Shown: positions 1 through 64,000 of the stretch, one piece after another
Layout of the letters: every line of letters starts with the position of its first letter
Position numbering within the stretch: the stretch's first letter is position 1
DNA from: an uncultured delta proteobacterium
GTDB taxonomy: Bacteria; Desulfobacterota; Syntrophia; Syntrophales; UBA2185
Length of the DNA stretch: 64,000 nt
Reading direction: 5' to 3'
NCBI GenBank assembly: GCA_963729715.1
Contig: CAVSPA010000005.1
Coordinates: forward strand, 687,607 to 751,606
Notes under the pieces: generated by a model
The model's database searches: none
Seen by the model: only the letters and a program-made list of their open reading frames with translations
Told to the model about the DNA's origin: nothing
Position numbers and translations under genes: made by a program

Positions 1-153
1 CCGGACGCCATTATTCTGTTTCAGGAGCCTCTGGAAAAAATGTGCAACACGATAGACGAACTTGAGGAACAAATAGAAATTACCGTGGTGCATGAAATCG
101 CTCATTTTCTGGGGATGAGCGAGGAAAGGCTTGCGGAGCTCGGATACGGCTGA
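1..153 (+). CDS. Zincin-like metallopeptidase family protein, 3' end (partial)
   Basis: Frame 1 reads PDAIILFQEPLEKMC...ITVVHEIAHFLGMSEERLAELGYG*; HExxH motif in the typical minimal-zincin C-terminus. Confidence 0.85.
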   Translation, partial: PDAIILFQEPLEKMCNTIDELEEQIEITVVHEIAHFLGMSEERLAELGYG

Positions 154-251
154 GCCACTGCTTCTGCAGTCAGACGAAATGGAGAAAAGAAAAGGCGGTC
201 GAAGAATCCTCCCACCGCCCGTGAAATCGATCAATCACCTTGTTCTGAGAA

Positions 252-688
252 TCACACCAACTCAACTTTAATAGGAGTTACACAGGCGAGATTATCCGAT
301 ACAGGACACCTGCTTTCTATTTCATGCACGAAGGCCTCTTTTTCCTCCTTCGTCATCTCGGCATCGATGCTTAACGTAACATTTATACCCTCGGCTCCGG
401 GCCTGTTCTCCTTGCTCTTGCCAAGTATCGTCTCCTGATCAAATGTCCCCTCAACCCTCATCTGCATGCCGTTCAATTTGTACCTCTTCTTGATGGCAAT
501 GATTCTTGCCACCGTGGCGATGCAGCCCGCGAGGGACGTGAACATATATTCGATGGGGTTCGGTCCCGCATCTTTCCCGCCGCTGTTGTCGGCTGGTCGA
601 CGTAGAGAGTATGGTTTCCCGCCTTTACTTCGCCCTTGAATCTATCATCAGACTTTGCCTCGATGCTTACTGTTTTCATCTTTGCCAT
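252..688 (-). CDS. OsmC family protein, split by a 1-nt frameshift near 575-585
   Basis: ORF 473..688 (…HTLYVDQPTT) joins another frame (GGKDAGPNPIEYMFTSLAGC…ESRCPVSDNL); both OsmC cysteines are present. Confidence 0.85.
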
Positions 689-735
689 GGTATTTTCTCC
701 TGACGTTATTTTTTATGTCGCGCTTGGTCGTTCCA

Positions 736-1665
736 TCAGAACGATCCGCTGAGCCTCTCTGCAAATTCCTCAGGACCGAACCTATAGTCCTGCGTTCCAT
801 AAGTCTCCACGGCAAAGGAGGCGCAAACGCTCCCCATCCTCGCGCACTCTTCGATATCCTTGCCTTGAATCAGTCCGCTTATCAGCCCGCCCCTGTATGA
901 ATCACCGGCGCCTGTCGGGTCTTCCACCTTCCTCGGCTTAACGGCGGGAATATTTATTTCACCGCCCAGCGTGAGAACCTGCGAACCTTTCTCCCCCAAG
1001 GTGACAATAACAGTCCCGGCCCGCCGTATCAAATCCTTCCTGTCTAAGGCGGTCTTGCACATGATCAGGTCCAGTTCATAATCATTGGATATCAGTATCC
1101 GGCAACCATCTATGGCATTTGCAATATCCGCGGCAGCGAGCACTGGCAGAGATTGTCCGGGATCAAAGATGTAGCCGATTCCTCTTTGCTTGCAGATACG
1201 CGGATAGTTCACCATGTCTCCAAGATTACCGGGAGAGATGATGGCGATGGTATCCTCAGGATTGAGCTTGTCGAAATCGAGAGATGAAGAATGCTTCATG
1301 GCGCCGGGATTAAAGCCGGTAATCTGATTGTCGGCAAGGTCGGTGGTTATGTAAGCGCATGCGGTGAATTCATCTTCTATGATTTTGATGCCGTCCGTGG
1401 AAATATCATTCTTCGCCATCCAGTCGAAGTATCTGTGATGATCATGACCGATAGCAGCGGAGATGTCCGGCTTTTCGCCTACGAGAGACAGGGCGTAGGC
1501 AATATTTCCCGCCGTACCGCCGAATTTCTCCCTCATGCCGTTGACCTGGAAGCAAACGTTCAAGACGTGTATCTTCCCGGGAAGGATGTGATCCGAGAAG
1601 TGTCCCGGAAAATCCATGATCCTGTCATACGCCAGTGACCCGGAAACGATTATCTTCATATTCAT
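736..1665 (-). CDS. PfkB-family carbohydrate/nucleoside (adenosine) kinase
   Basis: GSLAYD, GGTAGN and DPTGAGD PfkB signatures. Confidence 0.9.
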   Translation of the reverse strand: MNMKIIVSGSLAYDRIMDFPGHFSDHILPGKIHVLNVCFQVNGMREKFGGTAGNIAYALSLVGEKPDISAAIGHDHHRYFDWMAKNDISTDGIKIIEDEFTACAYITTDLADNQITGFNPGAMKHSSSLDFDKLNPEDTIAIISPGNLGDMVNYPRICKQRGIGYIFDPGQSLPVLAAADIANAIDGCRILISNDYELDLIMCKTALDRKDLIRRAGTVIVTLGEKGSQVLTLGGEINIPAVKPRKVEDPTGAGDSYRGGLISGLIQGKDIEECARMGSVCASFAVETYGTQDYRFGPEEFAERLSGSF

Positions 1666-1672
1666 GGGCCTC

Positions 1673-2047
1673 TTAAATCAAGTCGAAGTCGCCATCATGG
1701 ATGCAACGTAACCACTCGTGCGCACTGGGTTCAGTTGATGGGAACCGGGACATCTTGGAATCGTCGATGATCTGATCAACTGTGATGATACACACAGGCC
1801 AGCCGGGAAAGCCGTGCCGGACATGACAGTTATCATTTATCCGATAGGCGAGGAATTTCTTCCTGCTGCAGAATATCCGGTATCTCCTGTTACGGCGCTT
1901 GATGCGGAGTGTCTGATCGAGCCATCCGTTACTTTCAAAAACGCCGACAAGATTCTGGAGCACTTCCTGCGATTTAATTTCTCCATGATCGCTAAGCGGC
2001 TTATTTGTAGTTATCATGTTCACTATTCCGTTCTTTTGGTAATTCAC
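1673..2047 (-). CDS. Hypothetical protein (start uncertain)
   Basis: 124-aa ORF co-oriented with and 7 nt upstream of the kinase; no motif recognised. Confidence 0.55.
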   Translation of the reverse strand: MNYQKNGIVNMITTNKPLSDHGEIKSQEVLQNLVGVFESNGWLDQTLRIKRRNRRYRIFCSRKKFLAYRINDNCHVRHGFPGWPVCIITVDQIIDDSKMSRFPSTEPSAHEWLRCIHDGDFDLI

Positions 2048-2274
2048 TTCTGCCCAGAGAAGTAAATAAAATGCATTTGAATGTCAAGGGCTATTTGGGA
2101 AGATCAGATATAGCGCTATCGCGGACGCAGCTCAACTGCCGTCATATTCCGATTGAGAAAGCCCGTTGCAATCCCAAACAAAATTGACCGTTTATAAAAA
2201 AGGTGATAACCTCATTCGCTCGTTGCAATTGTAGGCGGAACCGTTCAGATAGACGTGGGAGGTATTGTTTATCC

Positions 2275-2955
2275 ATGACGAGTGCGAAAGCTATCTTTGA
2301 CGAATGGCCTGAAAAATATGACCAATGGTTCACGACCCCTATCGGTTCCCTCGTAAGAAAATATGAAAGCGAACTGATATTGGACTTCTTGAAACCGGCT
2401 TCAGGAGAAATGATCCTTGATGCAGGCTGCGGCACAGGGGTGTTTACGCATGATATCGTTTCGTCTGGATCACAGGTCATAGGGCTCGATATATCTTTTC
2501 CGATGCTCAGGCGCGCAAGGGAAAAATCCGGAGGCGTTCGCTTCTATCCCATACGGGGCGATATATCAACCCTGTCCTTCCGTGACGAGTCCTTTGACAA
2601 GGTTGTTTCCGTTACTGCCCTTGAGTTTATTGACGATGCCAAGGGCGCTGTGGTCGAGTTGTTTCGCGTTGCGAAAAAAGGCGGCATCGTTGTCGTGGCA
2701 ACACTCAACAGCCGGAGCCCTTGGGCAGCGCGCAGAAAGGAGGAGGCAAGAAAAGAACATGCCATTTTCAGTAAGGCCGTCTTGAGATCTCCTGACGACT
2801 TGCTTGCCCTTTCACCCGCCCGTGGCGTGGCGAGAACGGCCATCCATTTTCATAAAGGCGATTCGCCTGAAAAAGCTGTGGAGACGGAGCGTGAAGGTCA
2901 GACCATGGGATCGATGGCAGGCGCGTTTGCCGCGGTGCAATGGCTCAAGCCCTGA
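2275..2955 (+). CDS. Class I SAM-dependent methyltransferase
   Basis: ILDAGCGTG motif I; GGGAGG RBS upstream of ATG 2275. Confidence 0.9.
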   Translation: MTSAKAIFDEWPEKYDQWFTTPIGSLVRKYESELILDFLKPASGEMILDAGCGTGVFTHDIVSSGSQVIGLDISFPMLRRAREKSGGVRFYPIRGDISTLSFRDESFDKVVSVTALEFIDDAKGAVVELFRVAKKGGIVVVATLNSRSPWAARRKEEARKEHAIFSKAVLRSPDDLLALSPARGVARTAIHFHKGDSPEKAVETEREGQTMGSMAGAFAAVQWLKP

Positions 2956-3152
2956 GGCATAAATCCATTCCCGTTTCAGGAAATTATCTTGCCGAAAAAA
3001 TCCCGCACCCGCGGGAACAGTTTTTTTAGCAGAACGTTCATTTTTTTCTATACCGTGATTGAGAAAAGAAGTATGTATAAGCCCGCGACGGAAAGAAAAG
3101 GAAAGTCGCACAAATTACGGCTTACCCAAAGCAATGGAAAGAGAGTTTATAA

Positions 3153-5243
3153 ATGCAGAATTTTTTTGACCCTTCTTCAGTGGCTCTCATTGGTGTCCCC
3201 CGCAACACCGGCAGCGGGACCTTCAACAATGCGGAAGTAATGATGCGTTACGGCTATGAAGGGAAGATATTCCCCATAAATCCAAACGCCAGCGAGATCT
3301 GCGGACTCAGGGCATATCCTTCCATAGCCGATGTCCCGGAAGTGGTAGACCTTGCGGTGATATCCGTTGGCCGAGAACGGGTCATTCCGATGCTGGATCA
3401 GTGCATTGCCGTGGGTGTAAGCCGGATCATCATAATTACCCAGGGTTTTGCCGACGCAGACGAAAAAGGTAAGAAGCTGCAGGAAGAGATTGTAAGGCGG
3501 GCAAAAGCGAACGGCGTGCGCATTCTGGGTCCCAATACAATGGGTGTTCTCAACAATTTCAAAAAATTTACCACCTCTTTTATCGATGTGGTTTATCCAG
3601 AGACGTTTTCGCCTGTCTCGTTGATTGCACAGACGGGGCTCTTCCAGGTCGCATCGCAGGACATGGCATATAAACATTGGGGCAAGGCAGTCGATATAGG
3701 CAACGGTTGCGACATCGATGAGGTGGATGCCCTCTCGTATCTAGCTGACGACCCGGAAACCAAATTTATTGTCGTTCATATGGAAGGGATTAAACGGGGT
3801 GCCGATTTTCTGAAACTTGCGGCACGGACAAGCTGCAAGAAACCGGTTATTCTGTTCAAGACGGGCCGCAGCCAGGCCGGAGCAAAGGCGGCGCTCTCTC
3901 ATACAGGGTCTTTGGTGGGGGAAGATCATGTCTTTGACGCCGTCTGCAGTAGGGCTGGTTTGATCCGGGTAAGAGGCAGTGCTGAATTGAAAGATGCGAT
4001 TCGAGCCCTCGTTCAGATGGGGGAGATGGAAGGCTCGCGGCTCGGCGTGGTGACAGCTTCCGGGGCGTTCGGTATAATGACGGCGGACGCCTGCGAAGAT
4101 TACGGCCTGGAGTTGGCGAGACTTCCCGATGGCCTGGCAGATAAACTTTTAACAGGCTTGCCGGACTGGATCTCTGTAAGCAATCCGATAGATATCTGGC
4201 CCATCGGCATGATAGGCGGCAATTACACCGGCGCATACGGCACAGCGCTGAAGGAACTGCTCCGCTCCCGGGACGTTGATGGAGTCCTGGGCGTATTGCC
4301 CGTGCCGGACTCTCCACTCCATCGGAATCTCAACATGGTTGAATGTATAAAGGATGCAAGGAACAACTCAGGCAATATGAAGCCCCTGGCACTTTGGCCA
4401 TATCTGGATGTTTCCTCTTTCATCGATAAATTTGAGAGCGTTCCGGGTGTGGCCTGTTTTGATACCGTGGAACAGGCTGTCAAAGGGCTTGCATTCTGCT
4501 ACAGATATCACCAGGCGAAGAAGCGCAACACTCCCGTTCAGAGGCAGTTTCCCGTCGATCTTGAGAAGCTGCGGCCTCTCGCCGAGAAGGGCAGATCGCA
4601 GAAACTGTTGGTCGGAGATGAAGCGCTGATGCTCTTGGATCTCTTCGGTATCCCCGTTGTCAAGAGCGACATCGCCAGAAGTCGCAAGGATTTGGAAAAC
4701 ATCGCATCGTCAATGACCTACCCGCTTGTACTGAAGTTGACCGGAGCCGCATTCCTGCACAAGACGGAGTGGGGAGGCGTTGTTACGGGAATCAGGGATT
4801 TGAAAGATCTCCAGCGTGCGTTTGACCGGATCGTTCATAATGTCAGCACGCGTCAACCGGATGTGAAAGTTGAAACCGTTCTGGTTCAGGAACAGATCCA
4901 TGGGCACGAATTGCTCCTGGGTTTGAAGAGGGACCATGAATTCGGCCACGTTATCGCCTGCGGCCTTGGCGGTATTTATACTGAAGTTTTCAAGGACATC
5001 AGTCGGTCAATTGTCCCTGTCGATCAGGAAGAGGCGGAAGGTATGCTCGCGTCTCTCAAGATAGCGCCCATATTGAAAGGCCTGAGGGGTGAGGCAGCGA
5101 TTGACTGGACGGGTCTCGTGGAAATTTTGGAAAGACTATCGTTTCTTGCAAGCACACTATCGGATATCTCGGAGCTGGACATCAATCCTGTTATAGCGAC
5201 AAGCAGCAAATGTATTGCGGTGGATGCCCGGATATTGTGGTAG
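3153..5243 (+). CDS. Acetate/acyl-CoA ligase (ADP-forming) family, fused alpha-beta
   Basis: CoA-binding N-terminus, ILGPNTMG, phospho-His SHTGSL, C-terminal ATP-grasp (HKTEWGGV, ELDINP). Confidence 0.9.
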   Translation: MQNFFDPSSVALIGVPRNTGSGTFNNAEVMMRYGYEGKIFPINPNASEICGLRAYPSIADVPEVVDLAVISVGRERVIPMLDQCIAVGVSRIIIITQGFADADEKGKKLQEEIVRRAKANGVRILGPNTMGVLNNFKKFTTSFIDVVYPETFSPVSLIAQTGLFQVASQDMAYKHWGKAVDIGNGCDIDEVDALSYLADDPETKFIVVHMEGIKRGADFLKLAARTSCKKPVILFKTGRSQAGAKAALSHTGSLVGEDHVFDAVCSRAGLIRVRGSAELKDAIRALVQMGEMEGSRLGVVTASGAFGIMTADACEDYGLELARLPDGLADKLLTGLPDWISVSNPIDIWPIGMIGGNYTGAYGTALKELLRSRDVDGVLGVLPVPDSPLHRNLNMVECIKDARNNSGNMKPLALWPYLDVSSFIDKFESVPGVACFDTVEQAVKGLAFCYRYHQAKKRNTPVQRQFPVDLEKLRPLAEKGRSQKLLVGDEALMLLDLFGIPVVKSDIARSRKDLENIASSMTYPLVLKLTGAAFLHKTEWGGVVTGIRDLKDLQRAFDRIVHNVSTRQPDVKVETVLVQEQIHGHELLLGLKRDHEFGHVIACGLGGIYTEVFKDISRSIVPVDQEEAEGMLASLKIAPILKGLRGEAAIDWTGLVEILERLSFLASTLSDISELDINPVIATSSKCIAVDARILW

Positions 5244-5331
5244 ATTATAGAAGCTGTTGTAGATACCTTAACGCGGATTAAAATCGCTGTCCCTGGTATT
5301 TCCAAACATCTCCCCAAAGGAGGAATGAAGT

Positions 5332-5817
5332 ATGAAAAATTTGGAATGGAAGAATCCACCTGAAATGCAGATTGACCCGGCCAAGAAATACAAGGCCGTC
5401 ATTGAAACGGGGAGAGGTGTTATTGAATTGGTGCTATTTCCGCAACATGCTCCGAAAACCGTCAACAACTTCGTCTTTCTCGCGAAACAGGGTTTCTATG
5501 ACGACGTATCCTTTCATCGGGTAATCAAAAATTTCATGATACAGGGCGGTGATCCGACAGGCACGGGAAGGGACGGTCCCGGCTATAAGTTTGAGGATGA
5601 GTTTAAGAAAAATCCCTTGAAACATGAAACAGGAGTGATCTCCATGGCGAATTCCGGGCCGAACACGAACGGAAGCCAGTTCTTCATCACGCATTCCCCG
5701 CAGCCGCACCTGAACAGCAGACACACTGTATTCGGCAAGGTGGTAAGCGGTCAGAATGTAGTCGATGCAATTCAACAGGGAGACAAAATGCTCCGTGTGG
5801 AAATACAGGAGATATAG
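5332..5817 (+). CDS. Cyclophilin-type peptidyl-prolyl cis-trans isomerase
   Basis: [40 protein letters not shown]. Confidence 0.95.
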
Positions 5818-5829
5818 AAAGCACGCCGC

Positions 5830-6070
5830 CACTGCGAGGCGCGCCGTGCCGTAGCAACCTCTCTCATTCTTGAACGTAGTGCAGACCTTCAGGTCTGCTG
5901 TAGCTGATATCCAAAACCAGTCGTCATTCTAATGCAAAGACTGTACTGCAATTCTCTTTATTGTCATTTCGAGAAGCGAGAAATCTTTGTTTAACCTGAA
6001 AAAAGATCTAAAAGATTCGTCACACTCATTCGGATTGATATTGTTTTCGCCTCTTAGATGGGAATCTATG
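5830..6070. repeat. Cluster of short REP-like palindromic elements
   Basis: GTAG-tGCAGACCT-tc-AGGTCTGC hairpin (5876-5898), CACTGCGAGG…GCAACCTC (5830-5861), GTCATTTCGAG…GAGAAATCT (5963-5986); related copies at 12050-12216 and 55418-55444. Confidence 0.65.
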
Positions 6071-6093
6071 CACCGCTTTCGTAAAGACAGATT

Positions 6094-6687
6094 ATGCTTT
6101 TCAAGAAAAAAGACAGAATGACCAGAGACGCAGGCGTTGCCGATATCTCCGGCATTCAAGAAGAATATGGACTCAGGATTGCGACCATTATCGATAATAA
6201 CGATTGGGTGAGAACCAAGGCGCGGGAAATAGATCTGGATAAAGAACTGCATTTGGTCAAAGACCTCGATAAAATCATGAGACACATGAAAGACCTGCAT
6301 AAGTTTGTGGGCGTCAGCTCTAATAATATATACTGGAACTTGACACAGGCGCCAATCAGGCAAATACTCATTCCGACAACGGAAAGAAAATATATCTCCC
6401 TTATAAATCCGGAAATTCTGAAGCTGGAGGGGCAGGAGAATAGCTACGTGGAGGCATGCGGTTCAGTGCCCAACAAGGTCTATATAGTCAGGAGAAAGCC
6501 GTATGTATTGATCTCCGGGTATACAACCGGGAAAGAGCGTATTGAATTGGAATACGGATCAAAGGTCTTTTACGCGGGGGAGGATCCTATATGCTCGTCA
6601 TACAGCAATCCGGAATGGGTTATCCAGCACGAAATGGATCACCTTGATGGGATAACAATCCAAGACAAAGGAGCCGTCTTGATCTGA
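6094..6687 (+). CDS. Divergent peptide deformylase-like protein
   Basis: LINPEI, EACGS (motif 2 variant), QHEMDHLDG (motif 3); motif 1 degenerate. Confidence 0.8.
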   Translation: MLFKKKDRMTRDAGVADISGIQEEYGLRIATIIDNNDWVRTKAREIDLDKELHLVKDLDKIMRHMKDLHKFVGVSSNNIYWNLTQAPIRQILIPTTERKYISLINPEILKLEGQENSYVEACGSVPNKVYIVRRKPYVLISGYTTGKERIELEYGSKVFYAGEDPICSSYSNPEWVIQHEMDHLDGITIQDKGAVLI

Positions 6688-6842
6688 AAAGTCCTTTGTC
6701 TGCAACGTCCTGAGAGATCCCTTTATCCGACGTCTATTGTGTTACGCATAACGACTGGTAATCAATAAAAAAAGCAGAGCCATTTCTGATCGTGCCCTTT
6801 GTATTAATGACTTGATATGGTCTGATCAATTTGCAGCCTTAT

Positions 6843-7667
6843 TTAAAGGTGAAATACCCTCTCTGCATTTTGATGTAGAAAAAGCTCCTTCCCCTCCTCA
6901 TCCAACCCCAATGAATCAAGATCCTCAAGACACTTGCTTGGTAAAATCATGGGGTAGTTTGTACCAAAAAGAACTTTCTTACGGCCATTTGTTTTCATGC
7001 AAGTTACGAGCTCTTTAGGATACCGTTTCGCAGTATATGCTGATGTATCGATGAACACATTGGGATGCTTCGTGGCGACGGCAATCATTTCGGTCGTCCA
7101 TGGATATCCGATATGACCACACACGATCTTCAGTTCCGGGAACTCGATAGCTACGACATCTATATAGGGGATCGGGCGACCCGGCTCAGAAGGACAAAGA
7201 GGGCCTGTGTGTCCTACCTGAAGGCATACAGGGATGTCCAGGTTGACACATTCGGCAAAAAGTGGATAGTAGCGGCGATCGGTCGCGGGCAGATTCCACA
7301 GCCATTGTACCATGCGGAGTCCGCGGAACATATAGTCAGTAACATATCTTCTCAATTCTCGGACGGCTTCCAAGGGCTGGTATAGATTTACTGATGCAAT
7401 ACCTATGAAACGATCAGGATGCTTCCTGACAATCGCCGCCACTTCATCGTTGGAAATCAACGGTCCTTGCGGTCCCCACCATGCACAAATCAACCCCCTC
7501 TGGACGCCGCCCCTGTCCATCGCGTCAATTGTAAATTCGATCGGTATCTCTTCCGTCACTTTTTTTACTCCTCCTGTCCATCGCCGGAGCGAATCGAACA
7601 TGGGCTGATTGATGAACCTCATTGTCGGATGCTGCATCCACACATCAATAATGACATTAGTTCTCAT
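6843..7667 (-). CDS. Amidohydrolase_2 family protein
   Basis: IIDVWMQH, GHIGYPW, DTSAY, LFGTNYP. Confidence 0.88.
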   Translation of the reverse strand: MRTNVIIDVWMQHPTMRFINQPMFDSLRRWTGGVKKVTEEIPIEFTIDAMDRGGVQRGLICAWWGPQGPLISNDEVAAIVRKHPDRFIGIASVNLYQPLEAVRELRRYVTDYMFRGLRMVQWLWNLPATDRRYYPLFAECVNLDIPVCLQVGHTGPLCPSEPGRPIPYIDVVAIEFPELKIVCGHIGYPWTTEMIAVATKHPNVFIDTSAYTAKRYPKELVTCMKTNGRKKVLFGTNYPMILPSKCLEDLDSLGLDEEGKELFLHQNAERVFHL

Positions 7668-8021
7668 CGTGCTTCCCCTTTTCTATTTGCCTTCAGATTC
7701 TTCTGTATCCTTTAAATAAATCGTCAGTCTGTGAACAATATTGATAATTCCTGTAGCGATAGTCAATAGATAAATTCGGCATAAATAACTGTTTCAAGCA
7801 AGAATTACGATTTAATGCATTTATCAGTTTCAAGGTGCCGGAACATAGCTATAGCGTCTCTATTTCATTTAACCGGTGGAGGAGAAAAATATTGAAATGC
7901 AGGGGTTGTCCCAATCTGCCTTTGACACATAGAGCCTTCCATTGTATGGTTTTTCGTCACTCATAGTCATGTCTTATCAAAACGAATCAAGCGGGCAAAT
8001 CAAATCGAAGGAGGAAGCTCA

Positions 8022-8678
8022 ATGAATCGCAATACACTCTGGATCGGTTCCGTGGTGCTCGCCGTTGCCATTGGCTTTGGTGTAGCGAATTTTGCGAATT
8101 CGCAGACAGGCGAGAAGCCGAAGCGTTTTCCCCAGCTCACGATGGACCAACTCAATGACCAGCAGCGGCCTCTCGGCGAAAAGATCATGAAGATTTCAAG
8201 CGTCGGTATCGGGGGACCTTACAATCCGCTGCTGCGCAGCCCGGTCCTGGCGCAGCGCATGTATGATCTGCTCGATTATCTGCGCTGGAATTCTTCGCTG
8301 TCGCGGCAGTTGACCGAATTCGCGATCCTGATCGTGGGGTGGCAGTGGCGGAGCCAGATTGAATGGTATGCGCATTATCCGCTGGCACTGAAAGAGGGCC
8401 TGCCGAAACAGGTGGCCGATAACATCAAGGCCAACAAACGGCCGCGGGGCATGACGCCCCAAGTGGAAGCCGTCTATGACTTCTGCATTGAGCTCTCCAC
8501 GAAACACGAGGTTTCCGACGCGACGTTCAAGCGGACTAGAAAATTCCTCAGCGATCAGCAAATCGTGGATCTGACGGTGCTCAGCGGCACCTATGTGACG
8601 CTGGCCATGGTGCTGAGCATGGCGGAGGAGAGCGTGCCGGTCGGCAAGGAGCTGCCTTTCAAACCCGGCGAGCCTTGA
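8022..8678 (+). CDS. Carboxymuconolactone decarboxylase/AhpD-like family protein with N-terminal signal peptide
   Basis: GPYNPLLRSP, EFAILIVG, EWYAH pattern; hydrophobic N-terminus; GGAGG RBS. Confidence 0.8.
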   Translation: MNRNTLWIGSVVLAVAIGFGVANFANSQTGEKPKRFPQLTMDQLNDQQRPLGEKIMKISSVGIGGPYNPLLRSPVLAQRMYDLLDYLRWNSSLSRQLTEFAILIVGWQWRSQIEWYAHYPLALKEGLPKQVADNIKANKRPRGMTPQVEAVYDFCIELSTKHEVSDATFKRTRKFLSDQQIVDLTVLSGTYVTLAMVLSMAEESVPVGKELPFKPGEP

Positions 8679-8698
8679 GAGTTGTTGCTACCGACGTC

Positions 8699-8730
8699 TA
8701 TCCGGGAACGCGCCGATGCGCGTCCCGGAT
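8699..8730. terminator. GC-rich hairpin between convergent genes
   Basis: ATCCGGGA-ACGCG…CGCGT-CCCGGAT inverted repeat; no U-tract. Confidence 0.4.
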
Positions 8731-8806
8731 GGGCCGTTGCGCCTTCAGAACTATACCTTTGCATAGGAGATCACAAAGCTGCAAGGGATGGTAGAACGCC
8801 GTGTCT

Positions 8807-10669
8807 TTATATCGTGAATAGTTCCTCCGCCATTTCAATGGGTGTCCTGTCTCCGACCTTTATCGCTTCGCACCGGGCTTTGACTGTAGAAAGAATATTC
8901 AGCGCGAAGAATCTGGCCGCGGCGATCTTCCCGTTATAGAAGGCAACGTCCTTGTTTTCACGGATAAGCGCCCGCTGTTTTGACTTCGATCCCTTTGCAT
9001 CCTTATCCGTATAGATGGTGTTCAGCTTTTCATTGGCAATCGTAGCCGCCTGCATCAGGAGCGATCCGACGGCAACGTCGCCGAAGAGCTCCAGATATGG
9101 AGAAGCGTTAAGGACGGGGATCAAAAAGCTTGCGCCCCTGCCCAGCCGGTAAAAATGTGTTGTCAGATCGGAGAAGGCCTTCAGGGCCTCTTCCAGGTAG
9201 TTACACGGGACGGTCAGATCTTCAAACCCCGTGCTCCTTGTTATTACACTGTAAACTTCACTGTAGAGGCTCATCATGAACTCGCCTCTTTTCTGCGCGA
9301 GTTTTCTCCCGACAAGGTCAAGGGCCTGAACCGCGTTCGTTCCCTCATAGATGGTAGTGATCTTGCAGTCGCGCATGTACTGCTCCACGGGATATTCGCT
9401 GCAATAGCCGTAGCCGCCGTATACGTCGATGGCCTTCGAACAAACCTGCATGGCCTTATCTGAGGAATAGGCCTTGCAGATGGGAATCAACAGTTCCGCC
9501 AATCCCTGCCATTTTGACTTGTCTATCTTGGTTTCTGAGACATCCGCCATATCAAGGGAATAGGCCGTATAATAAAGCAGTACCCTTATCCCTTCCACGT
9601 GGGCCTTCATCCAGAGAAGCGTTCGTTTGATGTCGGGATGCTGGATGATGGGCACGGGCTTGGCATCCGGATTCTTCATATCCCATATGGCGACGCCCTG
9701 AATTCTTTCCTTGGCATACGCCACGGCATGTTCGAAGGCCGCCGTTGCAACGCCCAGCGCCTGCACACCGACCTCAAGCCTGGCATCATTCATCATCTGG
9801 AACATGATTGACATGCCAGCCCTCTCTTTTCCGAGGAGCTCGCCGATGCATCTTGCGTCGTCGCCGAAATTGAGGGTACATGTGGCGGAGCCCTTGATCC
9901 CCATCTTGTGCTCGATGTTTCCCGTGCGGACGTCATTGAACTCGCCCATGCTCCCATCGTCGTTGACGCGGTACTTGGGGACGATGAATATGGAGATACC
10001 CTTCGTTCCCGGCGCATCCCCTTCGATCCTCGCGAGAACGGGATGGACGATATTCGGGCAGAGGTCATGGTCTCCGCCGGAGATGAATATCTTGGCCCCC
10101 GTGATGCTGTATTTCCCGTCGGGCAATCTCTTCGCCGTTGTCTTCAGGGCGCCAACGTCTGTCCCTGCTCCGGACTCCGTGAGACACATCGTTCCGCCCC
10201 ACTCGCCGGCAAACATCTTGCACATGTATTTGTTCTTCTGCTCTTCCGTGCCGAAACGTTCTATGAGAGAGGCGGCCCCGGTCGTAAGGAGCGGGTACAT
10301 GAGGAGGGGGTAGTTTGCGGCCTGAAAAAGTTCAAAGCAGGCAGTGGAAACGCTTATCGGCATTCCCTGTCCGCCCACCTCGGGGTCTTTTATCGCGCAC
10401 TGCCAGCCGGCTCCGACAAACTTCTTGTATGCGGCGTGGAAGCTCTTCGGCACGTAGACTTTTCCGTCCTTGAACGTGCATCCTTCCCTGTCCCCGTCCA
10501 CATACGTAGGCAGGATCACATCGATGGCCATCTTCTCCGCTTCCGTAAGGATCATGTCCACGGTCTCTTTCGCGTAGTCCGCGTACTTGGCCTTGAAAAT
10601 ATCTTCTATGCCGAGCTGTTCATAAAGGACGAATTGCTGATCTCTCGTGTTCACCAATAAGTTGCTCAT
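8807..10669 (-). CDS. Long-type acyl-CoA dehydrogenase
   Basis: MCLTESGAGTD, KMGIKGSATC, GGYGY…IYEGTN. Confidence 0.93.
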   Translation of the reverse strand: MSNLLVNTRDQQFVLYEQLGIEDIFKAKYADYAKETVDMILTEAEKMAIDVILPTYVDGDREGCTFKDGKVYVPKSFHAAYKKFVGAGWQCAIKDPEVGGQGMPISVSTACFELFQAANYPLLMYPLLTTGAASLIERFGTEEQKNKYMCKMFAGEWGGTMCLTESGAGTDVGALKTTAKRLPDGKYSITGAKIFISGGDHDLCPNIVHPVLARIEGDAPGTKGISIFIVPKYRVNDDGSMGEFNDVRTGNIEHKMGIKGSATCTLNFGDDARCIGELLGKERAGMSIMFQMMNDARLEVGVQALGVATAAFEHAVAYAKERIQGVAIWDMKNPDAKPVPIIQHPDIKRTLLWMKAHVEGIRVLLYYTAYSLDMADVSETKIDKSKWQGLAELLIPICKAYSSDKAMQVCSKAIDVYGGYGYCSEYPVEQYMRDCKITTIYEGTNAVQALDLVGRKLAQKRGEFMMSLYSEVYSVITRSTGFEDLTVPCNYLEEALKAFSDLTTHFYRLGRGASFLIPVLNASPYLELFGDVAVGSLLMQAATIANEKLNTIYTDKDAKGSKSKQRALIRENKDVAFYNGKIAAARFFALNILSTVKARCEAIKVGDRTPIEMAEELFTI

Positions 10670-10932
10670 GAAGACCTCCTGAAAAACGGTGGATTAAAGA
10701 CCCGGGAAATTTTGGAACGCAATGCCTGGATGAAGGCCGATACAATGCCAATATGAGTCTGTTTTTATACATAACAAGGGCGGGCTTTGCAAGGATTCCT
10801 TTGTGAAGATTGATCTTTCTTGCGGCTCCAGTTCTCGCCCCTGACTGTTATTGAAAATTTATAAATTTTATGAGATTAAAAGCAACTGAATACAACGCCG
10901 CCGGAATTATCTCGGTTGAGAAGGAGAGTGAC

Positions 10933-12042
10933 ATGAAAAATTTATTGGAAAACATCGAGGAAATCCTGCTCATGGGCCCCGGCCCTTCCTGCGTACCCCC
11001 GCAGGTCTACAAGGCCCTTAGCCGGAAGACCCTGGGACACCTGGACCCTTATTTCCTGACCATCATGGATGAGCTTATGGAGATGCTTCGCCGGATCATG
11101 AATACGAAGAACAGGCTCACGATCCCCATATCGGGAACGGGTTCCGCAGGCATGGAGGCGAGCTTCGTGAATCTCGTGGAGCCGGGCGACAAGGTTCTTA
11201 TCATCACGAACGGCGTCTTCGGCGTGCGGATGCAGGACGTAGCTGGTCGGCTTGGCGCCAAGGTCGACGCGCAGGAGTTCCCCTGGGGAACGCCGGTAGT
11301 GCCGGAGGCGGTAGAAAAGAAGATCAAACAGGATTCCTACAAGATAGTCGCCGTGGTCCATGCCGAGACCTCGACGGGTGTGATGAATCCGGTTGCGGAA
11401 ATCGGTGCGCTTCTCAAAGGCAGTGACGCCATCTATCTGGTGGATACAGTCACGAGTCTGGGCGGCATCGAGGTCAGGATGGATGACTGGAACATCGACG
11501 CTCTCTACAGCGGTACGCAGAAATGTCTTTCCTGCCCGCCGGGACTTGCGCCCCTTTCATTTTCCGACAAGGCCCTGGCGAAGCTGAACGGGCGCAAGAC
11601 GAAGGTGCCCAACTGGTATCTCGATATTTCCATGATTGCGAACTACTGGGGGAAGAGCCGCGTCTACCATCATACGGCGCCCGTGAACATGATCTACGGC
11701 CTGTATGAGGCGCTGTACGTGATCTTCGAGGAGAAGCTGGAGAATGTGTTTAAGCGGCATAAGGAAAGCCATGCGGCTCTGGTGGCAGGGCTGAAGGAGC
11801 TGGGCGTGAAGATGCTGGTGGAGGAGCCGTATCGCCTTCCTATGCTGAATGCCGTCTCTGTGCCTGAGGGCGTGGATGAGCTCGCTGTCAGGAAGCGCCT
11901 GCGAAGCGAATTCAAGATCGAGATCGGCGCGGGCCTAGGACCCCTGGCCGGGAAGATATGGCGTGTGGGGTTAATGGGGCACACGGCGAGAAAAGAAAAC
12001 GTTGCGAGATTCATTGCGGCCCTGAAGAAGGTTCTGAAATAA
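10933..12042 (+). CDS. Alanine-glyoxylate/serine-pyruvate aminotransferase (class V PLP)
   Basis: MGPGPS, HAETSTG, SGTQKCL (PLP Lys); AAGGAG RBS. Confidence 0.93.
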   Translation: MKNLLENIEEILLMGPGPSCVPPQVYKALSRKTLGHLDPYFLTIMDELMEMLRRIMNTKNRLTIPISGTGSAGMEASFVNLVEPGDKVLIITNGVFGVRMQDVAGRLGAKVDAQEFPWGTPVVPEAVEKKIKQDSYKIVAVVHAETSTGVMNPVAEIGALLKGSDAIYLVDTVTSLGGIEVRMDDWNIDALYSGTQKCLSCPPGLAPLSFSDKALAKLNGRKTKVPNWYLDISMIANYWGKSRVYHHTAPVNMIYGLYEALYVIFEEKLENVFKRHKESHAALVAGLKELGVKMLVEEPYRLPMLNAVSVPEGVDELAVRKRLRSEFKIEIGAGLGPLAGKIWRVGLMGHTARKENVARFIAALKKVLK

Positions 12043-12049
12043 TTAGTGT

Positions 12050-12216
12050 GTCACTCCCGCGGAGGTGGGAGTCCAGTTCTTTGAATCTTGGATTCCCACT
12101 TTCGTGGGAATGACAGAAGGTGGTGCGTACCTTTAGGTGCGCTGTATTGGCGGGACTAAAGTCCTGCACTACGGTTGTCAAGAAATCCCGCCGCATCCCC
12201 CTTTAGGAAAGGGGGA
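12050..12216. repeat. Stack of three palindromic repeat types (GTCAYTCCCGC-type pair, GTAG-REP inverted pair, CCCCCTTT…AAAGGGGG hairpin)
   Basis: 12050-12114 GTCACTCCCGC…GGATTCCCAC…GGGAATGAC; 12120-12172 inverted REP pair ending …TGCACTAC; 12185-12216 hairpin. Confidence 0.75.
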
Positions 12217-12238
12217 TGCGCGCACGGCGAGTCTGTTG

Positions 12239-12266
12239 TTGACATCCTTTTTTTGCAAAATATAAT
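12239..12266 (+). promoter_or_regulatory. Sigma-70 promoter
   Basis: TTGACA-N16-TATAAT upstream of the HPF-CSD gene. Confidence 0.65.
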
Positions 12267-12310
12267 TTATTATATAGAGTCTGAACAGGATGCATAGAAA
12301 GGATGTCGTT

Positions 12311-12881
12311 ATGGAACAACCGCTCAAGATAGTATATCGCAATATACTGCCGGCGCATAAAGATGTCATTGATCCGATAATGAGGGAGCACGCCGTTAAA
12401 CTGGACAAGTACTTTCCCAAGATAATCAGTTGTCGTGGTGGAAAAGACACAAGGGCGGCATCACGTAGGCGATCTCTACAGAACAACCATAACGCTTACA
12501 GTGCCGCATAGAGAGATCGTCGTGAATCGCGAGCATCCCCGTAACCACAGTCACGAAGACATGGTTGTTACGGTAGGCCATGTTTTCGACGATGCGGCGC
12601 GGCAACTTGAAGAATATGCACGGATGCGGGGGAAGGAGCTAAAAGACCACGATCTACTGCCTCACGGTGTGATCCATAAACTCTACCTTAAGGATGGTTA
12701 TGGATTTATACAAGGATCAGGCGATAGGGAAATTTACTTTCACCGGAACAGTGTGATCGACGGGTTCGATAACCTTGAGATCGGGACAGCGGTCCGTTTT
12801 GAGGAGGAGGAAGAGAAGAAAGGCCCGCAGGACAGCACCGTCAAGATTGTGAGGAAGGAGCACACCCATCACAGGCATTAA
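12311..12881 (+). CDS. HPF/RaiA ribosome-associated protein fused to a cold-shock domain, frameshifted near 12433
   Basis: MEQPLKIVYRN…KLDKYFPKIISCR continues in another frame as VVEK…FDDAARQL; CSD motif GYGFI…EIYFHRNSV. Confidence 0.85.
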
Positions 12882-12946
12882 GGTTTCGTGAATTGCAAGG
12901 CCGGCGGCCGTTATGTGCATGCATTATTTCGGTTAGGATACTAAGT

Positions 12947-13237
12947 TCACCGCGCTGCTGTGGCAGCGGCTCTCTTGCGTCCGTTTTTCTTGACATCCTT
13001 GAAAGGCACCTTCCCACGGGAAGGGCGCAGCACTTTTTCCGAAAGGTCTTCTTCGATAGGCACTTCTTTCCCGAATTCAAGGACCTCCATCAGAGGCTCT
13101 TCGTTTTCGTAATCGCCGAGTTCCCAGATCATCTCATCGAGGTCCCCGTCGCGGTATCTATCCCTCCCGCGTTCAAATTCCCTCGTAATGTCGTTGAGAA
13201 ATGTGTCGAGCGGTTTCACTCTGTCGTAATATGCCAT
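12947..13237 (-). CDS. Hypothetical protein (acidic N-terminus, basic C-terminus)
   Basis: 96-aa ORF with GAGGAGG RBS upstream; divergent from the giant AAA gene. Confidence 0.65.
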   Translation of the reverse strand: MAYYDRVKPLDTFLNDITREFERGRDRYRDGDLDEMIWELGDYENEEPLMEVLEFGKEVPIEEDLSEKVLRPSRGKVPFKDVKKNGRKRAAATAAR

Positions 13238-13409
13238 TTTTCCCTCCTCGGTATTTTCGAATTATAGATAAAATCTAAGCCGGATAAAAAATTACATCCA
13301 TCATAAAATTCATAAAATCCAGTTTTGAAAAACCTGAATTTTACATAAGGGAATGGATGATAGGCGCGGTTTATTTGGCCTCTCTTTCTGCGACAGCAAT
13401 TCTTACCCA

Positions 13410-13439
13410 TTGACACACCCACCCCCTTTCTTTTATGCT
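13410..13439 (+). promoter_or_regulatory. Putative sigma-70 promoter of the VWA-HEAT-AAA gene
   Basis: TTGACA-N18-TATGCT. Confidence 0.45.
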
Positions 13440-13477
13440 CCCTGTGTGACTCTTTTACGCAAGACTGACAACTCTTT

Positions 13478-16400
13478 TTGAACGCAACTACAGTTATGCA
13501 GGGTAAATCAGAAACAGAAGAAGGCCGTTTGCGGATCAAATGTATAGAAGAACTGGTTCGCCGAAGGGGGCTGGACGAAGGGGAAGCGCTGGTAATCGAC
13601 GAACGCCTGCTCGCACTGATGCAGATTATCTCCACGGGACTGGGAGATGATATTCATCTGAAAATTGCCCCCGGCAGCAACTGGAGATATAACAGTGAAA
13701 CAAACGAAATGGTATTTCCCGTAGGATTGCTGTTGTCCTCTTCGGCAGAAGAGGTCATCGCCTTTTGCGCCCATGAGGCGGGACACAGGCAAATATCCCG
13801 CAGGAGCGTGAGAAAGGCGGTGTTCAAGACATTTTCCGCGACTGAATCCACCAGGCTTCTCTTGACTGCCTTTGAAGACAGCCGTGTAGATAACTGGCTG
13901 ACAAGCGTCTTTGCGGGAATAAAACACTACCTGGATATTGCCTATGACGAGATGCTCCCCCGTGATTTGTCGAGATCGTCGTACGTGGATTATCTGAAGG
14001 GTGAAATCTCCAAGAGGGCGAGTACCTGCTGCCATCCGTATCTCCTTTACCCACATCTCGAATACCTTCTCGGAATGCGCTATTACTGGCTGTATGGCCG
14101 CCTTCCTACGCAGTTGATGAATCCGGAAGTAGGCGCTGCCCTTGCCCGGACACACGGGGATTTTGCGGAGATCTTCAATCACTATCCTCCCGGGCGGGTC
14201 TCGGAGAATGAGAATCTGAGATTTGCGGAAGAAACGGCCTTGATGGTGAGGGACAAAATCCTTCCGGAGTATGAAAACCTTGTCCTGCTCGCGATTACAA
14301 AGCTCGCAGAGGCCATAAAGGACGGCCAGCTCCAGGTCAAGGACAAGAAATGCGCCCCGGAGGATTTGAGCCCGGATGAGATCGAGGAAGCGGCGAGAAA
14401 ATTATTAGAGCTAAAAGCGAGGGAGCTGGCGGACAAGTTATCTCCCAAGACGGAAAAGCGCACCGGGAAAACAGAGGAATACAGAAAGGAAACCCCTGAA
14501 GAAACAGCTCCGCGCAGAGCGGGCGGAAAATCCGCCGGGGAAAGAACGGCGCCGTTGCCCACAGAGACTCTCCGCGACCTCATCAAGAAGCAGCGAAGGA
14601 TAGACCGCGACGAGAACACAAAGATAGGTGAGTACGAAAAAGTCTTCAGGCTGATCTCGAATCTGGTCCAGGCCTTAAGCGGGGTTTTGGAAAATCACTT
14701 CGCGAAAAATAAGAGGCCTTCCTTCAAAGGCTATTTCCCTTCCGGCCAGAAGCCTGATCTGCGGAGGGCCATGGAGCTTTCCCGGAAATTGAGCGAGGGT
14801 ATTCCCGTGCAGGATAGGGATCTCAAGGTCTTCTTGAAGAGGAGGCTTCCAACACAGAGGGACCACAAAATCATCCTCGCGCTCGATGAATCGGGTTCCA
14901 TGGACGAACCCAAGAGGACATCCGCCCTCGCAGGTCTTCTCATCTTTATGGAGGCCCTCGATCATATCGGCATCGACTACGGGGTGATAGGATTTTCCGA
15001 TAGCCCCATTATGCACAAGGAGTTGGGCGTGAAACTGGATAACGCAGGCCGGAGGGTATTGTTCGACGAGGTCTCCCTGTGCATACCCGGAGGCTCCACC
15101 GCAGATGCAGATGCGCTCCAGTTGGCGACGAATATATTAAAGGATCAACCCGAAGATTCATCAAGGTGGATCATCATGGTGACGGATGGAGAAGGAAACG
15201 TGAATACAACCGGTAAGACGTTTGTCGAGCTTCAGAAGGAGGCTCTCGATCAAAAGATAGAGGTGCTCGGTGTGGGTCTGGGAGAGGAGGTAACGGAGGT
15301 CATAAGGAGGTACGCAAGCGGCATGCAGATTAATGCGGTGGAAGAACTCCCGTCCGTCCTCTCGGGCATACTGGAGGAAAAACTTGTTACGCAGGATGCA
15401 TACTGGGACAGTTTTCTCACGCCCCGCCATGAGGCCCATATAGAGAGGGAAGATCCCGATGTGTCCCTGCCCCCGGATTTGTCGGTGCTCCTCGCGTCTC
15501 TCTATCTTTATCTGAAGGAAAACATTCCCGCTTTCAATGTTAGGCATCTGAAGAGGGCATCGGAGCTCCTAGGATTTTTGCTGAACCGGGGTTATCCGGG
15601 AAAAGAAGCGTTCGGAAGGAGCCTGAAATACGCCTTTGTTGATACACAGGAACAGTCCCAGCGGGTAAAAGAGCTCATCCTCGAAAGGATTGAAGACATG
15701 CGGAAGGTATTTCCGGACATCACCCGGGAAGACTTGCCGCAGGAATTTCACCAAGCGTCTTCACGGGCGGACGTTCCCGTGTCTGCGATCCCGCATGACC
15801 TGGCTTCTGTCCTGGATATTTTAATGAAGAACAGCGCTCATCCTCGGATCGAAAAGGCCCTTTCATTGTTGAAGGCGCTCATCAGTTCCTCTGACACGGC
15901 ATTCGTGAGCATCCCCGGAATGGAAGCGGCGTTCCGGGTTATTGACGACGAACTTCTAAAGGAAATAGCCATAGAGGAGATCGAAAAAAAATTAGAGGAT
16001 AAGAGCTGGGCTGTCCGCCAGCCCGCAGCCTTAGCCCTGGGCCGGGTTTATCTCGCGCTCGTCAAGCAAGGAAAAGATGTCGACTTGAGTCTGCTTGAGG
16101 AAATGCTGAAGGATGAAGATCCGTCCGTCTGCCGCGCCGCCGCACAGGCCCTCAGTCGGATCTGGTATCACTATCATGGGAAGGGAAAAATAACGCTGGG
16201 GGCATTGGAGCGCCGACTGGGAGATGAAAACTGGGCCGTCCGCCAGGCTGCGGCAAGGGCTCTCGGAAGGATATATCCTCTACTTATGGAACAAGGACTG
16301 AATGTGGACATCAGCAAATTGGAAGGAGGGTTGTGGAATAAAAACTGGTTTGTCCGCCAGGCCGAGGCCGAGGCCTTGGGGGAGACCTACGGCGCTCTCA

Positions 16401-18910
16401 TCAGGAAGGGAATAGAGATCAACCTCGAGGGTCTGGAAGAAAGATTGAAAGATAAAAATATACTGACCCGTCAAACCGCCGCCCTGGCCCTAGGACAGGT
16501 CTATCCGCCCCTCATGAAGCGAGGGCGAGATGTTAATTTGGGAAAATTGGAAGAAAGGCTCGACAATGATGACTGGTCGGTCCGCCAGGCCGCGGCCGTG
16601 GCCTTAGGCCGGATATGGTTCCACGACTATTACCATGGCAAGATGGCTTTGACAGATTTGGAAAAGAGACTCGAAGACCCAAGCTGGCCTGTCCGCCAGG
16701 CTGCATGCCAGACCCTGGGGCAGATATACCCGACGCTTGTCGGACGGGGAAAGAATGTAAACTTAGGGAAATTGGAAGACAGGTTAAGAGACGCAGACGT
16801 GGATAGATCCGTCTGCCAAGCTGCAGCGCAGGCCCTGGGCCGGATCTGGCCTCGCAGCTATCATCGAAAGAAGATTACCTTAAAAGAGTTGGAGGAAAGG
16901 CTGAAGGATGAAAACTGGTTTGTACACCAGGCTGCCGCACTCGCCCTAGTCCGTATACAACATGTCCTTGTCAAACGGGGGAATGACGCCGAATTAGACA
17001 AACTGGATAAGAGATTGAAGGATAAGATCTGGTCGGTCCGCCAGGCGGCGGCACGGGCGTCAATAGAAATCTTTGCGGATATAATCTCGGGCAAGAAGAA
17101 GGAGTTTGGGAAGGCGCTTGCTTCCTTCAATGAGATGCTGAGTAAACCTATGGGAAGTGCCATAGCAGGCACACATGCGGGCCAGGTGCAGATCGGTGAA
17201 AAATCTTTAACAGTGGGAGATCTGCTCTTAGACAGGGCGGAACTGAGAGACGATATACCCGCCTGCGTAATGACGGAATCCGGCTATCACATGTTAGAGA
17301 CGTTGTGCATGGGCTACCTCTTGAGACACTCCGTCCTGCTCCTGGGCCCTACGTCAACAGGGAAGAGCTTCTTGATCAAATGGTTCGCGAGTGTGTTGGG
17401 CTATGAGCACCTCTCATATTCCATCAACCCCTACACCTCCAAGTTTGAGATAATCGGCGGCATTAAACCAGACAAGGAAGGCAGATTTGTCTGGCAGGAC
17501 GGCATTCTTCTGAATGCGGCGCGAGACGGCCTGTGGCTCACTCTCGAAGAGATAAACCTCGCGTCTTCCGAAGTGGTCGAGATAATGAACGACTATCTCA
17601 TTACGGGACGGGTATCCTACTCGGCAAACGGGGAGCAGAAAGAATTGTATCCCCATCCCACTTTCAGACTCTTTGCCACAGGGAACCCGGAAAGTTACAG
17701 CCAGAGGCAGAAACTCTCCGAGGTATTTCTTTCCAGGTTCAAAATACTCTATCAAAAAGAACTTTCGGAAGAGGAACTGACCCAGGTATTAAGTTCTTTA
17801 TTCGAGATTACTTCCGCTGCGGCCCTTCCCATTGCGAGATTTCACACTACCCTGCAGAACCAGGCGGACAGCCGCATCATCGGCAAGACGGAAAAAGACC
17901 CGTATATATTTACCCTCAGGGACATAATAAGACTGGGGAGGAGGTTGGAGCCAGTCTTGGCGAACAGATCAGCCGACAAGGAATATTTCAAAAAGTTTTT
18001 CCTCGAGTTGTTCAGCGTTTATATAGGCAGATTGAGGGACAGCTCCGAAAGAGAGGCAGTGGTCAGTCTATTGGATGCATATTTTGGTTTCCGGGCCGAG
18101 GGCTTGGACCTGAAAGAAGTGCTCATATCCGCTTCTCTGGACATGGATTCCCTACTTGCAGACTTGACATCCTCAAAGGGAGATGAACTGATTCCCCGAC
18201 ATGACGCAGCGATTGTACCCACACCGACCCAGAGGATAACTCTCTATCTAATCCTCACGGCCCTGATAAATAACGAACCTCTTCTTGTGGCAGGAAATCC
18301 TGCCTCAGGAAAGACCACCCTCATCAGATATCTGGCCGGTCAAAAAGAGACGAACCTCTACTATGTAAACCTCTCCTCAGATACGGGCCTGGAAGAGCTT
18401 CTGGGCGGTTATATTCAAGACAAAAAGGGGAAATGGCATTACAGGAAGGGCCTACTGTTCATGGCCATGGAAAAAGGAAGCTGGCTCCTCATAGACGAAG
18501 CGAATCTGTCCCCCCTGTCCGAGTATTTAAACACACTCCTTGACTTTGGCTACGTCATTGATGGAGAGGAAAATGTCTGTTACGCCCATCCTAATTTCAG
18601 GATATTTCTCTCGATGAATCCTCCTTCCGTGCATCAATCGCGTAACCTGCTCTCACCTGCGTTGAGATCAAGATTTACAGAGGTGTGGGTTGAGGAGTTG
18701 ACCAATTTAGGAGAACTCGCTGGTTTAGTAGATACCTGGAGCAAGGCTCACGAGGAGGCGCAAACATCTCACAAAAAAAGTAGGGGGAAAAAGAGGAAAG
18801 ATGCGCGTGATGAAAAAATCTCCGATGATAAAAAACCGGCAAAAACCGATGCCAAGAAGGAGGATGAGGGATTTGCATCCGACAAGCGATTTACCCATTA
18901 TTCGACGTGA
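13478..18910 (+). CDS. Giant multidomain protein: HExxH domain - VWA - HEAT repeats - tandem AAA+ (MoxR/midasin-like); start may be ATG 13496
   Basis: HEAGH (13772), DESGSM…T…DG MIDAS (14885), 10 HEAT repeats, Walker A GPTSTGKS (17345) and GNPASGKT (18293), Walker B LEEINL and IDEANL. Confidence 0.9.
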   Translation: MNATTVMQGKSETEEGRLRIKCIEELVRRRGLDEGEALVIDERLLALMQIISTGLGDDIHLKIAPGSNWRYNSETNEMVFPVGLLLSSSAEEVIAFCAHEAGHRQISRRSVRKAVFKTFSATESTRLLLTAFEDSRVDNWLTSVFAGIKHYLDIAYDEMLPRDLSRSSYVDYLKGEISKRASTCCHPYLLYPHLEYLLGMRYYWLYGRLPTQLMNPEVGAALARTHGDFAEIFNHYPPGRVSENENLRFAEETALMVRDKILPEYENLVLLAITKLAEAIKDGQLQVKDKKCAPEDLSPDEIEEAARKLLELKARELADKLSPKTEKRTGKTEEYRKETPEETAPRRAGGKSAGERTAPLPTETLRDLIKKQRRIDRDENTKIGEYEKVFRLISNLVQALSGVLENHFAKNKRPSFKGYFPSGQKPDLRRAMELSRKLSEGIPVQDRDLKVFLKRRLPTQRDHKIILALDESGSMDEPKRTSALAGLLIFMEALDHIGIDYGVIGFSDSPIMHKELGVKLDNAGRRVLFDEVSLCIPGGSTADADALQLATNILKDQPEDSSRWIIMVTDGEGNVNTTGKTFVELQKEALDQKIEVLGVGLGEEVTEVIRRYASGMQINAVEELPSVLSGILEEKLVTQDAYWDSFLTPRHEAHIEREDPDVSLPPDLSVLLASLYLYLKENIPAFNVRHLKRASELLGFLLNRGYPGKEAFGRSLKYAFVDTQEQSQRVKELILERIEDMRKVFPDITREDLPQEFHQASSRADVPVSAIPHDLASVLDILMKNSAHPRIEKALSLLKALISSSDTAFVSIPGMEAAFRVIDDELLKEIAIEEIEKKLEDKSWAVRQPAALALGRVYLALVKQGKDVDLSLLEEMLKDEDPSVCRAAAQALSRIWYHYHGKGKITLGALERRLGDENWAVRQAAARALGRIYPLLMEQGLNVDISKLEGGLWNKNWFVRQAEAEALGETYGALIRKGIEINLEGLEERLKDKNILTRQTAALALGQVYPPLMKRGRDVNLGKLEERLDNDDWSVRQAAAVALGRIWFHDYYHGKMALTDLEKRLEDPSWPVRQAACQTLGQIYPTLVGRGKNVNLGKLEDRLRDADVDRSVCQAAAQALGRIWPRSYHRKKITLKELEERLKDENWFVHQAAALALVRIQHVLVKRGNDAELDKLDKRLKDKIWSVRQAAARASIEIFADIISGKKKEFGKALASFNEMLSKPMGSAIAGTHAGQVQIGEKSLTVGDLLLDRAELRDDIPACVMTESGYHMLETLCMGYLLRHSVLLLGPTSTGKSFLIKWFASVLGYEHLSYSINPYTSKFEIIGGIKPDKEGRFVWQDGILLNAARDGLWLTLEEINLASSEVVEIMNDYLITGRVSYSANGEQKELYPHPTFRLFATGNPESYSQRQKLSEVFLSRFKILYQKELSEEELTQVLSSLFEITSAAALPIARFHTTLQNQADSRIIGKTEKDPYIFTLRDIIRLGRRLEPVLANRSADKEYFKKFFLELFSVYIGRLRDSSEREAVVSLLDAYFGFRAEGLDLKEVLISASLDMDSLLADLTSSKGDELIPRHDAAIVPTPTQRITLYLILTALINNEPLLVAGNPASGKTTLIRYLAGQKETNLYYVNLSSDTGLEELLGGYIQDKKGKWHYRKGLLFMAMEKGSWLLIDEANLSPLSEYLNTLLDFGYVIDGEENVCYAHPNFRIFLSMNPPSVHQSRNLLSPALRSRFTEVWVEELTNLGELAGLVDTWSKAHEEAQTSHKKSRGKKRKDARDEKISDDKKPAKTDAKKEDEGFASDKRFTHYST
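15980..17075 (+). repeat. Ten intragenic HEAT-like repeats of about 37 aa
   Basis: Recurrent LE(E/K)RLxDxxWxVRQAAAxALG; also visible in DNA as GTCCGCCAGGC repeats. Confidence 0.85.
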
Positions 18911-19674
18911 GTGCCATGCTCCCCACAGGTGAAATAACCCGCCGCCTCTTTGATAGTGTGTCTTGTAGAGGGAATAACACCGTGATCGAAGAAGTCCGCA
19001 TCGGCCTCGGCTATGTGGGGGTACGGTTGGACGATCGGCGCATGGGGCTGGCGGCCGTTCCACTCCACGAGCTGCCAGCAGGCTGTTCCGTATGTCCCGA
19101 TGCCGGAAGAGTGGCCGGTTCAAAGGCGCTCTCTCTTCTCGGCAGCCTCATAGAAGGACAGAATCCGCTCTCGAGAGCCTTGGGTCTTGCTGCTGCGAAT
19201 GCCGTTCTTCATACAGAATTCGGTGAAGATGAAAGAAATTCCCTCTCGATCATGAAATTAACGCCTGAAGATCATGTAGCCATGGTCGGTCTCTTCACGC
19301 CCATGGTTCCGAAGATCGAAAGAACGGGGGCAAAACTCACCGTCATCGAAAGGAACCCCGCCCGCCTGGCCGTTCTCGATAAGAAAGATAGTGACAGGAT
19401 ATTGAAGGAATGTACTGTCGCGATTATTACGGCAACCGCACTTCTTAACGACACTCTCGAAGAAATTCTGAATGGCCTGGGTGATCCAAGGCACGTAGCC
19501 ATCCTCGGTCCCTCGACGCCCCTTCTGCCAGAAATTTTTCAGGGAACGCCTGTCCATCACCTGGGTGGGGCGATAGTCCGGGACACCGGGAAATGCATGC
19601 AGATCATCTCCGAAGGCGGAGGCACACCGGCGATGCGCCCCTACCTTAGGTCCATAAACCTGCTCGTTAAGTAA
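18907..19674 (+). CDS. DUF364 family Rossmann-like (putative heavy-metal chelation) protein
   Basis: ALGLAAANA, VAMVGLF, ITATALLNDT, LGPSTP; start overlaps the stop of the giant gene (GTGA). Confidence 0.8.
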   Translation: MSAMLPTGEITRRLFDSVSCRGNNTVIEEVRIGLGYVGVRLDDRRMGLAAVPLHELPAGCSVCPDAGRVAGSKALSLLGSLIEGQNPLSRALGLAAANAVLHTEFGEDERNSLSIMKLTPEDHVAMVGLFTPMVPKIERTGAKLTVIERNPARLAVLDKKDSDRILKECTVAIITATALLNDTLEEILNGLGDPRHVAILGPSTPLLPEIFQGTPVHHLGGAIVRDTGKCMQIISEGGGTPAMRPYLRSINLLVK

Positions 19675-19775
19675 TGATGCAGTCATCCGGATAGATATCT
19701 TTCCATTTGAAATAAAGGAGCATGAGGGTTAAATAGGAGCTGTTGGAGACATGGTTATGGACAGAGGATTGGACT

Positions 19776-20210
19776 ATGCCTGATTTCTCGACTTACTTAC
19801 GGCGGTTTCAAGCGGGCGAAAAGAATCTGAACCCTTATCTCGATTATTTTGAAATGACTCTCGTAGAAGTGCGTGAAGGATATGCGCGTTTCCGGATGCC
19901 TTTCCGCCCGGAATACCTGCAGGTGGGCGGCTTCCTGCAGGGGGGGCTTATCGTGGCCCTTGCAGATGAAGCCATTGCCCACGCCGCCATGACGGTCCTC
20001 CCGCCTGCTTCCGGAATTACGACCGTGGAATTGAAATGTAATTTCCTTGCCCCGGTAACAAAAGGTGAACTGATTGCAGAGGCAAGCATTTTCAAAAAAG
20101 GGCGTACACTGATTATCGGTGATTGTCTGGTGAAGGACGAAAATGGCAAGGACGTACTTCGCTGCACTGCGACGTTCTTGATGTTTCCTGATAAGAAGGA
20201 CTTCGAATGA
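19776..20210 (+). CDS. PaaI family thioesterase (hotdog fold)
   Basis: GFLQGGLIVALADEA, TTVELKCNFLAP. Confidence 0.88.
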   Translation: MPDFSTYLRRFQAGEKNLNPYLDYFEMTLVEVREGYARFRMPFRPEYLQVGGFLQGGLIVALADEAIAHAAMTVLPPASGITTVELKCNFLAPVTKGELIAEASIFKKGRTLIIGDCLVKDENGKDVLRCTATFLMFPDKKDFE

Positions 20211-20713
20211 CGAGCGATCCTGAGATCCATCCCTGTGAGGAAAGAGATATTGAAACTATCTGTGAAATTATTAACGCCGCGGCAGAGGCTTACAGAGGCG
20301 TCATTCCGGCGGATAGATGGAAGGAACCGTATATGTCGGAAGATGAACTCCGGCACGAGATCGACGAAGGAGTAAAATTCTGGTGTTATACAGAGAACGG
20401 AGAACTTCTCGGAGTCATGGGTATGCAGGACGTCATGGATGTAACATTGATGAGACATGCATACGTACGCACGGTCAGACGACGCCAGGGTATCGGCGGT
20501 AGGCTGTTGTCTCTACTCCGGAAGAAAACGTCCCGTCCGATCCTGATTGGTACCTGGGCGGCGGCAGCTTGGGCGGTTCGTTTCTATGAGGCGCATGGCT
20601 TTTATATGGTCTCTCCGGAAGAAAAGGATCGTCTGCTGAAACGATACTGGTCAATACCGGAACGTCAGGTCGAAACATCAGTCGTTCTTGCGGAACGCGG
20701 TCGTTCGCTATGA
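20207..20713 (+). CDS. GNAT family N-acetyltransferase
   Basis: YVRTVRRRQGIGGRLL acetyl-CoA motif, AVRFYEAHGF. Confidence 0.9.
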   Translation: MTSDPEIHPCEERDIETICEIINAAAEAYRGVIPADRWKEPYMSEDELRHEIDEGVKFWCYTENGELLGVMGMQDVMDVTLMRHAYVRTVRRRQGIGGRLLSLLRKKTSRPILIGTWAAAAWAVRFYEAHGFYMVSPEEKDRLLKRYWSIPERQVETSVVLAERGRSL

Positions 20714-20726
20714 GGGAGAAAAACAC

Positions 20727-21230
20727 TTGATACCTATCGTGTCCATAGTCGGTCGATCGAATACCGGGAAGACCACATTGATTGAAAAACTTATACCGGA
20801 GCTGAGGCGAAGGGGCTATCAGGTGGCTACGATCAAACACAACGTCCATGGCTTCGACATAGACCACGAGGGCAAAGACAGCTGGCGCCATAAAAAGGCG
20901 GGTGCACACCTTACGGTCATCGCATCACCACATAGCGTCGCTGTCATTGAGGATGTGGACAGGGACTTTGAATTGGCAGAACTGAGGGATCGCTACATAC
21001 GGGACGTCGACGTCATCCTTTCCGAAGGCTTTAAACGAAATCCGCATCCAAAAATTGAAGTGGTCCGATCGGAAATGAAGCACGAGCCCCTCTGCTCGCG
21101 AGAAGATAATCTTATGGCCATTGTGAGTGACAAGCCCGTACACAGAGGAACGCCCTGTCTAAATATCGATGACATCCGGGGTATCGCCGATCTCATAGAA
21201 GATAAATTTCTGAAAGGGAAGACAGCGTAG
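20727..21230 (+). CDS. mobB: Molybdopterin-guanine dinucleotide biosynthesis protein B
   Basis: VSIVGRSNTGKTT, IKH…GKDSWRH, EGFK; TTG start after GAGGGAG. Confidence 0.9.
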   Translation: MIPIVSIVGRSNTGKTTLIEKLIPELRRRGYQVATIKHNVHGFDIDHEGKDSWRHKKAGAHLTVIASPHSVAVIEDVDRDFELAELRDRYIRDVDVILSEGFKRNPHPKIEVVRSEMKHEPLCSREDNLMAIVSDKPVHRGTPCLNIDDIRGIADLIEDKFLKGKTA

Positions 21231-21233
21231 GGC

Positions 21234-21890
21234 TCACGCGGTTGCGGCAAAGGCATAGGCTGCAAAGAGACCGTCATGACTGAGACTGAGATCAATTGCC
21301 GCGGGCTCGCCACTTATACATAAGAATGGCGGTCCCAGACCATAGGGACTCTTCACCCGCCTGATTTCGATATTTTCCGGGGATTCATCATAATGTGTTG
21401 AGAGGTGCAGCTTGAGGACTTTACGCACAAAGGCTGATTCGTAATCGGGCGAAGCCTGTGAACCAGGGCTGATGCGGGCAACGTGCCAGACGAGTGCATC
21501 AATCTCATCGGATGCTGACGTAGTTCCGATGCAATGGACATAGTCGGAAGTTATCAAAACCTTGATCTCTATCCTGCCATACGGCGTATCAACGAATCCT
21601 GTAAGGGTATCACTTCCAGAAGAAAGTCGGACTGATTCTTCCGCACAATTTAGACTCACTTCATATAAGCGGGGGACGGAAGTGGCGGAAGGGTCAAGCT
21701 TCTTGACAAGCTTGTACGCCGTTTCCTTGCCTGCCCAGAGCGCCCACAAGACGGCGTCCTGGCTCTCTGCGCGGGATATCAATTCTTTTTCACGGGGTGT
21801 GAAGACGCGGTTAATGAATCGCGTATCCCGACTCTTCCCCATATTGTGTGGATCGGTCAGATCCACAATATCGTTGCCGATGCGAATCAA
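21234..21890 (-). CDS. 4'-phosphopantetheinyl transferase (AcpS-like, extended)
   Basis: IGNDIVDL, LWAGKETAYK, SLSHDG; start approximate. Confidence 0.85.
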   Translation of the reverse strand: MIRIGNDIVDLTDPHNMGKSRDTRFINRVFTPREKELISRAESQDAVLWALWAGKETAYKLVKKLDPSATSVPRLYEVSLNCAEESVRLSSGSDTLTGFVDTPYGRIEIKVLITSDYVHCIGTTSASDEIDALVWHVARISPGSQASPDYESAFVRKVLKLHLSTHYDESPENIEIRRVKSPYGLGPPFLCISGEPAAIDLSLSHDGLFAAYAFAATA

Positions 21891-22620
21891 AATAACCTTT
21901 CTCCATTTGTGCCATATGTTTGATGATCTGCTCTGCATAGCGGCGCTGAGCCCTGAGTCCGTTTTCTTGTATCGGTTCGGGCTCAAAGACTTCTACGTTC
22001 ACCGCAAAACGCTCGCGAAATCTGGGAATGAAGCCGTAAGAATGCTGGCTGTCACCTCGCAGATAGATACACATTACCTTGCAGGTTTCAAAATCCTTGA
22101 TGAACCGGCCCACACCGTAGGAAAAACTCTCGGTATTAACGCGGCCTGTCCGGGAGCGCCCTCCTTCCGGAAAAATCAGCAATGGCTGTTTCCATTCGAG
22201 AAGGGATGTGCATTTATCAAGGGTGTTTTTCATCTCTTCACGATTGCCGCCCCTGTTGATGGGGACGCACTTGGCGAGGTAACAAAGAACTGCCATGATG
22301 ATATTCCGCTGGAAATTGTTTCTCTCCGGCAAATTCCACGGCAGCTCACGGTAATGCAGTAAGTTACGCGTGAAGGAAAATGCCGCATATGTAATGATTA
22401 GGGAATCGATCATCGTGAGATGATTCGCGCAGATGATCCACGGCCCTTCGTAGTTCCTGAAATGACGTGCGCATTCCTCTCTGATCTTCAGTATATTCCT
22501 TACCCTGTAGCCCATGAGCCAGATGACTGAAAAATAAAGAGGGGCGATAACAAAAATGGCAATCCGACCAAGCGTGTATTGAATCAGCAGAGGGCCTTGG
22601 AGCATCAACTTCTTCTTCAT
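21811..22620 (-). CDS. PlsC-like lysophospholipid acyltransferase
   Basis: NHLTMID (HX4D) and IFPEGGRS motifs. Confidence 0.88.
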   Translation of the reverse strand: MKKKLMLQGPLLIQYTLGRIAIFVIAPLYFSVIWLMGYRVRNILKIREECARHFRNYEGPWIICANHLTMIDSLIITYAAFSFTRNLLHYRELPWNLPERNNFQRNIIMAVLCYLAKCVPINRGGNREEMKNTLDKCTSLLEWKQPLLIFPEGGRSRTGRVNTESFSYGVGRFIKDFETCKVMCIYLRGDSQHSYGFIPRFRERFAVNVEVFEPEPIQENGLRAQRRYAEQIIKHMAQMEKGYFDSHRQRYCGSDRSTQYGEESGYAIH

Positions 22621-22628
22621 GACTGACC

Positions 22629-22877
22629 TTATCCTAATTTGCTCTTGATGATAGCTACGGCATCTCCGACTGTTCCGATCTTGTCGGCCTCGTCATCTTC
22701 GACGGTGATGCCGAATGTGTCTTCACACTTTATAATGACATCTACCAGCCTGGCGGAATTGACCTTCAGGTCGTTTAGAATGTGGGTATCCTTTGTCGCC
22801 TTATCCAGCAAGCTCGGGTCCTTTGTATATCCCCTGAGGATATCGATCATTTTGTTAAAGATTGTCTGTTCGTCCAT
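22629..22877 (-). CDS. Acyl carrier protein
   Basis: 82 aa, acidic, DLKVNSARLVDV Ppant serine, TVGDAV. Confidence 0.9.
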   Translation of the reverse strand: MDEQTIFNKMIDILRGYTKDPSLLDKATKDTHILNDLKVNSARLVDVIIKCEDTFGITVEDDEADKIGTVGDAVAIIKSKLG

Positions 22878-22880
22878 TTC

Positions 22881-24173
22881 TTAATAGCTCCTTTGATTAT
22901 TATTCCATCTCTTAAAGATGAGACAGCTGTTAACATCGCCGAAACCGAAACCGGCTTTGGCGATAATATTTAATTCAGGAAAGTCCATGCACTTCTGTGG
23001 CACCTTATCTCCAAATTCAGCAATATCGGGGTGTATGTCTTCACAATTGACGGAAGGATGGAGGAACCCCTTGTATAATTGCAGTACTACGGCAACGCTC
23101 TCTATGGCACCTGCTGCGCCTAAGCAATGCCCCACCATAGATTTTGTGGAATTGATATAGGGAAAATTAGCGGGGCCGCGTTCGAGGGCTGCCGACCAGT
23201 TCTTCACTTCATAAGGGTCGGCAAAGGTTGCCGTTAAGTGGCCGTTGATTGCGTCTATATGAGCCGGCATAATACGTGCGTCGGATATGGCGGCCTTGAT
23301 GCATCGTTTGACACCCTCGGGATTCGGCGCGGTTATGGAGCCGCCCATGCGATGCCCTCCGCAATTGACGGCGCCTCCGAGAACTTCAGCATAAATCCTC
23401 GCTCCACGTTCCAAGGCGGATTCCAGATCTTCAAGCACCAGAATTCCAGCGCCCGAGCCGGGGACAAAACCACATGCTGTGGCGCTCATCGGCCGTGAAG
23501 CAGTCTCCGGGTAATCATTGAATTTCTTGCAGATGACGCGCATGGCCTCGAATCCGGCCCAGATAAAGGGCGATTGGCCTTCGGAACCACCGGCTAAAAT
23601 CCTTTTTGCAAGACCGTTCCGTATTCTCCACATCCCTTCAACAATCGCTTCATTCCCCGTGCTGCAGGCAGATGAATTTGAAGTCACCTGGTTTCCGAGA
23701 GCCAAGATGCCCGCGATACTTGCGCTTGTGCCGCTATTCATGACCTGCTCTACTATCCGGCTTCCCATGCGGCGCACTTTCCCCCGGGAAACCATGGGCA
23801 CGAGAACGGTTGTAATTGTATCCATGCCGCCGATTCCGGAGCCGACGATCACGCCTGTATCCCAGTCCACAGTATCATCGTGAATGCCAGGCATCTTGAA
23901 ACCTGCGTCGGTCCATGCGTCTACGGCTGAAACAGCGGCGTATCCGATGTTTTCGTTCATCGACATCAGTGTATCTTCATTAAAATAACTCTTGCGGATA
24001 TCCTCAAAGTCCTGGGGGGCAGCGCCCACCTGGCAGGAAAAGTTCAATTCCTTAAGTTCAGGAAAAAACCGGATGCCGGAGCGCCCTTTCCGCAGGGCAT
24101 CTTCAAAATTAACCAAGCCATGGGCATTGGGGGCTGCTATCCCCATCCCTGTTATGACAACTCTTCTTTTCAA
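22881..24173 (-). CDS. Beta-ketoacyl-ACP synthase (FabF/FabB family)
   Basis: SSACSTG, HLTAT and GHCLGAAG form the Cys-His-His triad; GFGFG. Confidence 0.93.
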   Translation of the reverse strand: MKRRVVITGMGIAAPNAHGLVNFEDALRKGRSGIRFFPELKELNFSCQVGAAPQDFEDIRKSYFNEDTLMSMNENIGYAAVSAVDAWTDAGFKMPGIHDDTVDWDTGVIVGSGIGGMDTITTVLVPMVSRGKVRRMGSRIVEQVMNSGTSASIAGILALGNQVTSNSSACSTGNEAIVEGMWRIRNGLAKRILAGGSEGQSPFIWAGFEAMRVICKKFNDYPETASRPMSATACGFVPGSGAGILVLEDLESALERGARIYAEVLGGAVNCGGHRMGGSITAPNPEGVKRCIKAAISDARIMPAHIDAINGHLTATFADPYEVKNWSAALERGPANFPYINSTKSMVGHCLGAAGAIESVAVVLQLYKGFLHPSVNCEDIHPDIAEFGDKVPQKCMDFPELNIIAKAGFGFGDVNSCLIFKRWNNNQRSY

Positions 24174-24198
24174 CTAATATAAACCTCCATGAAAAACA

Positions 24199-24678
24199 TT
24201 AAGCGCCCTGGGAAGGTACTCCCCTCCCCGCGAGGACACCGAAACTCACGGCCTCGCCATTTTCCCTTTCCATGGTAACCTTCATTTTAAGGCTTCCCAT
24301 GCGGAAATAGACTTTGTGACCTTTAACGATCACGCGCTCACCGGGATGCACGACCCCCGTGAACTCCACCCCTTCGGCAAGGGTAAAAAGTGTAGTCAAT
24401 TTTTTTGCATCCTCCACCGTTGTATACGTCTGCCTCATGTGAAGATAAAGGCCGAAGGCAACAACCCCCGTCTGTGCCATGGCTTCAATGAGAATCACAC
24501 CCGGAGTAATCGGTTTGCCTGGGAAGTGTCCCTTATAAAAATACTCATCCTCACGAAACCGGTACGTGCCGACGATGTGCTCATCATCGAGCTCCAGGAT
24601 ATCGTCGATAAAGCGAAACGGATGCTGTTGGGGAACACTATTTAAAATTCGTGTCATCGTCTCCCGATCAGCCGCCAT
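24199..24678 (-). CDS. FabZ-like 3-hydroxyacyl-ACP dehydratase
   Basis: PFRFID, GHFPGKPITPGVILIEAMAQ (His/Glu). Confidence 0.9.
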   Translation of the reverse strand: MAADRETMTRILNSVPQQHPFRFIDDILELDDEHIVGTYRFREDEYFYKGHFPGKPITPGVILIEAMAQTGVVAFGLYLHMRQTYTTVEDAKKLTTLFTLAEGVEFTGVVHPGERVIVKGHKVYFRMGSLKMKVTMERENGEAVSFGVLAGRGVPSQGA

Positions 24679-25396
24679 AAAGCCCCCCGTTCACATGGAC
24701 GACACTTCCCGATATATAGGATCCCCCTGTTGCGAGAAAGGCCACGACCTCAGCCACTTCCTCGGGGCGTCCTATACGGCCCAGAGTAATGTTCTCGAGA
24801 ATCCTCTCTTGCACCTCTTCGGGGAGATTCTGTGTCATCTCTGTCTCGATGAATCCCGGGGCAACTGAATTGACGAGGATATTCCTCCCTGCCAATTCTT
24901 GCGACAGGGACTTCGTAAAGGCGTCGAGAGCTGCCTTTTCCATGGTGTAGGGGATCTGACCCGCATTGCCGGTATGTCCCACGACACTGGATATATTGAT
25001 GATGCGGCCTCCTCTCTGACGAAGCATGAAGAGGCGGATTATACGTTTGGTCAGGTACCATGTTCCGCGCATCAAGGCCCGCTGGGCATCGAATTGCTCG
25101 ATCTTCATGCTGACGATATCGGCGTTGAGAGATAGACCCGCATTGTTGACAAGGACATCCACGCGGCCCGCCTTCTCTTTTATCTTGTTGACCAGAAGTT
25201 CCACCTGATCGATATCCACCAGATCAGCCGGAAGAAGAAAGCCGTCACCTATCTCGGAGAGTAAAGCCCTTGCATGTTCCTCGCTGCTCCGGTAGTGAAT
25301 GCCCACCAGAAATCCTTCTCCGGACAGCGCCCGGCAACACGCCGCGCCTATTCCTTTTCCACCGCCTGTTACGATGGCAACAGGTTTCTCGCTCAT
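24668..25396 (-). CDS. FabG-like 3-oxoacyl-ACP reductase (SDR)
   Basis: TGGGKGIG, NNAG, YTMEK (YxxxK), APGFIETEM. Confidence 0.9.
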   Translation of the reverse strand: MSEKPVAIVTGGGKGIGAACCRALSGEGFLVGIHYRSSEEHARALLSEIGDGFLLPADLVDIDQVELLVNKIKEKAGRVDVLVNNAGLSLNADIVSMKIEQFDAQRALMRGTWYLTKRIIRLFMLRQRGGRIINISSVVGHTGNAGQIPYTMEKAALDAFTKSLSQELAGRNILVNSVAPGFIETEMTQNLPEEVQERILENITLGRIGRPEEVAEVVAFLATGGSYISGSVVHVNGGLYGG

Positions 25397-25989
25397 GAAC
25401 CGCTCCTCATGATGCCGCCTATCGAGTTTACCGATCGTTTCGGATAGTCGGGATAAATGATCCCTTTGAAAATGCCGGTGCGGGCATCTTTGATGTGGGC
25501 AATCAGTTCATTGTCAACAAAAACCTTTCCGTCTCCGATGGCAATGCTCGCCCCCGAGTCCTTCAACTGAGCGAAGCGCCTCACTTCAATATCGTAGCGG
25601 ACGCATTTGTTGTAGGGACGAATCTGGCCGCTGAAAGTAATCTCACCGCAACCGAGGGCCCTGCCGGCGCCCAAGGCGCCGCGCCAGACACAGTAAAAAC
25701 CGAGAAGCTGCCATACTGCATCAACGCAGAGGCAGCCCGGCTGAACCGGGTCCCCGGGCATATGGCACTGAAAATACCAGGCATCAAGTCTGATGTCCTG
25801 CTCTGCAACAATCGAACCCTGTCTGCCGACAGAACTAAACGACAGCACCCGATCTACCATGAGAAAGGGAGGCGCCGGCAGTCGCGCCTCAAAATTTACA
25901 GGCGGGTCATCTACCAGGGTCCCGTAGGAAAAAGCGATGAGCTCCTCCAGCCCGAAACTCTGGCATTCTCTGAAATCCGCATACTTCAT
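25393..25989 (-). CDS. fabA: 3-hydroxydecanoyl-ACP dehydratase/isomerase
   Basis: LPAPPFLMVDR, CHMPGDPVQPGCLCVDAVWQL (His/Asp), GRALG. Confidence 0.88.
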   Translation of the reverse strand: MKYADFRECQSFGLEELIAFSYGTLVDDPPVNFEARLPAPPFLMVDRVLSFSSVGRQGSIVAEQDIRLDAWYFQCHMPGDPVQPGCLCVDAVWQLLGFYCVWRGALGAGRALGCGEITFSGQIRPYNKCVRYDIEVRRFAQLKDSGASIAIGDGKVFVDNELIAHIKDARTGIFKGIIYPDYPKRSVNSIGGIMRSGS

Positions 25990-25991
25990 GA

Positions 25992-26984
25992 TTATTCCTC
26001 TACCTGTAAGACCATATGAACCCAGGACAACCCCGCCCCGACAATGGCAATGGCCACATGATCTCCCGGACGCAGGTCATTCCAGCGTTGGCTGAGAACA
26101 GCCGGCGCTCCGGAACAGCCGGTGTTGCCAAAAAATTCCACATTGTGCCAATGATTGTTTTCCGTAATTTGAGAACGCTCGCAGACAGTTTGCAGCATAC
26201 CCATATTGGCCTGATGACCGATAAAGATGAAGCGATTGCCATTGAGAGCATAGGTCTGCTGCAGCATGCGAATAGCATCTGTTGTCTTGCGAATGGCAAA
26301 GCCCTGCACGGAGTTCCCGTCCTGCTGGAAGTAACCCATACGGGGTATTCCCACCTTGTCCCAATCTGACGGTTTCGTTTCATAAGCGCAGGCCGTAAAG
26401 AATTTGTGCGACGGCACCGTGGCAGATACAATGGCTGCGGAACTGCCGTCACCGAACAGCACCGCAGATTTCCGATCGGCATAGTCCACGCAGCGAGTGA
26501 GATTTTCCGGATTGACCAGGAGTATAAAGGGCGGCAGTGCCTCGGGTCTCATGAGGCTGACAAAGTGCACCTGCGTACCAAAGCTGGTGCAGGCGGAATT
26601 CACGTCGAAGCAGGGTACGTCGATTCCGAGTTCCGCGGCTACGGTCGAGGCTTCCGCAGGGGAAACATTATCCGCTGCCGAGCTTCCGGAGATGACAAGC
26701 CCGATGTCTTCCTTCTTGAGACCGGCGCGCTCAATGGCCATCTGTGCGGCAGAGGCTCCGGTTTGCGCGTTATTGTAAAGGCCTGCTGCAAAAGCTTCTC
26801 TCGGGTCTCTGTTTCTTGTTTCCTTTATATAGTCCAAAGGGAGCACGGTCCGGCGTGTATGAATGCCGACCCTCTCCATGATCCATGCCTCATTTGTTCC
26901 GATATCCATCTCTTCCAAAAATCTATTGGTAATAACATTCTCCGGGTGGAAATGGCCCATACCGTGAAGATAGAGTGCACTCAT
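25992..26984 (-). CDS. FabH-like 3-oxoacyl-ACP synthase III
   Basis: SACTSF, HQAN and GNT form the Cys-His-Asn triad; LFGDG. Confidence 0.9.
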   Translation of the reverse strand: MSALYLHGMGHFHPENVITNRFLEEMDIGTNEAWIMERVGIHTRRTVLPLDYIKETRNRDPREAFAAGLYNNAQTGASAAQMAIERAGLKKEDIGLVISGSSAADNVSPAEASTVAAELGIDVPCFDVNSACTSFGTQVHFVSLMRPEALPPFILLVNPENLTRCVDYADRKSAVLFGDGSSAAIVSATVPSHKFFTACAYETKPSDWDKVGIPRMGYFQQDGNSVQGFAIRKTTDAIRMLQQTYALNGNRFIFIGHQANMGMLQTVCERSQITENNHWHNVEFFGNTGCSGAPAVLSQRWNDLRPGDHVAIAIVGAGLSWVHMVLQVEE

Positions 26985-28180
26985 ACAAGCTCCCTCCCGA
27001 TAATCATGTTCTGGACCTCCCGCACACCTTCGTAAATGTCGATGATGTGCGCATCTCTCGCCAACTTCGAAATCTCATATTCTGACATGAAACCATATCC
27101 GCCGTGGAGATGCAGGCCTTCGTTGGCGCAGAACAAAGCCGCCTCCGCGGCTGTATTCTTCGCGAGGGAGGCATACATGCCCCTGTCGTCCGCTTTTTCC
27201 TGAACCTTGAAAGCAGCTTTCATGAGCGCCATATCCGCGAGCTCGACTTTTTTCCACATTTGCACCAATGTCTCTCTTGCAACCGACAAATCACAGATCC
27301 TTTGTCCAAATTGCTTGCGCTCTCTTGTGTATTCCAGAGTGACATCCAATGCCCGTTTGGCGAGACCCACACCTATTGCCGCAACCATGGGACGCGCATA
27401 GTCAAGAACGTCGATGACATACTTGAAACCCTGTCTCCGATCACCGATTATCTGATTGTCATTGATGACTACGTCTTCAAAGGTGACAGCGGCCGTATTT
27501 GATAAACGCTGCCCCAGCTTGTCTTCCGGTTTGCCAATGATGATCTTTCCCCCCGTGGGGAGAGTCATCTCCTTGCCCACTGCGAGATGCGGATCTGAAT
27601 TGGAGGGAAGCACCGGTGGGGCGGGAACTATTAAGCAGGCCATGAAGTTACCCGTCGGCTTCCCTACTTTACAAAAAACGGTAAATTGTGAGGCGTAGGA
27701 CGCATTGGTGATAAAGCACTTGCTGCCATTGAGGACATACGTTCCATCCGGGCTCTTCTTGATGAACGTCGTCATGGCGGAGTTGTCAGAACCGGCGCAC
27801 GGTTCCGTCAGACAGAAAGAAGCCATTATGGGATTCTCGACAAAGGGGCTTAAGAAAAGGGCCTTCTGTTCGTCCGTACCATGCTGGGCAATAACCGTGT
27901 TTGCCAGATCATTACACATTGCCGACGTGGAAATCCCCGTATCTCCGTAGGACAGTTCTTTGATGATCATGGCCGTAGAAACGGGATCAACCTCAAATCC
28001 CTTAACCGATTCAGGGATGCTCAGATTCAAAATTCCGAGGCCCCAGGCCTTCTGGATAATTTCCCAGGGGAAAATATGCTTCTTTTCCAGCTCCATAACC
28101 TGCGGTATGATTCCATACCTGACAAATCTCTTAACTGTATCCATATACATTTGCTGACTGCTGGTAAGATTAAAATCCAT
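26981..28180 (-). CDS. Acyl-CoA/acyl-ACP dehydrogenase
   Basis: FCLTEPCAGSD, NGSKCFITN, RKQFG, GGYGF…IYEG. Confidence 0.92.
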   Translation of the reverse strand: MDFNLTSSQQMYMDTVKRFVRYGIIPQVMELEKKHIFPWEIIQKAWGLGILNLSIPESVKGFEVDPVSTAMIIKELSYGDTGISTSAMCNDLANTVIAQHGTDEQKALFLSPFVENPIMASFCLTEPCAGSDNSAMTTFIKKSPDGTYVLNGSKCFITNASYASQFTVFCKVGKPTGNFMACLIVPAPPVLPSNSDPHLAVGKEMTLPTGGKIIIGKPEDKLGQRLSNTAAVTFEDVVINDNQIIGDRRQGFKYVIDVLDYARPMVAAIGVGLAKRALDVTLEYTRERKQFGQRICDLSVARETLVQMWKKVELADMALMKAAFKVQEKADDRGMYASLAKNTAAEAALFCANEGLHLHGGYGFMSEYEISKLARDAHIIDIYEGVREVQNMIIGRELV

Positions 28181-28227
28181 TACTGAAATCCTTCGTGCAA
28201 ATTTTTGCCATAAACTTCTAAGCACAC

Positions 28228-28243
28228 AGCATTATCCGTGCCA
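28228..28243 (-). promoter_or_regulatory. Sigma-54 (-24/-12) promoter of the lipid cluster
   Basis: Minus strand TGGCACGGATAATGCT = GG-N10-GC, about 48 nt upstream of ATG 28180. Confidence 0.7.
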
Positions 28244-28473
28244 GAAGGGTGATTGACACCCCTCTGTGGACTATAATCATCCATATTTATTGACTAATTT
28301 ATGATTAGTTTGATTTTTCGGATGGCTCTCAGAAGGCCGTATTCCGGGCTTATAACGCGTAATTCTCTTTGCAGTGTGTATACGGCTATGCATCATATGA
28401 TAATGCAAGAGTAGAGACCATCCCTACTGATCAAACTGCCCGGGAGCGTTCTTCAAAGAGTAAAAAATTTATC

Positions 28474-28503
28474 TTGACAAGGCAAAAATATATGGAGTAT
28501 CTT
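28474..28503 (+). promoter_or_regulatory. Putative sigma-70 promoter
   Basis: TTGACA-N18-TATCTT upstream of the small lipoprotein. Confidence 0.5.
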
Positions 28504-28570
28504 CGCAGCATCGAGGAACGGGTTGATTTACGGACGATAGAAACTTTTTTCACAAAGGAGGTAAGAATCG

Positions 28571-28798
28571 ATGAGGAAACTGCTTGCAATCATTTTATCA
28601 ATTCTTTTCGTAGTGGCGGTTACGTTTACATTAATGGGCTGCCCATCAGCACCAGAAAAGAAACCGCCTGAGCCTGCGAAGAAAGAAGCGGCGGCTCCGG
28701 CCCCGGCAGCACCAGGAGCGCCAGCACCGGCACCAGGAGCCCCTGCGGCGCCACCGACGCCACCGGCACCGGCACCAGCGGCCCCTGCGCATAAGTAG
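28571..28798 (+). CDS. Small Pro/Ala-rich lipoprotein
   Basis: Signal peptide with lipobox LMGC, AAGGAGG RBS, APAPAAPG low-complexity tail. Confidence 0.8.
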   Translation: MRKLLAIILSILFVVAVTFTLMGCPSAPEKKPPEPAKKEAAAPAPAAPGAPAPAPGAPAAPPTPPAPAPAAPAHK

Positions 28799-28818
28799 CA
28801 TCGGTAATATCTTGAAAG

Positions 28819-28860
28819 AAAAAGGCCGAGCATGTTATAAGCACGCTCGGCCTTTTTTCT
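28819..28860 (+). terminator. Rho-independent terminator
   Basis: AAAAAGGCCGAGC…GCTCGGCCTTTTTT. Confidence 0.85.
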
Positions 28861-28937
28861 TCTTTGACCTAAGCATCTCTTTTATTCACAACCTAGGGTA
28901 ACATTTAATGTGAGGCAATTCGTCTTTCTCGTCTCTC

Positions 28938-28966
28938 TTGACAACCTCGTTTTTTATCTATATCTT
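28938..28966 (+). promoter_or_regulatory. Putative sigma-70 promoter of the two-component operon
   Basis: TTGACA-N17-TATCTT. Confidence 0.55.
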
Positions 28967-29001
28967 CATTCATATATCATCTTTTTTAAAAGCAATTCTT
29001 T

Positions 29002-30525
29002 ATGGAAACCTTTACATTAGCAACGGTCAGCCTGATAATTTCTCTTACCCTGATTATAAATAAAAAAAAAGTTCCTGCCCATCTGTCTTTTGCTTCCCTC
29101 TGTCTCGCGATCTTTTTCTATAAAAGCGGCGCCTTTTTCGATGAGATTTTTACGGGGCATAACTGGAGAATTATAGAATACGCCGGATTGATAGCCATCC
29201 CTCCCTGCTCGGTGAAATTCGCCCGCTCTCTCCTGCGTGAACAGACCTTCTTGAGAAAAAGAGATGTCATATCCTTCACAATTTTCAGTTTTCTCCTTGC
29301 CATTACTGTTTTCTCCCCCCTTTACAACTGGCCCTACCTGAAGACTGCTTTCTTAATATATGCCGGCGCTGCACTTTCTGTCTGTTATATCGCCCTTATC
29401 CTTTATATTAGAAATAGGCCCGTAGGTGTGGAAAGAACCCGGATGGTGTATCTGGCTTGCGCCAGTGGGGCAACCGCCATCCTCAGTGTGTTTGATATAT
29501 TCTATTATTATGGATATTCTTTTCCTCCCATATCCAACCTCTTTATTGCAATCCTGCTTTATTTTGTCCTGATTCTTATTACACATCCCCGTCTGCCGGA
29601 GTTGCATGAACTCATGGGAAGGGCCCTTGTACTCTCGATCATCACTCTTTTTGCGGCTATTGCATTTACCCTAATCGTGAGATTGTTCGGAAAGGGGGAA
29701 ACGCCTCCCTTCACCCATATTTTGCTGGCGTCACTAATAATTGTGATCGCCATCGAACCTTTCAAACTTGTCCTAAAGATGATGTTCAGTTATTTTTACC
29801 CGGAAGGTAAGGATGTATTCACATCCCTTTATGCCTTCGATGAAATGCTCGAGAAAGAGAAGTCCCTTCTCCTCGAGGAAATGGCGCCCGTTTTGGCTCA
29901 TGAAATAAGAAACCCTCTCGGTTCCATCAAAGGCGCCGCCCAGTACCTCAGATCGGAATCGAGCGCCGGCGACCACCAGAGGCTTCTCGACGTTATAATA
30001 GAAGAAGTAGACCGGTTGAATAGCGTCGTATCTCAGTTTCTCAATTATGCCAAACCCTATACCCTTAAGGTTAAGATGCAGGACGTAAATCAGATTATTG
30101 AGAAGGCCATATCTGTCATCAAAGCAAGCCCGCGTTCAGATAATATCGTCATTGAAAAAGAGCTTCGTCCTGATTTGCCCCTCATCGAGGTCGATGCGGA
30201 ACAGCTGGTTCAGGTAATTCTGAATATAGCATTCAACGCCATAGAGGCAATGCAGGAGGGCGGGACCATCATTTTCCGGACGTCCAAGATCAGCAGCGGC
30301 GATGGCGAGGCGATAGGCATTTCCATCAGGGATACGGGAAAAGGAATCAAAAAAGAGGAAATGAAAAATATTTTCAAACCATTTTTCACAACCAAGGAAC
30401 GGGGAGTCGGTCTTGGCCTTGCCATCAGCCAGAAGATCATCAAGAATCATGGCGGTCATATCAAGGTTAAATCCATTCCTCTTCAGGGGAGCATATTTTA
30501 TATCAGGCTGGGTGTCACGCCTTGA
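29002..30525 (+). CDS. Multi-TM sensor histidine kinase
   Basis: Polytopic hydrophobic N-terminus; LAHEIRNPL H-box, N/G1/F/G2 boxes. Confidence 0.93.
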   Translation: METFTLATVSLIISLTLIINKKKVPAHLSFASLCLAIFFYKSGAFFDEIFTGHNWRIIEYAGLIAIPPCSVKFARSLLREQTFLRKRDVISFTIFSFLLAITVFSPLYNWPYLKTAFLIYAGAALSVCYIALILYIRNRPVGVERTRMVYLACASGATAILSVFDIFYYYGYSFPPISNLFIAILLYFVLILITHPRLPELHELMGRALVLSIITLFAAIAFTLIVRLFGKGETPPFTHILLASLIIVIAIEPFKLVLKMMFSYFYPEGKDVFTSLYAFDEMLEKEKSLLLEEMAPVLAHEIRNPLGSIKGAAQYLRSESSAGDHQRLLDVIIEEVDRLNSVVSQFLNYAKPYTLKVKMQDVNQIIEKAISVIKASPRSDNIVIEKELRPDLPLIEVDAEQLVQVILNIAFNAIEAMQEGGTIIFRTSKISSGDGEAIGISIRDTGKGIKKEEMKNIFKPFFTTKERGVGLGLAISQKIIKNHGGHIKVKSIPLQGSIFYIRLGVTP

Positions 30526-30564
30526 GAATATAGATAAAGACGGTAAGGAATTATAAGGCATACT

Positions 30565-31935
30565 ATGGCAGAGAAAATATTGGTCGTTGATGATGAGCTC
30601 AATATGCGGCTGGTCTTGAAGGCCCTGCTGAATAAGGAAGGCTATGACGTGGCCACGGCATCGGATGGCAACGAGGCCTTGAAAATCCTCAAGGGCGGCG
30701 GCGTGCAAGTCGTCGTGACTGATCTGAAGATGCCGAAGCTCGACGGCGTGGGTCTCTTGGAGCGGGTGATTCGCGACTATCCGTCCACGCCGGTTATTAT
30801 TGTCACCGCTCACGGGACTATTGCCACGGCAGTGGACGCTTTGAAGAAGGGCGCCTTCGATTATATCACCAAACCTTTTGAACGTGATGAATTGAAAAAT
30901 ATAATCCATAAGGCCATCAGGACCCGAAGGCTCAACGAGGAAGAACTGCTCGTCAGCCCCGATGATATTGACAGGCAGGGGATAGTCGGTTCCAGTGAGC
31001 CGATGCTGAAAATATATGATACGATCAAAAGAGTGGCGCCGACGCCGACAACTGTGCTTATATCGGGGGAAACGGGCACAGGCAAGGATCTCATAGCATA
31101 TGCAATTCACAGAAGCAGCCCGCGCCGGGATAATCCGTTCGTCAAGATTAACTGTGCCGCCATTGCGGAAAATCTCATAGAGAGTGAACTGTTCGGATAC
31201 GAAAAAGGGGCTTTCACGGGAGCAGTGTCCACGAAGCCCGGGAGGTTTGAGCTGGCGGATAAGGGGACTCTGTTTCTCGACGAAGTAGGAGAAATTCCCC
31301 GGGACATGCAGGTGAAGCTCCTTCGGGTAATCCAGGATTATGAATTCGAGCGTGTCGGCGGGCTGCGTACGATTAAGGTGGATGTGAGATTAATTGCGGC
31401 GACGAACAGGAATCTCCTCCAGGACGTGAAAGACGGCAGGTTCAGGGAAGATCTTTACTACAGGCTCAATGTCTTTCCCACGCACCTGCCTCCCTTGCGG
31501 GAAAGAAGAGAGGACATCCTTCCCCTGACAGATTATTTTATCGAGAAATTCAACGGCAAGTTAAGCCGAGAGGTTAAGCATATCGATGCGCGTGTGCAAG
31601 ATGTGCTTGTCAATTATGACTGGCCCGGCAATATCAGAGAGCTGGAAAATTTCATAGAGCGGATTGTTCTCTTGTCTGGCGGAGACGCGATTACCTTCGA
31701 AGATATTCCTCCCGAATGGAAGTCGGCCGCCGAAGCAATCTCCGTCTCCCAGCGTGGCGGCCAGAAAAAACCCTTCAAAGATTTCGTGAAGGGCCACATG
31801 GAAGAAGTGGAGAAACAGAGCATAATACAGTGCCTCGAGGAGGTGGGCGGCAATGTCACAAAAGCGGCTCAGCGTCTCGGTCTCAGCAGAAAGGGTCTGC
31901 AACTGAAGATGATAAAATATAATCTTCGCAAGTAG
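30565..31935 (+). CDS. Sigma-54-dependent response regulator (NtrC/AtoC family)
   Basis: Receiver (VVDDE, TDLKMP), GETGTGKD, GAFTGA, Fis-type HTH. Confidence 0.95.
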   Translation: MAEKILVVDDELNMRLVLKALLNKEGYDVATASDGNEALKILKGGGVQVVVTDLKMPKLDGVGLLERVIRDYPSTPVIIVTAHGTIATAVDALKKGAFDYITKPFERDELKNIIHKAIRTRRLNEEELLVSPDDIDRQGIVGSSEPMLKIYDTIKRVAPTPTTVLISGETGTGKDLIAYAIHRSSPRRDNPFVKINCAAIAENLIESELFGYEKGAFTGAVSTKPGRFELADKGTLFLDEVGEIPRDMQVKLLRVIQDYEFERVGGLRTIKVDVRLIAATNRNLLQDVKDGRFREDLYYRLNVFPTHLPPLRERREDILPLTDYFIEKFNGKLSREVKHIDARVQDVLVNYDWPGNIRELENFIERIVLLSGGDAITFEDIPPEWKSAAEAISVSQRGGQKKPFKDFVKGHMEEVEKQSIIQCLEEVGGNVTKAAQRLGLSRKGLQLKMIKYNLRK

Positions 31936-31991
31936 AGAGGCATGAACACCAAGCGAGGATGCCTATCACCCGAAAATTTTCAGAGGGAGAT

Positions 31992-32975
31992 ATGAAAACA
32001 CTGATCTTTACAAAGAAGGATATCGAAAAGGTGTTAACGCCTTCTCTGGCCAACAAGACTGTGGAACAGGCATTCAAGGCATACGGACTGGGAGAGGCCG
32101 ATATGCCTGCAAAGAGTTATCTCTACTTTAAAAAAGGGGATCTCAGATCGATGCCTGCTTATATTCACGGTCAGGGCCTGAACATTGCCGGTATCAAGAG
32201 CGTGACCGTGCACCCCGGAAATGCAATCTACGGCCTTCCCACGGTTATAGCTGTTATCATCCTTGCGGATCCCACGAACGGATTTCCGCTGGCCATAATG
32301 GACGGTACTTACCTTACCAGCATCCGTACAGGCGCTGCGGGAGCGTTAGCGGTAAAACTCCTGAGCAGGAAGAACGCGCGGATTGCCGGATTTATCGGTT
32401 GCGGTACGCAGGCGCGCTCACAGCTCACATGTATCCTGGAAGTGCGCAAATTAAAAACCGTAAAAATTTGGCAATCCGGCCCAAAAGATGAATCCGCGCC
32501 GAGATTCAGAGATTGGGCGGAGAAGAAACACAAGCTCGAAGCGGTAATCTCCCCGGAGATTGATGAAGTGACGACAGGCGTCGATATTCTCGTAACAACG
32601 ACGCCTTCCCGCAGACCGCTGGTGAATAAGGTCTCCCCTGGGACCCATATCAATGCCATCGGCGCCGATGCCGCCGGGAAAGAGGAGATAAATCCGAAAA
32701 TATTGAAGCAGGCAAAAGTGGTCATCGACGCCTGGGCCCAGGCGTCGCACAGCGGCGAGATCAATGTTCCCGTCCGCAAGAAACTGCTGACAAAGAAAGA
32801 CATCTATGCGGGACTCGGAGATATTGTTGCAGGGAAAGTTAAGGGAAGGACGAAAGCCCAGGAAATTACGCTCTTCGACTCGACCGGTCTCGCGATCCAA
32901 GATGTATCCTGCGCCTACACCGTTTATCAGGCGCTCAAAGGCAAGCCGGGCATTAAACGGATAGAATTGTTTTAG
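31992..32975 (+). CDS. Ornithine cyclodeaminase/mu-crystallin family; probable alanine dehydrogenase
   Basis: GDLRSMPAY, RTGAAG, GCGTQA, FDSTGLAIQD. Confidence 0.88.
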   Translation: MKTLIFTKKDIEKVLTPSLANKTVEQAFKAYGLGEADMPAKSYLYFKKGDLRSMPAYIHGQGLNIAGIKSVTVHPGNAIYGLPTVIAVIILADPTNGFPLAIMDGTYLTSIRTGAAGALAVKLLSRKNARIAGFIGCGTQARSQLTCILEVRKLKTVKIWQSGPKDESAPRFRDWAEKKHKLEAVISPEIDEVTTGVDILVTTTPSRRPLVNKVSPGTHINAIGADAAGKEEINPKILKQAKVVIDAWAQASHSGEINVPVRKKLLTKKDIYAGLGDIVAGKVKGRTKAQEITLFDSTGLAIQDVSCAYTVYQALKGKPGIKRIELF

Positions 32976-33011
32976 TCAATGAAACTGCCAAGGGAAGCGG
33001 AAGCCCCTATT

Positions 33012-34046
33012 CTACGCTTCCGCCCTTTCCAGGTGACTGGCCCTCATGCCGATGAGTCGGACCCTCTTCTTGAGTTCGACCCTCTTGAGGGAGGCGAACG
33101 CCGCTCTCCTTATCTCCTCTTCTCTATCCGTCGCATTGGGGATGGTTGTGGCCCTTGTGACTGTCTCGAAATCGCTGAACCGTACCTTTACCGTAACCGT
33201 CCTCGCCTTGAAGCTGCTGTCTCTCATGTCTGTGACAACTTCCCTCGTCAGGTCTGCGAGCGTCTTGGCTATGAACTGCCAGTTTGCTATGTCCTTCTGG
33301 AATGTCGTTTCCCTGCTTATGGATTTGGGTTCCCAGTCGGTGATAAGGGGACTGTCGTCGATGCCTCGGGAGGCATGATAGAGATAATTCCCATAAGATG
33401 AACCGAAGCTGTCGACAAGTGTTTCCATCTGCAGAGAGGCGAGCTCCTCCAGAGTTTCAATGCCCATGTCCTTCAGGTATTTCTCTGTCTTTGGTCCGAT
33501 CCCCCAGAGTTTCCTCACGGGCAGCGGCTTGAGGATGGAGAGAACATCCTCCGCAAGGATCACGATGAGGCCGTCCGGTTTATCCATGTCCGAGGCGATC
33601 TTGGCAAGAAGCTTGTTGGGGGCGATGCCGATGGAGCACGTCAGGCCCGTCTCATCTCTTATCTCTTTTTTGATTAGTTGCGAGATGTCTTCCGAAGTTC
33701 TATCGATCGCCGATATGTCGAGGAACGCCTCATCGATGCCGACATCTTCCATGGCAGGCGTGAGACTCCTGAGGATGCTCTTCACCTTCTGTGATTCCCT
33801 TGCATATGCCTCGTAATCGACAGGAAGAAAGACGGCCTTGGGACAGAGGCCGTAAGCCGTCTTCAAAGGCATGGCAGAGTGTATGCCGAACTTTCTTGCT
33901 TCGTATGAGGCGGTGGCTACGACCCCCCTTTTCGTGGGGTCCCCGCTGCCCCCTATTACTACAGGCTGGCCGATCAATTCGGGGCGTCTCTTCTGCTCCA
34001 CCGCTGCAAAAAAGGCGTCCATGTCGATGTGAAGGATGCGTCTCAA
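33012..34046 (-). CDS. dinB: DNA polymerase IV
   Basis: HIDMDAFFAAVE, SYEARKFG, GIDEAFLD, AKIASDMDKPDG. Confidence 0.95.
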   Translation of the reverse strand: MRRILHIDMDAFFAAVEQKRRPELIGQPVVIGGSGDPTKRGVVATASYEARKFGIHSAMPLKTAYGLCPKAVFLPVDYEAYARESQKVKSILRSLTPAMEDVGIDEAFLDISAIDRTSEDISQLIKKEIRDETGLTCSIGIAPNKLLAKIASDMDKPDGLIVILAEDVLSILKPLPVRKLWGIGPKTEKYLKDMGIETLEELASLQMETLVDSFGSSYGNYLYHASRGIDDSPLITDWEPKSISRETTFQKDIANWQFIAKTLADLTREVVTDMRDSSFKARTVTVKVRFSDFETVTRATTIPNATDREEEIRRAAFASLKRVELKKRVRLIGMRASHLERAEA

Positions 34047-35557
34047 GGCTTATTGCTCGGAGCGTTGCCCGAAGTCGTCTCCGGGGCGAAGATCTGGTTG
34101 TAGAGGGATGCGAAGCGGTCCTTGCCGGTCGCGAGCATCAGTGCAAGCGGCATCGATTCTTTACCCAGCTTCACCATGTCTTCCGCCGTCTTTCTTATAT
34201 CCCATTGGGCGTGCGTATCTGTCCGCAGGCGGGCGATGTGGTAAAGCTCCCTTGCATTAATTTTCATGGAAACGCGCCTGCGATGGGCGTTGGTGAGAAT
34301 ATAGCCGGCAGCGAGCGGGGAGAACACTTTTATCCGGGCATACACGTCTTCGCTTCGTCTTACGATTTCCATGAAGGCGTCATGCATGCCGATTTCCGAT
34401 ACCGCGGGTGGAACCGTTGCGCCGAGGGCGGGATCATAATCTTGACAGGTTATGGTTGCCATGCGGTGGCGCTTCATCTGGGCAAAACAGCTTGCGCTGA
34501 TGAGCAGCTCAAAATGTAGTTCCGCATTTTCGAATTCACGAAGGACCGCGTCGTAGGACTTGATGTGCTTTAAAGCCGTTTTCATGAGGGACTCTTTTTC
34601 GTGCCTATCCATGGAAGAGACCACCCGCAGGCACCGGGTCATCGGCAAGTCCGATGATGAGTGTATCAGCGAGGCCATAATTCTGTCGTCTCCCTCGGGA
34701 GTGGTGTGGATGAGAGAAACGTATTGTCCTTTCCGGTTGGCCGGCGCAGTTGCGGTCCTATGTTTCTTTTGCCGCATCAGTGCTGAGACTTCGTCCGTTA
34801 AATTCTGCCTCGTCAGGCGGTCGTGGTCCGTGGCCTCCGTGTAGCGGATCAGAGAGGGGGCGGTGTCTTTCGTTGCCGCAAAGAGCTTCCGGCTGCACTC
34901 CTTCGCCTCGGCGAGCGGATGTGCGGCAAGTCGGCGGAGCATGAGTTCGAGATTCCTCGCACTGACGGTCATTCCCAGCTGCGTCTCCGTGGCAAGGGAA
35001 ATGCCATAGCGGGCGTCTTCCTTGGCCCAGCCTTCCAGCATCGAGTGATTGGCGGGGTCCGCTGCAAGGCCCTTGTGCTTTTCAAAGATGTGGGGTTTCA
35101 ATTTTTCAAAGAGTTCGTGATACAACCTGTTCTGCTTGGTGATGATGTCCACAAAAGGCCCCTCCACAGGGGTACCGCGGATTTCTTCGGGGATGACGAA
35201 ATCGTCTTTCAGCCTAACGTAGCGCTGCGATTTTTCCGTATAAGAACAAAGGCGAAATTTTTCGATTTCCTCGACGAGCAGCCGGGAAACGCCGAGAACG
35301 TCGATGTTGAAGACGGCATGCTCGGCAACCGAGCTGTGTCCCATCTCAAAGACGATGTTCCGGTTGGACTGGCGAGCCTTCTCCACCTCCTGCCTGGCAG
35401 CGGCGCGCAATTCGTCGACCGGCTTGGGGCTGCGGCTTATCCGTGCGTAGGCGGCGGAGATCGTCTCCGGTGTGAGATCCTGCGCACCCGGCCGCAGTTT
35501 TTGAAAATCCCGGATTGTTTCGAAATCGAGATTGTAGCCGGCGAGGATAATTTTCAT
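34043..35557 (-). CDS. thyX: FAD-dependent thymidylate synthase, tandem two-domain type
   Basis: GHSSVAEH, TEKSQRY in domain 1; QMKRHR, NARELYH…HAQWDIR in domain 2. Confidence 0.85.
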   Translation of the reverse strand: MKIILAGYNLDFETIRDFQKLRPGAQDLTPETISAAYARISRSPKPVDELRAAARQEVEKARQSNRNIVFEMGHSSVAEHAVFNIDVLGVSRLLVEEIEKFRLCSYTEKSQRYVRLKDDFVIPEEIRGTPVEGPFVDIITKQNRLYHELFEKLKPHIFEKHKGLAADPANHSMLEGWAKEDARYGISLATETQLGMTVSARNLELMLRRLAAHPLAEAKECSRKLFAATKDTAPSLIRYTEATDHDRLTRQNLTDEVSALMRQKKHRTATAPANRKGQYVSLIHTTPEGDDRIMASLIHSSSDLPMTRCLRVVSSMDRHEKESLMKTALKHIKSYDAVLREFENAELHFELLISASCFAQMKRHRMATITCQDYDPALGATVPPAVSEIGMHDAFMEIVRRSEDVYARIKVFSPLAAGYILTNAHRRRVSMKINARELYHIARLRTDTHAQWDIRKTAEDMVKLGKESMPLALMLATGKDRFASLYNQIFAPETTSGNAPSNKP

Positions 35558-35570
35558 GAGATTGACATCC

Positions 35571-36377
35571 CTACAATTTAACAAGTTCAACGTGGGATAG
35601 CGTCCGCCCGAGGAACCCTTCGCCGATCGTCTGGAAGTGATAGGGCACGTCGGTGACAAAGAAGCGGTACTTCGGATGTGTGTGCTTATGATTTCCAAGA
35701 TGCTTGTCGGTGAGGAGATGCGCCGTTATATCCGCCATAGCTTCGGCGGAGTCCACGAGGCGAATATCAGGCCCCGCGATGTCCTGCAGAAGAGGCTTGA
35801 TCAATGGATAGTGGGTACACCCCAGGACAAGAGTATCGATATGCTCCGCAAGAACCGGCCGCAAGTACTCCTGGGCGGTAAGCCGGGTGACGGGATGATT
35901 CCACCATCCCTCTTCGACCAGCGGTACAAACAGGGGGCAGGCTTGGGAGAAGACCCGGATGCTAGGGTCATGCTGGTGAATGGCACGGGCATAAGCGTTG
36001 CTGTTTATGGTTGCCGGCGTGCCGATGACGCCGATATACTTGCTGTGGGTTTCGGCTGCTGCTCTGCGGGCTCCTGCATCTATGACGTCGAGGACGGAAA
36101 CAGGAGAAATGTCTTTGACTGCCTGATAGGCGACCGCGGCCATGGTGTTACATGCGACAATGAGCAGTTTCACATCTTTTTGCAGCAGGAAATTTGTGAT
36201 CTCCATTGCGTATTGCGTGATCGTTTCCGGTGATTTCACGCCGTATGGCACCCGCGCGGTGTCACCGAAGTAGACGATGTTCTCGAAGGGCAGGCGTTCC
36301 ATGAGGGCGCGAACGACCGTCAATCCTCCGATACCGGAATCAAACACTCCGATGGGATGGTTGGCAATTGACTGCAT
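35571..36377 (-). CDS. murI: Glutamate racemase
   Basis: FDSGIGGLTV, ACNT, LGCTHYP. Confidence 0.96.
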   Translation of the reverse strand: MQSIANHPIGVFDSGIGGLTVVRALMERLPFENIVYFGDTARVPYGVKSPETITQYAMEITNFLLQKDVKLLIVACNTMAAVAYQAVKDISPVSVLDVIDAGARRAAAETHSKYIGVIGTPATINSNAYARAIHQHDPSIRVFSQACPLFVPLVEEGWWNHPVTRLTAQEYLRPVLAEHIDTLVLGCTHYPLIKPLLQDIAGPDIRLVDSAEAMADITAHLLTDKHLGNHKHTHPKYRFFVTDVPYHFQTIGEGFLGRTLSHVELVKL

Positions 36378-36551
36378 GAGAAATCCTTTTTTCGTTGAGA
36401 CGGTTTCCTATTTAACACAGCCTCCGGGAAAATCAAAGTCAAGAATTGTGCGCTCTGAAGAAGCTTTCTGTTGAAATTATCGAATAAATAAGATACTTTT
36501 TTAGACAGCATTTCGCTTGGAAAATAAATTTCTTCTTATATCAGGATTGTC

Positions 36552-37604
36552 ATGCGCGCTTCGAAAGTACAGAACATACTTTTTTTCACGATTATGATCT
36601 TTGTCTTCCTTCTGTTTCTCTATCTGCTTGCGCCTTTCTTTTTTCCTATTTTCTGGGCGGCTGTTATTTCCAGTATCTTCAGTCCGCTTTACAAATATTT
36701 GAACAGGAAATTGCATAATCCCAGCGCTGCAGCTACCATTATTTTTCTGGTGGTCGCTGTAATCATCATACTGCCGGGGGGTATCATCGGTAGTGTCTTG
36801 TTCGGAGAGTCCATGCGCATGTATGAATCTCTTGATGCGGATGGCGGCAATATAGAAAATGTTGTCAAGGGTCTTACGGGTTTAATAAAAGACAGCCCGT
36901 ATGTGGCACAATTTCATATCAATGAACAATTCTGGACCGAAAAGTTTGCTGAAGTCGCAAGAACCATTTCCAACTACATCTTCATCAATCTGAAGGATCT
37001 CACGCAGAACACTTTTGTTTTTATCGTTCAATTCTCTGTCATGCTCTATACACTGTTTTACTTTATTCGCGACGGCAATAAGCTTCTGGGAAAAGTTGTT
37101 CGTGTATTTTCTCTCGGGCAGGAGAGAGAAAAAGTTCTCTACGAACGCTTTGTGAAGACCGCACGAGCCACGTTGAAGGTGACCCTTATCATTGGGGGCA
37201 TTCAGGGAATGCTGGGAGGGTTGCTTTTCTGGTTCACCGGCATTCAAGGACCACTGATGTGGGGGGCCATTATGATATTTACGGCCATCGTACCGGTTGT
37301 CGGCTGTTCCATCATCTGGGTACCCGCCGGTGTGATAATGATGATAATGGGACATTTTTTGAAAGGCGTCATCATTCTCGCTTTCGGCGTTCTTGTGATC
37401 AGCATGGTGGACCATTTTCTTCGTCCCATCCTCATCGGGAGAGACGTGCAGATGCATCCACTGATGGTTTTCTTATCTACCCTGGGTGGGTTATCATTGT
37501 TCGGATTTTCCGGCTTCATAATCGGCCCTATCATCGCTTCCCTGCTCCTCGCCATTTGGGCGATGTACGAAGAATTCTACCGGGGTACATTGTCAAGCGA
37601 ATAG
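36552..37604 (+). CDS. AI-2E (PerM) family transporter
   Basis: Multi-TM; LFYFIRDG, DHFLRPILIG, HPLMVFLSTLGG…GPII. Confidence 0.9.
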   Translation: MRASKVQNILFFTIMIFVFLLFLYLLAPFFFPIFWAAVISSIFSPLYKYLNRKLHNPSAAATIIFLVVAVIIILPGGIIGSVLFGESMRMYESLDADGGNIENVVKGLTGLIKDSPYVAQFHINEQFWTEKFAEVARTISNYIFINLKDLTQNTFVFIVQFSVMLYTLFYFIRDGNKLLGKVVRVFSLGQEREKVLYERFVKTARATLKVTLIIGGIQGMLGGLLFWFTGIQGPLMWGAIMIFTAIVPVVGCSIIWVPAGVIMMIMGHFLKGVIILAFGVLVISMVDHFLRPILIGRDVQMHPLMVFLSTLGGLSLFGFSGFIIGPIIASLLLAIWAMYEEFYRGTLSSE

Positions 37605-37661
37605 GGCATCAATTTGACTTTTGCCCTACCGACCGAATCTTGAACACCATCCATGCAAAAG

Positions 37662-38660
37662 TTACCGGACGGTGTGCGTCACGACATGGATAGCGGCGGA
37701 TATCAAAGCCGCCGCGGGAATCGTCAATATCCAGGCCCAGAGGATGTTTCCGGCCACCCCCCAACGGACGGCGGTAAGCCTTTTTGTTGAGCCAACCCCC
37801 ACGATGGCGCCTGTGATGGTATGGGTCGTACTCACGGGGATGCCGGCGATGGATGCCCCGATGATGGAGATGGCCGCCGCTGTCTCCGCGCAAAATCCAC
37901 CCATGGGCTGGAGCTTTGTGATCTTGGTTCCCATCGTCTTGACGATACGCCATCCGCCAGACATGATGCCTAGGGAAATGACCGTGTAACATGCGATAAT
38001 AACCCAGAGGGGAATATAAAAGGTTTTCCCGAGTAGGCCGTGGCTGTAAAGAATTATGGCTATAATTCCCATTGTTTTCTGGGCGTCGTTCGTACCATGG
38101 CCCATGCTGTAGATTGCGCACGAGACAAGCTGCAGCTTTCGAAACAACTTATCTGCTTTCGCAACATTGGAATACCGGTTGATGTTCAGCACTAAGATCA
38201 TCATACCCAATCCGAGGATCAGACCAATGGTGGGTGAGAGCACAACAAAAACGGCTGTCTTTATAATGCCGCTCCATACAAGTACGCCTGTGCCGCCGTC
38301 TACGAGGCCTGCACCGATGAGACCGCCTATGAGGGCGTGAGAAGAACTGCTTGGGAGCCCAAAATACCAGGTAATGATGTTCCAGATGATAGCGCCGCCG
38401 AGGGCGGAAAGGATGAGCAGATTGTTTACGATATCCGGATTTATAATGCCGGTGCCGACAGTTTTTGCCACCTGTACACCGACAAAAAAGACAGCGGCAA
38501 ATTCAAAGAAGGCCGCCCACAGGATGGCATATTTGGGTGAAAGAACCCTGGTTGATACAATGGTTGAAATAGCATTAGCAGAGTCATGGAAGCCGTTGAG
38601 AAAATCGAAGACCAGGGCTACGAGGATGAGAAATATAACAAATCCAAAGGAATCAGGCAT
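37662..38660 (-). CDS. PiT family inorganic phosphate transporter
   Basis: NGFHDSAN, PSSSSHA, HGTNDAQK, PVSTTH. Confidence 0.93.
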   Translation of the reverse strand: MPDSFGFVIFLILVALVFDFLNGFHDSANAISTIVSTRVLSPKYAILWAAFFEFAAVFFVGVQVAKTVGTGIINPDIVNNLLILSALGGAIIWNIITWYFGLPSSSSHALIGGLIGAGLVDGGTGVLVWSGIIKTAVFVVLSPTIGLILGLGMMILVLNINRYSNVAKADKLFRKLQLVSCAIYSMGHGTNDAQKTMGIIAIILYSHGLLGKTFYIPLWVIIACYTVISLGIMSGGWRIVKTMGTKITKLQPMGGFCAETAAAISIIGASIAGIPVSTTHTITGAIVGVGSTKRLTAVRWGVAGNILWAWILTIPAAALISAAIHVVTHTVR

Positions 38661-39273
38661 GTTTCAGGACGATACCCTCCACAATGTTTGAAACGTCCTC
38701 ACACACGTCAAGGGCCTCCTCAATACGTTCAAAGATTTCCTTCCATTTGATCAACTCGATGGCATCTTTTTCATGCTCGAAGAGGTCGACCATGGCCGTT
38801 CTCAGAACAATATCGCCTTCGTTTTCGAGAGTGTTTATCTCTACGCACGCATCGATAATCATCTTTGAATTTTTCATGTCTCTCATGGCGTAAACGATGA
38901 GTTTGACTTTGCTGATGGCTTCGTTGAGAATCTTTGCCTGATCGATAATCACCTTCGTCGGCTTCTTTACCTTATAAAGGCTCATCCTGGCCGCTGACGC
39001 CTCGATCATATCCAGGATACTGTCCATCTTATTTACCAGAGCGTAGATGTCCTCCCTGTCCAAGGGGGTCAGGAACGACTTGTGCATCTTTTCATAGGTT
39101 CTGTGGGTGATGATGTCCGCCTCATGTTCCAGCTCTTTGAGTTTGGTTATCTTGGGAAGGGGATATTCGTACTGTTCAACCATACACAGAAAGACCTTCC
39201 CCCCTTCTTCGATTTTATTGATGAGTTCTTCAAATAGATCGTAAAATTTTTCTTGTTTAGGAATAAACCGCAT
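38653..39273 (-). CDS. DUF47 phosphate transport accessory protein
   Basis: LEHEADI…FLTPLDREDI, LENEGD; directly upstream of PiT. Confidence 0.92.
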   Translation of the reverse strand: MRFIPKQEKFYDLFEELINKIEEGGKVFLCMVEQYEYPLPKITKLKELEHEADIITHRTYEKMHKSFLTPLDREDIYALVNKMDSILDMIEASAARMSLYKVKKPTKVIIDQAKILNEAISKVKLIVYAMRDMKNSKMIIDACVEINTLENEGDIVLRTAMVDLFEHEKDAIELIKWKEIFERIEEALDVCEDVSNIVEGIVLKHA

Positions 39274-39510
39274 CTGTCCTCCGCAGCGATTCGAGCGTGC
39301 TTCTGTGTGTTATTGTGTGCCATCCCTTAACAAACATGACCCGAACGTTTTGCCATCTATTAAGGGAAGATTATGAGCGAATGCTATCTACAGGATTAAC
39401 GTTAAAAAAGCAACTGTTTTTGGCTCTTAATATGAGGAGAGGTATCGGGAATAAGTTTTTGGAAGGAGGGCTTTTAATTATAGTATCTTATCGCGTCCCC
39501 GTGAAAAAAA

Positions 39511-40521
39511 TCAGGGAGATATTGCATCCCGAATAATTCGTTCAATTGCTTGGACGAAGCTTAAACCCGAGCGCTCTATGGCAGCATAAAATCCCCCGTC
39601 CGGAGACAGGCACGGATTTGTATTCACTTCCAGGACCCACGGCTTTCCTGTACCGTCGACACGAAAATCCACCCTCGCGTATCCCCGCAGGCCAAACACC
39701 TGCCAGCACTGAAGCGCCAGGTCCTCCAAGCGGACAAGCAAGGAAGCATCCTCATCCGGAAAGTCAAAACACCGCGGCGTGTGACGATATTCAAAAGAGT
39801 CTTCGACCCATTTGGAAAGGTAGTCGACTACCCTGACCTTATCCGGCGGGAAATCGTCAAAGCGAATCTCAGCCGGGGGAAGGACATGCGGCCCTCCAGC
39901 TCCCGCGAGGAGGGAGAGATTAAATTCCCTTCCCTCAATGAACGCTTCCGTAAAACACGCCATGCCGAGCTGCTTCTGCCGGTATGTAGTTGCTTCGCGG
40001 AGCTGATTATGATCTCTTACATGAATGATGGAATCGCTCCCGAGCCAGGTAGAGGCGTGTTCCCAAACAGCCTTGATGATATATGTGCCTTCGACAAAAT
40101 GTCCGCTGAGATTCTCATGGGGCATAAATAATGGAGGTGTGGCGATGCCCGCTGCATTCAAGATCTTTTTGGCGAGAACCTTGTTAGACGTGAGAAACGT
40201 AGCCTCCGTACTTGCGCCTGTGTAAGGGATTCTTAAGAAGTCCAGAACGGACGGGGCTATGTGGATCAGGCTCCCCTGTCCCGCCATTGTTTCCACAATA
40301 TTGAAAACGAACGCAGGCCGGAGGTCCCGCAGCATGTCGATTATGCGCGCGCAATTCAACGAGAAGGGCATGGTGATGGGTTGGTATCCGAGTTCCGAAA
40401 GGGCAGAGGACACTACTGCGGCCTGGACGAGGGCGTCCTTTTCATCCATGCCGGCATCATCCGGCACATCGCTGTGCAGCACGACTGCTTTCATGAACTG
40501 TCTGTCAGCGTGGTGACTCAT
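39511..40521 (-). CDS. D-Ala-D-Ala-ligase-like ATP-grasp protein
   Basis: PYTGAS, EAFIEGREF, GYARVDFR, EVNTNP. Confidence 0.88.
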   Translation of the reverse strand: MSHHADRQFMKAVVLHSDVPDDAGMDEKDALVQAAVVSSALSELGYQPITMPFSLNCARIIDMLRDLRPAFVFNIVETMAGQGSLIHIAPSVLDFLRIPYTGASTEATFLTSNKVLAKKILNAAGIATPPLFMPHENLSGHFVEGTYIIKAVWEHASTWLGSDSIIHVRDHNQLREATTYRQKQLGMACFTEAFIEGREFNLSLLAGAGGPHVLPPAEIRFDDFPPDKVRVVDYLSKWVEDSFEYRHTPRCFDFPDEDASLLVRLEDLALQCWQVFGLRGYARVDFRVDGTGKPWVLEVNTNPCLSPDGGFYAAIERSGLSFVQAIERIIRDAISP

Positions 40522-41572
40522 CGCCGTTGCGACAGGTGAGACAGGTGTGGTAATACCGTGACAGGGCGGGTTCAGCAGTTGGGCAAACAGTATACGTGTC
40601 CTGGATGCGTTTTCGCGCCGATTCCATGATCATGTTGATGAGTTCATGGTAGGTGATGCCGGCAAGCTTGCAGATTATAGGGAGATCCGAATGGTCCGGA
40701 TGCAGGCCCGCCAATGGGTTAATTTCTAGGAAATGCGGCAATCCCTTTTTGTCGGCGCGGATGTCGACCCTGCCTGCGTCTTTGCAGCCGAGTCCCCGCC
40801 ACGCGGCAAGGGCTGTTTCCTGAACAGCCTGGGCCATGGGGTCATCGGCCAGCCGGTATTCCACAAGCTCCTCACAGTTCTCTTTGTTTATGTAGGAATA
40901 GACGCCTTTCTCCGCATCGTCTTTAAGGTGGACTTCCATGACCCCGAGTGCGACGGCATCCTTTCCCGTTCCGACTATACCCACAGTGAACTCCCGGCCG
41001 GGAAGAAAGCGCTCGACAAGAACGGGTTGCCGAAACGTAGTTAACAAAGACCGGCATACGAAGGAGAGCTGCTTTCGGGAAGTTATCTTCGACTGGGCGT
41101 TGATGCCCTTGCTTGTGCCTTCGGCCACGGGCTTCGCAAAAAGCGGAAATGGAAGCGAGATCTTGTCAATATCATGCTCTTCGTGCACAACTGCAAAATC
41201 AGGCGTCGGGATGCCGAGGTCGCGTATGACATGCTTGGTCATGCCTTTATGAAGGGTGAGCGAGAGGATAAGAGGATCGGAAAAGGTGTACGGGATGTTG
41301 TAGACGTCAAGGATGGCCGGCACCTGGGCTTCTCTCGCGAGTCCCTCGATACCTTCGGCGATGTTAAAGACTATGTCCCATCTGTCGCCGCATGCCAGCC
41401 TTTTGACAAGTGACTTGATGTTGCCTATGCGATCGGTGGTATAACCTAAATCCTGCAGCGTCTGTTCAATTGCCTCTATCGTATCAGCCCGGTCAAACTC
41501 TGCAGCCTCTTCTTCATTTAATCCCTCTGCTATATAATCATCGCGAAGGTCGTATGTAATTCCCGTCCTCAA
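40505..41572 (-). CDS. D-Ala-D-Ala-ligase-like ATP-grasp protein
   Basis: FNIAEG, KPVAEGTSKGI, LPGREF, GRVDIR, EINPLAG. Confidence 0.88.
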   Translation of the reverse strand: MRTGITYDLRDDYIAEGLNEEEAAEFDRADTIEAIEQTLQDLGYTTDRIGNIKSLVKRLACGDRWDIVFNIAEGIEGLAREAQVPAILDVYNIPYTFSDPLILSLTLHKGMTKHVIRDLGIPTPDFAVVHEEHDIDKISLPFPLFAKPVAEGTSKGINAQSKITSRKQLSFVCRSLLTTFRQPVLVERFLPGREFTVGIVGTGKDAVALGVMEVHLKDDAEKGVYSYINKENCEELVEYRLADDPMAQAVQETALAAWRGLGCKDAGRVDIRADKKGLPHFLEINPLAGLHPDHSDLPIICKLAGITYHELINMIMESARKRIQDTYTVCPTAEPALSRYYHTCLTCRNGDESPR

Positions 41573-41582
41573 ATGTGATACC

Positions 41583-42893
41583 TCAGGGATTGTCCGTTTG
41601 CGGAAACTGGAAATCCGGATAACGGTAGATATTCCCCTCGTAATTTCGGAGCATCAGATCATTGCCGTCCCGGCCAACGGCATAATCGGGTATCAGGGGG
41701 ATCTTGCCGCCGCCACCAGGAGCGTCGATGACGTATGTCGGTACTGCATAGCCTGTCGTATGCCCGCGCAGACCTTCGATGATATCGAGTCCGGCTTTTA
41801 CGGGAGTGCGAAAATGCGATGATCCGGGGATCGGGTCACACTGATAGAGATAGTAGGGTTTGACCCGTATCTTAAGCAGGCCGAGAACCAGCCGCTTCAT
41901 GGTTTCCACATCGTCGTTTATTTTGTGGAGCAGGACAGTCTGGCTGCCGAGTGGTATGCCCGCGTTGGCGAGGCGGGTGCATGCCTGACTCATTTCAGGC
42001 GTTAACTCATCCGGATGGTTCACGTGGATGCTCACCCAGAGAGGGTGAAAACGCTTTAGCATGTAAGTCAGTTTCGGAGTTATTCTCTGCGGCAGCACAA
42101 CTGGCATCTTGGTACCGATACGCAGGATCTCTATATGGGCAATTTTTCTCAGCCGGTCGAGAAGCCATTCCAGTCTCTCGTCGGAAAGGGTCAGCGGATC
42201 CCCGCCGGACAAGAGCACGTCACGAATTTGAGTATTGGCTTCTATGTATTCAATGGCGCCTTCCCACGCATCAGTGCTCGATATGGCCCTGACGTGACTT
42301 CCGACCATGCGTGAGCGCGTGCAATACCGGCAGTACGCTGAACAGGTGTCCGTAACAAGGAATAGGACGCGATCCGGATAGCGGTGTACGATTCCCGGGA
42401 CAGGGCTGTCATGCTCCTCTCCCAAGGGATCATCGGCTTCCACCGCAGAACGGCGACGCTCAGCGGTTACAGGCACCACCATCCGTCGTAGCGGCTGGGA
42501 TGAATCGAATTCGTCAAGAAGGCTCGTGTAGTAAGGCGTGATGGCCACCGGTATCGAGCCCTCATGATGGCTCATGGCATTCCGCTCGTCCTCCGACAGC
42601 CAGATGAATTGCGAAAGTGCATCGACATCCTTTATGCGGTTGACGTATTGCCAGTGCCAGTTGCTCCATTCGAGGGATGTTACTTCAGGATAGAAACGCT
42701 TCCGAAAAGCCCGTGTACGGGGGCTCTCCTTAAAACGAAAAACGTATTGGACACCCTTTGTCTTAATGACCGAAGGGTTAAGGAGAGTATTATATGCTGT
42801 TACTATGTCGTCTGTGTAATTTTCAATACCAACAAGACCTGTTGAACTACCCGGAGGTTCAGCCTCCTCCGTAAAAAGGGTCTCGTTTTCCAT
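41583..42893 (-). CDS. KamA family radical SAM aminomutase (lysine 2,3-aminomutase-like)
   Basis: HRYPDRVL, CSAYCRYC, LSGGDPL, DAPGGGGKIP (PLP Lys); GGAGGAGG RBS before ATG 42893. Confidence 0.92.
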   Translation of the reverse strand: MENETLFTEEAEPPGSSTGLVGIENYTDDIVTAYNTLLNPSVIKTKGVQYVFRFKESPRTRAFRKRFYPEVTSLEWSNWHWQYVNRIKDVDALSQFIWLSEDERNAMSHHEGSIPVAITPYYTSLLDEFDSSQPLRRMVVPVTAERRRSAVEADDPLGEEHDSPVPGIVHRYPDRVLFLVTDTCSAYCRYCTRSRMVGSHVRAISSTDAWEGAIEYIEANTQIRDVLLSGGDPLTLSDERLEWLLDRLRKIAHIEILRIGTKMPVVLPQRITPKLTYMLKRFHPLWVSIHVNHPDELTPEMSQACTRLANAGIPLGSQTVLLHKINDDVETMKRLVLGLLKIRVKPYYLYQCDPIPGSSHFRTPVKAGLDIIEGLRGHTTGYAVPTYVIDAPGGGGKIPLIPDYAVGRDGNDLMLRNYEGNIYRYPDFQFPQTDNP

Positions 42894-43088
42894 TCTGTTA
42901 TCCTCCTCCGTATCCAGGGATGATAAAAAAAATTCCCCTTTCTTTTTTTTGTGTAATATATTTTTTTCTGTACGCTGTTTAGAAATGCTTGTCAATATTT
43001 TTTTCATTTTTTTTGAAAAAAAATTATTTTTCTTGAAAGAAGAAAAATCAAACTGTAAAATGCAGAAAAAATTTTTCGACAGGAGCAT

Positions 43089-43871
43089 ATGCCTGAACTT
43101 CCCGAAGTAGAAACTCTGTGCCGACAATTGAGGCGAGTGATTCAAGATAGAGAGATCCTCAGTGTGGAGATCCTTGATCACAGGCTGGGAGCCTTGGGGG
43201 AACTTACGGGAAGGAAGATCACTGCCGTTACTCGTCAGGGCAAGGCCGTGGAGATGAAGCTTGATAACGATGCGCGGCTTCTTCTCCATCTTCGGATGAC
43301 GGGCAAGATGCAGTGGCAGAGCGCGTCTCCGGAGATTCCTCCTCACACCCGTTTCATAATTTCATTTTCTCACGGTAGGCTTTTTTGTGTCGACACTCGG
43401 CGTTTTGCGACGCTTGTGATCACGGCGGACGGAAGCTCGCAAGCTTTCGTGAAGAACCCGCTGCTTGATTTCCGGATCGAAGAACTGCATAAGATCGCGC
43501 GTGTGAAGAAACTTCCCGTGAAATCATTCCTGATGGATCAGCGATGGATTGCCGGTATCGGAAACATATATGCCTGTGAGATCCTCCATGAAGTATCCAT
43601 CAATCCCTGGCGGCCCGTATGCGGAGTGTCCTTGCGGGAGTGGAGGAAGATTGAGAGAGCGACGACGAAGATCCTTGAGAAAGCCATCAGCTGCCGGGGC
43701 ACAACTGTATCGGATTGGCGTGATCTGTCCGGCCAAAAAGGCGAGTATCAGGATGAATTGAAAGTTTATGACCGTGAAGGACTACCCTGCTTTCGCTGTC
43801 GTGGCACTATTCATCGGTTGCGCCTGAGCGGCAGGGGGACATATTTCTGTCCCTCCTGCCAGAAAAGATAG
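43089..43871 (+). CDS. mutM: Formamidopyrimidine-DNA glycosylase
   Basis: MPELPEVE, HLRMTG, GIGNIY, C-terminal CxxC…CxxC zinc finger. Confidence 0.95.
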   Translation: MPELPEVETLCRQLRRVIQDREILSVEILDHRLGALGELTGRKITAVTRQGKAVEMKLDNDARLLLHLRMTGKMQWQSASPEIPPHTRFIISFSHGRLFCVDTRRFATLVITADGSSQAFVKNPLLDFRIEELHKIARVKKLPVKSFLMDQRWIAGIGNIYACEILHEVSINPWRPVCGVSLREWRKIERATTKILEKAISCRGTTVSDWRDLSGQKGEYQDELKVYDREGLPCFRCRGTIHRLRLSGRGTYFCPSCQKR

Positions 43872-44032
43872 TGCTCTGATAACCGGCGCGAGATAATCTC
43901 CGGGAAGAAACCTATGGCGGAAAAATCTGATGCTTCCGAAGAAAGCCGGTTGATGAACGGCAGGAGAGCGGCTTCATAAAGTTTCAACGACGTCTCACCA
44001 CAGGCAGCATGCCCTTAGGAGCGTGAGATCAC

Positions 44033-45058
44033 TTACCGCTTGGCTGCGAGCGTCGCACGCAGCACTCCCAGACCATTTCTGATTTCAAACGTGCCCACGT
44101 ATTTGCGGATGTCATCGCTTGCGTACTTGATGACGCATGTCGGAGTTGATTTAGCCTGGTATGTATTTATGATCTTATTGAGCGCCGGATACACCGGTGA
44201 CAGGTCGTAAACCGCGACGGGAACTCCCTCCGCCTTCAGCGCTTTCTTGAGGTCATCTTCACTCTGAGCGGCATGATTCTTTGCCAGAGAGAATAGCACG
44301 CGCCGCGCATGGAGGACATTCTCGTAATTCTTTGCCGCCTTCGCCGCGTACAGATAGTACTGGGCATAGAGACGGGTTTCCTTATGGATAGGAAGATCGA
44401 CGAAGGTCACCCTCACGCCTCCTCCGGACAGGAATTCCTTCACCGAGGGATCGAGCTCAGACTCCATAGTCTGGCAGTGCTCGCAGAAATAATCCGAGAA
44501 GATGATCAACTCGTATTTTCCCGAACCATACGAAGGCACAAGCGATTTTTCCGCACCATAAGCGGGTGTTGCAGAGCCGGAAAATGTGACGGCCACGAAG
44601 CTATATCCGAGGATAACGAAAGCGAGAAGGGGTAAAGGCCTCTTCACGGCAGGAGGAAGCTCCACAGTGCCGAGGCCATAGATGATCCGGTTTGAGCAGC
44701 CTTTCCCGCGCGCGAGATCTTTTTCGTGGTTCAGTGCAAATGCGATGATAATCATAGATGCAAAGGCCAGGCAGTAGGGGCAAAACACATCCTCTTGGAA
44801 CTGAAAGGCGATGAGATACGCCTCCACGCCAATCCCTGCTGCGAGGAGGGCGCGGACGTACGGCATTTTTTTCACAGCGGCAAGAATGATGATCATCAGC
44901 ATATACGCAATACCGATGTGTGACAGGTCAATCCCGAAGATATCCCCCTGCAGGTAGGTACAGGCCGTTTCGCATGTCTTATAATAAAGCATGATTCCTA
45001 TGCCTGCTGCCGCAAGGATTATTGTTATGACACGTCTTCCTGCTTTTATCTTTTCCAT
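44033..45058 (-). CDS. VKOR-like membrane domain fused to a DsbA/thioredoxin-like domain
   Basis: TM region with CETAC and CPYC; soluble domain with DYFCEHC and STP cis-Pro loop. Confidence 0.75.
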   Translation of the reverse strand: MEKIKAGRRVITIILAAAGIGIMLYYKTCETACTYLQGDIFGIDLSHIGIAYMLMIIILAAVKKMPYVRALLAAGIGVEAYLIAFQFQEDVFCPYCLAFASMIIIAFALNHEKDLARGKGCSNRIIYGLGTVELPPAVKRPLPLLAFVILGYSFVAVTFSGSATPAYGAEKSLVPSYGSGKYELIIFSDYFCEHCQTMESELDPSVKEFLSGGGVRVTFVDLPIHKETRLYAQYYLYAAKAAKNYENVLHARRVLFSLAKNHAAQSEDDLKKALKAEGVPVAVYDLSPVYPALNKIINTYQAKSTPTCVIKYASDDIRKYVGTFEIRNGLGVLRATLAAKR

Positions 45059-45179
45059 TTTATTTATTTTGATGCCGTCGAGTTATCGTCAGTCATGGCG
45101 TGACATTTTTCATGTGAACTCTATCAATTTCACCTCGCTCAATCAAGTGATGAATTATGAATGCAGCCAAGAATTCGTA

Positions 45180-46214
45180 TCAATCCTTCTCAATCCCAGC
45201 TTTTGTTATCCACCCTGATACTTGCCTGTCTCCCGGGATGGACATGTCCAGGGGCATCAATGTCCAGTGAAAGCGGTTGTTCCGGGAAGGAGGCTCTTTG
45301 GAAGTCCTCAGCCCATCTCCTGCAGCCTGCCGCCTTGCCTGTTCCTCCGTCATTTCGTACTTGAAAGGTGAAGAGGCATTAACATAGCCGACCTGGAGCT
45401 TGCCTGCATACATGCCATATTTGTAGGATTCAAGAATGGGTGTCTGTCCTTCCAAAAGGGGTGACTGAACGTACCTGCCGTCGCGTCCGCCCAGGACAAA
45501 ATGAATCGCCGGGGCTGCTTTAATGACCTCCTGCTGACTGTCCGAGGGGAGATCCGAGAGAAGTACAATTACATCCGCCTTGCCACGAAGGAGCCCCATC
45601 ATTTCCCGCGCCGTCCCGACCGGATCGTTCACCATGAATCGTTTCCCTGCTTCCTTATATATATCCGTCCTGATGTTCGGAGAAAGAAGGCCGAAAAAGG
45701 CGACGCGGAGGGCGCCGACCTTTCTTATGATGTATGGCTTGAAAATAGGAGTCTTTGTCGCGGGATCAACAAGATTGGCAGAGACAAGCGGAAGCCCGCG
45801 GGATACCTCCTTACGCAGGAATGCCAATCCTGGCAGCAGATCCAAGGCACCCACATTTATTGCCGCTGTCCCCATGCGCATGTATGCGCGGCTGATCAAC
45901 CTTGCTTTTATGATGGATTGCTTCTGATTGGCGCCTGCCCATCCATTTGTGAAGAGATTACCGGAATCGACAACCAGAAGCGACCTGTCTTCGCTCTTTA
46001 ATTTCTCCACAAGGGACACTCGCCGGGCGAGACCGCCCAGCACCCTCTCACCTCAGGTAGGACAGGGGAACAGGTGGCCCTGTACATTGCTACTTTGAAT
46101 TAATGTAAGGTGTATTGCATCGGCAGATGCATCATTAAAAAGAAAGGTAAGGACGGCAGAGAGCAGAACTGCAGACGCTATCATGAATTTTCGCGCGTGG
46201 CCGAGAGAGGGCAT
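45180..46214 (-). CDS. UshA/5'-nucleotidase-like exported selenoprotein (Sec at codon 54, CPTU)
   Basis: ATG 46214, signal peptide, LTLIQSSNVQGHLFPCPT-TGA(46055-46053)-GERVLGGLARR in frame with ORF 45180..46043; SECIS-like hairpin follows. Confidence 0.85.
46022..46041 (-). promoter_or_regulatory. Bacterial SECIS element (predicted)
   Basis: GCUGGGCG-GUCU-CGCCCGGC 8-bp stem (one G-U) beginning after an 11-nt spacer downstream of the UGA. Confidence 0.75.
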
Positions 46215-47183
46215 TCACTCTCCTTCTTCCGGCTCTGCGTGAGGGACGTTTACAGGGCAGGAGAGAATTCCTGTCGCCGGACATGACGTTGCCTCAAATT
46301 GCAAAACGGGATGACCGATGGAAAAACGACAAAGGAGTTCACGTCGTATCTTGGCGGCAATATCATCGATCTTGCTCAGCATCTGGTCTTCCACGACGAC
46401 GTGGGCACTGAGGGCGACGCCTTCAGTTGCAATATTCCATACGTGGAGATGATGAATCTTCTCCACACCTGGCACGGCTTCTATCTCCTTTTGTATGGCA
46501 TAAAGGTCGATGTCCACGGGTGTGGCATTCATGAGGATTTCGAAGGCGTCTTTCAGAATGTCCCACCCGCTGTACATAATCAAGATCACAATGACCCAGG
46601 ATACGACGGGATCGAGCCAGTACCAGGGCTTGAATATCCATATGAGACCCAGAACAGCCACCCCGAGGGAGGTTATGGCATCGGTCAGCATGTGCAGGAA
46701 GGCGCTTCGTATATTAAGGTTGTCATGGGCTTCCGGCCGCAGCATCAACGTCGATAACATGTTTGCGAGGAATGCTATGGAGGCGATGAGTATGACGATG
46801 TTGCCCTGTATGGGCCGCGGATTCTGGAGGCGGTGCCATCCCTCAATCGTGATGAAGAGGGCGGCGCCGAAGAGCGCGGCCACGTTAAACACGGCTGCGA
46901 AGACCTCCATGCGTTTGAAGCCGAACGTATGTTTTAGCGTAGGTTCGCGCCGTCCGATGCGCAGGGCCGAATAGCTGATCAACACGGACGTAAAATCACT
47001 CAGATTGTGGAGGGCATCGCTGATCAGGGCCATGCTTCCCGATATGATGCCGCCGTAGAGCTGAACGGAGGGGATGATTAGGTTCATGGCCATGGTGGCT
47101 ATGAGCCGTTTGTTCAGATCCACGGATTTGAAATAATGCCCTGTATGTTTTTCCATTTTGTCAGCAACGGAGCGCTCGGACAA
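46215..47183 (-). CDS. Cation diffusion facilitator (CzcD/ZitB-like)
   Basis: SMALISDALHNLSD, TFGFKR, AFLHMLTD, HHLHVW. Confidence 0.93.
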   Translation of the reverse strand: MSERSVADKMEKHTGHYFKSVDLNKRLIATMAMNLIIPSVQLYGGIISGSMALISDALHNLSDFTSVLISYSALRIGRREPTLKHTFGFKRMEVFAAVFNVAALFGAALFITIEGWHRLQNPRPIQGNIVILIASIAFLANMLSTLMLRPEAHDNLNIRSAFLHMLTDAITSLGVAVLGLIWIFKPWYWLDPVVSWVIVILIMYSGWDILKDAFEILMNATPVDIDLYAIQKEIEAVPGVEKIHHLHVWNIATEGVALSAHVVVEDQMLSKIDDIAAKIRRELLCRFSIGHPVLQFEATSCPATGILSCPVNVPHAEPEEGE

Positions 47184-47346
47184 CTCAGCTTTCTCCTGTC
47201 AGTCTTCACAACTCATAAATAATGCTAACCGATATTGCAGTGCCTGCACAAGGAATTTATGATAGATTTTATTATTGTCAAGCAAAAAGGGCGATATCTT
47301 GTGTGTACACCCGGGTGAAGAAGAGGCGATCAGATCTGTTTACCCA

Positions 47347-47375
47347 TTGACGTAGCAGAAATCAAATCTTATAAT
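47347..47375 (+). promoter_or_regulatory. Sigma-70 promoter
   Basis: TTGACG-N17-TATAAT. Confidence 0.65.
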
Positions 47376-47454
47376 AACCAAAAAGATGTGAAGGGCAAAC
47401 ATAGATAAAAGGCGTCAAATGCCCGATATGGGAAGTATCTGTAAGGGAGAGACG

Positions 47455-48006
47455 ATGAAGAAAAAGGTGTTATGTCTCTTGGTGTTGCTGACATTTCTTT
47501 TTGTCTATTTCGGTATCGCTGAGTCAGGTGCACAAGTCAAAGGAGGTAAGGATATGCAAATCAAAAGCTCAGCCTTCAAGAGTGGCGCAAGAATACCGGC
47601 AAAGTATACCTGTGACGGTGTGGATGTTTCACCTCCTCTCGAATGGGGCAAATTGCCGGCCGGCACGAAATATCTGGCCCTCATCTGTGATGATCCCGAT
47701 GCCCCCATGGGCACATGGGTTCACTGGGTAATCTATGATATACCCGCGAACGTCACAAGCATGCAGGAGAAATTACCGCCGCTGAAAGAAGTTGCCAATG
47801 GCGCAAAGCAGGGCATGAATGATTTCCGCGCCATCGGCTACGGAGGGCCCTGCCCCCCTTCCGGCGAGCACCGCTACTTTTTTAAACTTTACGCCCTCGA
47901 TGGTCCGACGGCGCTGAAGCCGGGCGCAACGAAGAAGCAACTCCTGGCAGCCATGAAGGGACACATACTTGCGGAAGCGGAGTTGATGGGAAAATATAAA
48001 AGGTAG
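47455..48006 (+). CDS. YbhB/YbcL (PEBP) family protein with signal peptide
   Basis: DDPDAP…WVHW, YGGPCPP, HRYFFKLYALD. Confidence 0.93.
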   Translation: MKKKVLCLLVLLTFLFVYFGIAESGAQVKGGKDMQIKSSAFKSGARIPAKYTCDGVDVSPPLEWGKLPAGTKYLALICDDPDAPMGTWVHWVIYDIPANVTSMQEKLPPLKEVANGAKQGMNDFRAIGYGGPCPPSGEHRYFFKLYALDGPTALKPGATKKQLLAAMKGHILAEAELMGKYKR

Positions 48007-48017
48007 AAAGAAAAGAA

Positions 48018-48929
48018 ATGCGCGCGCAGTCCTATCTCAGACTTTACATGGAGGGAAAGCTTCAGGACCGCATTGACAGAGCGCTGGAACTGACGAGAGA
48101 CTGCTTACTGTGTCCCCGGGAATGCCATGTGGATCGGCTGTCCGGGGAGCTTGGGTTTTGCCGCACGGGGAAAAAAGCAAGAGTGGCAAGTCTGCACGCC
48201 CACTTCGGAGAAGAGTCTCCCCTTGTGGGAACGGGCGGTTCAGGCACTATCTTTTTCAGATCCTGCAACCTCCTTTGCTACTTCTGCCAGAACTATGACA
48301 TCAGCCACGATGCAGGAGGCAGTGAGGTAGAGCCAAAAGACCTTGCCGACATGATGCTGAATCTCCAGATGCGTGGATGTCACAATATCAACTTCGTAAC
48401 ACCATCCCACGTCGTTCCGCAAATCCTTCAGGGGCTTTTCATCGCCATCGAGCGCGGCCTCAATGTTCCCCTTATCTACAACACAGGCGGATACGATAAG
48501 GTTGAAACATTAAAGATTCTGGAAGATGTCTTTGACATCTATATGCCTGACTTCAAGTTCTGGGAAGGAAGGTGGTCGGAAAGATTCTGCAAGGCCCCCG
48601 ATTACAGGAAAATAGCCGCGGCGGCAATAAAGGAAATGCACCGCCAGGTGGGCGACCTGGCGATCGATGAAGCGGGTATTGCCGAAAAAGGTTTGCTGGT
48701 GCGCCACCTGGTCATGCCTAATGACGTTTCCAATACGAAGGAGGTCATGACGTTTCTCGCTGATAAAATTTCGGAAGACACTTATGTAAATGTGATGGAT
48801 CAGTACCATCCCTGCGGCAAGGCAACGTTGGACCCCGCTATCAATCGCCGTCTTTCCAGGAAGGAGTATGTTGAAGCCGTCCGCTTGACCAGAGAGGCCG
48901 GCCTTCACAGACTGGATTCTTGGCGCTGA
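48018..48929 (+). CDS. PflX-like radical SAM protein
   Basis: CLLCPREC, GSGTIFF, CNLLCYFCQN, IYMPDFK. Confidence 0.9.
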   Translation: MRAQSYLRLYMEGKLQDRIDRALELTRDCLLCPRECHVDRLSGELGFCRTGKKARVASLHAHFGEESPLVGTGGSGTIFFRSCNLLCYFCQNYDISHDAGGSEVEPKDLADMMLNLQMRGCHNINFVTPSHVVPQILQGLFIAIERGLNVPLIYNTGGYDKVETLKILEDVFDIYMPDFKFWEGRWSERFCKAPDYRKIAAAAIKEMHRQVGDLAIDEAGIAEKGLLVRHLVMPNDVSNTKEVMTFLADKISEDTYVNVMDQYHPCGKATLDPAINRRLSRKEYVEAVRLTREAGLHRLDSWR

Positions 48930-48989
48930 AGAGGGAACCGAGAGCCCATTTGAGAAGGTCGTGCGTGACGAAAAGCCGCATCGGGACGG

Positions 48990-49898
48990 TCAGCTTTTCT
49001 TGTTCTGTAGGTAGTCTCTCATGCCCTTGATGCTATTGACGGAAAAAATTCTCTCCCGGGACTGAATATCTTTAGGAAGGACGCCGTAGGTGGATAGCCC
49101 TCTGTCATTTTTCAAAAGGTCCGCGTAAACGCTTTCCTCGAAGGGATCACTTCCCATCCGATAGTGTTTCTCCACCGTAGCGAGCCAGTTATCCAGCTGG
49201 TTCCTCGCCGTATCAAATACATTTGTTACGTCCTGTCTGTAACCGTAATGTCCGAAGCATACATGAGAAACATCGAGGGAGGCAGCTTTTTCTAGGGAAC
49301 TGCGGTAGGTCTCGTAGCTGAAGGGAGGAGGTGTCGCGATGCGGAGATACAGCCCCTGGTCCAGGGGATAGTTTATTCCTGCCGCTTCTCCGAGGAATAA
49401 GAGATTCCCGATCTGATAGCAGAGGTGGCTCGGGGCATGACCCGGAGTGTCGAAGACGTTGATGGTGACGCCGCCCGCCTCGACCGGATTCTTATAGTTG
49501 ATGTTTCGTTCGGGAATCGCGGCAATCTCTCCGTACACGTCTGCAACTTTTCCCAGGAAGCTGCGGGAGCCCGCCCAGAGCTTTGCAGGATCGATCATGT
49601 GGCGGATCCCCTTGGGATGGCAGATGACCATGGCATCCGGATAATGATCCACCAGGAGACCCACGCCTCCTGCATGGTCAATGTGTATGTGTGTAAGCAG
49701 GATATAGTCGAGCTTCTTTACATCGAGTTCCTTTAATGCCTTAACGAGCATGGGAATGGTGGAGCGGGGACCGGGATCGACCAGGATGGTCAGGCCGTCC
49801 CTCCTGTATACCCAGCTGTTGAGGAAATTGTAAAATCCCTCCAAGGGCTGGTCCAGATCCACGATGTAAAGATCTTTCATGGGTTCATGTGTCGCCAT
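48990..49898 (-). CDS. MBL-fold metallo-hydrolase
   Basis: THIHIDHAGG, TPGHAPSH, FGHYG; AAGGAGG RBS. Confidence 0.9.
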   Translation of the reverse strand: MATHEPMKDLYIVDLDQPLEGFYNFLNSWVYRRDGLTILVDPGPRSTIPMLVKALKELDVKKLDYILLTHIHIDHAGGVGLLVDHYPDAMVICHPKGIRHMIDPAKLWAGSRSFLGKVADVYGEIAAIPERNINYKNPVEAGGVTINVFDTPGHAPSHLCYQIGNLLFLGEAAGINYPLDQGLYLRIATPPPFSYETYRSSLEKAASLDVSHVCFGHYGYRQDVTNVFDTARNQLDNWLATVEKHYRMGSDPFEESVYADLLKNDRGLSTYGVLPKDIQSRERIFSVNSIKGMRDYLQNKKS

Positions 49899-50443
49899 CT
49901 CCCCCTCCTTAATATATATAGATATCAGAGTGTATATTATCCTGCAGTATTTTTCTGATAATACTATCTTTACCCCATATTTTCTAAAGATTTTTTGGTA
50001 TTGCTTTTTTGCGATTGACAATGATAATGCTGCTACACCTTCCATGGTGCTCCAATCAATTACAAGGTCAGACTTGTGACCTTGATATATCCAATCTCTT
50101 ACACCTCTAATGCTATTTTTTCGGAAACGATGAAGTAGATCCTGCTGGCGGCAAAAGCCGACAGATGCGTGATTAGCGAAATTCTTTCCACAAAATATCA
50201 GAACCTGTAACTAATAAACCTGTTTTGGATTGACGGCGACGGAAACCGGGCGCTGTTCCCTATTCTAATAAAGGATATAATAATGAAAAATAAATTAATT
50301 GGGGCAGCGGGGTCGGACCAAGTTTCGCACTTGGTGTCATGAAGAAACGCATCAATAAATGAGCTGATATTGGCTTTAAACGACCAAATTTGACCCTGAG
50401 AATGTACTTTTACAACTTATAAGCCGGAGTAAGTTTGACACCA

Positions 50444-50980
50444 TCAGTTCTTCTTTCCCAGGAGTGTTTCCAGCACCGTGTCTATGGCGAAATACTTTGT
50501 GGTCAATACCTTTCCATCGCGATTGATGAGGACCATAGCCGGTATGCCTGTGATATCATAGGCACCTGCCACACGTCCTCTTTCATCCAAAAGAGTTCTG
50601 TAGGGAATCTGATTTTTTGCTGCAAACTGTGACACCCTGTTTTTGCTTTCCTCGATGTCAATACCCGCTACATCGAGTCCGCGCTTACCGTAGGTTTCAT
50701 AAATTTCTTTGTAATGAGGTATCTCGGAACGGCAGGAGGGGCACCACGTCGTGGAAAAAATCAGCAGCACCGGCTTGCCTTTAGCGGTGCTGAGTTTGAA
50801 GTCCGCGCCTGCTAAGTCTTTCAGGCTGAAATCGGGCGCTGCAGAATCGGAGATGGTTCGCCCCTTGGTGGGCTGCTCACTTTCGGAGCACGAGAGCAAG
50901 GATGTTAATACTACGACAATCAGTCCTGCGATCAGTAAAAAGAAAAGCCTGCCTCTTATCCTCACCACAAAATTCCTCAT
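50444..50980 (-). CDS. TlpA/ResA-like thiol-disulfide oxidoreductase (lipoprotein)
   Basis: LLSC lipobox, APDFSL, WCPSC, GIP; ATGA overlap with ccdA. Confidence 0.88.
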   Translation of the reverse strand: MRNFVVRIRGRLFFLLIAGLIVVVLTSLLSCSESEQPTKGRTISDSAAPDFSLKDLAGADFKLSTAKGKPVLLIFSTTWCPSCRSEIPHYKEIYETYGKRGLDVAGIDIEESKNRVSQFAAKNQIPYRTLLDERGRVAGAYDITGIPAMVLINRDGKVLTTKYFAIDTVLETLLGKKN

Positions 50981-51684
50981 ATCCAGAGCATTCCCGCCTG
51001 GATGAGAAAGTACTCTCCCACTGCCAGAAGTATCCATCCGCATATGTGGCTTACCCTGGTCATCCACATGCCTGATTTTGGCAGGCTGGCTAAAAGGCCG
51101 GCGAAGGCTCCCAATATTATAAGTAATGTTCCCATTCCAAAAGCAAAAATAAAAAAGAGGCTTATTCCGAAGACGATATTCTGGCTCATCGCCACAAAAC
51201 TCAAGAGCACCGCAAGCACCGGGGTAGTGCAGGGGCCGACGATCAATCCCGATAGTGCTCCGACAAGGAAGCTCGCCACAATGCCCTTTTTTTTCGGCTG
51301 CGCTTCCGCCAGAAAGTCCGGTATGCGTATGGGCAACACAAAGACGTCGAGCATGGATAATCCCATGAGGATACAGATGTTGGCTACGATAAAGTTTGTC
51401 CATGGGCTCGCCTGTATCTGTCCGAATAATTTGCCAGTCAGGGCGGCGATTGCGGCAAGGGCAGTATATGTGACAGACATGCCCAAAACATAGACGATGG
51501 AGAGTAAAAATCCCTTCATCTTGGAGCCGCTGCTGTGGGCGCCGATGAAGGCGATGGTTATTGGTGCCATTGGATACACACAGGGAGTGAAACTCATCAA
51601 AACGCCTCCCAGATAGGCGGCCGCAAATGCCAGGATATAAGACCCGTGGAGATAAACGGACAGTCCTTCAATAAAATTTTCCAA
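50977..51684 (-). CDS. ccdA: CcdA/DsbD transmembrane electron transporter
   Basis: SFTPCVYP and GPCTTP conserved Cys-Pro motifs; LPKSGMW. Confidence 0.88.
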   Translation of the reverse strand: MENFIEGLSVYLHGSYILAFAAAYLGGVLMSFTPCVYPMAPITIAFIGAHSSGSKMKGFLLSIVYVLGMSVTYTALAAIAALTGKLFGQIQASPWTNFIVANICILMGLSMLDVFVLPIRIPDFLAEAQPKKKGIVASFLVGALSGLIVGPCTTPVLAVLLSFVAMSQNIVFGISLFFIFAFGMGTLLIILGAFAGLLASLPKSGMWMTRVSHICGWILLAVGEYFLIQAGMLWI

Positions 51685-51996
51685 TTACATACCCTCGGCG
51701 AAAGGCTTGGCAATAAGCCTTCGCATCAATTAGACTCCTGTATAAAATAAAGTAACATAATAACTATTAAAGATCAAACATATACAAACAGTCGTTCTCC
51801 CTGTTTCCCCGATGTTCCGAGGGCGGCGGCCATCATGGAAAGCAAGGCGGCGAATGATTGATATGAGGAGTAAAAACGGACAGGTGCAGGGGCCACGGTT
51901 GGATCTACGGATGATACTTATTGCTTGCTCTGGTATCACAAAAGGTATATACAGCTATCAACTTATCCAAGAGAGATATGAGGAGATTTTGTTAGC

Positions 51997-52833
51997 ATGG
52001 CTAAGATATTGAAGGACGCTTTAAAGACCATAGAGAAATACAAGAATATAACTCCCCACTACGGGGAGTTGCTGGATATCCTTGGAGAAATATTGATCCT
52101 CAGGGAAGAATACCGGCGCAAGATGAAAGATGTGATCTTTCCGATAGACGAAGGGCTCATGGAAACTAAAATAACCGGCGGCTTGCCGCTGATTGATTTT
52201 TCCGCCGGCACATTCGACCTCACGGAACCCAGGAAGTACTTTACTGCTCTCCTGGAAATTGCAGAAAAGCGCGCTCCCGGCGAGACGAAAGAAGTTCTTC
52301 AGATGATTCAGGACGGGACATTTAATTTTGCCAAAATGATTTCAGATTCCTTCAATTCGCTTCAAGAGGATGAAGATATCTCTGAAGATATTGACGACGA
52401 TGTCATTGATCTTGTCGATCTGTTTCTTGAAGAGAGTCTGAGACCTGCTCTCGAAAAGGTAGTGGAGAAGTACGGGAAAAGCATTGCCAAGGCTGGATGG
52501 GCCGAGGGCTACTGCCCGATCTGCGGCAAGGAGCCGAAGATCGGAGAGATAAGAGAGGAAGAGGGCAGAAGGTTTCTCTTCTGTACACAGTGCGGGTTTG
52601 AGTGGCGTTTCATGCGCATCAAATGCCCCTTCTGCGGCAATGAGGAGCAGCAAACGCTGGCCTACTTCAGCATCGAGGGAGAGGAAAAATACCGGGTTGA
52701 TGTCTGCAATGAGTGCAAGCGATATATCAAGACAGTCGATTTCAGAGAAACAGAGGAAGAGGCTGATCTCGACGTTGAGGATATTGCTACGCTGCATCTT
52801 GATATGCTTGCCAATGAAGAGGGGTACGATTAA
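51997..52833 (+). CDS. fdhE: Formate dehydrogenase accessory protein
   Basis: Four CxxC pairs (CPIC, CTQC, CPFC, CNEC), DIATLHLD. Confidence 0.85.
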   Translation: MAKILKDALKTIEKYKNITPHYGELLDILGEILILREEYRRKMKDVIFPIDEGLMETKITGGLPLIDFSAGTFDLTEPRKYFTALLEIAEKRAPGETKEVLQMIQDGTFNFAKMISDSFNSLQEDEDISEDIDDDVIDLVDLFLEESLRPALEKVVEKYGKSIAKAGWAEGYCPICGKEPKIGEIREEEGRRFLFCTQCGFEWRFMRIKCPFCGNEEQQTLAYFSIEGEEKYRVDVCNECKRYIKTVDFRETEEEADLDVEDIATLHLDMLANEEGYD

Positions 52834-52854
52834 GACCGCGGCGCGTGCGCATGT

Positions 52855-53511
52855 ATGAATGACCGTGATATAAGTAAAGTCATTCGCCTCCTTGAGAAAG
52901 AGGTCGCTAAATGGGAACTTCCCATAGTATCCTCCCTGGCCGAGGAGCATAGCGGTCCCTTTCCCATCCTTATATCGACAATCCTGAGTCTGAGAACGAA
53001 GGATGAAGTAACCGCGATAGCTGCGGAACACCTGCTGGCGCTGGCCAAGACCCCGGAAGAAATGTTAAAACTCTCTGAAGGGAAAATCATAAAAGCAATT
53101 TATCCTGTCGGGTTTTACCGGATAAAGGCGAAAACGATCCTTCACATATCGAAAGAACTTATAGACCGTTTTCATTCACGGGTTCCCGATACGATCGAGC
53201 AGTTGCTCACCCTGAAGGGTGTGGGTAGGAAGACGGCTAACCTTGTTGTGGCTCTTGGATATAATAAGGAGGGGTTGTGTGTTGACACGCATGTCCATAG
53301 GATATCGAATCGCCTGGGCTACGTGAAAACAAAAACCCCCGACGACACGGAATTTGCCCTGAGAGATAAGCTCCCATCTAAATACTGGCTCCGGTATAAT
53401 ACTTTGATGGTTGCCTTCGGTCGGCATATCTGTGTTCCCCTCTCCCCGTTCTGCAGCAGATGCCTTGTCTTTGCTTACTGTGACAGGGTCAATGTCGTAA
53501 GAAGCAGATAG
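52855..53511 (+). CDS. nth: Endonuclease III
   Basis: HhH LKGVGRKTAN, VDTHV, C-terminal 4Fe-4S Cys cluster. Confidence 0.93.
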   Translation: MNDRDISKVIRLLEKEVAKWELPIVSSLAEEHSGPFPILISTILSLRTKDEVTAIAAEHLLALAKTPEEMLKLSEGKIIKAIYPVGFYRIKAKTILHISKELIDRFHSRVPDTIEQLLTLKGVGRKTANLVVALGYNKEGLCVDTHVHRISNRLGYVKTKTPDDTEFALRDKLPSKYWLRYNTLMVAFGRHICVPLSPFCSRCLVFAYCDRVNVVRSR

Positions 53512-53594
53512 GGCGAGAAAGAACCGCCGGGTTGCCTGCGTACATATGTTTCTTTAACAGGTAATTTTTTGAAGCTTGAGTAAGGAGGTATGTC

Positions 53595-54611
53595 ATGGTA
53601 GTAAAGGTTGCGATTAATGGTTTCGGCAGGGTTGGACGGAGTCTCGTACGCGCATGCTCGGGTTGTGAGGATATCGATATCGTTGCCGTCAATTCACGGG
53701 CCAAGCCGGATATTCTCGTTCATCTCCTCAAATATGATTCAGTGCACGGCAAGTTCAGGGCGGATGTCTCCCTGGACGGCGACGCCATGGTGATAGACGG
53801 TAGGAGAATCGCGATAACTACAGTCACTTCGAATCTGGCGGACTTGCCCTGGGCGAAGCTGGGCGTCGAGATGGTCTTTGAATCAACCGGGAAATTCCGC
53901 AAGCGGGATGAAATGTCTGGTCATCTAACTGCCGGAGCGAAGAAGGTTATCCTTGCGGCCCCTGGGAAGGGAGTTGACGGCACCTTTGTCATGGGTGTCA
54001 ATGAAGAGCAATATAATCCCGGTAAACATCATATAGTATCCAATGCATCATGCACTACTAACTGTCTTGCGCCTGTTGCCAAGGTGCTTAACGACGAGTT
54101 CAAGATTGTCAAGGGGTTCATAACAACGGCGCATGCCTATACGATGGACCAGAGGCTTCTCGATGGTTCCCATAAAGACCTGCGCCGGGCAAGGGCCGCC
54201 GCTGTTTCGATTGTTCCCACTTCAACGGGAGCGGCGCAAGCCGTGGGTCAGGTGATTCCGGACCTGAAGGGGAAGCTCGATGGCGTAGCGCTCCGGGTTC
54301 CCGTGCACAATGTGTCAGTCGTAGACCTTGTGGTGGAGGTGTCGCGGCCCGTTACGGTGAACGAGGTGAATGGGGCGATGAAGGCGGCGTCGGAAGGCAA
54401 GCTGAAGGACATCATGCTCTATTGCGAGGAAGAACTCGTTTCCGTAGATTTTACGAGCAGCCCTTATTCGGCAATCTTTGATGCGCCGCTCACTAATGTA
54501 ATGGCCGGGACCCTTGTCAAGGTGTTTGCCTGGTATGACAACGAGATGGGATACGCATGCAGGATGAGAGACCTTGCCATCCATATAGCCAGAAAAGGCA
54601 TGGGAGCGTGA
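53595..54611 (+). CDS. gap: Glyceraldehyde-3-phosphate dehydrogenase type I
   Basis: INGFGR, NASCTTNCLAP, WYDNE. Confidence 0.96.
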   Translation: MVVKVAINGFGRVGRSLVRACSGCEDIDIVAVNSRAKPDILVHLLKYDSVHGKFRADVSLDGDAMVIDGRRIAITTVTSNLADLPWAKLGVEMVFESTGKFRKRDEMSGHLTAGAKKVILAAPGKGVDGTFVMGVNEEQYNPGKHHIVSNASCTTNCLAPVAKVLNDEFKIVKGFITTAHAYTMDQRLLDGSHKDLRRARAAAVSIVPTSTGAAQAVGQVIPDLKGKLDGVALRVPVHNVSVVDLVVEVSRPVTVNEVNGAMKAASEGKLKDIMLYCEEELVSVDFTSSPYSAIFDAPLTNVMAGTLVKVFAWYDNEMGYACRMRDLAIHIARKGMGA

Positions 54612-54612
54612 A

Positions 54613-55362
54613 ATGAGACGGTCCATTATTGCCGGCAACTGGAAAATGCACAAGACCGTCCGGGAGTCTGTTGATTTCGCGCGTCAATTGATGATTGCCT
54701 ACGCCGAATCACCGGACAGGCGCGTTATCGTCGCCCCGCCCTTTACATCCATTTACGCCGTTGCGGAGGTGCTCGTGGGATCGGGGATTCATGTTGCGGC
54801 ACAGAATCTCCATGATAAACAGGCGGGCGCATATACTGGAGAGATATCTGCGGGAATGCTCGTAGATGCCGGGTGTGAGTTCGCCATCGTGGGTCATTCG
54901 GAGCGCCGTACCATCTTTGGCGAGAAGGATGATGTCATCAACAGAAAACTCAAGGCCGCCATCTCCTTTGATCTGAAGCCTATATTCTGTATCGGCGAAA
55001 CCCTCGAGGAGCGGGAGGCCGGCCGGACTTTTCCCGTTATCGAAAGGCAGATAAAAGAGGGATTGAATAATTTCACTGCTGATGATATGAAAGTTAGCGT
55101 TATTGCCTATGAACCCGTCTGGGCGATCGGTACCGGCAGGACGGCGACGCCTGAGCAGGCCCAGGAAGTGCATGCCTACATCCGCGCTGTCATGAGAAAA
55201 ATATATGGAGACAGTCTCGCAGGATTGCTCCATGTAATTTACGGAGGCAGCGTTAATCCCGGCACCATAGGCGGGCTTATGGCCCAGCCGGACATCGACG
55301 GAGCTTTGGTAGGGGGTGCAAGCCTCGACGTTGAAAGCTTTGTCAAGATCATACAATTTTAA
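54613..55362 (+). CDS. tpiA: Triosephosphate isomerase
   Basis: AGNWKM, GHSERR, AYEPVWAIGTG, LVGGASL. Confidence 0.97.
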   Translation: MRRSIIAGNWKMHKTVRESVDFARQLMIAYAESPDRRVIVAPPFTSIYAVAEVLVGSGIHVAAQNLHDKQAGAYTGEISAGMLVDAGCEFAIVGHSERRTIFGEKDDVINRKLKAAISFDLKPIFCIGETLEEREAGRTFPVIERQIKEGLNNFTADDMKVSVIAYEPVWAIGTGRTATPEQAQEVHAYIRAVMRKIYGDSLAGLLHVIYGGSVNPGTIGGLMAQPDIDGALVGGASLDVESFVKIIQF

Positions 55363-55417
55363 ATAGCAGAGCCTTTGTTATGGCGAAGGGCGCAGTCCGC
55401 GGCAATCATCTCGCTCG

Positions 55418-55444
55418 GTCATTCCGAACGAATGTGAGAAATCT
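55418..55444. repeat. REP-like element
   Basis: GTCATTCCGAACGAATGTGAGAAATCT, similar to 5963-5986. Confidence 0.55.
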
Positions 55445-55463
55445 TTTTTAGGAGATATTTAAC

Positions 55464-55807
55464 GTGCAAATATTAATTACTATCCTGCATGTAGCAGTAT
55501 GCGTCATCTTGATTCTCGTCGTTCTTCTTCAGGCGGGCAAGGGGGCAAATATGGGGGCAGTCTTTGGCGGCTCAAGCCAGACCGTCTTCGGAAGCAGCGG
55601 CCCGGGAACTTTTTAGGAAAGATGACATCCGTTGTTGCTACCGTTTTCATGCTTACGTCTCTCGCCCTTTCGTACTCGGCAACTCATAAGACGTCGTCAG
55701 TGATGGAGAAAGTCGGCCCGCAGGCACAGCAGCAGACGATGCCGGCGCCGGCAGAAAAAGCGCCGTTACCGCCTGAGCAGAATGCACCGGCAGGGCAGCA
55801 GAAATAG
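55464..55807 (+). CDS. secG: Preprotein translocase subunit SecG, frameshifted near 55605
   Basis: GTG start, VLLQAGKGANMGAVFGGSSQTVFGSSG continues in another frame as NFLGKMT; one base missing in CCCGGGAAC; tpiA-secG-tRNA-Leu synteny. Confidence 0.9.
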
Positions 55808-55837
55808 AGATACAACACGTGCGAAAAAAAGACAACT

Positions 55838-55924
55838 GCCGAGGTGGTGGAACATGGTAGACACGCTATCTTGAGGGGGTAGTGGACAAAATCCGTCCGG
55901 GTTCAAGTCCCGGCCTCGGCACCA
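55838..55924 (+). tRNA. tRNA-Leu(GAG)
   Basis: GCCGAGG/CCTCGGC acceptor stem, CTATC-TTGAGGG-GGTAG anticodon arm, long variable arm, GGTTCAAGTCC, ACCA end. Confidence 0.96.
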
Positions 55925-55991
55925 TAATTAGAGTTAAATCTCTTGTGATAATGGGGAGTTAGGGATGAAGTCCTGATTCCCCATTTTTATT

Positions 55992-56011
55992 TTGGGGTAC
56001 AATTGGGGTAC
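55992..56011. repeat. Direct repeat, candidate integrase arm-type site
   Basis: TTGGGGTAC-AA-TTGGGGTAC between the tRNA and the integrase 3' end. Confidence 0.6.
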
Positions 56012-56038
56012 TTTTTGCATTATCAACTAAAATGATAT

Positions 56039-57146
56039 CTATCCTGACATGGTTTCATGCGAAGGGTTGAAAACATTATCCATGAAAGCGCTACCCTCGT
56101 CTCTCTGGTAATTTTTGATATACGAATAATACTTCTCATAGATCATCTGCAGCGTCTCATGCCCCATCATCTTCTGAACCCATCCCGGATGTTCGCCGGC
56201 ATCAAGCATGAGGGTGGCAAAGGTATGTCTAGTCTGATAAAGAGAACGATGTTCCAACCCCGCCTTCTTCAGAGCTGGTTTCCATACATGGTAATTTGTA
56301 GAATCAGGGTCCAAGGGTTTTCCATACTGGTTAAGGAAAACATACTCCGATTTACCCATTGTCTGCTTCCTCTGATCTCTCATTGCTTCGATCACTGGTG
56401 GGAGCATCTTTGATATCCCGGACAGATTTCCTTGTCTTTGGTCTACCTTCTTCTCCCTTCACCCTTGTTTCCCTTACTTTGATCAATCGCATCTGAAAAT
56501 CGATATGCTTCCACTTAAGGGCAGCCATCTCGCCGAATCTCATCCCTGTGAAAAAAGCAACGACAAAGAAGTCTCGATACCGTTCACTTACATTATTCAG
56601 GAAAAAGATTTACCTCTTCCATTGACATCGGCTTTATATCCGGCTTTGTTGTCTTGAGGTTCCTGATCCTGTCCATGGGGTTCTGATCAACGATGCCTGA
56701 GAGAAAGGCCAATCTTAAAAACCGATCTCATGGGCACCAGGATGTTGTTCTTTCTCTTTGCCGAACTCGGAAGCTCGCTGACGAACTTTCTGATATCCAG
56801 ATAGTTGATGTCGCCTATCGGCATGTTTCCGAAACGGGGCAGGATGTAATGATTCATTGAATCCCGATAATCGCGAAAAGTGGATGACTTCAATTCACCG
56901 GCTGTAATCTTTGCCCATTCCTCTACAACTTCTCCGAAAAGTCGTCCTGAAGCATCAACAGGTTCTTTGATCCGAATATGGCCGTGAATCTGTATCCCTT
57001 CAAGATACTCATCACGATAGTTCTCTTGCTTCCGTAATCGATGATGTGACAAGGGACTTTCTAAATCTCTTCCCGTTGATCTTAACTACGAAGTACCATG
57101 TGTTATGTCGTTTTTCTAAATTGTGATTCTTGTTCTTGGTCGTCAT
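56039..57146 (-). CDS. Tyrosine recombinase/integrase with four apparent +1 frameshifts
   Basis: Removing four single bases gives a 367-aa frame with TGMRFGE, KT, YQTRHT, MGHE and the catalytic-Tyr region (KYYSY); GGAGGA RBS. Confidence 0.85.
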
Positions 57147-57422
57147 TATATCCTCCATACCTTTTGTGGTCTGGTAGATACATTAGACCTTTCCCCTTTA
57201 ATCCCGTTCTTCCTCACCACCTCCTTTGCAACTTTAGTGCACTGCCTTTCAAACTCATCGATAGCATCAACAGGATATAAAACCCTTCGTTGAGCCTGGA
57301 GCTTGAAAAAATTGAAGCAACCCTCTCTCCCTCCAGTTCTTGATCGTTGAGGGAGATACCCTGAATCTACACGCTACTTCATGCTGTGTCAAAAATTTTT
57401 TTGTAACGGTGGTGAAGGCCAT
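57146..57422 (-). CDS. Excisionase-like HTH protein (one +1 frameshift; absent from the ORF track)
   Basis: MAFTTVTKKFLTQHEVACRFRVSPSTIKNWRERG…/RVLYPVDAIDEFE…VWRI*; TAATG overlap with the integrase start. Confidence 0.75.
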
Positions 57423-57489
57423 ATCAAAGACACTTACCGATTAGATTTTCTTATATTTTTTTCACTTGTAGCATAAGCAGATTAGCAAA

Positions 57490-60420
57490 TTACTTTTCAA
57501 TCGACACTTCTTCACTGCTATGTTCGTGGCTGAGACTGTAGTCTTTATCACTTGCTACATAAAAATCGCTTTCAATCTTCGGATTATAAGCATCCCGCTC
57601 CACACTATTTTCTGTTGCCAGGATGATCTCTTCTTTGTTTGAGTCACGAGGACAATCAGTGTTGGCAATTTCAATCTGGCAGTCCGCCTTATGCATGTCG
57701 TTATCAATTGACTTGCTGTCATAGGTATAGTCCAAGGTAGAAGTCTTTTCTTGGTCCTGCATGGCTTTTTCAAAATACGCTTCTTTATTATCAACGAATA
57801 TCTGGAAGTCTTCTCTTGTACGACTTGCAGCAACATAGAACTGATTTGAATTAGCCCGATCCGCTTCTCCTGTGAAAATCACGTTATCATAGCTTGCACC
57901 CTGACTCTTGTAATCGGTTATGGCATAACCATGATCGATATACTGATAGTTATCGGGTTTAATATTGACCATACGCCCTCTGTTCACCTCGACAATTAGT
58001 CCACCGTTTTCGTTTATGGCCCTGATAACCCCGGCCAGCCCATTTTGGACATTCAGCATTTTATCGTTCTTTGTAAATGCTATAAGATCACCCACAGCAA
58101 AATCCATTTCCGCAGTTTGGAAGGATTGTAAACGGTCACCACACTGAGCAATATCAATAGTAAGTTCCTTGCCTGGTGCAGTCTCCAACTGGATCATGTT
58201 GTTGAGCGCATCAGTGCCTATTACCTTTGCTTCCGTGCCAGCTTTCATTCCGGGAATGGATTTTTGAGCAAATGTAATATTACCTCCCTGGTAATTGTGA
58301 GCGAATCGCTTATCACTTTCGGACATGTTGAGACATTCTCTAATTGTCATGTTGATGCCTTCCTGGAGCTTGCCCCCGGCTTTAAGTTCGTCTCGTATCA
58401 TGCTGTTAAGGTCTTTCCGATCAGCATTGGTTTGGGTTATAATTCGTGTTCCTGTTTCCATGCCGTTTTTGAAAAAATAGGCATCCTTGACGGCCTTGAG
58501 CCGCTCATCGCGGTCATTTATCTCTGTTAGCTTACCATTGGCCTCAAGGAGATATTGTGCCTTATCAAGGCACTTATTTTTAGCCGCAGTCGCAAGCTCC
58601 TTTGTAAAGCCCGTCTTTTGCCGTAGGCTTTCAGACAGGTGCAAAACACTAATCTCACCTTTCTCCTGGGCATCCCGGAAAATCCTGCCTGCATCAAGGG
58701 ATTGGAGCTGCTTGACATCACCCATAAGAACCATGTGGCAATTGTCCTGTTTAGCCGCATCTATCATCGCAAGGGTCTGACGGCTGCCAAGCATAGATGC
58801 TTCGTCGATGACTCTGATACCGCTTTTGAATTTCTGCTCATACGAGTCAACAGGTCCAGTACTCACATTTTCTCTGCTCATCAGGAATGAATCAACCGTG
58901 TATCCTTTCATTCCTGTTGCCTCTTTGAATTCCTGAACGGCCTTCCCGGTTTTGGAGTAACCCTCGATTTGCACAGCCTTACTTGCAGCAGCCTCTATTA
59001 TAGACTTAAAAATAGTTGTTTTTCCCGTTCCTGCATCCCCCTGAGCGAGAATGAATTGATCCTTGGATGTCATCACCTGGAAATATAACTCTCGCTGACC
59101 ATCTGTGAGGGTGAGGCCATTTCTGGTCTGATAAGCGTCAATGAATTGTTCAGCTTCTCCCTTAGTCATAATAGGTCCAATTTTCCCCTGCCCATCCTTG
59201 AGGTTCTCTAATATCTTCTGCTCAGTAATGATCATATCCGGGGTTGAATAAATGTGTTCCCCAGCATCCAAGCACTTTATCCCTTGCAATTTCTCTATTT
59301 CTAAGAAAGTCTTTGAGATGTCTTTTTCAGTAAATCTTCCTATAGATAGCGAAAGAGCATCTTTGATGATCTCCTCTCTGGTGAAAGTGCTTTCTCTTGC
59401 TGTCCTGTCCATGATTGCCGCTTTCACGCAGTCCATCTCATTCATATGTTTTTTGCTATCATATATCTCTTTATACTTCGAATAGGCTTGCTCTATGCAA
59501 TGAATAAGCTCGTCCTTGGACTTATGGCAGTCATTTGTGATCTGCTTTTCCCATGACTTCTGAATCTCGTCTTTCGTTATGGTTGTGTTCTTGCCCGGTC
59601 GAGTTTCTAAGGTAGCAATACGGTTAATCTGCGCATCATTTGCATGAGGCAATATATTATTAGTTTTGAGTTCCGCTTCTTTCTCTTTAATAGCCTTAGA
59701 TCGCTTTGAGAATTGTTCTATCACCTGTTTTTCAATTCCATCGATGTCGTAAAGTCCCTTTCCCTTGTTTTCGATGGCAAAGCCTGCTTTTGCGAGACTT
59801 GCAGCCATCTCAGCTTGATAAACAGCCGTCAGATATTTCTGATCCCGATAGATAACGGTGTTATCCAATGCACGATAGCCATTGGGGGTATTAATCATAT
59901 TGCAGATGAGGACATGGTTATGACTTTGAGGATCATTCATCCTACTCAAGGAGTGCTGGTAGACAGACATGATACCGCGACCTGAAGCGGGGACAGATTT
60001 AGTGACACCATCCTTAGTTTCCCGATAATAGATGTAATTCTTGTCGATGATGTCCAGAACTTTATTGAGTGCGGCTTCCCGGGAAGCTTCTATCTCATCA
60101 ACCTTGTATTTCAGGACGTACTCGGTAATGCTCACGCCTTTAGGGTCGTCAAAGGTAAAATCTACACCTGCCCGGTGCTCGGTACGACCATTTTCATCTC
60201 CATAAGACAGCCGCACAAGCTGATTCCCATCCAGGTCACGACCATGAATAATATTCATGAAATCTGCACCTTTTATACGTTCGCCTTCTTCGAGTCTTAG
60301 ATCCTTGAGGCCGCCACCCCTCCACTGAGAGTTTTCACCCTTGCCTCCCGGAGCGTGGAAGGGATCTTTCTCATAATAATATTCTGCGGCCTTGCCGGCC
60401 GATTGGCTCACGGGTCCCAT
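57490..60420 (-). CDS. MOBF relaxase-helicase (TrwC/TraI family)
   Basis: N-terminal EYYY, DFTF..PK.VS, HSLSRMNDPQSHNH, FSKRS; helicase GDAGTGKT, IDEASM, HGYAIT.YKSQG. Confidence 0.93.
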   Translation of the reverse strand: MGPVSQSAGKAAEYYYEKDPFHAPGGKGENSQWRGGGLKDLRLEEGERIKGADFMNIIHGRDLDGNQLVRLSYGDENGRTEHRAGVDFTFDDPKGVSITEYVLKYKVDEIEASREAALNKVLDIIDKNYIYYRETKDGVTKSVPASGRGIMSVYQHSLSRMNDPQSHNHVLICNMINTPNGYRALDNTVIYRDQKYLTAVYQAEMAASLAKAGFAIENKGKGLYDIDGIEKQVIEQFSKRSKAIKEKEAELKTNNILPHANDAQINRIATLETRPGKNTTITKDEIQKSWEKQITNDCHKSKDELIHCIEQAYSKYKEIYDSKKHMNEMDCVKAAIMDRTARESTFTREEIIKDALSLSIGRFTEKDISKTFLEIEKLQGIKCLDAGEHIYSTPDMIITEQKILENLKDGQGKIGPIMTKGEAEQFIDAYQTRNGLTLTDGQRELYFQVMTSKDQFILAQGDAGTGKTTIFKSIIEAAASKAVQIEGYSKTGKAVQEFKEATGMKGYTVDSFLMSRENVSTGPVDSYEQKFKSGIRVIDEASMLGSRQTLAMIDAAKQDNCHMVLMGDVKQLQSLDAGRIFRDAQEKGEISVLHLSESLRQKTGFTKELATAAKNKCLDKAQYLLEANGKLTEINDRDERLKAVKDAYFFKNGMETGTRIITQTNADRKDLNSMIRDELKAGGKLQEGINMTIRECLNMSESDKRFAHNYQGGNITFAQKSIPGMKAGTEAKVIGTDALNNMIQLETAPGKELTIDIAQCGDRLQSFQTAEMDFAVGDLIAFTKNDKMLNVQNGLAGVIRAINENGGLIVEVNRGRMVNIKPDNYQYIDHGYAITDYKSQGASYDNVIFTGEADRANSNQFYVAASRTREDFQIFVDNKEAYFEKAMQDQEKTSTLDYTYDSKSIDNDMHKADCQIEIANTDCPRDSNKEEIILATENSVERDAYNPKIESDFYVASDKDYSLSHEHSSEEVSIEK

Positions 60421-60439
60421 ACTCTTTATCCTCTATCAA

Positions 60440-62278
60440 TCAAAGGCTGACGGACCATTTTTTCTTGGGTGGAGTGTCTACTGTTTCCTTTTCCGTAGCT
60501 TCAAACATTGTCGCATAGCCTTTCCTGCCCTGTTGCGAGGATGGTAGTATGTCGAGGCCGGAACGTAAAACGAACGGTTTATTGATTTGAGTATAAGGCT
60601 TGTACGCAAGCTGAGTCTTGAAGATGTCTCGCCCAACCATAGATACAAAAGCTGCGAGATTTGGCAGGTGCTGAATCTGAGCCGGGCTGATGAGCATTTC
60701 TTGTATGCGTCGCAGCGTCATCTGTTGTCTGTCGCCCACATCCTCCGGAGATATGGAAAAATTCACATCATACTTGTAATATTCGGTCTCACCGATACGT
60801 CTGCCGAAATACTGCCCAGTGTCCGGATCGGGAGACCTGAAAATTATCGATGTGCCGCACGCATTGAGAATAGTTTGCGCTCCCTCTCGTCCGTACTTGC
60901 CACGGATCTGGCTCACATCCTGGATTCCGATAAAAACGCTCCCGCCCTTTGACCGCGCAGTCGTGAGCAATCTTTCGATTGAGGGTAGATTCTGTAATTG
61001 TGGAAATTCATCCAGAAGAAAAAATACCCTGCGGTCAAGATCATCAGGAAGAGATAATAGACGTCTTGCAATAAGATCAATCATCAGGCTCAAAATCGGT
61101 CTGAGCACGTCCTGGCAATCGGCATAATTAGTAATAAATAAGGCTCCTCCCTGTGTGTCCGTGAGCCACCTCGATAGGGAAAACTTGCCATGACAGTCCG
61201 TGTCCTGAAGATATTCAAAACACGAGACATACTGCATCATGCTCGATAGTATGCCGATGGACTGCTTTGATGAGGCGTCCTCTACATATCTTGCACCTGC
61301 TTTGGCGTCTGCATTTAAAAGCATCTCTTTGATCTCTGTAGCTTTGCTCGATACGGCATTCCAAATGTTAGCATTACTCATGCGCTTTTCTAAATATAAG
61401 TATCGGAGCAATCCGCTGAATACATCACGCGATCCGTCATTCCAAAAACGCCCCTCACCGACCGATGGCGGAATTAAACTGTGGCTCACTGCCTGAAGAT
61501 CAAGGGCATTGCATATTTCATTAAATATGGGCCAGCGAACGGATCTCGCATCCAACGGGTTGAAGATCAGGTCGGTTTTGGGGTTGTAAAATCGTCCTAC
61601 ATAGTCACCTTTGAAATCATGGCAAATAACTTTGCAGCCACGAGACCGGATCTCCTCAAAAGCCTGTGAGAAAAATACTGTTTTTCCAACACCAGGTGCA
61701 CCAGATACCAGTATATTCAGTATCTCATCTCTTATAGGCAATTTAACATGGGGAGACAGCGGAATCGAAATTGGCAGCGCTTCCGTTCTAATTCGCTTTC
61801 TGGTCTCTTTTTCACTAAGCAACTGTGGCCCGCGAATATGTTTTCGGTTAAATGTATTTGACACCCTCCGAAGTATTCTGATAACCAAAATACTCACTGG
61901 TATCATGCACACCAAAGAGATTACCGCCGCAATTTTCACTCTTCTTATCGCATCTTCTCTGATGTTCGAAGTAATGTCATTATTCATGATTGCGTCCGGA
62001 GTACCGACATACCTGCTGCCGTCGATTTCAAGTTCAATATTTTTGCTCTTTCCCAAAGCTGCATACCATTGTGCCTGGACAGTTGCGATTAGTACGCTCT
62101 TTCCGTTGTGTGGCATATACATTTCATAAACTCCCCAAAACACGAGGGGATATGCGATCATCAACATTAAAACAATCAGACGTACTATCTGAAAATGCAT
62201 TTTCATTGTTGTCCGTAGACGCTCTCCGCCGACATAAATCGGATGTTGTTTTTCGCTTCTATGAATATTTGCATTCAT
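60440..62278 (-). CDS. Type IV coupling protein (TrwB/TraD family)
   Basis: Two N-terminal TMs, GAPGVGKT, FNPLDARS, LLDEFPQL, RSKGG…GIQD. Confidence 0.92.
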   Translation of the reverse strand: MNANIHRSEKQHPIYVGGERLRTTMKMHFQIVRLIVLMLMIAYPLVFWGVYEMYMPHNGKSVLIATVQAQWYAALGKSKNIELEIDGSRYVGTPDAIMNNDITSNIREDAIRRVKIAAVISLVCMIPVSILVIRILRRVSNTFNRKHIRGPQLLSEKETRKRIRTEALPISIPLSPHVKLPIRDEILNILVSGAPGVGKTVFFSQAFEEIRSRGCKVICHDFKGDYVGRFYNPKTDLIFNPLDARSVRWPIFNEICNALDLQAVSHSLIPPSVGEGRFWNDGSRDVFSGLLRYLYLEKRMSNANIWNAVSSKATEIKEMLLNADAKAGARYVEDASSKQSIGILSSMMQYVSCFEYLQDTDCHGKFSLSRWLTDTQGGALFITNYADCQDVLRPILSLMIDLIARRLLSLPDDLDRRVFFLLDEFPQLQNLPSIERLLTTARSKGGSVFIGIQDVSQIRGKYGREGAQTILNACGTSIIFRSPDPDTGQYFGRRIGETEYYKYDVNFSISPEDVGDRQQMTLRRIQEMLISPAQIQHLPNLAAFVSMVGRDIFKTQLAYKPYTQINKPFVLRSGLDILPSSQQGRKGYATMFEATEKETVDTPPKKKWSVSL

Positions 62279-62429
62279 TATTTTCTCCTTATTAATATTA
62301 ATGGTTACGATCACGACACTTAGCAAGATCAGGTATTTTCCGAATAATGCTTATCCAAATCATATCCCTGACCAGTACCCGTGTCCCTTTTGCTGAATTT
62401 ATTATTAAAAAGTTTCCATAAGCACATCC

Positions 62430-62801
62430 TTATAGTGTAATTTTTTTGGTTGCCTGGAACTCCTGATATTTGGCCTCGACTAAATCTTTGATCTTGTAAA
62501 ATTGTTCAATGCCGATCGAAGCCTTGCAGTGTTCGACCATGATGATTAAGATCCAAAAAGAAAGATTCTGGATGCGTCGAATATCTTCGTATGTGGATGA
62601 TTGATCAGCCCTCATTCTTTTTAAATCCATCCTTAGTTCATTCATTGCCTTGCGGATCACATCAGCTTCAAAGCCAAGTTCGATTTTTTCCCTGATGATC
62701 TCAGTAACCGAAGTAGATTTCACCCGTGCCTCTGCCCTGATTTTTGCTTCAAGATCATCTGGCAGTCGTGCTGATATTTTATTTTTTAGTTTGTTCCCCA
62801 T
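62430..62801 (-). CDS. RHH-type relaxosome accessory protein (TrwA-like position)
   Basis: KISARLPDDL…SVTEIIRE ribbon-helix-helix pattern; upstream of the T4CP. Confidence 0.65.
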   Translation of the reverse strand: MGNKLKNKISARLPDDLEAKIRAEARVKSTSVTEIIREKIELGFEADVIRKAMNELRMDLKRMRADQSSTYEDIRRIQNLSFWILIIMVEHCKASIGIEQFYKIKDLVEAKYQEFQATKKITL

Positions 62802-62846
62802 TGCCCTCTGTTGATATCATTCACTTTTTAGGTGGTTTCACATTTG

Positions 62847-62960
62847 TTCTGTCCGACATTCTGTCCGACAACCCAAGCCATTAATAACATCCCAAATAAA
62901 CATGAATTTGAACACCACTTGTCATCTCCCCTTGCACTCAACGATTGCGTATGGTGTCCG
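62847..62960 (+). other. Candidate oriT with MOBF-type nic site
   Basis: GCACTC-AAC-GATTGC hairpin running into TTGCGTATGGTGT|CC (62945-62959); tandem TTCTGTCCGACA x2 at 62847-62870. Confidence 0.65.
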
Positions 62961-63305
62961 TCTTCAGCGATTTCACAGATCCTCTGCAGTATTCTAAAAT
63001 TCCTATTATCTTAGTTATCTAAACTGTTCGCGTGCATCACTTTTGCGAACGAATAATCAGTTTCATAAGCGCATACCTTCGTACGTAGGCCTAACTTCCT
63101 GTGTTCTCGAAAAGAATTTTACTTTTTGATTTTCTCGTGTAGAGCCACACGATGATTGTTCTTGACAGCAGCAGCAACCACTGCTATTCAAAATCAGCAA
63201 GGGATTATGATTTCGTCTGGTCATAATGTTCCTTCAGAGAGCCGGTCCCTCCGCCAAGATGCGACCGGCTTTCTCACTTCAAAATTTAGTCTATCTTACT
63301 TCTTT

Positions 63306-63572
63306 CTATTTCTTGAATTGCAACTCGTCATTTTTCCCCAGTCTTATGCGACCGTCCAGGAGTGCTTCTTTAAATTTCTTCATAACCTTGTCAGAAAACA
63401 AGACGGCAGAGAAAATCCCTGTCTTACGGATTAATTCCATATCGGTCAATCCACCTAGGACGAAGCTTCTGAGCATCTGCGCCCGTGATTTACCCAATTC
63501 GTTTGCAATACTATCGATGCGCTCCACTTCCTCATCTTCAAGAGGCACATTATATTGTTTGATCTTTCGCAT
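63306..63572 (-). CDS. CopG/RHH-family DNA-binding protein
   Basis: YNVPLEDEEVERIDSIANELGKSRAQMLR; GGAGG RBS. Confidence 0.75.
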   Translation of the reverse strand: MRKIKQYNVPLEDEEVERIDSIANELGKSRAQMLRSFVLGGLTDMELIRKTGIFSAVLFSDKVMKKFKEALLDGRIRLGKNDELQFKK

Positions 63573-64000
63573 TTTTTCCTACCTCCGGTTATTATTGTTA
63601 TATCCTTAACATACACTTTAATAATTTGAATTAAACTATAATAAACTATTTTGGATTTGTCAACAATTATTTTTAAATTATTTAAACAACTGTTGGGGAC
63701 AAATTCGCAGGGAAAGCCATTCCTCTAGACTGTTACTTTATGGTGCTTTTCTCTTTCGCCCCGTGTTCATACGCGAAGGCATTTGTGTTTGCCTTAGACA
63801 GCATTCAGAAAGTGCGACAGCATTCTTTCAGTTAACTATTGAGATGGGGCACCGACAAAGACGAGGACGCATCGAAATGCTATTTGAAGTGAATTAAATC
63901 TGCCATTTCTAAATATTCCCTCTAAAACCCTTGCGATATTGTTTTCTTCTTGAAAATAACATGAAAAGCCGAAGACAGGGTATGCTGGGCTTCAAATACA

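Follow-up and report, generated by a model that had tools for sequence, protein, structure and literature searches.

In the NorQ-NorD, CbbQ-CbbO and CobS-CobT systems an ATPase is paired with a partner protein composed of an N-terminal domain, a linker, a finger and a MIDAS-bearing VWA domain, and the two genes are adjacent. These ATPases, about 270-380 aa long, have a single domain with a lid of its own and form homohexamers. Passages of two reports describe the NorD/CobT finger as entering the pore and the N-terminal domain as docking on the AAA small domain (PMC13036017; bioRxiv 10.64898/2026.10.09.757910). In midasin (Rea1/Mdn1) six AAA modules lie in a single chain, followed by a 1700-aa linker, a D/E-rich tract and a C-terminal VWA domain, and the AAA1 and AAA6 modules of Rea1 are without Walker B. 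An odd/even ancestral dimer was reportedly proposed by Garbarino and Gibbons in 2002. According to passages of PMC6286127, each large domain of Rea1 packs on the small domain of the preceding module, the last module is without a small domain, and the N-terminal domain takes the place of the AAA6 lid. Fusions of MoxR and vWA have already been noted in passages of PMC3495828, and the change from a MoxR with a single domain to a chain of six is placed early in eukaryotes in excerpts of PMC3495828 and PMC3791482, which name no intermediate. The MoxR-vWA ternary conflict systems, as outlined in part of Kaur et al. 2020 (PMC7159879), join MoxR and VWA with repeat domains and sometimes with peptidases.

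In the window, that is the whole stretch of 64,000 nucleotides that was analysed, one open frame (13478..18910; this and all other features are on the + strand) encodes 1810 aa from the TTG at 13478, in agreement with the sequence-only reading. The ATG at 13496 is the likelier start (1804 aa), since this is the length of the closest relatives and of P0002, the gene call of the collection itself. The gene is present as a single copy within the genome. Sequence analysis of the 1810-aa protein detected no membrane segment, and by hydropathy the family is cytoplasmic. Of 89 matches, 28 come from other proteins that span 95% or more of the ORF at 42-90% identity, and dN/dS against four relatives is 0.03-0.18 across every folded domain. 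This is a real conserved gene under purifying selection. A chimeric misassembly, the danger named in the earlier reading, is ruled out by the 28 covering relatives and the low dN/dS of the folded domains.

All the motifs quoted by that reading were found: HEAGH at 99-103, FEDSRVD at 132-138 and the MIDAS residues D470-S472-S474, T541 and D570, and in the AAA modules FVWQDGIL at 1337, HPTFRLFATGNP at 1393, FTLRD at 1478, HPNFRIFLSMNP at 1704 and LSPALRSRFTEVWV at 1725. A Pfam scan of the ORF returned VWA, HEAT, two AAA_5 stretches and one AAA_lid_7 (1433-1537), while NCBIfam and PADLOC gave weak matches only; no curated family in the Pfam, NCBIfam and PADLOC comparisons matches the architecture, as had been claimed. 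The protein has an AAA_5-type domain with Walker A/B, sensor 1 and arginine finger, and a VWA partner with an intact MIDAS, which is fused here and encoded by an adjacent gene in split relatives. In this protein an ATPase of the MoxR clade (clade 7) follows its VWA partner in one chain. The protein is a real and conserved variant of the MoxR-VWA machine, apparently one that is undescribed. No description of the family or of a permuted AAA lid was found in the open full-text literature, to which few subscription papers belong, and the main-text passages of a giant-gene preprint (10.1101/2023.11.21.568195) and of PMC11573180 do not describe the machine.

The two halves of the protein

The N-terminal HExxH domain (13595..14302; aa 40-275) is CobT-N-like and is a possible zinc peptidase. 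H99-E100-H103 and E133 form a gluzincin-like signature, in which HExxH is followed by a downstream Glu ligand, and H99, E100, H103, E133, D134 and R136 are each retained in 51/51 family sequences; among wider relatives HExxH is kept by 73 of 80. No match to this domain was obtained in Pfam, PHROG or PDB sequence searches. Its ESM Atlas neighbours include a CobT-N cluster (34% of members, score 0.96). It is followed by a charged flexible linker (14303..14629; aa 276-384) with 24 D/E and 26 K/R in 109 residues, for which dN/dS is 0.15-0.30, above that of the folded domains. The pre-VWA region (14630..14863; aa 385-462), here called finger because of its position, is 90-96% identical to four relatives. 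Pfam places CobT_C at 451-507, and the profile match to the midasin MIDAS chain 6qt8 begins inside the finger region (finger-VWA E 2.8e-13). The VWA domain (14864..15382; aa 463-635; Pfam VWA) has a complete MIDAS, with D470, S472, S474, T541 and D570 each present in 51/51.

The second half begins with a segment which we call lid2 (15461..15757; aa 662-760) and which resembles a displaced AAA small domain; the same segment opens the ATPase gene of split relatives. It carries FNVRHLKRA, which resembles the FTLRDIIR of the AAA1 lid, and R689, which by analogy with NorQ we take to occupy the sensor-2 position and which is present in 65 rows out of 68, with gaps in the remaining three. A profile built from 12 lids that contiguously follow even AAA domains matched lid2 with a hhalign probability of 94.4% (E 8.7e-8), against at most 1.1% for six control segments of the window. 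The match to the odd-lid profile reached only 26.5%, that to lid1 was weak (55%, E 1.2e-4) and those to midasin lids were also weak (best 32.8%, E 4.6e-4). The Pfam lid models did not match lid2. In single family sequences the even-lid HMM scored weakly (reported in 50/74, median 5.7 bits), so the assignment rests on the profile comparison. In the ESM Atlas the top rows for lid2 were CbbQ/NorQ C-terminal and dynein lid clusters, with scores below 0.8 that make them a lead only. As judged from the profiles, lid2 is an even-type AAA lid displaced ahead of the HEAT repeats.

A conserved helical connector (15770..15976; aa 765-833), found in fused and split forms and without a family match, leads to ten HEAT repeats of about 38 aa (15977..17113; aa 834-1212), the number that had been counted before. 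The spacer from lid2 to Walker A1 measures 587-606 aa in Syntrophales-type proteins and 525-754 aa in other members. The odd-type AAA1 large domain (17261..17767; aa 1262-1430) has K1296, E1357, E1358, N1403 and R1420 in 71/71 each, and is followed by its lid, lid1 (17768..18112; aa 1431-1545; AAA_lid_7, Pfam E 9.4e-14), with a sensor-2-like R1481 in 70/70. AAA2, an even-type large domain plus one helix (18200..18748; aa 1575-1757), has K1612, E1674, N1714 and R1732 in 71/71 each. The Walker, sensor-1 and arginine-finger residues are thus retained in both modules (70-71/71). AAA2 stops one helix past its last strand with no lid after it, at the point where split relatives terminate. Of the earlier statement that there are two AAA modules, the presence of both with intact motifs stands; the lack of a lid on AAA2 and the lid-like segment at 662-760 had been overlooked. 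At the level of sequence the ATPase part is a circularly permuted pair, lid2-HEAT-AAA1-lid1-AAA2.

Split genes, distribution and neighbourhood

A split two-gene form occurs in 9 of 39 GTDB loci and in 5/5 regions of a second family, f63, two of which repeat named loci; all parts lie in one frame in 18/39 GTDB loci, the rest being broken or cut by contig ends. The split genes abut or overlap. The first encodes HExxH-linker-finger-VWA and the second the ATPase (1150-1270 aa), which starts with the segment corresponding to window residues 662-760, so that the cut falls directly after the VWA domain. At the same VWA|lid2 border a serine-proline spacer is found in P0247 and P0036, both labelled Omnitrophota. 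Since split relatives are cut exactly at this border, the fusion is optional and the HEAT repeats are part of the ATPase. For the genes compared, this arrangement supports a two-gene origin of the parts, and three points of the sequence-only reading are to be revised. The single chain is not a fixed feature; the HEAT solenoid, taken for a linker between VWA and motor, belongs to the ATPase gene, where it is inserted between the displaced lid and AAA1; and the order described as reversed relative to midasin corresponds to the fusion of a two-gene cassette with the VWA partner upstream, other relatives having the midasin order.

The N-terminal 650 aa were matched in 19 of the 21 other genomes of the same family (one match being a 36-aa scrap at a contig end) and a midasin-lid model in 18/21, whereas elsewhere in the order 39 genomes, drawn from 23 families, gave no match to the N-terminal 650 aa. 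Named relatives of the protein carry the labels Syntrophales/Syntrophaceae, by which the family is taken to belong there. Among 300 other genomes of the phylum the midasin-lid model found five matches, all in family f63, and none in 14 controls. The gene is present in 5/5 f63 genomes. This family is probably Ca. Desulfofervidaceae, as loci L030 and L045 are so labelled and their cassettes are identical to those of two f63 genomes. In one archaeal class, whose records are labelled Halobacteriota, Methanomicrobia or Euryarchaeota, the gene is present in 20/24 genomes, the four without it being assemblies of 0.9-1.4 Mb; both fused and split forms occur there. Each of the three lineages is a well-supported clade in the tree, and the Omnitrophota protein P0055 is basal with a support of only 88/96. 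The near-universal retention in three unrelated anaerobic lineages, one of them archaeal, points to a core function.

The stop codon of the ORF is overlapped (GTGA) by a DUF4213/DUF364 gene (18907..19674; Pfam). This gene lies downstream in 15 of 16 Syntrophales-type loci, the sixteenth ending inside the gene, and no archaeal or f63 locus read had it next to the cassette. An Hsp20 gene is located upstream in six split archaeal loci and is unlinked in bacterial loci. No neighbour or client gene common across lineages was found in the GTDB loci and f63 regions, and no ribosomal genes were linked in the neighbourhoods read. A viral collection held no family member, with one weak unrelated match in viral contigs, and phages and plasmids gave weak VWA matches only; a phage origin was dropped on these grounds. 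The P0080 locus was not found in metagenome contigs.

Relation to midasin and to multi-AAA giants

The best solved relative of the AAA pair is midasin (379 bits, E 2e-112), compared with 27-37 bits for CbbQ, CobS and NorQ. Midasin is also the best solved relative of the finger-VWA region. These matches to solved midasins uphold the kinship of the AAA modules with midasin/MoxR that had been noticed before. Midasin-type modules and an AAA_lid_7 above cut-off are shared, AAA1-lid-AAA2 can be aligned without a break to adjacent modules of midasin, and the last module of Rea1, like AAA2 here, is without its own small domain. Nevertheless midasin has six AAA modules per chain where the window protein has two, and its VWA domain is C-terminal while that of the window protein is N-terminal or encoded by a separate gene. 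The long midasin linker is absent, its counterpart being 109 aa of mixed charge, and the window protein has an HExxH domain and a HEAT insert in addition. Both ATP sites are intact here, in contrast to AAA1 and AAA6 of Rea1. By its domain composition the window protein is not a midasin. That it is a fragment of a eukaryotic one is not supported, as the midasin D1-D6 clades (support 99-100 each) are free of prokaryotic rows and the modules are not nested in them. The idea that the HExxH domain is hidden inside the midasin linker was dropped, since 144 midasins gave no significant match to it, and a midasin N-terminal domain corresponding to the displaced lid found no profile support (0.1-0.4%).

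For lid1 the odd/even flavour agrees with that of midasin. Lid1 matches midasin lids 1, 3 and 5 at 95-96% and lids 2 and 4 at 7-12%, and prokaryotic even lids find their best match in midasin lid 4 (96.7%). The parity of midasin lids is not clean, as lid 2 is also matched by the prokaryotic odd-lid profile (92%) and lid 5 by the even-lid profile (90%).

The HExxH-VWA half as query gave 898 matches. Among the best 150 of these, which were examined, are many large proteins in which HExxH-VWA is preceded by one AAA pair or by three. In P0256 (4471 aa) the unit [lid, TPR-like solenoid, AAA, lid, AAA] occurs three times in a row, with HExxH-VWA after the third. Three copies of one lid sequence, which agree at 62-69 of 72 residues, lie at the N-terminus and immediately behind AAA2 and AAA4, and no such lid follows AAA6. 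An even-lid match upstream of the first AAA was found in 10 of 26 multi-AAA VWA proteins, and in 25/26 there was none after the last AAA; in P0314 the sixth lid is contiguous. The 16 proteins without an upstream match, P0314 and several partial sequences among them, showed no displaced lid. The giants P0256, P0282, P0371, P0392, P0314 and P0399 resemble the window family in the odd/even AAA pair and the HExxH-finger-VWA module and, in most cases, in the displaced lid. In these giants one or three pairs come with a VWA domain located behind the ring, the inserts are of other kinds (TPR, WD40), and signal-like or membrane segments are frequent, whereas the window family is cytoplasmic and stands alone. 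The named multi-AAA relatives are from Elusimicrobiota, Omnitrophota, Margulisbacteria and KSB1, with one record labelled Thermoproteota.

For a tree of AAA domains 67 rows were kept out of 104, the other 37 being dropped as long-branched, as near-duplicates or for speed. In it window AAA1 groups with the odd modules of P0256/P0251 (97/89), and the partners of AAA2 are even modules, those of P0256, P0251 and P0260 (100/99). The grouping of odd with odd and even with even within several six-module proteins indicates triplication or homogenisation more than once. A recent local duplication giving AAA1 and AAA2 is excluded, the clade uniting them within the family being rejected (p-AU 0.008). Tree and domain order identify the window ATPase as kin to the repeat unit of six-AAA bacterial proteins. 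In the same kind of test neither an all-even clade (p-AU 0.19) nor an all-midasin clade (p-AU 0.37) was rejected, and a descent of midasin from the window AAA pair is unproven by these trees.

Proposed ring and competing explanations

The best explanation of the whole, to which we give a probability of about 0.6, is that of a permuted AAA pair forming a trimeric ring that would remodel a client by means of its VWA domain. From the packing of Rea1, in which large domains sit on previous small domains, the ATPase can be read as encoding two packing units, lid2-AAA1, with the HEAT repeats looped out between, and lid1-AAA2. A flat ring of six AAA modules, AAA1 alternating with AAA2, would arise from three chains, and lid2 would pack on AAA1 of its own chain and complete AAA2 of the neighbouring chain. 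The trimer is favoured by the unit triplicated in the single chain of P0256, which now provides evidence for what had been a guess. The swapped lid is favoured by the match of lid2 to even lids, by the cut of split relatives at VWA|lid2 and by the lack of a lid after AAA6 of P0256. We regard such a lid-swapped trimeric six-AAA ring as rather probable. Since all the AAA catalytic residues are kept, all six of its sites could be active. The window protein would probably represent one-third of a midasin-like ring and, by analogy, probably works like midasin.

The HEAT solenoid would loop out as an arm, three per ring, and the varying insert at this position among relatives (HEAT, TPR) would suit a recognition arm. 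The VWA finger is proposed to enter the pore, as in NorQD and CobST, and ATP turnover would twist or pull the MIDAS-bound client against a second grip, either the N-terminal domain or the HEAT arm, with a remodelled cytoplasmic protein complex as the outcome. By comparison with these systems, VWA-driven remodelling of a client is somewhat favoured. Points counted against the ring reading are that a fused trimer would have three VWA arms for one pore, that the Pfam lids miss lid2, the HMM scores are weak and 16 of the 26 multi-AAA relatives showed no displaced lid, and that no client gene is linked across lineages.

If three chains form a midasin-like ring, the family would offer a small living model of how six-motor rings arose. 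Both ATP sites of its two-module unit are intact, the unit is related to the one repeated in six-module prokaryotic proteins, and the split-form ATPase is small enough for expression. With this family it can be tested whether the pair assembles as a trimer, whether lids are donated between chains and whether the midasin N-terminal domain corresponds to the displaced lid. A wider reading would make the protein the surviving two-module precursor of single-chain six-AAA motors, acting as a lid-swapped homotrimer. In this history the permuted unit would have been triplicated on several occasions to give bacterial six-AAA giants and on a single occasion to give eukaryotic midasin, in which the lack of a sixth small domain, its place taken by the N-terminal domain, would be a relic of the permutation. 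The unit would also have left the giant polyproteins of Omnitrophota-type bacteria and entered the core gene set of two anaerobic families of bacteria and of one class of archaea. Taken jointly these proposals are possible but doubtful.

The main rival of client remodelling is an ATP-dependent metalloprotease, kept open by the invariant HExxH and E133. It is compatible with the ring and differs in output: the VWA domain or the HEAT arms would catch a substrate, the ring would unfold it and the HExxH domain would cut it, or the latter may process giant polyproteins at module borders. In zincin chemistry a retained glutamate suggests catalysis, and E100 is retained along with the other motif residues in the family and with HExxH in most wider relatives, so the domain may be an active zinc peptidase. 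A MoxR-VWA-peptidase degradation system has been proposed for another clade in passages of PMC3495828, and the Hsp20 gene of the six split archaeal loci would suit such a role, but Hsp20 is unlinked in bacteria, the domain matches no peptidase family or solved structure, and in NorD/CobT the corresponding domain is said to dock on the AAA small domain in the passages cited above (PMC13036017; bioRxiv 10.64898/2026.10.09.757910). Proteolysis is on this balance unlikely. Another output, insertion of metal into one anaerobic metalloenzyme by a dedicated chaperone, like NorQD for nitric oxide reductase or CobST for cobalt chelation, would agree with the NorD/CobT layout of the partner and with the "putative heavy-metal chelation" DUF364 gene that overlaps the stop codon and follows the cassette in most Syntrophales-type loci. 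However, among the loci read this gene is no neighbour of the cassette in the archaea or in f63, the neighbourhoods have no metalloenzyme gene in common and the motors are far closer to midasin than to CbbQ, CobS and NorQ. Furthermore, scores are below the cut-offs for CobS/NorQ/CbbQ/GvpN (29.6 against 558.6 bits for TIGR01650, 26.5 against 266.8 for TIGR02640), and no client genes of these types are near the cassette in the loci read. We consider metal insertion quite improbable.

Two AAA modules per chain are also the usual layout of type II ATPases such as ClpA or p97 (passages of PMC6920918), in which case six chains would build two stacked rings, one of AAA1 and one of AAA2. This is very hard to reconcile with the head-to-tail triplication of the unit in six-AAA relatives, with the continuous alignment of AAA1-lid-AAA2 to adjacent midasin modules, which sit side by side, and with the position of lid2, 600 residues from AAA1 and more than 900 from AAA2. 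Similarly remote is a role in conflict, against phages or otherwise, as a ternary MoxR-VWA system. The weak matches to bpMoxR (Pfam) and to mads_8 (the only PADLOC match, without a passing stretch, among three window proteins scanned), the use of HEAT/TPR domains by such systems (passages of PMC7159879) and the relatives in giant proteins of host-associated phyla speak for it. Against it are the single copy, the fixed synteny among metabolic genes, the near-universal presence in three lineages, the low dN/dS (0.03-0.18) and the viral collection free of family members. In addition, third component and variable effectors are lacking and the inheritance is stable and core-like, unlike in the ternary systems. 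The defence role suggested earlier is consequently unsupported, given the fixed synteny, low dN/dS and weak PADLOC match.

The ORF ends in a lysine-rich tail (18749..18910) which is restricted to Syntrophales-type proteins, being absent from P0029, P0034 and P0056, and which is 60-72% identical to four relatives. Upstream of the gene, a candidate sigma-70 promoter, TTGACA-18-TATGCT (13410..13439), agrees at 10 of 12 positions and is the best in the region, though weak, with 7 such sites against 6.8 expected by chance.

Relatives with separate or fused components

In six archaeal loci in which the VWA protein and the ATPase are encoded by two genes (L032, L033, L035, L037, L039 and L041), the VWA gene is longer at its N-terminus by about 220 residues. 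A Pfam scan of these additional residues in the L033 copy gave no match. All six loci also carry an Hsp20 gene directly upstream. The loci L043 and L031 share their GTDB class with L033, so their record titles, Acidiferrales bacterium and Bathyarchaeia archaeon, are probably wrong.

Among the proteins compared here, the layout nearest to that of midasin belongs to the multi-AAA giant P0314 (MFC1753351.1; 4005 aa, labelled in its record as Thermoproteota archaeon), in which six contiguous AAA modules, each with its lid (the AAA small domain), are followed by HExxH-VWA.

In f63, a second bacterial family, which carries the cassette in split form, one particular gene lies directly 3' of the ATPase in only two of the five regions read (L045/L066 and L064). 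Its sequence appears to resemble a class II ribonucleotide reductase, and in L045 it overlaps the ATPase gene by 11 bases.

Genes around the fused gene in the window

Upstream of the fused gene, on the same forward strand, lies an HPF/RaiA-like and cold-shock-domain gene (12311-12881) which appears to be frameshifted near 12434, the frame opened by the ATG at 12311 shifting into the ORF 12435-12881. This ORF matches S30AE weakly and the cold-shock domain clearly.

On the reverse strand a fatty-acid-synthesis-like cluster (21234-28225) comprises ACPS, acyltransferase, ketosynthase-like, dehydratase-like and reductase genes. Several relatives are syntenic for this cluster. Also on this strand, a lysine-2,3-aminomutase-like radical SAM gene (41583-43346) adjoins two D-Ala-D-Ala-ligase-like genes (39511-41572).

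A probable conjugative element

A tRNA-Leu (55838-55924) opens the region 55838-64000. The DNA that follows it is low in GC (40-46%) and encodes a relaxase, TrwC, and a coupling protein, TrwB; the region probably marks the border of an integrated conjugative element.
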